DNA of 32,000 bases from positions 690,001 to 722,000 of the forward strand of contig NZ_CP080507.1 of NCBI RefSeq assembly GCF_019464535.1, in the 5' to 3' direction. Origin of the DNA: Horticoccus luteus. Lineage in GTDB: Bacteria > Verrucomicrobiota > Verrucomicrobiia > Opitutales > Opitutaceae. Position numbers and translations under genes: made by a program. Under the pieces are notes generated by a model that had not been told where the DNA came from, made no database searches, and saw nothing but the letters and a program-made list of their open reading frames with translations. Every line of letters starts with the position of its first letter. Positions within the stretch are counted from its first letter, which is position 1. Positions 1 through 32,000 of this stretch are shown piece after piece.

Positions 1-1
1 T

Positions 2-208
2 CGCAACCAAGCTGCCCAAACGCGCTTGAAGACGATGCACAAGAAGTTCACGCAGGCGGTCGCGGCCAACGACGCGGCGGCGGCGAAGACGGCGGGAGCG
101 GCTTACGCGTCGGCGATCGACCGCGCGGCCAAGAAGGGGATCGTGCACAAGAACGCGGCCAATCACGTGAAGAGCCACGTTTCGAAATACGTTTTGGCGA
201 AAGCCTGA
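2..208 (+). CDS. rpsT: 30S ribosomal protein S20, C-terminal part (5' end lies upstream of the window)
   Basis: The frame is open from nt 2. The translation RNQAAQTRLKTMHKKFTQAVAANDAAAAKTAGAAYASAIDRAAKKGIVHKNAANHVKSHVSKYV has the Ala/Lys-rich helical S20 pattern, including the KG-[IL]-[IV]-HKN-x-A motif. A strong terminator follows. Confidence 0.85.
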   Translation, partial: RNQAAQTRLKTMHKKFTQAVAANDAAAAKTAGAAYASAIDRAAKKGIVHKNAANHVKSHVSKYVLAKA

Positions 209-225
209 GGATCCTGAATTTTTTC

Positions 226-259
226 GCCCCGGCGCACTCTCGAGTGGCCGGGGCTTTTT
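226..259 (+). terminator. Rho-independent terminator after rpsT
   Basis: The stem gccccggc (226-233) pairs with gccggggc (247-254). The loop is partly self-pairing and is followed by ttttt (255-259). Confidence 0.7.
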
Positions 260-451
260 CATGTCCGCCCGCGGCGATTGCGCCGGGCGGCCGACGAGGG
301 CGCGAGTGGTTTCCGAGCACGCTGCGAACCAATATCATCCAACGCATACGCGGGGTTCGGCGGTGGGGCGCTTGTGGCATTGACCTTCTCTTAACTCTTC
401 TCACGGTCCGGCGTTCTCTGGCGCCCACTCCTTGGGCACCGACCTTGAGCT

Positions 452-3097
452 ATGAATACCTCTAAATTGTTTTGTTGTTGGTTTAGCGCGCTGGCTGCCT
501 TGGCCGGCGCATCGCTTGGTTTCGCGGGCGGCGGTCCTTATATGATCCAAAAGGTCCAGACGTTTACCCAGACCAGCGGTGCCGGCGCCGTGGCGGATTT
601 GGGCCAACCCTACTCTTTTCGCGCCAATTCCCTCGTTGAGTCCAACCTGCATCTACCGGACGGCAGCACGCAAACCTTGGTGCTTCAGGATGAAGGAGGC
701 GGTGAAGTGTCTTACGGGCTGCATTTAGACTTCGCGAACCAAGCCGCGCTCGATGCCGCCTATCCGAATGGCATCTATACGATCACGGGCACGGGAATCC
801 CGACGCTCAGCTTCAATTTGACCGGCAATCTCTATCCGACGGCGACGCCGCAGATCACCAACGGCACGTGGAGCAACGGAGGCCTTCTGGTCATTAATCC
901 GAATACGTCCACGACCCTCAACCTGAGCAACTTTTCGACCTACGCCACGGCGGGAGTTGCCGGTCACATGAGCTTGTCGCTCGGTGGCAACAACGTCGAC
1001 CTTTCACAGGATATACTCACGCAGGCGGCGTTCGATATCGACGTTTCGGCCACGCCGTTTACGTCCGTCACCGTCCCGGCGGGAAGTCTGACCGAGGGGC
1101 GGATTTACAACCTGCAATTGGATTTCGACACGGCGACGACGTTTGACCTCATGACGATGCCGGACAGCGGCGTGATTGCCCTCTACGAGAAACATCTGGA
1201 CGTCTGGGTCGTCGCGCTGGCCGATCCTTCCTCCGCACCGCCGGTGCCGACCATTTCACAGCAACCGGCGAACCAGACCGGCCCCTTGGGCGGGTCGGCG
1301 ACGTTTACCGCGATGGTCAATACGCATACGATGATGCAGGGCGATTCGCGGACCGCCTGGTATTTCAACGGCGCCGAAATCCGGTTCGATAACAACAGCA
1401 CAAAGTATCACTACGATTTCGTCGGCGGCGGAATCGGCCTGACCGTGAACAACATCACGCAGGCCGACGTGGGTGTTTACTCGCTGAAGTTCGTCAACGC
1501 AGGTGGCATCGCGGCCAGCGTCGGCGCGACGCTGGCAATTGGCGCCGCGGCGCCGCCGGTCATCACCGCGCAACCCATTGCGCAGATGCTCAACGCGGGG
1601 CAGAGCGCATTTTTCTCCGTCAGCGCCACCGGCTCTTCGCTCAGCTATCAATGGACGAAGGATGGAGTCGCTCTTCCGGGAGCGACCAGCGCCACCCTCA
1701 ATCTGAACGGCGTGCAAGTGTCTGATGCCGGCGATTACGCCGTCGCGATCGTCAGCGATGGCGGGACAATCGTGAGCGACTCTGCGACGTTGACGGTATT
1801 TGCCGCGCCGGTGATCACCGCGCAGCCGACCAGCGTCGCCGCGCCCACGGGCGGCGTGGCCACGTTCACGGTGAGCGCCACCGGTGGCCCGGCGCCGGCC
1901 TACCGGTGGGCGAAAAACAACGTGCTGATTGACGGCGCGACCAACGCCTCGCTCACCTTGACCAACCTCCAAAGCGCGGACGCCGGCGACTATGCCGTGA
2001 CCGTCGCCAACGATCGCGGCACCGTCGTGAGCAACGTCGCCACTCTCACGGTTACGACGACGCCATCGCTCCCCGTGTTCGTGGCGCAACCGGCGGATGC
2101 GTCCGATGTCGTGGGCGGTTCGGTGACGCTCACCGTCACGGTCAACGCACTGCCGGCGGCGACGTATCAGTGGCTCAAGAACGCGACGCCGATCGCGGGT
2201 GCGACCAACGCCTCGCTGGTCCTCACGTCGCTCCAGAGCACCGATGCAGGCACCTACGCGGTTGTGGCGACGAATTCGCAAGGCTCGACCACGAGCGCCA
2301 ATGCCATCGTGACGGTTGGGGCAACGAACTTCCTTTCGAACCTTTCGGTGCGCGCCGCGATGACGCAGGGGCAAACGTTGATCATGGGTTTTGTGGTCGG
2401 GGGCGGAGCGAAGCCAGTGCTGGTGCGCGTGGCAGGACCGGCGCTCAACACCTATGGGTTGACGGGCGTGGCCGATCCGCACTTCACGCTTTACGACGAG
2501 CATGCAGTCGTCGCAGGTGCGAACGAAGATTGGGACAGCACGCTGGCGCCCCTCTTCATGCAGCTCGGCGCTTTCCCCTTTCTGCCGGGCAGCAAGGACG
2601 CGGCGATGCAGGCGACGATCACCGGACCGTATACGGCGCAGGCCTCCGGGACGGGCAATGGCACGGTGCTGGTCGAAGCCTACGACGCCGGGACCAACAA
2701 TGGTTCGCGCCTCACCAATGTCTCGGCCCGTTACCATGTGGGCACAGGCAACGATATTCTGATCGCGGGCTTTGCCATCGCGGGCACGGGCACCAAGCAG
2801 GTGCTGATTCGCGCCGTCGGGCCGACACTGGCCGGTTTTGGCGTGCCCGGCGTGCTCGCGGATCCGCAGTTCACCGTGTATGACCAACAAGGAGCGGTCA
2901 TCGCGAGTAATGATAACTGGGATGCTTCGCTGGACAGCATGTTTACGACGCTGGGAGCGTTTACTTTGACCCCCGCGAGCAAAGACGCCGCCGCGCTGGT
3001 CACGCTCGACGCCGGCAAAACCTATACCGTCCAAGTCTCAGGCGTGGCCAACGGCACAGGTGAAGCGCTGATCGAAGTTTACGATGCGCAGCCCTGA
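452..3097 (+). CDS. Secreted 881-aa protein with four parts: signal peptide, an unassigned N-terminal region, four Ig-like (I-set type) modules, and a tandem pair of the shared C-terminal module
   Basis: N-terminal signal peptide: MNTSKLFCCWFSALAALAGASLGFA. Four ~83-aa repeats carry the I-set pattern (ITAQP..G..a.F.V.A.G....Y.W.K.g..i.GAT.a.L.L..lq..DAG.Y.V.v.N..G...S..A.LTV). Two C-terminal modules start at NLSVR and NVSAR. A strong terminator follows. Confidence 0.85.
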   Translation: MNTSKLFCCWFSALAALAGASLGFAGGGPYMIQKVQTFTQTSGAGAVADLGQPYSFRANSLVESNLHLPDGSTQTLVLQDEGGGEVSYGLHLDFANQAALDAAYPNGIYTITGTGIPTLSFNLTGNLYPTATPQITNGTWSNGGLLVINPNTSTTLNLSNFSTYATAGVAGHMSLSLGGNNVDLSQDILTQAAFDIDVSATPFTSVTVPAGSLTEGRIYNLQLDFDTATTFDLMTMPDSGVIALYEKHLDVWVVALADPSSAPPVPTISQQPANQTGPLGGSATFTAMVNTHTMMQGDSRTAWYFNGAEIRFDNNSTKYHYDFVGGGIGLTVNNITQADVGVYSLKFVNAGGIAASVGATLAIGAAAPPVITAQPIAQMLNAGQSAFFSVSATGSSLSYQWTKDGVALPGATSATLNLNGVQVSDAGDYAVAIVSDGGTIVSDSATLTVFAAPVITAQPTSVAAPTGGVATFTVSATGGPAPAYRWAKNNVLIDGATNASLTLTNLQSADAGDYAVTVANDRGTVVSNVATLTVTTTPSLPVFVAQPADASDVVGGSVTLTVTVNALPAATYQWLKNATPIAGATNASLVLTSLQSTDAGTYAVVATNSQGSTTSANAIVTVGATNFLSNLSVRAAMTQGQTLIMGFVVGGGAKPVLVRVAGPALNTYGLTGVADPHFTLYDEHAVVAGANEDWDSTLAPLFMQLGAFPFLPGSKDAAMQATITGPYTAQASGTGNGTVLVEAYDAGTNNGSRLTNVSARYHVGTGNDILIAGFAIAGTGTKQVLIRAVGPTLAGFGVPGVLADPQFTVYDQQGAVIASNDNWDASLDSMFTTLGAFTLTPASKDAAALVTLDAGKTYTVQVSGVANGTGEALIEVYDAQP
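1238..2326 (+). repeat. Four tandem Ig-like (I-set type) coding repeats inside the 881-aa protein
   Basis: Repeat units begin PPVPTISQQP, PPVITAQPIAQ, APVITAQPTSV and LPVFVAQPADA. Each unit ends in a-LTV or a-TLAI. DNA-level similarity is visible at the unit starts (ccggtSatcaccgcgcaRcc). Confidence 0.65.
2327..3094 (+). other. Tandem pair of the shared C-terminal module, copies A1 (2327-2704) and A2 (2705-3094)
   Basis: Hand alignment to the pairs at 20006-20842 and 27769-28614 shows these shared motifs: N-[LV]-S-x-R, GF[VA][VI], [VI]L[VI]R..GP.L, DP.[FL]., N[ED][DN]W, SKDAA, G.YT, and [LV][IV]E[VA]Y[DE] near the stop codon. Confidence 0.75.
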
Positions 3098-3126
3098 GGT
3101 GCGGTCGCGCTGACCTGGTCTTCACA

Positions 3127-3154
3127 AGCCCGCCGGATACCGGCGGGCTTTTTT
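3127..3154 (+). terminator. Rho-independent terminator after the 881-aa protein gene
   Basis: A 10-11 bp perfect GC-rich stem, agcccgccgg (3127-3136) with ccggcgggct (3140-3149). The loop is 3 nt and the run tttttt (3149-3154) follows. Confidence 0.8.
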
Positions 3155-3255
3155 GTGGGCGTTGCGCGGCGAGACCGCGCCTGTTTTTCGGACGCGGCGA
3201 TCGCGGGCGACCTGGGACTGCCGTTGTCCCAGGTCCGCGATAAAGTCAGCGCATC

Positions 3256-6123
3256 GTGGATTGCGCCGCGCCGGTGCTTCCATGTGACTTTCCCGCCGTG
3301 CCCACATCCGCTCATATTCGCCGCCATTTTCTCGCGTGGGACCGACCGTTGTTGGCCCAAGCGGTGGATTGGCTCGCGCGCGATTGGGCGGGCGCGGGGC
3401 CGCTGGATCTTTCGAGCACGCTGGTCGTCGTGCCGACGCGGCAGTCGGGGCGGCGGCTCCGGGAAGCGCTGGCGGTGCATGCGGCGGCGCGGGGGCAGGC
3501 GGTATTTCCGCCGCGCGTGCTGCCGCCGGATGCGTTGATCGCCTTCGATTTGCCGGCCGACACGGCGACGCCGCTGGAAGGTCTGCTCGCTTGGGCGCAT
3601 GTGCTGGGGGAAGCCGACCTCAGCGCGTTGCGCGCGGTGTTTCCGATCGATCCGCCGGCGCAGACTTTCTCGTGGGCGCTGCGGCTCGCGCGGAATTTTG
3701 TGCGCCTGCAGTCGGCCCTCACCGAAGGCGGGTTGTTCATGGCGGATGTGGCTACGCGCGCGGGGGAAGGTTTTTCCGAAGGCGAACGGTGGCGGCAACT
3801 CGCGCGGCTGGAGCGGTGGCAAGCGGAGCGACTCGCCGCCGCAGGGTTGCAGGATGGGCACGCCGCGCGCATCCGGGGCGCGGCGGCACCGCACGGCCTC
3901 GAGGGATTTGAACGCGCGGTCTTGCTCGGGGCGCCGGATCCTCTACCGCTGGCGCTCGCGGTGCTGGGGACGTTTGCCGAAGCCCGTCCGGTCGACGTCG
4001 TGGTATTTGCGCCCGAAGCGGAGAAGGAGGCGTTTGACGACTGGGGACGCCCGCGGCCGGAAGCATGGGCGCAACGTGAGCTGCCGATCAATGACTTCGA
4101 ATCGCACGTGCATCTGAGCGCGGACGCGGCGGCGCAGGTGAACCGGATGGCGGAGCTGGCGGGGCGTTATGAAGCGCCGGACGGCGCGCTGGCGCTGGGC
4201 TTTGCGGCGAGCGAGCTCGTGCCCTTGGCGGAAACGGCGCTGGGAAGCGTGGGCCGCACGGCGTTCAATCCGGCGGGACGCGAGCGGCGCCAAGAAGGTT
4301 TGTTTCAATTGCTCGCGGCGCTGGCGGATCTGGCGAAGGAGGCGAGTTTCGGTGCGGTGGAGGTGCTCGCGCGTTGCCCGGATTTCGGGGCGGGGTTGCA
4401 GGCGCGGTTCGGGGCAGGATTTTCGCTGGCGCATTGGCTCGCGCAACTCGACGAGCTGCGGGCGCGGCATTTGCCGGCCACGCTGGCGGCGGCGGTGGCG
4501 CACGCCGAGCGTTCGAAGCGTTATCCGGAGGCGCGGCGCGGGCTGGTGGTGGTGACGGAGATCGCGACGGCGCTCGGCGGGAATGATTTCAGCGCGGGTG
4601 CGGTCGAGGCGGTGGCGATCATTTTCGCGCAGCGGAAGCTCGATTTGCAGCGGGAGGACGATGCGGCGCTGGCGGACAGTGCGGCGGCGTGGACGGATGT
4701 CGTGCGGCAGTGCGGGCGGGCGGAGCGCGCGTTGGGTGCGCTGCCGGTGGCGGCGGCGTGGGAGCTGGCGTTGCAACGTTTCGGTGAAAGCACGCACGCG
4801 GAGGAGAAGCCGGCGGGGGCGCTGGAATTGCAGGGCTGGCTCGAGTTGCTGTGGGAAGACGCACCGCACCTCGCGATCGCTGGGTTCAATGACGGCAGCG
4901 TGCCGGATGCGGTGGCAGGAGATGTGTTTCTGCCGGAGAGTTTGCGGAGGCGGCTGGGATTGAAGACCAATGAACAGCGTTTCGCGCGCGATGCCTATTT
5001 GCTGCATGCGTTGATCGCGTCGCGCTCGCAGGCGGGTCGGGTCGACCTGCTTTACGGGAAGACGTCGCCGGCGGGTGATCCGTTGCGGCCGTCGCGTTTG
5101 CTGGTGCGTTGTGCCGAGGCCGAGTTGCCGGGGCGGATCCGGTTTCTCTTTCGACCGCTGACGGCGGCGGACGCGCAGCCGGCGTGGTCGCGCGCGTGGC
5201 CGCTGCGGCCGCGGCGGGTGGAACCGCCGGCGCGCATTGCGGTGACGGCGCTGCGGGCGTATTTGCAGTGTCCGTTCCGGTTCTACCTGCGGCACGGTCT
5301 GCAGATGGGCGCGGTGGACGCGGGCAAGTGCGAGCTGGATGCACTGGATTTCGGCACGCTGTGTCACGCGGCGTTGGAGCGGCTCGGTGATGAAGCGTGG
5401 CGCGATTGCACCGACGAAGCGGCGCTGCGAGAACTCCTGCTGCAGGTTTTCGATGAGCAGGTGCGCACGCGCTACGGTGAACACGTGGCGCTCCCGCTCG
5501 TGATGCAGCTCGAGGCGGCGCGCCAGCGGTTGCGCGCGGTCGCGGCGATCCAGGCGCGGGAGCGCGCGGCGGGATGGGTGATCGCCCACGTGGAGCGGAA
5601 ATTTGAAGTGGCGTTTGGCCATGTGACGATCAGCGGCAAAATCGATCGCCTCGACCGGCACGTGGAGACGGGGGCGTGGCGCGTGCTCGATTACAAAACT
5701 TCGGATACGGCGGTTTCGCCCGAGACCAAGCACTACGGCCCGGTGCCCGGAGATCGCGAACTACCGGCGTGGGCGATGATCGACGTGGGGGGGAAACAGC
5801 GCGCGTGGACGGATTTGCAGTTGCCCGTGTATTTGCATGCGTTGCCGACCCTCGGGCTGGGGATCAGCACCGGACTGAACGACGTGACGTGCGGCTACTT
5901 CAATCTGCCGAAGGCGGTGAGCGGCACGGCGATTGCGCTGTGGCCGGATTACACGCGCGAGTTGCACGACGCCGCGGTGGCGTGTGCGCAGGGCGTGGCG
6001 GGGGCGGTCGCGGCGGGCGTGTTTTGGCCGCCGAATGAAAAGGTGAAAGAGGATTACGATGATTACGCGGCGCTCTTTCAGCGCGGAGCCGCGGCGAGCA
6101 TCGCGTGGGAGGAGCCCGCATGA
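3256..6123 (+). CDS. addB: AddB-like PD-(D/E)XK nuclease subunit of an AddAB-type helicase-nuclease. The start is uncertain: in-frame GTG codons occur at 3256, 3274 and 3298.
   Basis: The C-terminal RecB-family nuclease motifs are RAYLQCPFRFYLRHGL, GTLCHAALE and GKIDRLD...WRVLDYKTSD. The size (~950 aa) fits. The gene sits directly upstream of, and overlaps by ATGA, a UvrD-type helicase-nuclease gene, which is the addB-addA gene order. Confidence 0.75.
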   Translation: MDCAAPVLPCDFPAVPTSAHIRRHFLAWDRPLLAQAVDWLARDWAGAGPLDLSSTLVVVPTRQSGRRLREALAVHAAARGQAVFPPRVLPPDALIAFDLPADTATPLEGLLAWAHVLGEADLSALRAVFPIDPPAQTFSWALRLARNFVRLQSALTEGGLFMADVATRAGEGFSEGERWRQLARLERWQAERLAAAGLQDGHAARIRGAAAPHGLEGFERAVLLGAPDPLPLALAVLGTFAEARPVDVVVFAPEAEKEAFDDWGRPRPEAWAQRELPINDFESHVHLSADAAAQVNRMAELAGRYEAPDGALALGFAASELVPLAETALGSVGRTAFNPAGRERRQEGLFQLLAALADLAKEASFGAVEVLARCPDFGAGLQARFGAGFSLAHWLAQLDELRARHLPATLAAAVAHAERSKRYPEARRGLVVVTEIATALGGNDFSAGAVEAVAIIFAQRKLDLQREDDAALADSAAAWTDVVRQCGRAERALGALPVAAAWELALQRFGESTHAEEKPAGALELQGWLELLWEDAPHLAIAGFNDGSVPDAVAGDVFLPESLRRRLGLKTNEQRFARDAYLLHALIASRSQAGRVDLLYGKTSPAGDPLRPSRLLVRCAEAELPGRIRFLFRPLTAADAQPAWSRAWPLRPRRVEPPARIAVTALRAYLQCPFRFYLRHGLQMGAVDAGKCELDALDFGTLCHAALERLGDEAWRDCTDEAALRELLLQVFDEQVRTRYGEHVALPLVMQLEAARQRLRAVAAIQARERAAGWVIAHVERKFEVAFGHVTISGKIDRLDRHVETGAWRVLDYKTSDTAVSPETKHYGPVPGDRELPAWAMIDVGGKQRAWTDLQLPVYLHALPTLGLGISTGLNDVTCGYFNLPKAVSGTAIALWPDYTRELHDAAVACAQGVAGAVAAGVFWPPNEKVKEDYDDYAALFQRGAAASIAWEEPA

Positions 6124-9100
6124 GCGCGACGCGACACGTGATGATTCTGGCTTCGGCCGGCTCGGGGAAAACCTACGCGTTGACGAACCGGTTTGTGAGC
6201 CTGCTGGCGCAGGGCGCGGCACCGGAGCGGATCGTCGCGCTGACGTTTACGCGGAAGGCGGCGGGAGAGTTTTTCGACGAGATCCTCAACAAGCTGGCCG
6301 ATGCGGCGGCGGACGAGGTCAAAGCGGGCCGGCTCGCGGCGGACATCGGGCGGCCGGACTTGGGGGCGGCGGATTTCGGGCGCTTGTTGCGCGGCGTGGT
6401 CGACGCCATGCACCGGCTGCGGCTGGGGACGCTGGATAGTTTTTTCGCGCGGGTGGCGCGGGCGTTTCCGTTTGAGCTGGGGCTCGCGGGCGAGTTCGAG
6501 ATTTTGCAGGAGCATGCGGCGCGAACCGAGCGGCAGCGTGTGCTGCAGCGGCTCTTTACGCACACCGGGGAACTGCAGCCGGAACAGCGGGAGTTCATCG
6601 AGGCATTCAAGCGTGCGACGATGGGCATGGAGGAGAAGCAACTGGGCGCGCGGCTCGACAAGTTCATCGACGAGCATCACGAGAAATATCTGGGCGCGCC
6701 GGCGGCGGAGGTGTGGGGCAATGCCGCGACGATCTGGCCGGAAGGGCAACCGTGGTTGCGAACCGTGGAGCTGGCGCCGGCGCTCGCGGCGTTGCGGACG
6801 TGGCTGGCGACGGCGGAGATCGCACCCAAACAACGGCAGCGGTGGGAAAACTTTTTGCAGGCGGCGGAAATGTGGGCGCCGGGAGTGGATATCAAAGGGC
6901 CGCTCGCGTATGTGCTCGAGAAGGCGTTGGAGGCGTGGGCGGAATTGGGGCGGGGCGACGTGGAGCTGGCATTCGATCACAAGAAACAGTGCCTCACTTC
7001 GGCGGCCGGCGCGGCGCTGGCGGATGTGGTGTGCCATGTGGCGGGCGGCGAGCTGACGCGGAAACTGGCGACGACGCGCGGGATTCACGCGGTCGTGCGC
7101 GGCTACGATCAGGCTTACCACGCGGCGGTGCGGCGGGCGGGCAAACTGACGTTTGCCGATGTGCAACGCCTGTTGATGCCGGGGGGCGGGGAGCGTCCGA
7201 GACTGACGCGCGTGGCGGAGGAGGAAGAAGGCAACCGGTTGTTCATCGATTACCGGCTGGACGCGGAGATCGACCACTGGCTGCTCGATGAATTCCAGGA
7301 CACGAGCTACGGGCAGTGGAGCATCCTGCGCAACTTGATCGACGAGGCGGTGCAGGATGCGGAAGGGCGGCGGAGCTTTTTCTGCGTGGGGGATGTGAAG
7401 CAGGCAATTTTCACGTGGCGGGAGGGCGACCCGCGGTTGTTCGGGGAGATTTTTCGCTATTACAATGACGCGGCGCCGGGCTCGATTGAGCAGGAGTATC
7501 TGGTGCGTTCGTGGCGTTCGGGACCGGCGCTGATCGAAATGGTGAACGCGGTTTTTGGGGCGGGGGAGGTGATCGCGGAATTTTTCCCCGGGCGGCCGAG
7601 CGAGTTGTGGAATGAAGCGTGGCGCGACCACGAGTCGGCGGTGCCGGACCGGGTGGGGCAGGCGGCGTTGCTGCATGCGGACGATGGCGTGGACCGGTTT
7701 GCGACGACGTTGCGCCTCGTGCAGGAGCTCGATCCGCTGGCGGCAGGACTGACGTGCGCGGTGCTCGTGCGGAAGAACGACGAGGCGGCGGCGATCGCGG
7801 ACTACCTGCGGCGCGAAGGCGGCGTGCCTGCCGTGGCGGAGTCGGATCTGCACGTGGCCACGGATAATCCGATGGGTGCGGCGATGCTGGCGTTGTTTCA
7901 GGCGGCGGCGCATCCGGGCGACACCCTCGCGGGGGAGCATTTGCGCATGTCGCCTCTCGGCGAAATCACGGAGGCACGGGAGCTCGGCACGCCGGAAGCG
8001 TTGAGCCGGCGCGTGCTGAGCCAGGTGCATGCGGAGGGTTTCGAGCGCACGGCGGCTTACTGGCTGCGGGCGGACGGAAATCGGATGCAGGGGAGCGATG
8101 TGTTTGGGGCGCAGCGGGCGCGGCAGTTCATCGCGGCGGCGGCGCTTTTCGATGCGACCGGCAGCCGCGACGTGACGGAGTTCGTGGCGTTCATGCAGGT
8201 TTACAAGGAGCGCGAACCAGAGAGCGCGGCGATGGTGCGCGTGCTGACCATTCACAAATCCAAAGGCCTCGGCTTTGATGTGGTGATTGTGCCGGCGTTG
8301 GAGGGCACGCGGGTGGACCAGGCGCGCGAGGGGCTCGCGATGAAGAAGGCGGCTGATCGTTCGGTCGAATGGGTGTTGGACCTGCCGACCAAAGCGTTGG
8401 CGACGGCGGATGCCGTGTTGACGGACTATGTGCGGGAGGCGGAGGCGGTGGCGGGCTACGAGGCGTTGTCGCTTCTCTACGTGGCGATGACGCGCGCCAA
8501 GCGGGCGATGTATGTGATCACTGAGCGCGTGGGAAAATCGAGTTCGCGCAACTTTCCGCAATTGCTGGCCCGGACGCTGGGGGAGGCGGACACGATGATA
8601 AAAGTCGGCGGCCTCACCCTTCCCGGAGCATGGGCCTTCGGTGATCCGGATTGGCGGCAGCAGGTGTCGACGCTGGGGCCACCGGCGGCGCCGGACGAAA
8701 CTTTGCCGCTGCTGCCTGAAGCGGATCGCACGGTCGGTGTGCGCGCGGTCGCGCTGCGTCCTTCGAGCGAGCGCACCGGAGTCGTGCCGGCGCCGCAGGT
8801 GTTTGCATTAAACGGATCGGCGGCGAGTGAGTTTGGCACGTCGGTGCACGGGCTGTTGGCGGATATCGAATGGTGGCCGCACGCGAGCGGCGAAGCGTGG
8901 AAGCGTGGCTGGGAGGCTCGCGGGGTGGAGCATGCCGCGATCGCGGAGGCGTGGCGTTGCGTGACGGCCGCGGCGCTCGGAGAAGTGTGGCGGCGGCCGG
9001 CGGGCAAAGCAGAAGTCTGGCGGGAGAAGGCGTTCGAGATTCTGCTCGATGGCGCGTGGATCACGGGCGTGTTCGATCGGGTGGTGGTGGCGCGCGACGA

Positions 9101-9320
9101 CGCCGGCCGGGCGACGGCGGCGGTGGTTTATGATTTCAAAACGGACCGGGTCGGGAACGAGGGGGAGATTGCCCGCGCCGTCGAGCGTCACGCCGGGCAA
9201 CTGGACATCTATCGGCGCGCGGCAGCGGTGCTTACCGGTTTGCCGGTCGCGGCGGTTGTGACGGAGCTGGTGTTCACGGCAGCCGCGCGAAGAGTGGTGG
9301 TGCCGGGAGCTGCCCGCTAA
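6120..9320 (+). CDS. addA: AddA-like UvrD/Rep superfamily-1 helicase with a C-terminal PD-(D/E)XK nuclease domain
   Basis: Helicase motifs: Walker A ASAGSGKTY, motif II LDEFQDTS, TIHKSKGLGFDVV and LLYVAMTRAKRAMYV. C-terminal nuclease: GTSVHGLL, VFDRVVV...VVYDFKTD and QLDIYRRAA. I prefer the ATG at 6120 because it overlaps the addB stop (ATGA); the track's start at 6105 is a GTG. Confidence 0.88.
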   Translation: MSATRHVMILASAGSGKTYALTNRFVSLLAQGAAPERIVALTFTRKAAGEFFDEILNKLADAAADEVKAGRLAADIGRPDLGAADFGRLLRGVVDAMHRLRLGTLDSFFARVARAFPFELGLAGEFEILQEHAARTERQRVLQRLFTHTGELQPEQREFIEAFKRATMGMEEKQLGARLDKFIDEHHEKYLGAPAAEVWGNAATIWPEGQPWLRTVELAPALAALRTWLATAEIAPKQRQRWENFLQAAEMWAPGVDIKGPLAYVLEKALEAWAELGRGDVELAFDHKKQCLTSAAGAALADVVCHVAGGELTRKLATTRGIHAVVRGYDQAYHAAVRRAGKLTFADVQRLLMPGGGERPRLTRVAEEEEGNRLFIDYRLDAEIDHWLLDEFQDTSYGQWSILRNLIDEAVQDAEGRRSFFCVGDVKQAIFTWREGDPRLFGEIFRYYNDAAPGSIEQEYLVRSWRSGPALIEMVNAVFGAGEVIAEFFPGRPSELWNEAWRDHESAVPDRVGQAALLHADDGVDRFATTLRLVQELDPLAAGLTCAVLVRKNDEAAAIADYLRREGGVPAVAESDLHVATDNPMGAAMLALFQAAAHPGDTLAGEHLRMSPLGEITEARELGTPEALSRRVLSQVHAEGFERTAAYWLRADGNRMQGSDVFGAQRARQFIAAAALFDATGSRDVTEFVAFMQVYKEREPESAAMVRVLTIHKSKGLGFDVVIVPALEGTRVDQAREGLAMKKAADRSVEWVLDLPTKALATADAVLTDYVREAEAVAGYEALSLLYVAMTRAKRAMYVITERVGKSSSRNFPQLLARTLGEADTMIKVGGLTLPGAWAFGDPDWRQQVSTLGPPAAPDETLPLLPEADRTVGVRAVALRPSSERTGVVPAPQVFALNGSAASEFGTSVHGLLADIEWWPHASGEAWKRGWEARGVEHAAIAEAWRCVTAAALGEVWRRPAGKAEVWREKAFEILLDGAWITGVFDRVVVARDDAGRATAAVVYDFKTDRVGNEGEIARAVERHAGQLDIYRRAAAVLTGLPVAAVVTELVFTAAARRVVVPGAAR

Positions 9321-9390
9321 CGCGGACAAATTCGGGCTTTACAGCCGGCGCCGGGCTCCGCACGGTTTCCGGCATTCATTTACTTAAAAC

Positions 9391-9492
9391 ATGGGCAATC
9401 TGAAAAAGAAGCGGCGTCTTAAGATGTCGAAACACAAGCGCCGGAAGCGGCTTAAGTCGAACCGCCACAAGAAGCGCACGTGGCAGAAGTGA
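9391..9492 (+). CDS. 33-aa highly basic micro-protein, bS22-like (AURKAIP1/COX24-type small ribosomal protein)
   Basis: The ORF is ATG..TGA and encodes [33 protein letters not shown]. It is not in the supplied track because it is under 60 aa. From memory, it has the same length and the KKRR-x-[KR]-MSK-x-K-x-RK pattern of actinobacterial bS22 ([21 protein letters not shown]...). It has its own strong terminator 40 nt downstream. Confidence 0.6.
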
Positions 9493-9531
9493 CCGCGTCT
9501 GCGAGCGCTCAACATTTTGCGCTTTGACCGC

Positions 9532-9560
9532 ACCCGCCGCCTCCACGCGGCGGGTTTTTT
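9532..9560 (+). terminator. Rho-independent terminator after the bS22-like micro-ORF
   Basis: A 9-bp stem, acccgccgc (9532-9540) with gcggcgggt (9547-9555). The loop is 6 nt and the T-run spans 9555-9560. Confidence 0.75.
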
Positions 9561-9764
9561 GTGACTGCGAGGCCCGACGCGAGGCGGTCTTAAAGAATGA
9601 GTGAAAAGCCGGTGGGGCACCGGGGGGCTACCGGGTTTAGTCTTGCGCGATTCGAGGGCGGTGACGAGCGTGAAGACCCCGCTTGACCGAGCTTTTGTTG
9701 CCATCGTTTTGCTGCTTTTTGCCGCAAGGCATGGCGTCGAGGCCGCAGGTCCGACGGTGTTTTC

Positions 9765-10820
9765 ATGCTCTTCGCCACCAAGCCCAAAGGCTATTTTGTC
9801 GCGCGGAACGCCGATCAGGTGTTGCTCGCCCGGACGTCGAATCCGACTGAATCGCCTGTGACGATCGAGGCGTTGCGGAGCTGTGCGGCGGACGATGCCG
9901 CAGCGATGGCGGCGGCGCTGGGGGAATTGCAACCGAAGAAGGCGCCCAGCGGCTACTTGCACGCGGTCTGCGGCGTGCACCCGGAACGGCAGGTGATCCG
10001 ACGGGCGACCTTGGAGTTAAAGCGTGTGAAGGAGCCTGGCTATCTGGAAGAGGCATGCGCGACGCAGTTGCGCATCGAACCGAAGGATTACGTGCTGGCG
10101 GTGCTTAACGCCAACGACGGCAGCGACTATGATGTCGCGAAAGCCACCGGCAAAGAGGTGACGGTGTGCGGATTGCGGCACGATGACATCGCCACCACGC
10201 AGGAAGCGCTGCTGGCGGCGGGCATTTATCCGGAGCGGCTGGAGCTGGGGGCGGTGGCCGCGATCGGCGCATTGACGGACGTGTTGACGTTTGCCCATTC
10301 GAAGTCGCCCACGCTCTTGCTGGAATTTGGCGCGGAGATGACGAACTCGTTTATCGTGAGCGCGAACGGCCTCGAGGCGGCGCGGCCGATCGGGAGCGGA
10401 CTGCAGTCGATGGTCCCGATCGTGCAAAAGGAATTGGGTCTGAAGGACGAGGAGGCCGCGGCGAAGCTGTTTTACTCGGGCGCATTTGATTTCAGCGGCC
10501 TCGGACCGGCGTTGATTAAGAAGCTGCTGAAGGAATTACAGGCTTCGATCGGGTTTTACGAAGTGCAGACCGGCCAGTCCGTCGGGCAGTTGGTCTGCAC
10601 ACAGCTGCCGCCGGTGCTGGCGTGGTTGCAGGACGCCGTGGCCAACGCGCTGGGCGTGACGGTGCTGACGGTTGAGTTTGAGCCGTGGCTGCAGTCGCGG
10701 CGGATCGTGTTGCCGGAGACGTTGCGCGCGACGGTCACGGATACGCGTTGGTTGGGGTTGTTCGGATTAATGGCACGATTTGAAGGCGCCCATGCGGAAA
10801 ATTCTCCAGCGAAAGCCTAA
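9765..10820 (+). CDS. pilM: PilM-like actin-fold assembly protein (type IV pilus / T2SS-like alignment complex)
   Basis: The size is 351 aa. The central segment [52 protein letters not shown] matches the PilM pattern (lDiGa..T...v..g....R.i..GG......ia.....s..eAE..K). It is the first gene of an M-N-O-P-secretin order. Confidence 0.6.
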
Positions 10821-11427
10821 GGCGGCGACTGCGCCCATGGTGCCGGCGTGGCACCCGAATTTCCGCGACTACGAACGTCTGCCGGACGTGAAAGTCGTGC
10901 GCACGGCGTTTCTCGTGAACGGCGCTGCGATCGTGGTGATGACGGCGCTCTTGTTGTGGGTGGCGTTCAACGAATACCATTTGCGGGACTTGCGCAGCCG
11001 GATCGAGGCGTGGGACGCGCAAATCCACCGGAACCGGGTCGCGAGTGCGCGCGCGGTGGCGCTCTATAAAAAGTTTCAAACGGATGAGGCGCGGCTGCGG
11101 GAGATCGACGCGTTCGTAAAATCGAAACCGGCGTTTTCGCCGTTGATGTTGCGATTGGGGGCGACGCTGCCGGCGACGATGGCCCTCGATGCCGTGACTT
11201 GGCGCGACGGCAGTTTGTCGCTGCGGGGCACGGTTCGAGGTTCGCCCGATGCGGCGAGCGGGTACGCGTCAGCTTACGTGGAGCGGTTGCGCACCGATGC
11301 GGAGTTGGGACCGCTGTTTGAAAGCGTCACCCTGACCAGTGTGGCGCGGCACGCAGTCACGGGCCGGCTGCTCGTGGAAATCGTGTTGGCCGGGAAGGGC
11401 ACCTCCAAGCCTGTGGCCAAGAAATAA
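10792..11427 (+). CDS. pilN: PilN-like bitopic membrane protein
   Basis: It has a short cytoplasmic N-terminus, one TM helix (FLVNGAAIVVMTALLLWVAF), a coiled segment, and then a ferredoxin-like C-terminal pattern (LDAVTWRDGSLSLRGTVRGS...YVERLR...FESVTLTSV). A GAAGG Shine-Dalgarno sequence lies 5 nt upstream of the ATG at 10792. The gene overlaps the end of pilM. Confidence 0.55.
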   Translation: MRKILQRKPKAATAPMVPAWHPNFRDYERLPDVKVVRTAFLVNGAAIVVMTALLLWVAFNEYHLRDLRSRIEAWDAQIHRNRVASARAVALYKKFQTDEARLREIDAFVKSKPAFSPLMLRLGATLPATMALDAVTWRDGSLSLRGTVRGSPDAASGYASAYVERLRTDAELGPLFESVTLTSVARHAVTGRLLVEIVLAGKGTSKPVAKK

Positions 11428-11428
11428 C

Positions 11429-12001
11429 ATGGCACTCACCGGACCCCAACTGCTGGCGGCGCTGAAAAAGCATCCCGTCGCCACTCTCGCCATCGCCGTT
11501 TCGATTGGTTGCGCGGCACTCCTTTATTTTCGCCAAGGCGACAGTGAGGCGCTGACGGCGGATCTGGAGCAAAAGACGCAGGAAGGCGAGCGGCTGGAGG
11601 CGAACATCAAAAATTCGACGCAGCTCACGGAGCAATCGGCGGCGTTGAGCGAGGCGATGAATGCGGTCGAAGGCCGGCTGATTCGTGCAGCGAACCTCGC
11701 GGATAACCTCCAATATTTTTACCGGCTCGAATCCGAAACCGGCGCCAAACTGATCGACTTGAAGCAAACGGGAGCGGAGTTGCCAGCGGTCAAGGGGCCG
11801 AAGCCGTTGTTTCAGCCGATCGGTTTCACGGTGGGATTGCGCGGGAGCTATGATCAGGTGCTTGAGTTTGTGCGCAAGGTGGAGAACGGCGCGCCATTTT
11901 CGCGCATCGTCGCCGCGACCGTCACGAGTCCGCCGGAGTCTCTCGACAAAGGCTCGTTCGTCACGCTCAGCCTCAACGTCGAACTGCTCGGATTGCCATG
12001 A
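11429..12001 (+). CDS. pilO: PilO-like bitopic membrane protein
   Basis: I take the ATG at 11429, 1 nt after the pilN-like stop. The protein has one TM helix (VATLAIAVSIGCAALLYF), a coiled coil, and then a PilO-like C-terminus (FQPIGFTVGLRGSYDQVLEFVRKVENGAPFSRIV). The upstream part of the track ORF (from 11339) overlaps the pilN-like gene and is discounted. Confidence 0.55.
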   Translation: MALTGPQLLAALKKHPVATLAIAVSIGCAALLYFRQGDSEALTADLEQKTQEGERLEANIKNSTQLTEQSAALSEAMNAVEGRLIRAANLADNLQYFYRLESETGAKLIDLKQTGAELPAVKGPKPLFQPIGFTVGLRGSYDQVLEFVRKVENGAPFSRIVAATVTSPPESLDKGSFVTLSLNVELLGLP

Positions 12002-12501
12002 GGATACGCTGGACTCTTCTTTTGCTGATCGCCCTCGCCGCGCGCACGGCGTTCGGCGCCGCGCGCGCTGATGTCCCGCCCCCGGCTGACCGGGCCCCCG
12101 TGATTGAGCTGGCGCGACGACTGGCGCAACCGCCCAAAGTCGAACCGCTGGCGGTGGATCTGCCGCAACCGTTTAACCCGCCCGGCTTCGACCTGCCGGA
12201 TCCCTCCGAACGCCGTCCGACGGCCGCGCCGGCCGCCGGCGAACCGGCCGCTCCCGTGACGGATCGGCAGGTGCTGGAAAAGATCGCGGCGCGCATCCGG
12301 CCCTCGGGCCTCGTGATCATCAACGGCGAATCGCTGCTCATCTTCGGCCAGAAGCGCCTGAAGGTCGGCGATCATCTGATCGTTACTCTCGATAAAACCG
12401 ACTACGACGTGGAAATCACCGCGATCGATTCGGCCGGCTACTCGCTCCGGCTAAATCGCGACGAAATCACGCGTTCCCTGAACCCCGGCCATACTCCATG
12501 A
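11998..12501 (+). CDS. PilP/GspC-HR-like periplasmic protein (signal peptide, Pro-rich linker, small beta domain)
   Basis: The signal peptide MRIRWTLLLLIALAARTAFGAA has no lipobox Cys. The C-terminal GLVIINGESLLIFGQKRLKVGDHLIVTLDKTDYDVEITAIDSAGYSLRL resembles the PilP/GspC secretin-contacting beta domain. ATGA overlaps occur with both neighbouring genes. Confidence 0.45.
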   Translation: MRIRWTLLLLIALAARTAFGAARADVPPPADRAPVIELARRLAQPPKVEPLAVDLPQPFNPPGFDLPDPSERRPTAAPAAGEPAAPVTDRQVLEKIAARIRPSGLVIINGESLLIFGQKRLKVGDHLIVTLDKTDYDVEITAIDSAGYSLRLNRDEITRSLNPGHTP

Positions 12502-14309
12502 GCTCACGTCCGCTCCTTACGACTCTCCTTGCCCTGACTGCCTTGTCGCTCTCGGCGCAGCCGGCGACGCCTGCGGCCACCCCGGTGACCCCGGTGGTGG
12601 TGACGCCTGCGCCCGCGCCCGTGCCGGTCAAAGTCATCCCGGCGTCGGCGCACCCCGTCGAAACGGTCACGATCAAGGAAACCGCGGCGGCCACCCCCGC
12701 CGTGAAATCCCGCGACGCAGCCGGCCACGATACGCTGTCCGTCGATTTTCCCGATACCGAGATTCGTGACATCCTGCGCAACGTCGCCGATCTGTTCGAA
12801 TTGAACGTCGTGATCCCCGATACGTTGCAGGGGAAGACTTCGATCAAGCTTCGCGACGTGTCGTGGCGCCAGATTTTCCAAGTTGTGCTCGCACCGGTGA
12901 ATTTCACCTACGTGGAGGATGGCAACATCATCAAAATCATCTCGCTTGATTCCCTTCAGCAGGAGCCGGTCGCGACCGAGGTGTTCATGCTCAACTACGC
13001 CCGGGCGTCCGACCTGCTCGCGTCCGTGTCGCCGCTGATCGACGCCGCCGCCGGCGGCCGCATCGTGGTCGATGCCCGCAGCAACAGTCTCGTCATCACC
13101 GAGCGGCCGTCGCGCATGAATCGCATCCGGCCGATCTTGGAGCAACTCGATCGGGCGACTGATCAGGTGATGATCGAGTCGAAGTTCGTCGAGGTGACCG
13201 ACCGCGACATCAAGAACATCGGCGTCAACTGGGCTTCGCTGGCCGGCTACAACATCACGGCGGGCGGCGCGGGGGAAAATGGCGCGTTTGGCAACGTCTC
13301 GCGCAGCCGCGGCCAGAGCACGCAAAATGGCAACTCGGGCAATACCGCGACGACCAGCGGCACCAATAACAGCAGCAGTTCCACCGGCACGAACGGCCAG
13401 TCCAACGGCGCCACGACCACGAACACCGTTACTTCAACGGGGGGCATCGTGACGTCCACCGGCACCACCAGCCTCAACACAGGCCTGACGGGCAGCACCA
13501 CGACGACGACCACCACGGGCACCACCGGCGCGGTCAACGACACCTTCAATGTCCTCCAGTCGCTCACCAACACCGGCGCCACCGACCGCGCGCTGTCGGC
13601 GGTGTTTTCGGCCGACCAATTCAAACTCGTGCTGAGCGCGTTGCAGAGCTTGAACACCACGAAGATCGTTTCGAACCCCACGATCGTCACGCTCAATAAC
13701 ACCGAAGCGTCCATCAACGTCGGTGAGGAGCGGCCGATTCCGAATTATTCCTACAGCGAGCAGAAGGGCACCTTCGAAGTCAGCGGGTTTACCTTCAAAC
13801 CGATCGGCGTGCTGCTCAAAGTCACCCCGCAGGTCAACGGACGCGGCTTCATCAAACTCAGTCTTTCCCCCGAAGTCAGTCAGCCCAACGGCAGCGTGGT
13901 CTTCGGTGGTGCGAGTGGCACGGAGATTCCGATCATCGCCACGCGCCGCGCGACCACGCAGGTCTCGCTGAAAGACGGTTACACGATGGGCATCGGCGGC
14001 CTGCTCACGCAGAACGCCAACACCGGCCAGACGAAAGTGCCCGTCCTCGGCTCGATCCCGCTCGTCGGGCGGCTTTTCCGCTCGGACAGCAAGGATGTGA
14101 CGACGAGCAATCTCATCATCTTCATCACCGCGAAAACGATCAGTGCTGACGGTGCGCCCGTTGAAGAAGTGTTCAGCTCGCAGCAAGTGCGGCAGTTGGA
14201 AATGAAGCGGGAAGACCTGCCGGGCTATCGCGACGGCGCGGATCCATTCGTGAAAACGATGACACCAGCCGAGGCAAAGGCGGCGAAGAAAGCCAAGCAG
14301 CAGCAATGA
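12498..14309 (+). CDS. pilQ: Outer-membrane secretin (PilQ/GspD family) with N0 (STN) and N1 domains and a low-complexity insertion
   Basis: Signal peptide, then STN/N0 (LSVDFPDTEIRDILRNVADLFELNVVIPD...IKLRDVSWRQIF) and an N1/NolW-like domain (VFMLNYARASDLLASV...IVVDARSNSLVITE). The secretin core is VMIESKFVEVTDRDIKNIGVNW, KIVSNPTIVTLNNTEASINVGEE and VPVLGSIPLVGRLFRS...NLIIFITAK. Confidence 0.9.
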   Translation: MSSRPLLTTLLALTALSLSAQPATPAATPVTPVVVTPAPAPVPVKVIPASAHPVETVTIKETAAATPAVKSRDAAGHDTLSVDFPDTEIRDILRNVADLFELNVVIPDTLQGKTSIKLRDVSWRQIFQVVLAPVNFTYVEDGNIIKIISLDSLQQEPVATEVFMLNYARASDLLASVSPLIDAAAGGRIVVDARSNSLVITERPSRMNRIRPILEQLDRATDQVMIESKFVEVTDRDIKNIGVNWASLAGYNITAGGAGENGAFGNVSRSRGQSTQNGNSGNTATTSGTNNSSSSTGTNGQSNGATTTNTVTSTGGIVTSTGTTSLNTGLTGSTTTTTTTGTTGAVNDTFNVLQSLTNTGATDRALSAVFSADQFKLVLSALQSLNTTKIVSNPTIVTLNNTEASINVGEERPIPNYSYSEQKGTFEVSGFTFKPIGVLLKVTPQVNGRGFIKLSLSPEVSQPNGSVVFGGASGTEIPIIATRRATTQVSLKDGYTMGIGGLLTQNANTGQTKVPVLGSIPLVGRLFRSDSKDVTTSNLIIFITAKTISADGAPVEEVFSSQQVRQLEMKREDLPGYRDGADPFVKTMTPAEAKAAKKAKQQQ

Positions 14310-14353
14310 ACGGCCGTCCCGGATCTCTTTCACTCTCAACCGAAGGTGTGACC

Positions 14354-17300
14354 ATGAAACCTTGGTGGAAACTTCTCTGCGGCGCAGCGCTGTCGGCGGC
14401 CCTCGCGCTGACTGGCTTCGCTCAATCGCAGTCCCCGATCAACGTCACGATCATCGGCATTGGCGTGAATGGCGTGCCGACCGCGCCAGCCAACGAACGC
14501 TCGGGACCCGCCGGCACGCCGATCGAAATCGAGGCGCAGGGCCTCGGCACCTCGATGATCACGAGCTTCACTTATTCAGCTTACGTGAACGGCGTGCATA
14601 TCGGCACTTCGCAAACCGCCATCAACCCGCCCAGCACGTTTATCGTCGAGTGGACGCCACCGGCACCGGGTGCGTATTTCATCACCGTCAAAATCGATGA
14701 CGGCACCAGCACCGCCACGTCGCTGCCGGTTCGCTACTTCGCGACCGGCACGACGGTGAACAGCCCAGTCGACGGCACGCTCGTCCCCGCGGGATCCTCC
14801 GTGGTTTTGAAAGCCGACGCCACCGGCGCCCAGGGTTTCGTGAAACAGGTGCAATTTTATGCCAACGGCGTGGCGATCGGCGCGGCGGATACGACCTATC
14901 CCTACTCGTTGATCTACACGCCCCAAGGCGCTGGCGGCACGAGCTACAGCATCACCGCCGTCGCCACCGACAACAATGGGGCAATGTTGAGCACCAGCCC
15001 GGCCATCACGCTCACCACCGTGACACCCATTCCGGCCCCGCCGACGAGCGTCATCAGCACGCCCGAAGATGGAGCCGTCATCGCGGTTCCCTCCGCGACC
15101 TCGCCGCTCGCGGTCGTGGTCGACGCCAACAGCAGCAGTGGTTTCGTGAGCAAAGTGGAACTGTATATCGACGGCGTGCTGTCGGATACGAAGACCACTT
15201 ATCCATATAAGTTCACGTGGACGCCGCAGGTCGTGGGCACGTATCACCTCGTGGCGTTGACCTATGACGACAAGAATAACGTCGTGGCTTCGAGCGCCGG
15301 CGTCGGCGGTGGCGCCACGCCGACCCCGACGACAGTCACGATCGCGGCCCCGCCGACCGTGACCATTTCCGCGCCGACGGCGAACAGCACCCTGACCAGC
15401 GGCACGCCCGTGCAGGTCAGCGCGACCGCCACGGATCCAGGCGGCCATGCGATCACCTCCGTGCAATTTTTCGTGGACAGTGAATTTGTGGGCGTGGTCA
15501 GCACCCCGAGCGCGGGATCGACCTACACGATCACGACGACGTTGTCGCAGAAAACATCGTCCGACGGCACGCCGATTCCCTCCAGCATCACCGCGCTGGC
15601 GACGAACAATGTCGGCCTCGCGACAATTTCGAGTGCCATCACGGTCAACGTGACGGCCGGCGGCGGCAGTGGCGGCGGCACCGTCATTGGCAATGCGCCG
15701 ACGGTCAGCGTCACCGCGCCCGTCGCCGCCACGCCACTCGCCGTCAACGTGCCGCACACCTTGGCGGCCAACGCGACCGACACCGATGGCAACATCGTGT
15801 CCGTGCAGTTTTTCGTGAACGGCACCTCGGTCGGCACGGTGAACACCTATCCCTACTCCCTTTCCTGGACGCCCGTCAGCTTGGGCGCGTACGCCATCAC
15901 CGCCGCGGCGACCGACAACGACGGCAACTCCGTCACGAGCAGCACAGTGAGCGTCAGCGTGGTCGACCCCAGCGCCAGCGCGCCGACGGTCGTGGTGACG
16001 AGTCCGGCCAACCTCGCCTCGATCGCGGTCAACGCACCGCAGACGCTGATTGCGAGCGCGACGGACGATGTCGCGATTTCGGGGGTGCAATTCTACGTGA
16101 ACGGTCAGCCGCAAGGGTTGCCGATCACCGCGTTTCCGTATGCCACCTCCTGGCTGCCCGCCTCACCCGGCACCTACGCGATCAAAGCGGTGGCGAGCGA
16201 TAACGTGGGCAACCAAACCACTTCGGCGACGAACGTCATCACCGTCACCGCGACGCCGCCGGCTTCAGCGGTCGTGGTCATTACGGCTCCATCCTCCGTG
16301 CCGACCATCTTTGTTAACAGCGCGCATACCGTGTCGGCGGACGCGGCGGTAGCCAATGGCAACATCGTTTCCGTACAGTTCTTCGCCAATGGAGCTCCGA
16401 TCGGCAACGTGAACAATTATCCGTATGCCGTAAGCTGGACGCCAGTCACACCCGGCACCTACGCCCTCACTGCGGTCGCCAAAGACAATCACGGCCTCCA
16501 AACGACTTCGCCCGATCAAGTCGTCACGGTCGTGGCTGGTTCGGCGCCAAGCGTTACGCTGGTCGCTCCTGCGGACGGCGCGAGCGTCGCGCTGGGCGGG
16601 ACACAGAACATTACGGCCAGCGCTAATGGGGGTTCCGCGAGCGTTGCGTCCGTGCAATTCTTCTTGAACGGTAACCTCCTTGGGGTCGCCACGAGCGCGC
16701 CTTACACGATCCAGTGGACGCCATTGACACTGGGAACTTACGCGTTGACCGCCGCCGTGACGGACACAAATGGACATACCGTCACGAGTGCGCCGATCTC
16801 TGCGACAGTGGTCGTGCCCAAGCCCTCGCTCGCGTTCACTCCTCCGACGAGCGTTACTGTCAATACCCTGCAAACACTGGTCGCTACCGCGACGCCGGTC
16901 GCCGGCACTTCCGTTACGCAAGTGGAGTTTTTTATTAACGGGGCTTCGGTCGGGGTCGACACGCTGGCGCCCTATACGATGCCTTGGACGCCGGCTGCCA
17001 CAGGCACCTATACACTCTCAGCTATTGCGACGGATAGTCTGGGCGGTCAGTCAGCACTTGTCTCGGTTCCGGTCAGCGTCGTCGCATTGCCGCGCATCGA
17101 CGTGGTCTCTCCCAATGGCGGCGCCACCTACGTGCTCGGCACTCCTACCGCTCTGGTTGCCAATGTAACCGTGGGCAGCGGCCTCGTGGCCGGCGTTTCA
17201 TTCTTCGTCAACGATGTCAACGTCACGCAAGGTGATGAACTGCTCGCGCCTGTCGCTCTTCAGGGCAGCGGGTCGCCTTTCTTTTCGCAAAATTGGCTCC

Positions 17301-20300
17301 CTGCTGCGGCTGGCAACTACAGTGTCGTTGCGAAGGTGCGAGATACCAACGGTAACACGGCCACCTCAACTCCGGTGGCCATCACGATCACGTCAGGTGT
17401 GGCCCCGACGGTAGCCATGGCCACGCCTGCGAATGGTGCCATACTGTCTATTAATGTCCCCGTGATGCTCTTAGCGAACGCGAACTCGACCACAGGTTCG
17501 ATCTCCCGTGTCCGTTTTTTTGCGAATAACATGACCGTCGGTGATGCCGTTACGGAATACCCCTATTTTGTCTCCTTCACGCCGCCGTCCCCTGGCGTTT
17601 ATGTGCTCACAGCACAAGCGACGGATAATCTAGGCAATATCACCACCAGCGCGCCGCATATCGTCACGGCAACGCCCGCGGCGACTTCGATTGCGATCAC
17701 GGCGCCGACGAACGGAGCGACCGCCCTTGTCAACAAGACTCACGACATCACAGCGACAGTCACAGCGGGCAGCGTTCCGGTCAGCAACGTGGAGTTTTTT
17801 GTTGATGGCGTTTCCATCGGAGTGGCGACGCAGATGCCCTATACCGTTTCGTGGACTCCAACGCTTGCCGGTATGCACATTGTCAAAGCGGTCGCAACTG
17901 ATCTGGTGGGAGCCAAGACATCGTCGCTCGCGGTAAGTCTCGTCACGCCGCTAAGCGTCGCAATCACCTCGCCGGCCAGTCTAGGCACGGTCGCTGGTGG
18001 TGCCGTAACACAGGTGACGGTGACCGCGACGAGCACGAATGGTTATCCGGTGAACGTGCAGCTTTTCGCCGACGACAAATACGTTGGCGAAACGACCATC
18101 ATGACCGCCGGCGGGTCCGGCACGATCACCTTCACTCCAGTGCAGAAGAAAATCATGGATGCCAACGGCAACCTGGTCTTGGTGCCCACGCCCTTGAGGG
18201 CGGTCGCCAGCGACGTGAGCGGAGTAACCGCCACCTCTGCGGAGATTCAGGTCAACGTCACGGAAGGCGGCAGCGGGACGGGCTCGACGGTCGTCGGCCA
18301 GCCTCCGGTGGCTGCGTTGATTACGCCCACGGCCAGCACAACCTTGCCGGTCGCCGCTCCGGTCACGCTTGGTGCCACGGCTTCCGATCCCGACGGCAAT
18401 ATCACGTCGGTTATCTTCCGGGTGAACGGCCAGGTGTATGCCACCCTGAACGCATATCCTTACTACACGTTGTGGACGCCGACGAATCTCGGCACTTACG
18501 CGATCGACGTCAAAGTCACCGACAACGACGGCAACACCACGATCAGCGCCCCAGTGACGGTGTCCGTCATCGATCCCGGCCCGGGATTGCCGACGGTCGC
18601 GATCACAAGTCCCGCCAACAACGCGGTCGTCACCGCCGGGACGATTACAAACGTGACCGCGTCCGCCACGGATGACATCAGCGTGGCGCGCGTGCAGTTT
18701 TACGTGAACGGCCAGCCGCTCGGCGAGGCCATCACTGCTTCGCCTTACAACGTGAGCTGGACGCCTTCGACTCCGGGCACTTACACGCTGGTCGCCCGCG
18801 CGACGGACAACATCGGCAATCAGGCGACATCCAGCCCGGTCACGGTGACCGTTGGCACCAACGCGGCCCCGGTCGTGGCGTTGACGACACCCACTTCGGG
18901 TTCGAGCGCCGTCAGCGGGATGCCGGTAAATCTCACCGCCACTGCGAATGACGCCGACGGCACCGTCGTGCTGGTGCGTTTTCTGGCGAACAATATCGAA
19001 GTCGGGCGGGCGACGACGGCGCCATTTACGGTCGCGTGGACACCCGGTTCGGCGGGTGCTTATACGCTCGTGGCGGAGGCGACGGATAATTCGAGCAATG
19101 TCGCGCTGTCGGCGAGCGCCAGCCTTACGGTCGTGGCAAACCAAGCGCCGACGGTGCGCGTGACGGCGCCGAGCGACGGCAGCACGTTGGCGCAGGGCAC
19201 GGCCACCACGATTACGGCTCAGGCGGCGGACGCCGATGGCTCTGTCACCTCAGTCAAGTTTTACGTCAACGGAGCGCTGCTCGCCACGGGGGCGGCGGCA
19301 CCTTACAGCACGCCTTGGACGCCGTCGTCAGCGGGCTTGTATCGCCTCAACGCGGTCGCAACGGACAACGCCGGGATCACCACGACGTCGGCTGACGTTA
19401 ATATCATGGTCGTGAGTCCGGGCAGCACGGCGCCGGACGTCGTCTATAAAGGCATCTACGGATCAGCGGAGCAGGGCACGTTCATGATGATCAACATCGG
19501 TGGAAAGCATGCGGCGTTGATCGGCCAGTCGAGCAGTGGGCCGGCGAAAACGTATTTCCTACCGGCAGTCACATTGAACAGCACGGGCGGATTCGACGCG
19601 ATGCTGGGCGGCAAAGCTTTTGCCGGGCAGGCGACCGAGGGCGCGGCGACCGCCACGCTGGGCGGCAACGCCGGCTTGGTCTTCATCGCCCCGACCGTCC
19701 CGGCGGCCGGAAGCGCCGTGGCATCCGGTTACTACACGGGCAATCTCACCGGCGCGCCTGCAAGCCAGGTGGCGGCTATCGTCGCGCCCGACGGCTCGAT
19801 CGAGGTTTATGTCGCCAATGGCACTTTCACGGACGCGGGCGCCGGCACGGTGGACGGAACCGGCGCATTCCGGGTGACGACCGCTGCGGGCAATACGCTG
19901 AGCGGCACCGCCGATCCGGCGACAGGTTTCCTCACGGGCACGCTCACCGGCAGTTCGGGTGGCGCGTTCACCGGCGCGATCGCTTCGGGCTCCAGTTTGA
20001 GTGATGGCGCGCTGCTCAACGTCTCGACGCGCGGACTCGCGAGTGCGGGCGATAAAGTGCTGATTGCGGGCTTCGTCGTGGAAGGCACGACACCGAAGCG
20101 CATGCTCGTGCGCGCCGCAGGCCCGTCACTGGGTCTGGCGGGGCAAGTCGCGAATCCCTCGGTCGCTCTGTTCAATCAGGCGGGAGCAGCGGTGGCCTCC
20201 AACGACGATTGGGCCACGCCGGTCGGGGTGGGCGCGGCCACGCAGGGCGACATCGCGGCAGCGGCGAATCTGGTGGGCGCGTTTCCTTTCACCACGGCAT

Positions 20301-20845
20301 TCGATTCCGCCGTGCTGACGACGCTCGCCCCCGGCGTTTATACGGCGCAGGTGAGCAGCGGCTCAGGCACCGCGGGGATCGCGCTTGTGGAGGTTTACGA
20401 CGTCGATACGCCCGCCTCATTTTCGGCGAAGAAAATCGTCAACCTCTCCACGCGCGGACAGGTCGGCGCGGGCGGAGATGAAGGCTTGATCGCGGGCTTC
20501 GTGATTTCCGGCCATGCGCCGAAGAAGGTGCTGATTCGCGGGGCCGGGCCTTGGCTCGCGCAATTCGGTGTCGCGGGTGTGCTCGCGAACCCCAAAATCT
20601 CGCTCTACCGCACGAATCCCCCGGCCGCGCCCACCTTGGTGCGCGAAAACGACGACTGGGAGGTGGGGAACGACTCCGCGCTCATCGTGGACGCGACGGC
20701 GAAGGCTCGGGCGGCGCCGTTTGACGCGGGCAGCAAGGACGCGGCGATTCTGCTGCGGCTGCCGCCCGGCGTTTACACGGCGAATCTCACGGGCGTCGCG
20801 GGCGCAACGGGCATCGCGCTGATCGAAGTCTACGAAGTGCCGTAA
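14354..20845 (+). CDS. Giant secreted 2163-aa protein with four parts: signal peptide, ~17 tandem bacterial Ig-like modules, a Gly/Ala/Thr-rich bipartite middle module, and a tandem pair of the shared C-terminal module
   Basis: I take the ATG at 14354, which has a GAAGG Shine-Dalgarno sequence at 14342-14346 and encodes the signal peptide MKPWWKLLCGAALSAALALTGFAQS. The recurrent module pattern is A.A.D.dG.I.sVqFfvNG..vG...t.PY...WtP...G.Y.l.A.AtDn.G..ttS. The C-terminal modules start at NVSTR and NLSTR. Confidence 0.9.
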   Translation: MKPWWKLLCGAALSAALALTGFAQSQSPINVTIIGIGVNGVPTAPANERSGPAGTPIEIEAQGLGTSMITSFTYSAYVNGVHIGTSQTAINPPSTFIVEWTPPAPGAYFITVKIDDGTSTATSLPVRYFATGTTVNSPVDGTLVPAGSSVVLKADATGAQGFVKQVQFYANGVAIGAADTTYPYSLIYTPQGAGGTSYSITAVATDNNGAMLSTSPAITLTTVTPIPAPPTSVISTPEDGAVIAVPSATSPLAVVVDANSSSGFVSKVELYIDGVLSDTKTTYPYKFTWTPQVVGTYHLVALTYDDKNNVVASSAGVGGGATPTPTTVTIAAPPTVTISAPTANSTLTSGTPVQVSATATDPGGHAITSVQFFVDSEFVGVVSTPSAGSTYTITTTLSQKTSSDGTPIPSSITALATNNVGLATISSAITVNVTAGGGSGGGTVIGNAPTVSVTAPVAATPLAVNVPHTLAANATDTDGNIVSVQFFVNGTSVGTVNTYPYSLSWTPVSLGAYAITAAATDNDGNSVTSSTVSVSVVDPSASAPTVVVTSPANLASIAVNAPQTLIASATDDVAISGVQFYVNGQPQGLPITAFPYATSWLPASPGTYAIKAVASDNVGNQTTSATNVITVTATPPASAVVVITAPSSVPTIFVNSAHTVSADAAVANGNIVSVQFFANGAPIGNVNNYPYAVSWTPVTPGTYALTAVAKDNHGLQTTSPDQVVTVVAGSAPSVTLVAPADGASVALGGTQNITASANGGSASVASVQFFLNGNLLGVATSAPYTIQWTPLTLGTYALTAAVTDTNGHTVTSAPISATVVVPKPSLAFTPPTSVTVNTLQTLVATATPVAGTSVTQVEFFINGASVGVDTLAPYTMPWTPAATGTYTLSAIATDSLGGQSALVSVPVSVVALPRIDVVSPNGGATYVLGTPTALVANVTVGSGLVAGVSFFVNDVNVTQGDELLAPVALQGSGSPFFSQNWLPAAAGNYSVVAKVRDTNGNTATSTPVAITITSGVAPTVAMATPANGAILSINVPVMLLANANSTTGSISRVRFFANNMTVGDAVTEYPYFVSFTPPSPGVYVLTAQATDNLGNITTSAPHIVTATPAATSIAITAPTNGATALVNKTHDITATVTAGSVPVSNVEFFVDGVSIGVATQMPYTVSWTPTLAGMHIVKAVATDLVGAKTSSLAVSLVTPLSVAITSPASLGTVAGGAVTQVTVTATSTNGYPVNVQLFADDKYVGETTIMTAGGSGTITFTPVQKKIMDANGNLVLVPTPLRAVASDVSGVTATSAEIQVNVTEGGSGTGSTVVGQPPVAALITPTASTTLPVAAPVTLGATASDPDGNITSVIFRVNGQVYATLNAYPYYTLWTPTNLGTYAIDVKVTDNDGNTTISAPVTVSVIDPGPGLPTVAITSPANNAVVTAGTITNVTASATDDISVARVQFYVNGQPLGEAITASPYNVSWTPSTPGTYTLVARATDNIGNQATSSPVTVTVGTNAAPVVALTTPTSGSSAVSGMPVNLTATANDADGTVVLVRFLANNIEVGRATTAPFTVAWTPGSAGAYTLVAEATDNSSNVALSASASLTVVANQAPTVRVTAPSDGSTLAQGTATTITAQAADADGSVTSVKFYVNGALLATGAAAPYSTPWTPSSAGLYRLNAVATDNAGITTTSADVNIMVVSPGSTAPDVVYKGIYGSAEQGTFMMINIGGKHAALIGQSSSGPAKTYFLPAVTLNSTGGFDAMLGGKAFAGQATEGAATATLGGNAGLVFIAPTVPAAGSAVASGYYTGNLTGAPASQVAAIVAPDGSIEVYVANGTFTDAGAGTVDGTGAFRVTTAAGNTLSGTADPATGFLTGTLTGSSGGAFTGAIASGSSLSDGALLNVSTRGLASAGDKVLIAGFVVEGTTPKRMLVRAAGPSLGLAGQVANPSVALFNQAGAAVASNDDWATPVGVGAATQGDIAAAANLVGAFPFTTAFDSAVLTTLAPGVYTAQVSSGSGTAGIALVEVYDVDTPASFSAKKIVNLSTRGQVGAGGDEGLIAGFVISGHAPKKVLIRGAGPWLAQFGVAGVLANPKISLYRTNPPAAPTLVRENDDWEVGNDSALIVDATAKARAAPFDAGSKDAAILLRLPPGVYTANLTGVAGATGIALIEVYEVP
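14432..19420 (+). repeat. Array of ~17 tandem ~95-100-aa Ig-like coding repeats inside the giant gene
   Basis: I counted seventeen occurrences of the core [VI]-x-[FYL]-[FY]-[VAI]-[ND]-[GSDN] plus PY..(W)TP signature, for example VQFYANG, VELYIDG, VQFFVDS, VQFFVNG, VQFYVNG, VQFFANG, VQFFLNG, VEFFING and so on. Confidence 0.8.
20006..20842 (+). other. Tandem pair of the shared C-terminal module, copies B1 (20006-20431) and B2 (20432-20842)
   Basis: B1 runs GALLNVSTRGLASAGDKVLIAGFVVEG...MLVRAAGPSL...NDDW...GVYTAQV...IALVEVYD. B2 runs KIVNLSTRGQVGAGGDEGLIAGFVISG...VLIRGAGPWL...NDDW...SKDAAILL...GVYTANL...IALIEVYEVP-stop. Confidence 0.75.
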
Positions 20846-20865
20846 ACGCGGTGGGCGCAGGAAAC

Positions 20866-20894
20866 GGCGGGCGCATCGCGGACGGTGCGCCGCC
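20866..20894. terminator. Candidate bidirectional hairpin between convergent genes
   Basis: ggcgggcgca (20866-20875) pairs with tgcgccgcc (20886-20894) with one bulge. There is no T-run, so this call is weak. Confidence 0.3.
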
Positions 20895-20902
20895 GCCTCG
20901 CG

Positions 20903-21514
20903 TTACCACCAGCCCGCGACGAAACCGGCGCACGCTTTGATGGCGAAGACGCCGGCGTTTTTGGCGAAGTGCGCAGCGACGCAGGGCACGAGCGAGCGCG
21001 TGCGGTTCCACGCCGCGAGGCGCGCAGCGTAGAGCCACAACGACGTGACAAACACGGCCGCGGCGCTGAACCAGCCTTTCGCGCCAAGGGTGAAGGCGAA
21101 GCCGTGTTCATCCCATTGCCAGAGGAAAGGGTGGAGCGCGGCGAACAGCAGCGATGCGCCGAACGCGGCGAGCCACATGACGGTGCGGCCGCGGTTTTCC
21201 ACCACGAGGTAGCCGCGAAACACCAACTCCTCGATGATCGGCGCACAAAGCGTGTAGAGCGCGAAAAGGATCGTCATGTGGCTTTGCTGCGCGGCGAGCC
21301 CGAGGCGTTGTTCCCCCCACGTTTCGGCGGCCAGGATCACCAGCACGCCGGCGCAGGCGATCGTGACGGCGCGAAGAGACGTGGGCCGGGCGCCCGGCAG
21401 CGCGCCAGGGCGAGCCTGGCCGGCGGTTTGCGCGCGGTAGTCCTGCCACCAAAAGCGCGCGATCAAGACAGACATCGCGATCATGACGAGGAGGACGACA
21501 GGGTTGTTGCTCAT
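20903..21514 (-). CDS. CPBP family intramembrane glutamic endopeptidase (CAAX protease-like)
   Basis: The protein is multi-pass hydrophobic and 203 aa long. It carries the three CPBP motifs: EELVFRGYL (EExxxR), FAALHP (FxxxH) and HFAKN (HxxxN). Confidence 0.8.
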   Translation of the reverse strand: MSNNPVVLLVMIAMSVLIARFWWQDYRAQTAGQARPGALPGARPTSLRAVTIACAGVLVILAAETWGEQRLGLAAQQSHMTILFALYTLCAPIIEELVFRGYLVVENRGRTVMWLAAFGASLLFAALHPFLWQWDEHGFAFTLGAKGWFSAAAVFVTSLWLYAARLAAWNRTRSLVPCVAAHFAKNAGVFAIKACAGFVAGWW

Positions 21515-21575
21515 GGTGGCAGGGGATTCGTTAGTCCATTGACGAGCGCCTGCCTAGTCCCGTTTGCTAGGTCGC

Positions 21576-22625
21576 ATGCCTGAGGCCCGCCCAACTCCCG
21601 GAACCGGTGTGGCGCCGCACGAACCTGCCGCCGCGGCGGGGTTTGAAGCGGTGTTTGGTATTTTGCGCGAACACATGCGCGAGCTCGATGCCTGTTTGCG
21701 GGACCAACTCACGGCGTTTGAACCGGAGATCCAGGCGATGGTGGATTACTGCATCGACACGTCGGGCAAGCGTCTCCGGCCGGCGCTGGTCTTCCTGAGC
21801 GGCTGGCGCGATGGCGTGCCCGACGATCAATTGGTGCGGGCGGCGGCGGTTGTGGAACTCGTGCATCTGGCGACGCTGGTGCACGACGACATCATGGATG
21901 GTGCGGACCTGCGGCGCAATCGACGGACAGCGGCGCGGGAATTTGGCGCTTCGGCGGCCGTGTTGCTGGGCGACGCGCTTTTTGCGCATTCCCTGACCCT
22001 CGCGGCGAAATATCCCACCCCCGATATCTGCCACGATGTCGCCAACTCCACGCGCAAGGTCTGCGCGGGGGAAATCGTGCAGACGCTGCGGCGGGGCACG
22101 ACGAACATCACGCGCGCGGACTATTTTCGCGTGATCGATTTGAAGACGGCAGAGCTGTTTCGGCTCTCCTGCCAACTCGGGGCCAAGCTCGCGCGGCACG
22201 AGGACGCGTTTGTCGAGGCGGCGGCGCGTTTCGGCCGGCATCTGGGCATCGCTTACCAAATTTACGACGATCTCGTGGACTTTTTTGGCGAAGAGCAGCG
22301 CATCGGCAAAACCCTCGGAACCGATCTGGCGAGTGGGAAACTGACGTTGCCACTGCTGGCGTTGATGGACCGGCTTCCAGCGGAGGACCGCGCGGCGCTC
22401 GCGGCGGAGATTAGCGGCGAGGCGGCGCCCCAATCGCTGCTGCGCTTGCGTCAGATGCGCGAGACGGGAGTTTTTGGTGTCGTGACGGCGGAATTGGAGA
22501 CTGAACTGGCGGCAGCGGCGGCCAGTCTGGCGCCGTGGCGAATGCTTCCGCCGGTGCCACTGCTGTTGAAGCTCAGCGACTTGCTTCAATCGCAGGTGAC
22601 GGCGCTACGCGCGCGGGCGGCCTGA
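21576..22625 (+). CDS. Long-chain trans-polyprenyl diphosphate synthase (IspB/HepT-like)
   Basis: The first Asp-rich motif is LATLVHDDIMDGADLRR, with a small residue at position -5 that is typical of long-chain enzymes. The second motif is YQIYDDLVDF. KRLRPAL and GKTLGTDLASGKLTLP are also present. I prefer the ATG at 21576 to the TTG at 21564. Confidence 0.85.
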   Translation: MPEARPTPGTGVAPHEPAAAAGFEAVFGILREHMRELDACLRDQLTAFEPEIQAMVDYCIDTSGKRLRPALVFLSGWRDGVPDDQLVRAAAVVELVHLATLVHDDIMDGADLRRNRRTAAREFGASAAVLLGDALFAHSLTLAAKYPTPDICHDVANSTRKVCAGEIVQTLRRGTTNITRADYFRVIDLKTAELFRLSCQLGAKLARHEDAFVEAAARFGRHLGIAYQIYDDLVDFFGEEQRIGKTLGTDLASGKLTLPLLALMDRLPAEDRAALAAEISGEAAPQSLLRLRQMRETGVFGVVTAELETELAAAAASLAPWRMLPPVPLLLKLSDLLQSQVTALRARAA

Positions 22626-22805
22626 TTGGCGGAAGAACTGGCAGGAGGGAGCGAGGGCACCTGATGCGCGCGTTGACGTGCCGAGGGTGGGTGCGGCGTC
22701 AGGTGTCCGGTGCGCGCGTGAAACTTTAGGAAAACACCTCATGACGCGCCTCCGGGATGAGATTCAGTTTGCGCCTTTCGGTGCGGAGGATTGGATTGCA
22801 TCCGC

Positions 22806-23441
22806 ATGAGCGTGAGCAAGGCACTCGGTAAGACCTTCGTGGCGACGCCGGAGCGTCAGCACGAGGCCGACGCCGATTGGGCGGTGGTGCAGCGCGTGCA
22901 GAAGGGGAACGTGGCGGAGTTCGACGAACTCATCCGCAAATATCGGGAGCGGGTGTATGGCGTCATTTACCACATGACGTCGAACCGGGAGGATGCGGCT
23001 GACCTGACCCAAGACACGTTCATCAAGGCGTTTCAATCGATCCACCGTTTCCAAGGGCAGTCGTCGTTTTTTACGTGGCTGTATCGGATCGGCGTAAATT
23101 CGGCGCTGACACATCTGAGGAAAAGCCGTTTGCGGTCGTTTTTCAGCTTCGACCGGCTCGATGAAGAGCAACGCACATCCGCCGAGGTAATTGCGGCGTT
23201 AACGGACGCGACGGGAGCGGATAGGGAAACATTCGTGCATGAGCTTCAGCAAAAATTGAACGAGGCGATGCAGAAATTGTCTATCAAGCATCGCACTGTG
23301 ATTACTTTGTTCGAGATCGATGGCTTAGGCCACCAAGAGATTGCGGAAGTCATGAACTGCTCGGTCGGCACCGTTCGCTCCCGCCTGCATTACGCCAAGC
23401 AGTTGCTGCAGGCGGAATTACAACCTTATATGCGCCAATGA
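22806..23441 (+). CDS. ECF-type RNA polymerase sigma-70 family factor
   Basis: Region 2 is YRERVYGVIYHMTSNREDAADLTQDTFIKAFQSIHRFQGQSSFFTWLYRIGVNSAL. Region 4 is LFEIDGLGHQEIAEVMNCSVGTVRSRLHYAKQLL. I prefer the ATG at 22806 to the TTG at 22791. Confidence 0.85.
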   Translation: MSVSKALGKTFVATPERQHEADADWAVVQRVQKGNVAEFDELIRKYRERVYGVIYHMTSNREDAADLTQDTFIKAFQSIHRFQGQSSFFTWLYRIGVNSALTHLRKSRLRSFFSFDRLDEEQRTSAEVIAALTDATGADRETFVHELQQKLNEAMQKLSIKHRTVITLFEIDGLGHQEIAEVMNCSVGTVRSRLHYAKQLLQAELQPYMRQ

Positions 23442-24262
23442 AAATCCCCCATGAACGTTCGGTTACTTTGGAGGATTTGCTGCGCTTGAAGCGGGCAGAA
23501 CGCCCGTCTGCGGAGTTTTGGACGCAATTCGAGCGCGATCTCCGCCAAAAGCAGCTCGCGGCCATTTTGGTGCGGCGGCCGTGGTGGGCGCCGATGCTCC
23601 GCGGCTGGGTGCGTTTTGCGCATCTGCAGTTGCCGGTAGGTGCCACGGCGATTCTCGCGCTGACTTTTTTGGCGGTGCGCCAATACAACGTGGTCAATGT
23701 CGGCACGGGCATTGCGCCCGTGGTGGCTCATACCGCGAGCGTGGACGACGAAATTGCCACGCATCGCAGCTTCATCGCACCAACGGAGAAGGTTGCTCAA
23801 GATACGCCGTCGGCCGCCGCGGTGACGCATGCGTTGGATATCGATCAACCGGCGAGAATGCCGTCCTTGGGCGATGTGGCGCATGTGGTGCCGCTCCTCG
23901 ATTCGCCGGCACCGGCGTTGGATTCTCCGTCGGCCCGCTCCATCGCCGCCAACTTGGCGGCCGCGCAGGTGATCGATCCTGAATTGGCGGAGACGCTCGC
24001 CGGCCCAATGGATATGTCGGCACGCACCTCCTCCGCGTCGGGCAGGCGCATGGACCCGCTGGCCCGGATTTCGAAGCCCAGCGATGCGCGACGGGCGCGG
24101 CTTCTCGCCGGTTCACTGCCCGCGTCACCGATGTATGCTACGGCGTCGTTATCAAGCGACGACACCACGCACGAACGGATCAACAGCCGTCTTGAAGATC
24201 GCCTCTATGATTCTGTGCATCGCTTCGAAGCGGATGGGCGCAGCGTCTCGATCAAGTTCTGA
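23438..24262 (+). CDS. Putative membrane-anchored anti-sigma factor (hypothetical protein)
   Basis: ATGA overlap with the sigma factor stop codon. It has a short cytoplasmic N-terminus, one TM helix (LQLPVGATAILALTFLAV) and a low-complexity periplasmic tail. The call rests on context only; I recognised no family motif. Confidence 0.45.
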   Translation: MKIPHERSVTLEDLLRLKRAERPSAEFWTQFERDLRQKQLAAILVRRPWWAPMLRGWVRFAHLQLPVGATAILALTFLAVRQYNVVNVGTGIAPVVAHTASVDDEIATHRSFIAPTEKVAQDTPSAAAVTHALDIDQPARMPSLGDVAHVVPLLDSPAPALDSPSARSIAANLAAAQVIDPELAETLAGPMDMSARTSSASGRRMDPLARISKPSDARRARLLAGSLPASPMYATASLSSDDTTHERINSRLEDRLYDSVHRFEADGRSVSIKF

Positions 24263-24287
24263 GCCCCCGTTCAGCCTTTATTCACCC

Positions 24288-24312
24288 AAGCCCCGCCGCG
24301 TGCGGGGCTTTT
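24288..24312 (+). terminator. Rho-independent terminator after the sigma/anti-sigma pair
   Basis: A 9-bp stem, aagccccgc (24288-24296) with gcggggctt (24302-24310). The loop is 5 nt and is followed by tttt. Confidence 0.7.
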
Positions 24313-24344
24313 GCTTTCCGGCCGGTGAACGGTAAGGTCTCTGC

Positions 24345-25739
<1,395 letters not shown>

Positions 25740-25793
25740 GGCGCGGCGTGAGAGTCTTGAACAGCTGACGCGCGGCGTGTTTTTATTTTTGCC

Positions 25794-26213
25794 ATGGCCG
25801 TTTTCCAAGCGACGCGCACGCGGTCCACGCATCGGGCCGGGCTGCATGAGATCACGGAAGAGGTCGCGGGCGAATTGGCGCGCAGCGGACTCTCGCAGGG
25901 TATCGTGCAAGTGTTTTGTCCGCACACGAGCTGCAGCCTCGTGATGATGGAGAACGCCGATCCGAGTGCGCGCCGCGATCTCGAAGGCTGGTTCGACCGG
26001 CTGGTGCCCGCGGCCGATCCGAATTTCGAGCACACGGCCGAGGGCCCGGATGACATGCCGAGCCACATCAAGATGGCCCTCACCCGCAGTGGGGAATCGA
26101 TTCCGTTTTGCGACGGGAAACTATTGCTGGGCACGTGGCAGGGAATTTTCTTGTGGGAGCACCGGCGGCATCCTCATCGACGAACGTTCGTCGTCACCGT
26201 GCTGGGCGAGTGA
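25794..26213 (+). CDS. yjbQ: YjbQ/UPF0047 family protein (secondary thiamine-phosphate synthase-like)
   Basis: The protein is 139 aa and contains HTSCSLVMMENADP, PDDMPSHIKMAL and DGKLLLGTWQGIFLWEHR, which are characteristic of the family. Confidence 0.85.
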   Translation: MAVFQATRTRSTHRAGLHEITEEVAGELARSGLSQGIVQVFCPHTSCSLVMMENADPSARRDLEGWFDRLVPAADPNFEHTAEGPDDMPSHIKMALTRSGESIPFCDGKLLLGTWQGIFLWEHRRHPHRRTFVVTVLGE

Positions 26214-26280
26214 ACGCGCACGATGCTTGCGATTGCCATCGGGGTCTGAACGGAAAAACTGAGGACCAGCCCCTCAAACC

Positions 26281-28617
26281 ATGCGTCGCGTTTCCCGTTT
26301 CCTGTGGCTGATCGTTCTGTTCCTCGTCGCGGTGATCGGGATGAGCGTGGTGCCACGATCAGTTCTGCGAAACGGATGGGCTGTTCGTGCGCCGAGTCAG
26401 CCCGTGGCCGAGGTCGCACCACACAAGATCACTCCATCGCTAGCGAAGAACGGAGCGGCCGGGTTTGGTGCACGCGCCTTGTTTGCCTATACGGCGGCGC
26501 CGTCCAACGCTGCGCAGTTGGAAAAGGAAGATCCCGCCCCGGCGAAATGGCTCCGTTACGTGGAGCTCAATCCGGCGATGGTGCGTGGCAAGCAAGCGCC
26601 CTTTTGGAAAGGCCCGGCCGAGCGGAGGCTCACGATTCCGCTGCCCGATGGGCGGCAACTATCCGTGCAGCTCGATCCCGCCCGCATGCGGGGCGCACAG
26701 CACTTCGTAGCAACGGGAGCCATCGAGGGGCGCGAAGGCAGTCGCGTCATCTTCGCTTCGGTGGACGGCATTATGCAGGCTTCGGTGCGCGACCCCGAAC
26801 TCGGAACGTTCACCCTGCGGCAATACGCTGATGGCACGACGCAGTTCTTCGAAGTCGACGAGGGCCTCATCCCCGCGTGCGGCGGCGATCCGTTGCCGCG
26901 ACCGCTGATCGCGGCGGGCATGCCACGGGCCTCGCGGCGGCCGACCGCCGCCGCCGCCGGAGGGGCGAACGACGTTTTGGGGGAGGGAGGGGAAACTCAT
27001 TTTCCCGAGGGCAGCGCCGTTGATACGCCGGTCGTGCAGGTGATGATGCTGTATTCACAGGCGGTGCTGACGAGCACTGTCACCCCGTCGGTCGTGCAGG
27101 GCGTGTTCGACATTGGAATCCAGAAGGTGAACGACGCGATGGCATTCAGTCATGTGAACGCGCGCGTCGAGTTAGTGCGTGTGGCGCAGGTCGCTTATAA
27201 CGAGACGGCGAGCGCGTCGAGCAAGGTGCAGAGCGATGCCCTCGCAGCCCTGCGAGCGCCCGGCGACGGACAGATGGACGAGATTCATGACTGGCGAAAC
27301 GAGGCCGGCGCCGACTTGGTGTGCCTCGCGTTGCGGCGGGCGGATGCCAGCAGCAGCGGACTCGGCTATCTGCTCCAGACGGCGGGTGATAACGACAATG
27401 CTGATTTCGCGTTCTCGGTCGTCCAATACGATTACATCGGCAGTTCCGACGTGGTGCCGCATGAACTCGGGCATAATTTCGGTTGCGCGCATGATCGTGA
27501 AAACGCCGATCACGCGGGGGCGTTCAGCTACAGTTACGGTTATCGATTCTACGGGGCGAACTCGAAGCAATACCGCACGATCATGGCGTATGCGCCCGGG
27601 TCCGGCGTGGGATTCTATTCGAATCCGAATATCAACGCGCCCGCGCCGATCGCGGTGCCGCTCGGGATCGCGCACGGCTTGCCGGGTGAATCGGATAATG
27701 CCGGCACGATCTCGCAAACAGCGTTCGAGGTTTCGCAGTTTCGGTTGCAGCAGCAAAATCCTTCGCTCGGCTCTCTCGTGAATGTTTCCACCCGCGCGTA
27801 TGTCGGGGACGGAGAACAACAATTGATCGGCGGCTTCGTGGTCGCCGGGGCCGACAGCAAACGGATCCTGCTTCGGGCGATCGGTCCGACGCTGGCTGCA
27901 CCCGTCTTTGGCGTGACGGATGCAGAAACGAATCCTTCGCTCACGATTCACCAACTCGGCGTCGCCGGGACGGTGGCCGCGAACGACGACTGGGGATTGC
28001 AAACGCTGCCGGCGGCGGCCTCGGACGTGGTGACGGCGAGTCAAACCGTGGGCGCGTTTGCGCTGCCGAACGGAAGCCGCGATGCGGCGTTGCTCGTCGA
28101 CCTGCCGGCCGGTGGTTACACCGTGAACGTCACAGGCGAGAGCCACGGCGAGGCGCTGGTTGAGGCTTACGAACTCGATGGGGCGGTGGGGAAATTAATA
28201 AATCTTTCCACGCGCGGTTACGTCGAAACGGCGCGGCCGATGATTGGGGGATTCGTCATTCATGGATCGGCGGGCCGCGCGAAACGCGTGCTCATTCGGG
28301 TGCTCGGGCCCACACTGGAAAGCTACGGGGTCGCGAATGCGTTGAACGACCCGTATCTCTCGCTTTACGACGGCGGCGGCCAGTTGTTGTTGAACAATGA
28401 CGACTGGAGCGCGGACGCGCAGGACGTGATCAGCACGCATGCCGAGGAGGCGATTGTCGCGACGGGGCTCATGCCGTTGAACCGCCGCGAGCCCGCGGTG
28501 TTGCTGGATCTCGTCCCAGGCGCCTACACGGTGGTCGTGAAACCGTTTGAGCGGTTGCCGGACCAGCCCGCTCAGCCGGGCGTGGGCATTGTCGAGGTTT
28601 ACGAAATCGATCAGTGA
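26281..28617 (+). CDS. Secreted reprolysin/ADAM-like (M12B-type metzincin) zinc metalloprotease, followed by a tandem pair of the shared C-terminal module
   Basis: The N-terminal signal/anchor is MRRVSRFLWLIVLFLVAVIGMSVV. The zinc site HELGHNFGCAHD (27460-27495) has the form HExxHxxGxxHD. A Met-turn candidate, YRTIMAY, lies downstream. The C-terminal modules start at NVSTR and NLSTR. Confidence 0.85.
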   Translation: MRRVSRFLWLIVLFLVAVIGMSVVPRSVLRNGWAVRAPSQPVAEVAPHKITPSLAKNGAAGFGARALFAYTAAPSNAAQLEKEDPAPAKWLRYVELNPAMVRGKQAPFWKGPAERRLTIPLPDGRQLSVQLDPARMRGAQHFVATGAIEGREGSRVIFASVDGIMQASVRDPELGTFTLRQYADGTTQFFEVDEGLIPACGGDPLPRPLIAAGMPRASRRPTAAAAGGANDVLGEGGETHFPEGSAVDTPVVQVMMLYSQAVLTSTVTPSVVQGVFDIGIQKVNDAMAFSHVNARVELVRVAQVAYNETASASSKVQSDALAALRAPGDGQMDEIHDWRNEAGADLVCLALRRADASSSGLGYLLQTAGDNDNADFAFSVVQYDYIGSSDVVPHELGHNFGCAHDRENADHAGAFSYSYGYRFYGANSKQYRTIMAYAPGSGVGFYSNPNINAPAPIAVPLGIAHGLPGESDNAGTISQTAFEVSQFRLQQQNPSLGSLVNVSTRAYVGDGEQQLIGGFVVAGADSKRILLRAIGPTLAAPVFGVTDAETNPSLTIHQLGVAGTVAANDDWGLQTLPAAASDVVTASQTVGAFALPNGSRDAALLVDLPAGGYTVNVTGESHGEALVEAYELDGAVGKLINLSTRGYVETARPMIGGFVIHGSAGRAKRVLIRVLGPTLESYGVANALNDPYLSLYDGGGQLLLNNDDWSADAQDVISTHAEEAIVATGLMPLNRREPAVLLDLVPGAYTVVVKPFERLPDQPAQPGVGIVEVYEIDQ
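27769..28614 (+). other. Tandem pair of the shared C-terminal module, copies C1 (27769-28191) and C2 (28192-28614)
   Basis: C1 runs GSLVNVSTRAYVGDGEQQLIGGFVVAG...ILLRAIGPTL...NDDW...SRDAALLV...GGYTVNV...EALVEAYE. C2 runs KLINLSTRGYVE...MIGGFVIHG...VLIRVLGPTL...NDDW...GAYTVVV...GIVEVYEIDQ-stop. Confidence 0.75.
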
Positions 28618-28791
28618 CGCCCGGTGCGGCCGAGTTCCACACGAGCGGCCGCCGAGAAGGAGAGCGGAGCCAGCGCGGCATTTTGGCGCGTCGGTGCGGC
28701 GTGGTGGCGCAGGGTGCGTCTTTTCGCTTCGACGGAGGGCGCAAACGCCCTCGGATGCGGTCTGGAATGAAGCCTGCATAGGAGACTTACC

Positions 28792-31395
<2,604 letters not shown>

Positions 31396-31587
31396 TGGGT
31401 CGGGCCCAAGTTGCCCGCGGCGATGCTCGCTCCGCTCCGCGCGATCTCGATGAGCTTTGGGATCGCGCGCGGTTCGCGCGTTCGGCGCGGTGCGAAACGG
31501 CGCGGACGCGAGGCGAATCCTCTGTGCAAACACCGCCCGCTTTGTTGGCGGTCGGGCGACGCAATCGTTCGGACGCGTGGGTTGAGG

Positions 31588-32000
31588 TTACATTTTAAGC
31601 GCGGCGTCGACGATCGTCTGGGCCTCGTGGAGAATTTGTTTCAAATGGGCTCGGTCGCGGAAGCTCTCGGCGTAAATTTTGTAGATGTCTTCGGTGCCGG
31701 AGGGTCGCGCGGCGAACCAGCCCTGCGCGGTCTGCACTTTGACGCCACCGAGCGCGGCGTGGTTGCCCGGCGCGTGAGTCTGTACGCTCGCGATTTTTTC
31801 GCCCGCGAGTTCGGTGAGCGTGATTTGCTCCGCCGACAGGTTCGCCAGCGCCGCTTTCTGTGACGGCGTTGCGGCTGCCTCCACACGATCGTAAACGGGC
31901 TCGCCGAACTCCCGCGTCAGGCCGCGATATAGTTCGCCCGGATTTTGTCCGGTCCGTGCGGTGATCTCGGCGGCGAGCAAACACGGGATGAAGCCATCCT
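31588..32000 (-). CDS. pgm: Phosphoglucomutase (alpha-D-glucose phosphate-specific), C-terminal part; the gene continues beyond the window
   Basis: The C-terminal block GWFAARPSGTEDIYKIYAESFRDRAHLKQILHEAQTIVDAALK closely follows the enterobacterial Pgm C-terminus (GWFAARPSGTED.YKIY.ESF). The frame stays open to the window edge. Confidence 0.85.
   Translation of the reverse strand, partial: DGFIPCLLAAEITARTGQNPGELYRGLTREFGEPVYDRVEAAATPSQKAALANLSAEQITLTELAGEKIASVQTHAPGNHAALGGVKVQTAQGWFAARPSGTEDIYKIYAESFRDRAHLKQILHEAQTIVDAALKM

Follow-up and report, generated by a model that had tools for sequence, protein, structure and literature searches.

Horticoccus luteus, a soil bacterium of the Opitutaceae, carries a five-gene pilus-type secretin operon (9765-14309) followed by the gene of a giant surface protein (14354-20845). 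At a probability of about one half, we read this locus as a secretin operon of the pilus type to which an accessory adhesin is joined by co-transcription; the adhesin probably leaves the cell by a secretin-based step and probably through this secretin. Direct support exists for the gene identities, the operon-like coupling and the synteny kept among relatives, and for both the fold and the C-terminal placement of a module in the giant protein. Coordinates refer to the window, the whole 32,000-nt stretch of DNA that was analysed, in which the locus comprises the following features.

9532..9555, + strand: intrinsic terminator, 9-bp stem with 8 GC pairs and then a T-run, 3' of a small bS22-like ORF
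9765..10820, + strand: PilM-like cytoplasmic protein with an actin-like ATPase fold, 351 aa (structure match, sub-cut-off profile)
10792..11427, + strand: PilN-like bitopic inner-membrane protein, 211 aa (position and topology only)
11429..12001, + strand: PilO/GspM-like bitopic inner-membrane protein, 190 aa (NCBIfam GspM, E = 5.8e-4)
11998..12501, + strand: PilP-position periplasmic protein, 167 aa (position only)
12498..14309, + strand: PilQ-type secretin, 603 aa (Pfam Secretin 1.7e-45, Secretin_N 3e-15, STN 1e-7)
13230..13547, + strand: Ser/Thr/Gly/Asn-rich low-complexity lip expansion, ~aa 245-350, inside the beta-lip region of the secretin
14310..14353, + strand: secretin-giant spacer, 44 nt, terminator-free, Shine-Dalgarno GAAGGTG at 14342-14348
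14354..20845, + strand: giant secreted Ig-repeat protein, 2163 aa (Pfam Big_7 2.9e-179 in 15 stretches)
20015..20842, + strand: tandem C-terminal module of the giant protein, two PPC/collagen-binding-domain-like beta-sandwiches (aa 1888-2017 and 2029-2163)
20850..20910, no strand assigned: GC-rich hairpin between the giant gene and a convergent CPBP protease gene

The five genes comprise four of the PilM/N/O/P kind and one for a secretin, PilN and PilP being assigned by position and topology only; an earlier note made from the letters had named them so, and the PilM structure matches, the GspM/T2SSM_b matches for PilO and the PilQ-type secretin bear it out. Pfam recognised the secretin and missed the other four genes, and the labels PilM, PilO and especially PilN and PilP come from structural, profile or positional evidence. 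The PilM-like protein had no Pfam match and stayed under the cut-off of NCBIfam TIGR01175 pilM (E = 3.4e-9). When its AlphaFold2 model (pLDDT 74.5) was searched against the PDB with Foldseek, the top 10 matches were all PilM (2ych_A, 7e-16), with FtsA ranking behind; its orthologues are ~60% identical across the Opitutaceae. The PilN-like protein, likewise without a Pfam or NCBIfam family match, has a conserved cytoplasmic N-terminal motif (WHPNFR..LPD.KVVRT, invariant in the alignment and N-terminal of the TM segment), one TM helix and a periplasmic domain, and its gene lies between pilM and pilO in every case. Among PilO-like orthologues, 19 of 30 matched Pfam T2SSM_b (best E = 1e-4) and 2 of 30 matched PilO; mutual similarity of the PilN and PilO profiles was undetectable. 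The PilP-position protein matched no Pfam or NCBIfam family, and its alignment gave a signal peptide, then a linker rich in Pro and Ala, and at the C-terminus a beta domain of ~70 aa that is conserved. Behind its signal peptide the secretin has an N0/STN domain, one Secretin_N domain and the secretin core, and it closes with a basic tail of ~55 aa. It scored below the cut-offs of both NCBIfam PilQ (255.6 bits, cut-off 284) and GspD (227.7 bits, cut-off 351), and its best solved relative is the PilQ of the Vibrio cholerae competence type IVa pilus (6w6m, E = 3.4e-40).

Gene order and coupling equal those of the type IVa pilus pilMNOPQ operons of Pseudomonas aeruginosa, Myxococcus xanthus, Thermus thermophilus and the V. 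cholerae competence pilus. PilM and PilN are separate genes in both, whereas type II systems have a fused GspL, and the closest structures to the PilM-like protein and the secretin are those of PilM and of V. cholerae type IVa PilQ. The H. luteus proteins are nevertheless divergent from these systems, as the four of five that Pfam missed attest: the secretin is without detected AMIN domains, the PilP-position protein lacks a lipobox cysteine, the beta-lip is ~130-175 aa long and rich in Ser/Thr/Gly/Asn, and a giant non-pilin adhesin gene is appended. As in type IVa pilus systems, the operon stands apart from pilB/C/T and pilin genes. Scans of the window's larger ORFs against Pfam or NCBIfam detected no pilin, prepilin peptidase, PilB/PilT or PilC, and neither a prepilin motif nor a GspE/PilB-type Walker A motif was found in any frame of the window, in agreement with the earlier reading of the letters. 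In relatives, prepilin-type genes lie 7-10 kb upstream of the operon.

Every junction within the operon is an overlap or a 1-nt gap, confirming the tight coupling first noticed in the letters. The pilM-like and pilN-like genes overlap by 29-41 nt (pilN-like start at ATG 10792, or TTG 10780), the pilO-like gene starts at ATG 11429 after a 1-nt gap from the pilN-like end at 11427, and ATGA overlaps join pilO to pilP (11998) and pilP to the secretin gene (12498). The terminator scan returned no terminator-like site in the 44-nt spacer, which has a weak predicted fold (-8.5 kcal/mol), so the proposed absence of a terminator there was upheld. The sole strong terminator nearby, at 9532-9555, is the upstream operon boundary and is followed by a ~210-nt non-coding leader and pilM. 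Downstream, a transcription stop had been placed after 20845; a hairpin (RNA fold -39.8 kcal/mol) does stand there before the convergent gene, with no T-run, and we take it as the point where the transcript probably ends. Positions 9765-20845 are most likely one transcription unit, although co-transcription of the operon with the giant gene is something we infer, because spacing is its sole basis. The giant gene starts at ATG 14354 and opens with the signal peptide MKPWWKLLCGAALSAALALTGFAQ; the alternative is a start at ATG 14306, in overlap with the secretin stop, and orthologues favour the MK... start at 14354.

We asked how far this arrangement extends in the family. The five-gene order was unchanged in 80 of 80 Opitutaceae loci, and a giant homologue lay directly 3' of the secretin in 46 of the 57 scorable ones (81%, counted at species level and across deep branches). 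In these 46 loci the spacer measured 18-82 nt and most often 38-50, a GAGGTG ribosome-binding site and an MKxxxRxLLG-type signal peptide were conserved, and the strand was always the same. The synteny survey that the earlier note had called for thus supports its pairing of the two genes. Because ~80% of related species share it, the pairing is, as judged from genome comparison, a real link and not a one-genome accident. The giant slot lies between the secretin and a conserved polyprenyl synthase/ECF sigma/fumarase backbone. The remaining 11 scorable loci, a deep clade included, have no giant gene and an intact pilMNOP-secretin operon. The secretin is therefore not dedicated to the giant protein, and the core role of the machine is independent of it.

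Giant presence is spread over the tree, and parsimony gives ~6 state changes, gains or losses with clean junctions. Such turnover would be expected had the giant gene merely settled in a permissive 3' slot of a strongly conserved operon, with no functional link, and the wide variation of the homologues in length (1113 to >2170 aa) and passenger content fits this as well. We consider it improbable: the gene is retained in most loci over deep branches, with constant strand, short spacer and conserved ribosome-binding site and signal peptide, and a 3.3-6.5 kb gene is unlikely to have hitch-hiked neutrally through divergence at the level of a family.

The secretin itself offers a second possible connection. 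Its lip expansion falls between two stretches that align with 6w6m, which has only ~20 residues there, and the prediction places it on the extracellular rim of the barrel, the position of the lip being taken from the f1 pIV paper. In every giant-bearing locus the lip measured 131-175 aa with 52-69% S/T/G/N, whereas in 9 of 11 giant-less loci it was reduced to 59-130 aa with 33-50% S/T/G/N, a correlation confounded by phylogeny, in which only ~4 of 6 lineage contrasts agree and the loci L060 and L070 are exceptions. This new observation is a hint that lip length and composition co-vary with the giant gene. In that case the giant protein might be a part of the envelope apparatus and not released cargo, forming a cap, collar or fibre that docks on the expanded lip or the pilus and is anchored at the pore. 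The Deinococcus radiodurans secretin is indeed surrounded by separate cap and belt proteins (PMC10828601), and the C-terminal pair of the giant has a binding-domain fold like that of the ColG collagen-binding domain. However, the same pair is carried by thousands of enzymes and binding proteins that have no relation to each other and cannot all be secretin subunits, the N-terminal and passenger regions of giant homologues are poorly conserved, and the lip correlation is uncorrected for phylogeny; we give this reading very little weight.

The giant protein opens with a Sec signal peptide, continues through at least 15 Ig-like domains of the Big_7 family and a conserved domain of ~190 aa ahead of the module, and closes with the tandem module, which runs to the stop codon and ends ...IEVYEVP (the module family usually ends ...EVYEVP). 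The two beta-sandwiches have 45% self-similarity, and the AlphaFold2 model of the module (pLDDT 92) best matched the ColG tandem collagen-binding domain in the PDB (5iku, E = 3.1e-8). No Pfam or NCBIfam model matched the module, and Pfam PPC appeared in only 2 of 50 members (E = 0.07). Two further proteins of the window end in it.

2339..3097, + strand: same tandem module, end of an 881-aa I-set Ig protein (452-3097)
27775..28617, + strand: same tandem module, end of a 778-aa reprolysin-like metalloprotease (26281-28617), CpaA/Mep72-like by NCBIfam

All three module-bearing proteins of the window have N-terminal signal peptides. Among homologues the module is strictly C-terminal, and it is found in ~20,000 cluster representatives with diverse passenger domains; it also occurs in the gammaproteobacterium Competibacter, of another phylum. 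Surroundings were examined for two module genes elsewhere, and neither genomic context has any relation to a secretin. Given these contexts and the Competibacter occurrence, the module cannot be specific to the H. luteus secretin type. Together with the 11 intact giant-less operons, this breadth removes the word "dedicated" from the secretin-cargo locus that had been proposed.

In the reading that we prefer, the five genes would supply two parts of a type IV filament machine of the type IVa pilus kind, its envelope-spanning alignment subcomplex and its outer-membrane pore, with PilM in the cytoplasm, the PilN/PilO-like proteins in the inner membrane, the PilP-position protein in the periplasm and the PilQ-type secretin as pore; pilins, motor ATPases and platform protein would be encoded elsewhere in the genome. 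The sixth gene would be a family-wide but dispensable accessory, co-transcribed with the pore. Its product would be exported by Sec, fold in the periplasm and cross the outer membrane by a secretin-based, type II-secretion-like step, probably through its own operon's secretin. It would then work at the cell surface, as an adhesin or a fibre that binds matrix, with its C-terminal pair as a binding or retention module and possibly a recognition element. Co-transcription, the extracellular location and the use of this operon's secretin are the parts that we infer. Profile scans of the giant protein returned no beta-barrel, RTX-type, TPS-type, T9SS or C-terminal TM sorting feature. The case for secretin export combines this lack of other sorting features with the signal peptides on all module proteins, the CpaA/Mep72-like nature of one of them and the precedent of InvL described below.

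Alternatively, the shared transcript may serve joint production of pili and adhesin for attachment, while the giant protein leaves by another route, for example through the secretin of a canonical T2SS whose genes lie elsewhere; the H. luteus genome may encode a second secretin or a full T2SS that could be the true exporter. The normal role of pilMNOPQ operons is in pili, not protein secretion. The full conservation of the operon in giant-less loci, the unrelated contexts of the other examined module genes and the module's presence in organisms without this operon type agree with separate export, as does the lack of nearby motor or pilin genes hinting at a self-contained secretion system. We nevertheless regard it as somewhat unlikely, since it leaves unexplained both the co-variation of secretin lip and giant and why the giant gene has kept the slot right after the secretin for very long, with a fixed short spacer, instead of a place elsewhere in an adhesion regulon.

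Export of an adhesin by the preferred route would resemble type II systems with a substrate of their own. PulA and SslE are exported by the machine whose operon adjoins or contains their gene. As in H. luteus, a large Sec-dependent protein is thus encoded beside or in a secretin operon (pulA with the pul genes of Klebsiella oxytoca; sslE/yghJ with E. coli T2SS-beta). In contrast, the pul and T2SS-beta loci encode a complete T2SS (GspC-O) and H. luteus only a pilus-type alignment/secretin module, and PulA and SslE are lipoproteins, which the giant is not. The basis of this comparison is established knowledge and PMC11980579. InvL of Acinetobacter baumannii, an invasin-like Ig-repeat adhesin, is a T2SS substrate whose surface display was found by experiment to be T2SS-dependent (PMC9245377). 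Like the giant, it is an Ig-domain adhesin without a T5SS beta-barrel, but secretin-system dependence is experimental for InvL only, and InvL is a small lipoprotein encoded outside the secretion operon and without a tandem PPC-like C-terminal pair.

The module invites comparison with C-terminal sorting by MYXO-CTERM with myxosortase and GlyGly-CTERM with rhombosortase, which gives T2SS-dependent surface display (PMC11980579). Both kinds of element are common to many unrelated surface proteins, yet the tags are a short motif plus a TM helix, whereas the module folds into a tandem domain of 270 aa and has no such helix. A parallel to the sorting proteases could be seen in the CPBP-family protease gene adjoining the giant gene; it scored far under the MrtJ and MrtS cut-offs and is also present in loci without a giant. 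In the ColG s3a-s3b pair of clostridial collagenase and the PPC superfamily, tandem beta-sandwiches similarly occupy the C-terminal extreme of a secreted protein. Sequence identity of the module to ColG s3a-s3b is ~10%, and the ...ALxEVYEVP terminus and NxSTRG...GFV...RAxGPxL...NDxW motifs are specific to the module family, as against ColG/PPC.

Among Verrucomicrobia, the pilus-like cluster of Akkermansia muciniphila also has a PilQ-type secretin, Amuc_1098. The H. luteus secretin matched the Amuc_1098 family model only over its last ~80 residues (113 bits, cut-off 750) and lacks the N-terminal TPR/BAM-like domain of Amuc_1098; unlike in H. luteus, no giant downstream adhesin is described for that cluster (PMC4960237). 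Amuc_1098 is the most abundant outer-membrane protein of A. muciniphila (PMC4960237).

The gene layout was taken from the ORF listing together with Pfam and NCBIfam scans of the window, and all genes lie on the + strand except one:

452–3097, +, 881-aa Ig protein (Ig881) with four eukaryote-type I-set/Ig_3 domains followed by a tandem C-terminal module (Pfam Ig_3 2.3e-41, I-set 3.4e-33)
3256–9320, +, AddB- and AddA-like nuclease/helicase genes
9391–9492, +, basic ORF of 33 aa
9532–9555, strong terminator after the 33-aa ORF (terminator scan)
9765–14309, +, five-gene cluster of pilM/N/O/P-like genes and a PilQ-type secretin gene
14354–20845, +, giant gene, encoding a 2163-aa Sec-signal Ig-repeat protein
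20903–21514, –, CPBP/CAAX intramembrane protease gene, convergent with the giant gene
21564–25739, +, polyprenyl synthase, ECF sigma factor, 274-aa ORF (without family match) and fumarase block
Between the fumarase and the 778-aa protease, +, UPF0047 gene
26281–28617, +, 778-aa reprolysin-like protease
After the 778-aa protease, +, ClpB gene

The earlier note had read the five-gene cluster as running directly into the giant gene, and the junctions bear this out. The five genes are tightly coupled: pilM and pilN overlap, 1 nt precedes pilO, and the last two junctions are ATGA overlaps (11998 and 12498). Between the secretin stop, which ends at 14309, and the giant gene is a 44-nt spacer, in which the terminator scan found no terminator and whose predicted fold is weak (–8.5 kcal/mol); GAAGGTG stands 5 nt ahead of the ATG of the giant gene at 14354. 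Past the stop of the giant gene lies a strong hairpin (predicted –39.8 kcal/mol). An Rfam scan of the window returned nothing.

In the synteny survey proposed earlier, a search of species-representative genomes with a PilM-like profile gave 375 relatives, and the 80 best loci (all Opitutaceae or Opitutales, 53–62% identical) were used with 10-kb flanks. By tblastn with the window proteins, the order pilM-N-O-P-secretin was the same wherever the sequence reached far enough, usually with a small basic ORF and AddA upstream of the cluster. A long + strand homologue of the giant gene was present 3' of the secretin in 46 of the 57 scorable loci, window included. These downstream homologues matched the Ig-repeat region of the window protein at 30–52% identity and, where the contig extended far enough, its C-terminal region at 39–56%. 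They start 18–82 nt (mostly 38–50) past the secretin stop and share a conserved GAGGTG ahead of the start and a signal peptide of the form MKxxxRxLLG...A, past which no conserved N-terminal docking domain was found. In the 11 giant-less loci, the secretin is followed directly by the CPBP gene and/or the polyprenyl synthase/ECF sigma/fumarase backbone, and nothing of the giant gene is left between them. Giant-less loci are spread over several lineages, and parsimony gave six changes on neighbour-joining trees built from PilM alone or from concatenated PilM/N/O plus the secretin core; in one deep clade (L058/63/72/74/75) the giant gene is wholly absent. Presence in this proportion of loci, taken with giant-less loci that are otherwise intact, therefore indicates an old link that has been strongly maintained but can be dispensed with. 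The operonic link is conserved and real, with the giant gene as an accessory to the operon. The suggestion that the operon is dedicated to the giant protein is not supported by the survey, since the five genes persist where the giant gene is missing. The pairing of a pilus-type secretin with a giant Sec-dependent protein predicted to reach the surface is evolutionarily stable across the family, and this locus offers it in a cultured species. Synteny of the polyprenyl synthase/ECF sigma/274-aa ORF/fumarase block is also kept across Opitutaceae, 3' of the secretin or of the giant gene.

Of the five cluster proteins, only the secretin is recognised by Pfam (Secretin 1.7e-45, Secretin_N and STN/N0, all above cut-off). 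The PilM/N/O/P-like proteins had no Pfam or NCBIfam match above cut-off, the first gene matching TIGR01175 pilM (NCBIfam) at a sub-threshold E = 3.4e-9. When the PilM alignment was searched as a sequence profile against the PDB, only weak matches to dehydratase reactivases came back, and PilM identity from sequence was not obtained in this way. Because sequence searches gave no above-cut-off match, the PilM assignment was made from a structure model. When the AlphaFold2 model of the first gene product (pLDDT 74.5) was compared with the PDB by Foldseek, ranks 1–10 were all PilM (2ych_A, 7.4e-16, TM 0.61; P. aeruginosa and M. xanthus structures included), with FtsA behind. The modelled product thus has the actin-like/FtsA-like fold of PilM. 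Canonical PilN is bitopic, with a conserved cytoplasmic N-terminus whose INLLP motif binds PilM. The second gene product has a conserved cytoplasmic N-terminal motif (WHPNFR..LPD.KVVRT, invariant in the alignment), followed by a TM helix and then a periplasmic domain; the INLLP motif was not seen, and no PilN match was found in Pfam or NCBIfam. Orthologues of the third gene matched T2SSM_b (19/30, best E = 1e-4) and PilO (2/30), and the window copy matched GspM (NCBIfam, E = 5.8e-4), all below curated cut-offs; these matches place its product, a bitopic protein, in the PilO/GspM family. Support was also sought in paralogy of the PilN-like and PilO-like proteins, and profile–profile comparison found no similarity. 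PilP is a lipoprotein of the inner membrane whose C-terminal beta-sandwich touches the secretin N0 domain. In the alignment, the fourth gene product begins with a signal peptide, continues with a Pro/Ala-rich linker and ends in a conserved beta domain of ~70 aa; it lacks the lipobox cysteine and had no family match in Pfam or NCBIfam. From architecture and fixed position, we infer that the second and fourth genes fit PilN and PilP.

The secretin scored slightly higher as PilQ (TIGR02515, 255.6 bits, cut-off 284) than as GspD (TIGR02517, 227.7 bits, cut-off 351). It has the PilQ layout of N0 and N1 domains plus the secretin core, and its closest solved structure is the V. cholerae competence-pilus T4aP PilQ (6w6m, 3.4e-40). 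No AMIN domain was detected in it by Pfam; such domains are common in proteobacterial PilQ, not universal. The cluster does not fit a canonical type II secretion system (Gsp). Such a system has a GspL in which PilM-like and PilN-like parts are fused, a GspC with HR and PDZ, and a GspD with N0–N3 and S-domain. In contrast, no GspL fusion and no GspC or PDZ match were found here, a single Secretin_N domain was detected, and the GspD score was under cut-off. Separate coding of PilM and PilN suggests that, within the type IV filament superfamily, the five genes belong to the type IVa-pilus branch.

As had been noticed before, pilus subunits and motors are missing from the window. None of the larger window ORFs scanned with Pfam and NCBIfam matched a pilin or motor-protein family, and six-frame motif scans of the window found neither a prepilin motif nor a GspE/PilB-type Walker A motif. 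Pilins, prepilin peptidase, PilB/PilT and PilC were not found in the window or in the 10-kb flanks of the 80 loci, save for upstream prepilin-type genes in nine relatives. These genes, with the N-terminal motif GFTLVEV or a near variant, lie past the upstream end of addB, ~7–10 kb upstream of pilM (L036:1108-2594, – strand; L007, L011, L020, L022, L027, L030, L042 and L057), and the two L036 ORFs exceed the TIGR02532 cut-off. In H. luteus the matching position is occupied by Ig881. Even if secretin and giant gene were not linked, the gene assignments of the cluster would stand as a clean annotation of PilMNOPQ proteins so divergent that standard domain libraries miss them.

How might the giant protein leave the cell? 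It carries an N-terminal signal peptide, and the only families detected in it by Pfam and NCBIfam are Ig-like and PKD, besides unassigned C-terminal domains; no autotransporter barrel, TPS, RTX, T9SS or CTERM features were found. Its predicted features match the profile of T2SS/T4P substrates, which carry a Sec or Tat signal peptide and lack any domain for crossing the outer membrane on their own. The reading with most support is that a divergent type IVa-pilus-type PilMNOP-PilQ module makes up the machine part, with the giant adhesin as a co-transcribed accessory that would cross the inner membrane by Sec, as its signal peptide suggests, and the outer membrane by a secretin-based step. The main rival explanation is that the giant protein is co-regulated with the secretin and exported by another route; it is because the giant protein lacks barrel, TPS, RTX, T9SS and CTERM features that a secretin-based step is the most plausible known route. 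The outer-membrane step would go through this particular secretin. Either reading offered at the outset, that the giant protein is cargo or that it is an associated adhesin, may hold; taken as a whole, the earlier interpretation is partly supported.

In CTERM-type signals, a short signature motif is followed by a C-terminal TM helix and a basic tail; they are processed by CPBP or exosortase enzymes. Signals of this kind (MYXO-, JDVT-, Synerg- and PEP-CTERM) were rejected for the giant protein, which ends in ...GIALIEVYEVP within a folded beta-sandwich and has no TM helix. The convergent CPBP/CAAX protease was similarly rejected as its sorting enzyme: apart from the missing TM helix, the protease scored 32 bits against the MrtJ cut-off of 75 and 30 bits as MrtS, likewise far under cut-off, and its gene is kept in some giant-bearing and some giant-less loci.

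A secretin–adhesin arrangement has precedents. InvL, a barrel-less invasin-like adhesin, requires the T2SS for surface display (PMC9245377), and MYXO-CTERM and GlyGly-CTERM proteins as well as pullulanase take the T2SS route to the surface (PMC11980579). A Deinococcus secretin bears accessory cap and belt proteins (PMC10828601), and in the verrucomicrobium Akkermansia the dominant outer-membrane protein is a PilQ-type secretin (PMC4960237). The pairing described here bears on how the many giant surface proteins that depend on Sec cross the outer membrane in Verrucomicrobia, and in PVC bacteria generally, and makes the question testable.

Within the secretin, a low-complexity stretch rich in Ser/Thr/Gly/Asn (~aa 245–350, window 13230–13547) follows directly on the first core strand (QVMIESKFVEV...GVNW), in the beta-lip region that is predicted to form the extracellular rim of the barrel. 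In V. cholerae PilQ, the blocks flanking this stretch are ~20 residues apart. Reported lip lengths are 36 residues in phage secretins, 51–60 in type II secretins and ~80 in those with a cap gate (bioRxiv 10.1101/2021.07.20.453082; PMC10329019). Among the aligned Opitutaceae secretins, the lip is 131–175 aa long with 52–69% S/T/G/N in every giant-bearing locus, and 59–130 aa long with 33–50% S/T/G/N in nine of the 11 giant-less loci (exceptions L060 and L070). A raw rank test of the lip against giant presence gave p = 9e-6 with loci that are phylogenetically related. Because of this relatedness, and with ~4 of 6 lineage contrasts in agreement, co-evolution of lip and giant protein is suggestive only; glycosylation of the lip, or a docking role for it, is conceivable.

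The giant protein, Ig881 and the 778-aa metalloprotease share the tandem module, a C-terminal pair of beta-sandwich units:

2339–3094, +, tandem module of Ig881
20015–20842, +, tandem module of the giant protein
27775–28614, +, tandem module of the 778-aa protease

All three proteins have exactly two unit copies of ~116–137 aa each, the second stopping 1 to 3 residues ahead of the stop codon. The conserved unit is the tandem pair, 100% of which is spanned by nearly all database matches. Searched with a module profile, 1.84 billion cluster representatives yielded 19,943 matches (11,478 at E ≤ 1e-30). Among the best 150 of the 19,943, the match ended ≤6 residues from the C-terminus in 133 (87/88 for single-match proteins), and 45 of 49 aligned homologues end exactly at ...ALxEVYEVP or a near variant. 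Passengers of the module include I-set Ig, FN3, NHL, PQQ, Kelch, RCC1, plastocyanin and reprolysin domains, I-set being recurrent. No Pfam or NCBIfam model matched the module above cut-off: Pfam PPC (PF04151) matched 2/50 members (best E = 0.072), a T9SS C-terminal domain (Por_Secre_tail or type B) matched 1/50 (E = 0.028), and the DVUA0089 family (NCBIfam NF038127, cut-off 29 bits) matched the metalloprotease alone (19.9 bits, E = 7.8e-4), with no match to the giant protein or Ig881. By these searches, the module is a widespread, unannotated, strictly C-terminal domain of proteins predicted to bear signal peptides, which brings to light a very large tandem beta-sandwich family previously without annotation. 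The AlphaFold2 model of the module (pLDDT 92) had as its top Foldseek match the ColG collagenase s3a–s3b tandem collagen-binding pair (5iku, E = 3.1e-8, probability 1.00), with low TM scores because the inter-domain orientation differs; the modelled fold is of the PPC/collagen-binding-domain beta-sandwich class.

The module does not serve as a tag exclusive to this secretin. Beyond its wide distribution and varied passengers, the module is present in Candidatus Competibacter(aceae) of the Gammaproteobacteria, and the two module genes examined elsewhere (one in Competibacter, one on a 1.1-Mb contig) have neighbourhoods unrelated to secretins. Kinship of the module with the secretin itself was also considered and rejected. 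Six homologues (P0185, P0199, P0204, P0210, P0221 and P0234) matched Pfam Secretin below threshold (E = 2e-4 to 7e-3) over a ~30-residue stretch, in which the first ~30 residues of the module (NxSTRG.VGTGDxxLIxGFxI; window ~20015–20110 in the giant protein) align with Pfam Secretin 96–127. Module and window secretin showed no similarity by BLAST or phmmer, and the match is probably a short beta-hairpin motif resemblance.

The positional constraint and varied passengers of the module resemble a sorting or retention signal. We consider it conceivable, if rather unlikely, that the module is an undescribed C-terminal secretion/surface-retention domain for secretin-based export, with the giant protein as its flagship client in Opitutaceae and the expanded secretin lip as the docking/retention site; it would then play, in type II/type IV-filament machines, the part that the C-terminal domain plays in the T9SS. 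Such a role fits because there are ~20,000 representatives with no family model, an extreme C-terminal place and varied passengers. To our knowledge, no general secretion signal is known for the substrates that type II/type IV-filament machines export. Recognition through the module or the expanded lip, if it occurs, would give a new rule of substrate choice for these machines. Experiments are most worthwhile on two leads, the strictly C-terminal module and the co-variation of the lip.

By tblastn, the highly basic 33-aa ORF that precedes the cluster is present in 67 of the 80 Opitutaceae loci and most often lies immediately 5' of pilM; its copies are 88–100% identical in all but one locus (72%). 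The ORF is similar to ribosomal protein bS22 (NCBIfam NF047430, E = 0.0018; score 18.4 bits, cut-off 34), and may be an unannotated bS22-like ribosomal protein of Verrucomicrobiota.

Follow-up and report, generated by a model that had tools for sequence, protein, structure and literature searches.

The window, a 32,000-nucleotide stretch of Horticoccus luteus DNA, encodes three exported proteins, here called carriers A, B and C, each of which ends in a tandem pair of the same module, giving six module copies. The features are as follows.

452..3097, + strand: carrier A, 881 aa; signal-like N-terminus, ~230-aa unassigned region, four Ig_3/I-set domains and C-terminal module pair (translation)
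2327..2686, + strand: module A1, first of the pair, 120 aa (alignment; HMM envelope, 147 bits)
2705..3094, + strand: module A2, second of the pair (alignment; HMM, 177 bits); carrier ends ...EVYDAQP
9765..14309, + strand: type IV pilus-like cluster (pilM/N/O/P and secretin), ending immediately before carrier B; context, outside the module system
14354..20845, + strand: carrier B, 2163 aa from M17; signal peptide, 17 Big_7 domains, ~180-aa unassigned region and module pair (translation)
20006..20401, + strand: module B1 (alignment; HMM, 166 bits; NF038127, 23.4 bits; AlphaFold pair model, pLDDT 91)
20429..20842, + strand: module B2 (alignment; HMM, 177 bits; single-module AlphaFold, pLDDT 93.9); carrier ends ...EVYEVP
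26281..28617, + strand: carrier C, 778 aa; signal/anchor-like N-terminus, reprolysin-type M12B metalloprotease domain and module pair (translation)
27769..28173, + strand: module C1 (alignment; HMM, 178 bits)
28189..28614, + strand: module C2 (alignment; HMM, 159 bits; NF038127, 24.4 bits); carrier ends ...EVYEIDQ

The coordinates of all six copies, proposed as three pairs in the initial annotation, were confirmed, and a six-frame HMM scan of the window returned the three carrier ORFs with two modules each and no additional copy. Compared pairwise, the copies are 32-48% identical across 116-130 aligned residues and share 24 invariant columns; the least similar pair, A1 and C2, aligned by BLASTP with E=3e-14. 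As judged from these alignments, the likeness among the six copies is far above chance. The motifs previously listed for them are real and coincide with conserved columns of the wider family, and all three carriers end three to four residues past the last E-x-Y (YDAQP, YEVP and YEIDQ).

Pfam bore out the claim that the parts upstream of the pairs are unrelated, assigning four Ig_3/I-set domains to carrier A (Ig_3 E=2e-41, I-set E=3e-33), 17 Big_7 stretches to carrier B (E=3e-179), and a reprolysin M12B domain to carrier C (Reprolysin_5 E=4e-17; a Mep72-like match, E=1e-20, fell under its cutoff). Carrier B is identical to public protein P0156 with its start at 14354; an alternative ATG at 14306 would yield 2179 aa. 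Sec-type N-termini had been ascribed to all three proteins, and each is indeed hydrophobic and signal-like, but that of carrier C only if the ATG at 26281 is used; the public gene call begins at a TTG (26479) and lacks the signal. An N-terminal hydrophobic segment was present in 75 of 116 full-length family members, versus 9 of 116 in a control window. The cluster upstream of carrier B includes a secretin (Pfam E=2e-45; PilQ, 256 bits) and PilM (E=3e-9), with a weak GspM-like match. No secretin or pil genes were found near six other carriers, and secretin adjacency is not a trait of the module family.

The module defines a family from Opitutaceae-type bacteria that is almost unannotated. Its size, 18,512 clusters at 50% identity (10,157 of those at E<=1e-30), agrees with the earlier expectation of a large family, and 12 unselected carriers were present in ~0.8 Mb of related contigs. 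Within the family the basic unit is the tandem pair, present in 73 of 76 interpretable ORFs in a census independent of score, and partners within a pair are more similar (0.51) than modules generally (0.43-0.45). Genuine singletons make up ~4% of the family, so that the modules are not always paired; the description "always a terminal tandem pair" holds for all three window proteins, but for only ~95% of the family. The cargo consists mostly of Ig, beta-propeller and LRR modules, which are non-enzymatic and adhesin-type, and mostly not of peptidases.

The usual position of the pair is C-terminal, with the terminus ...VEVYE[VL]P. Among the 150 best-scoring proteins, the pair reaches within 10 residues of the protein end in 142, exactly three residues follow the E-x-Y in 103, and a C-terminal Pro is present in 85. 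This stereotypy is more than would be expected of a plain binding domain and could reflect recognition of the C-terminus. Additional complete pairs, located right behind the signal peptide or internally, occur in 48 of the same 150 proteins, and six proteins extend 200-780 aa beyond their last pair. The sole pair of P0264 is N-terminal and is followed by 781 residues; L012, from the score-independent sample, carries an internal pair. Other members are cargo-less, consisting of pairs only (P0131/133/143 and P0139/140), or are "bookend" proteins with one pair at either end. None of the 80 ORFs in the score-independent sample carried extra pairs. The obligatory C-terminal position expected of sorting tags in general is not observed in this family.

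The initial annotation had left the module unassigned. This stands for Pfam, which has no model of it, but NCBIfam model NF038127 (DVUA0089 family, "FDP_fam", uncharacterised) matched 88 of 122 members, with the family consensus reaching 34 bits (34.0) against a curated whole-protein cutoff of 29 bits. Among curated sequence models it alone detects the module (best E=9e-17). Full-length carriers remained below the cutoff (A and B, no match; C, 19.9 bits). When the pairs were scanned alone, B scored 34.8 bits, C 27.3 and A none; single window copies scored 0-24.4 bits. The 150 positions of the model are not fully covered, matches spanning ~5-107 for the consensus and 35-113 for the window copies. 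Alignment to DVUA0089 by hhalign gave 65% probability (E=6e-5), and the module appears by sequence to be a distant branch of the DVUA0089 ("FDP") family, with a partial match only. DVUA0089 is, like the carriers, exported, and belongs to an EPS/biofilm regulon (PMC4641369). At 205 aa it comprises a single domain and a PEP-CTERM tail, ending PTPEPSTIILMGLGFGALALLRRNRQRDV, whereas carriers A, B and C are large proteins with two modules in tandem and have no PEP-CTERM, transmembrane or Arg tail at their ends. Because DVUA0089 owns a separate PEP-CTERM sorting tail, the domain is there a passenger rather than the sorting signal.

The Pfam families that registered on the module were GBD_IRG7_N and PPC. 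PPC (PF04151) matched none of carriers A, B and C, gave 12.8 bits (E=0.24) with the consensus against a gathering cutoff of 25.9, and was weakly matched by 8 of 122 members. Structure prediction was confident (pLDDT 91 for pair B, with pTM 0.85, and 93.9 for B2 alone), modelling the single module as eight strands and one helix. The top PDB match of the pair by Foldseek was the tandem collagen-binding domain (CBD) of ColG (5IKU, E=3.8e-8, probability 1.00). Single-module matches included the Bacillus anthracis collagenase PPC domain (5SV5, TMt 0.66), ColG s3b (1NQJ, TMt 0.63), Ca-bound LipL32 (TMq 0.65), the Tk-SP C-terminal jelly-roll and calpain domain III, with the C-terminal domain of Clostridium perfringens enterotoxin (cCPE) at the top (E=5e-4, TM 0.45-0.56). 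All of these are ligand- and/or Ca2+-binding sandwiches. The predicted fold is, then, a beta-jelly-roll sandwich that can be superposed on solved structures of the PPC/CBD type, which is what the initial annotation had offered as its less exotic alternative. The matches to ColG CBD, collagenase PPC and cCPE each had a probability of 1.00, but TM-scores of only 0.45-0.66 and ~10% identity.

Resemblance to PPC and CBD domains extends to their C-terminal placement in exported proteins, their frequent tandem duplication, a common theme (D-P-x-L-x-L...N-D-D...P-G-x-Y-x-x-x-V), and conserved acidic residues clustered in a way that would suit Ca2+. However, the module is ~130 aa long versus ~70 positions in the PPC model, the additional elements being a helix and two strands, N-x-S-x-R (N-terminal) and L-I-R-x-x-G-P; its cargo is mostly not peptidases, as noted; and its two copies are arranged differently from ColG s3a-s3b (whole-pair TM 0.29-0.33, rmsd 18 A). 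cCPE is likewise a C-terminal, receptor-binding jelly-roll, but there is no sequence-level signal between the two, and cCPE is a single copy in the toxin of a Gram-positive pathogen.

Conservation across the family is concentrated in polar and aromatic residues: R9 (0.96), R36 (1.00), D/N53 (0.93), N69 (0.95), D/N70 (0.90), D/N71 (0.91), W72 (1.00), D/E102 (1.00), Y114 (0.96), E131 (0.96) and Y133 (0.91). From this pattern, D/N53, N69, D/N70, D/N71, D/E102 and E131 may form a Ca2+ site. We favour a model, to which we give about an even chance of being correct, in which the pair is a position-tolerant, possibly Ca2+-stabilised binding or tethering module, commonly C-terminal on Sec-exported proteins. 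Two ~130-residue modules and a 2-9 residue linker form a single inherited unit, which mostly occupies the very C-terminal end of proteins otherwise composed largely of Ig-like stalks, beta-propellers and LRRs, with the occasional protease. One shared extracellular ligand would be recognised by a conserved face that comprises the invariant Trp, two Tyr and two Arg, together with an Asp/Asn/Glu cluster possibly holding Ca2+. The most plausible ligand would be a polysaccharide or matrix component that the producer itself builds into its envelope or biofilm. Passengers of many kinds would in this way be retained on the cell surface or within the matrix, with additional pairs contributing avidity or cross-linking.

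The initial annotation had preferred to see the pair as a tag for sorting or secretion, strictly C-terminal in position. That proposal is not supported, and two findings count against it, at least in part: the structural matches to characterised binding domains (ColG CBD, collagenase PPC and cCPE), and the non-terminal pairs, including that of P0264. A broader form, in which the C-terminal pair and ...VEVYE[VL]P-COOH would be read by a Verrucomicrobiota outer-membrane translocation or attachment machinery, much as the T9SS CTD is in Bacteroidota, would accommodate the near-exclusively C-terminal position and stereotyped terminus, the diverse cargo, the abundance of paralogues (three carriers within this 32 kb, besides the unselected ones), the secretin directly upstream of carrier B and the weak Por_Secre_tail matches given below. 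The T9SS CTD (Por_Secre_tail, PF18962/TIGR04183) is also a C-terminal beta-sandwich found across unrelated exported cargo in one lineage, but it is single and strictly C-terminal. Its models reached no more than 16 bits where the cutoff is 23, the weak, sub-threshold matches numbering 11 of 122 members with NCBIfam and 3 of 122 with Pfam, and no T9SS context was seen. Pair-only proteins, a fold class of binding domains, the separate signal of DVUA0089, the six carriers lacking a secretin or pil neighbour, and a search that found no candidate for a dedicated machinery all speak against such a tag, which we consider unlikely. Quite unlikely is a more specific version, in which an undescribed outer-membrane export or surface-attachment route of Opitutaceae/Verrucomicrobiota would recognise the pair together with a free ...V-E-V-Y-E-[VL]-P-COOH, the two acting as a functional analogue of the T9SS CTD on a PPC-like fold, with N-terminal and internal pairs serving as secondary binding copies. 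A shared binding or tethering module is more likely than a new secretion signal.

We also considered whether pairs might bind one another and so assemble carriers into fibres, a surface lattice or contacts between cells, with no separate ligand needed. The bookend proteins and the cargo-less two-pair or three-module proteins could then act as cross-linkers, and the fixed predicted inter-module geometry, the greater likeness of partners within a pair, and the capsid proteins and Ena fibres among the jelly-roll matches are consistent with this; however, those capsid and fibre matches have low TM-scores, and multi-pair proteins are absent from the score-independent sample. We regard homotypic association as quite improbable. 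Very unlikely, in our judgement, is a folding or stability cap, or removable pro-domain, that would aid the passenger during export and possibly be cleaved later. Its fold resembles PPC (pre-peptidase) domains and the Ca2+-binding Tk-SP jelly-roll, and the pair is C-terminal in exported proteins, carrier C being a protease, but the mostly non-enzymatic Ig and propeller arrays need no pro-domain, cargo-less and N-terminal pairs occur, and the strongly conserved polar and aromatic residues point to a ligand site.

Opitutaceae-type bacteria are common in soil, peat and fresh water. Since Pfam is without a model and the NCBI model misses most members, thousands of their large exported proteins are labelled "hypothetical". 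A dedicated domain model that treats the pair as the unit would improve annotation and single out the proteins that probably make up the lineage's surface or matrix proteome. Should the stereotyped C-terminus serve in sorting, an undescribed export route would be indicated; if the ligand is a polymer of the cell's own envelope or matrix, the pair would be the lineage's general means of retaining surface proteins.

All six copies of the module lie exactly where the initial annotation had placed them, as C-terminal tandem pairs in three exported proteins (carriers A, B and C), and a six-frame scan of the window with an HMM built from them returned no further copy.

Module carriers and T4P-like cluster in the window (G+C ~64%)
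452-3097, + strand: carrier A, 881 aa; four Ig_3/I-set domains (Pfam), then the module pair
9765-14309, + strand: T4P-like cluster; PilM-like ORF, two small membrane-protein ORFs, 167-aa ORF, secretin
14306 or 14354 to 20845, + strand: carrier B, 2179 or 2163 aa; 17 Big_7 domains (Pfam), then the module pair
26281-28617, + strand: carrier C, 778 aa; reprolysin-type M12B peptidase (Pfam), then the module pair

Aligned over 116-130 residues, the copies are 32-48% identical, with 24 invariant columns, and even the least similar two are matched by BLASTP at E=3e-14. Upstream of the pairs the carriers are indeed unrelated, Pfam recognizing Ig_3/I-set (x4) in A, Big_7 (x17) in B and reprolysin M12B in C. 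No Pfam or NCBIfam family matched residues ~30-260 of A (window 539-1240) or ~1720-1900 of B (window 19460-20000), regions situated between the signal peptide or Ig array and the module pair; that of B is Gly/Ala/Thr-rich. The N-termini of all three are signal-like, as annotated, and the proteins stop three to four residues past the final E-x-Y. Carrier C is the same protein as public P0152, except that P0152 starts at TTG 26479 and has no hydrophobic N-terminus, the signal-like start being obtained solely from ATG 26281; carrier B is identical to public protein P0156 from M17 (14354), not from 14306. Gene-start calls for B and C are therefore inconsistent.

Upstream of carrier B lies a T4P-type pilM/N/O/P-secretin cluster, and the 2163-aa form of the carrier begins 45 nt after it, in the same orientation. 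The PilM-like ORF matches TIGR01175 (E=3e-9), one of the small membrane-protein ORFs is weakly GspM/PilO-like, and the secretin has PilQ as its best match (256 bits, slightly under cutoff); Pfam recognized no family in the four small ORFs of the cluster. A functional link between this cluster and the module was rejected, as six other carriers have neither a secretin nor a pil gene within 10 kb. The neighbours of carriers A and C are housekeeping genes. Elsewhere in the window, a recombination-repair pair with no relation to the module occupies 3256-9320; its two ORFs, which overlap by 19 nt, encode an AddB-like PD-(D/E)XK nuclease of 955 aa and an AddA/UvrD-like helicase-nuclease of 1071 aa. 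At 22791-24262, an ECF sigma factor (216 aa) overlaps by 4 nt a 274-aa ORF that has no family match and is possibly its anti-sigma factor.

The description of the module as unassigned stands for Pfam, no model of which covers it in full-length A, B and C, in 122 family members scanned singly or in the family consensus; the only families to register, GBD_IRG7_N and PPC (pre-peptidase C-terminal domain), fell well short of their cutoffs. The module is not a complete orphan, however, since the NCBIfam model NF038127 ("DVUA0089 family", cutoff 29 bits) matches 88 of the 122 members (best E=9e-17). Against this model the consensus scored 34.0 bits, the pairs scanned alone 34.8 bits (B), 27.3 bits (C) and no match (A), and individual copies from the window 0-24 bits; none of the three full-length carriers reached the cutoff, and the alignment spans only positions ~5-107 of the 150-position model. 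Existing curated models catch the family only marginally. In the PDB, no significant sequence match was obtained for the six-copy profile, for a 122-sequence pair profile or for the consensus; plasmids searched with the consensus by tblastn yielded nothing relevant, and no account of the module or of NF038127 was found in the literature.

DVUA0089 itself, encoded on the D. vulgaris megaplasmid, is a 205-aa protein comprising a signal peptide, a central domain with the module's DP-x-L-x-L...DD...L-x-P-G-x-Y core and a canonical PEP-CTERM tail; hhalign of a 330-module profile against it gave a probability of 65% (E=6e-5). It is a member of a sigma-54/DVUA0057 regulon assigned to the synthesis of exopolysaccharide and biofilm (PMC4641369), beyond which we found nothing published on it. 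In an Opitutaceae MAG (locus L006), a subtilase with a weak genuine PPC domain is encoded at 6535-8314, ~2 kb upstream of a module carrier; its C-terminus has a loosely similar theme (L-D-T-T-L-A-V-Y...A-A-N-D-N-D-G...T-T-Y-H-I-A-V-D-G) and gave no significant score against the module profile.

Confident AlphaFold2 models of the B pair (pLDDT 91, pTM 0.85) and of module B2 alone (pLDDT 93.9) predict eight strands and one helix per module. The best PDB match of the B pair was the ColG tandem collagen-binding domain s3a-s3b (5IKU; E=3.8e-8, probability 1.00), but the whole-pair TM-score was low (0.29-0.33), and the inter-module orientation is therefore unlike that of ColG. The single module resembles, in every case at ~10% identity, the claudin-binding domain of C. 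perfringens enterotoxin, the B. anthracis collagenase PPC domain (TMt 0.66), ColG s3b (TMt 0.63), Ca-bound LipL32 (TMq 0.65), YPM, the Tk-SP C-terminal jelly-roll and calpain domain III. The fold search, in returning ColG and PPC domains, bears out what had been offered as the less exotic alternative, a PPC/collagen-binding-type sandwich. Conserved polar or aromatic columns are R9, R36, D/N53, N69, D/N70, D/N71, W72, D/E102, Y114, E131 and Y133.

The family is very large: an exhaustive profile search (E<=1e-3) recovered 18,512 clusters at 50% identity, 10,157 of them at E<=1e-30. Organism names accompany few matches, so that taxonomic breadth rests on a few named relatives, which are Opitutaceae/Verrucomicrobia MAGs. 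An N-terminal hydrophobic segment was present in 75 of 116 full-length members, compared with 9 of 116 in a control window. Cargo in 76 representative proteins included Ig_3/I-set (19), He_PIG (7) and NHL (5), as well as SBBP, Big_7, fn3, BspA-type LRR, Laminin_G_3 and one reprolysin; it consists mostly of adhesin or stalk modules, with few enzymes.

Every module was mapped in the 150 best-scoring proteins, a list biased toward multi-copy proteins. These carry two (102), four (39), three (7) or six (2) modules, nearly always as adjacent pairs with linkers of 2-9 residues, and in 142 the C-terminus lies no more than 10 residues past a pair. Additional pairs occur in 48, typically right after the signal peptide ("bookend") or internally; some proteins are a signal peptide and pairs alone, six have 200-780 residues past the last pair, and one (P0264) has its sole pair at the N-terminus. 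Exactly three residues follow E-x-Y in 103 of the 150, and 85 end in Pro, typically as VEVYE[VL]P, the end of carrier B lying at window 20825-20845.

Because of this bias, metagenome contigs were also scanned, independently of score, for the terminal heptapeptide and stop codon alone (V-E-V-Y-E-x-P-stop). The module was present in 104 of 112 such ORFs, making this ending almost diagnostic of the family. Among the 80 with sufficient upstream sequence, 73 have exactly two modules, four are frameshift fragments, three are genuine singletons and none has an extra pair. That the singletons (L013, L023 and L029, with NHL-repeat, enzyme-like and Ig/He_PIG cargo) hide a degenerate partner was rejected, since HMMER detected none when its filters were disabled; the N-D-D-W motif has been lost from the copy in L013. 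Twelve unselected carriers from the same 0.8 Mb of contigs included five C-terminal pairs, one internal pair (L012) and one frameshifted single. The pair thus forms the unit ~95% of the time, and its strongly preferred site is the C-terminus, but neither is obligatory, and "always terminal, always paired" fails on the N-terminal and internal pairs and the singletons.

The closest relative in another protein holds the same pair position for 293 of 330 modules, and identity is highest between partners within a pair (mean 0.51). Two anciently distinct module types, a and b, were rejected (mean identity a-a 0.44, b-b 0.45, a-b 0.43). Five proteins not ending with a pair (P0130, P0142, P0155, P0159 and P0244) share an alternative C-terminal tail of 200-340 aa, composed of one Ig domain and two EF-hand/dockerin-like repeats (D-T-N-L-D-G-K-I-S-L-F-E-L-T-R-V-I-E-L-Y-N-T-R...R-T-G-x-Y...E-D-G-F) and ending ...G-P. 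EF-hand models match it only under their cutoffs, and the tail may represent a second C-terminal module of these organisms that has escaped annotation.

The best-supported reading is that of a shared, position-tolerant module with a PPC-like fold and a predicted binding or tethering role, given the fold class and the conserved polar and aromatic columns, the occurrence of N-terminal, internal, bookend and cargo-less arrangements, and the separate sorting signal of the sequence relative DVUA0089. The initial annotation had preferred a strictly C-terminal sorting or secretion tag. Extreme C-terminal stereotypy, for which a plain binding role does not account, keeps a sorting function of the C-terminal pair alive; yet those same arrangements, the separate signal of DVUA0089 and a fold typical of binding domains make it unlikely. 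Homotypic assembly via the module, and a folding cap or pro-domain role for the pair, are lesser rivals to binding or tethering. We infer the ligand, as well as any Ca2+ dependence; a self envelope or matrix polymer is the favoured candidate, because the cargo is mostly adhesin-like and one module serves many paralogues. What is new here is a very large sequence family inside a known fold class, while its architecture follows a known logic, that of exported proteins bearing PPC-like tandems at the C-terminus.
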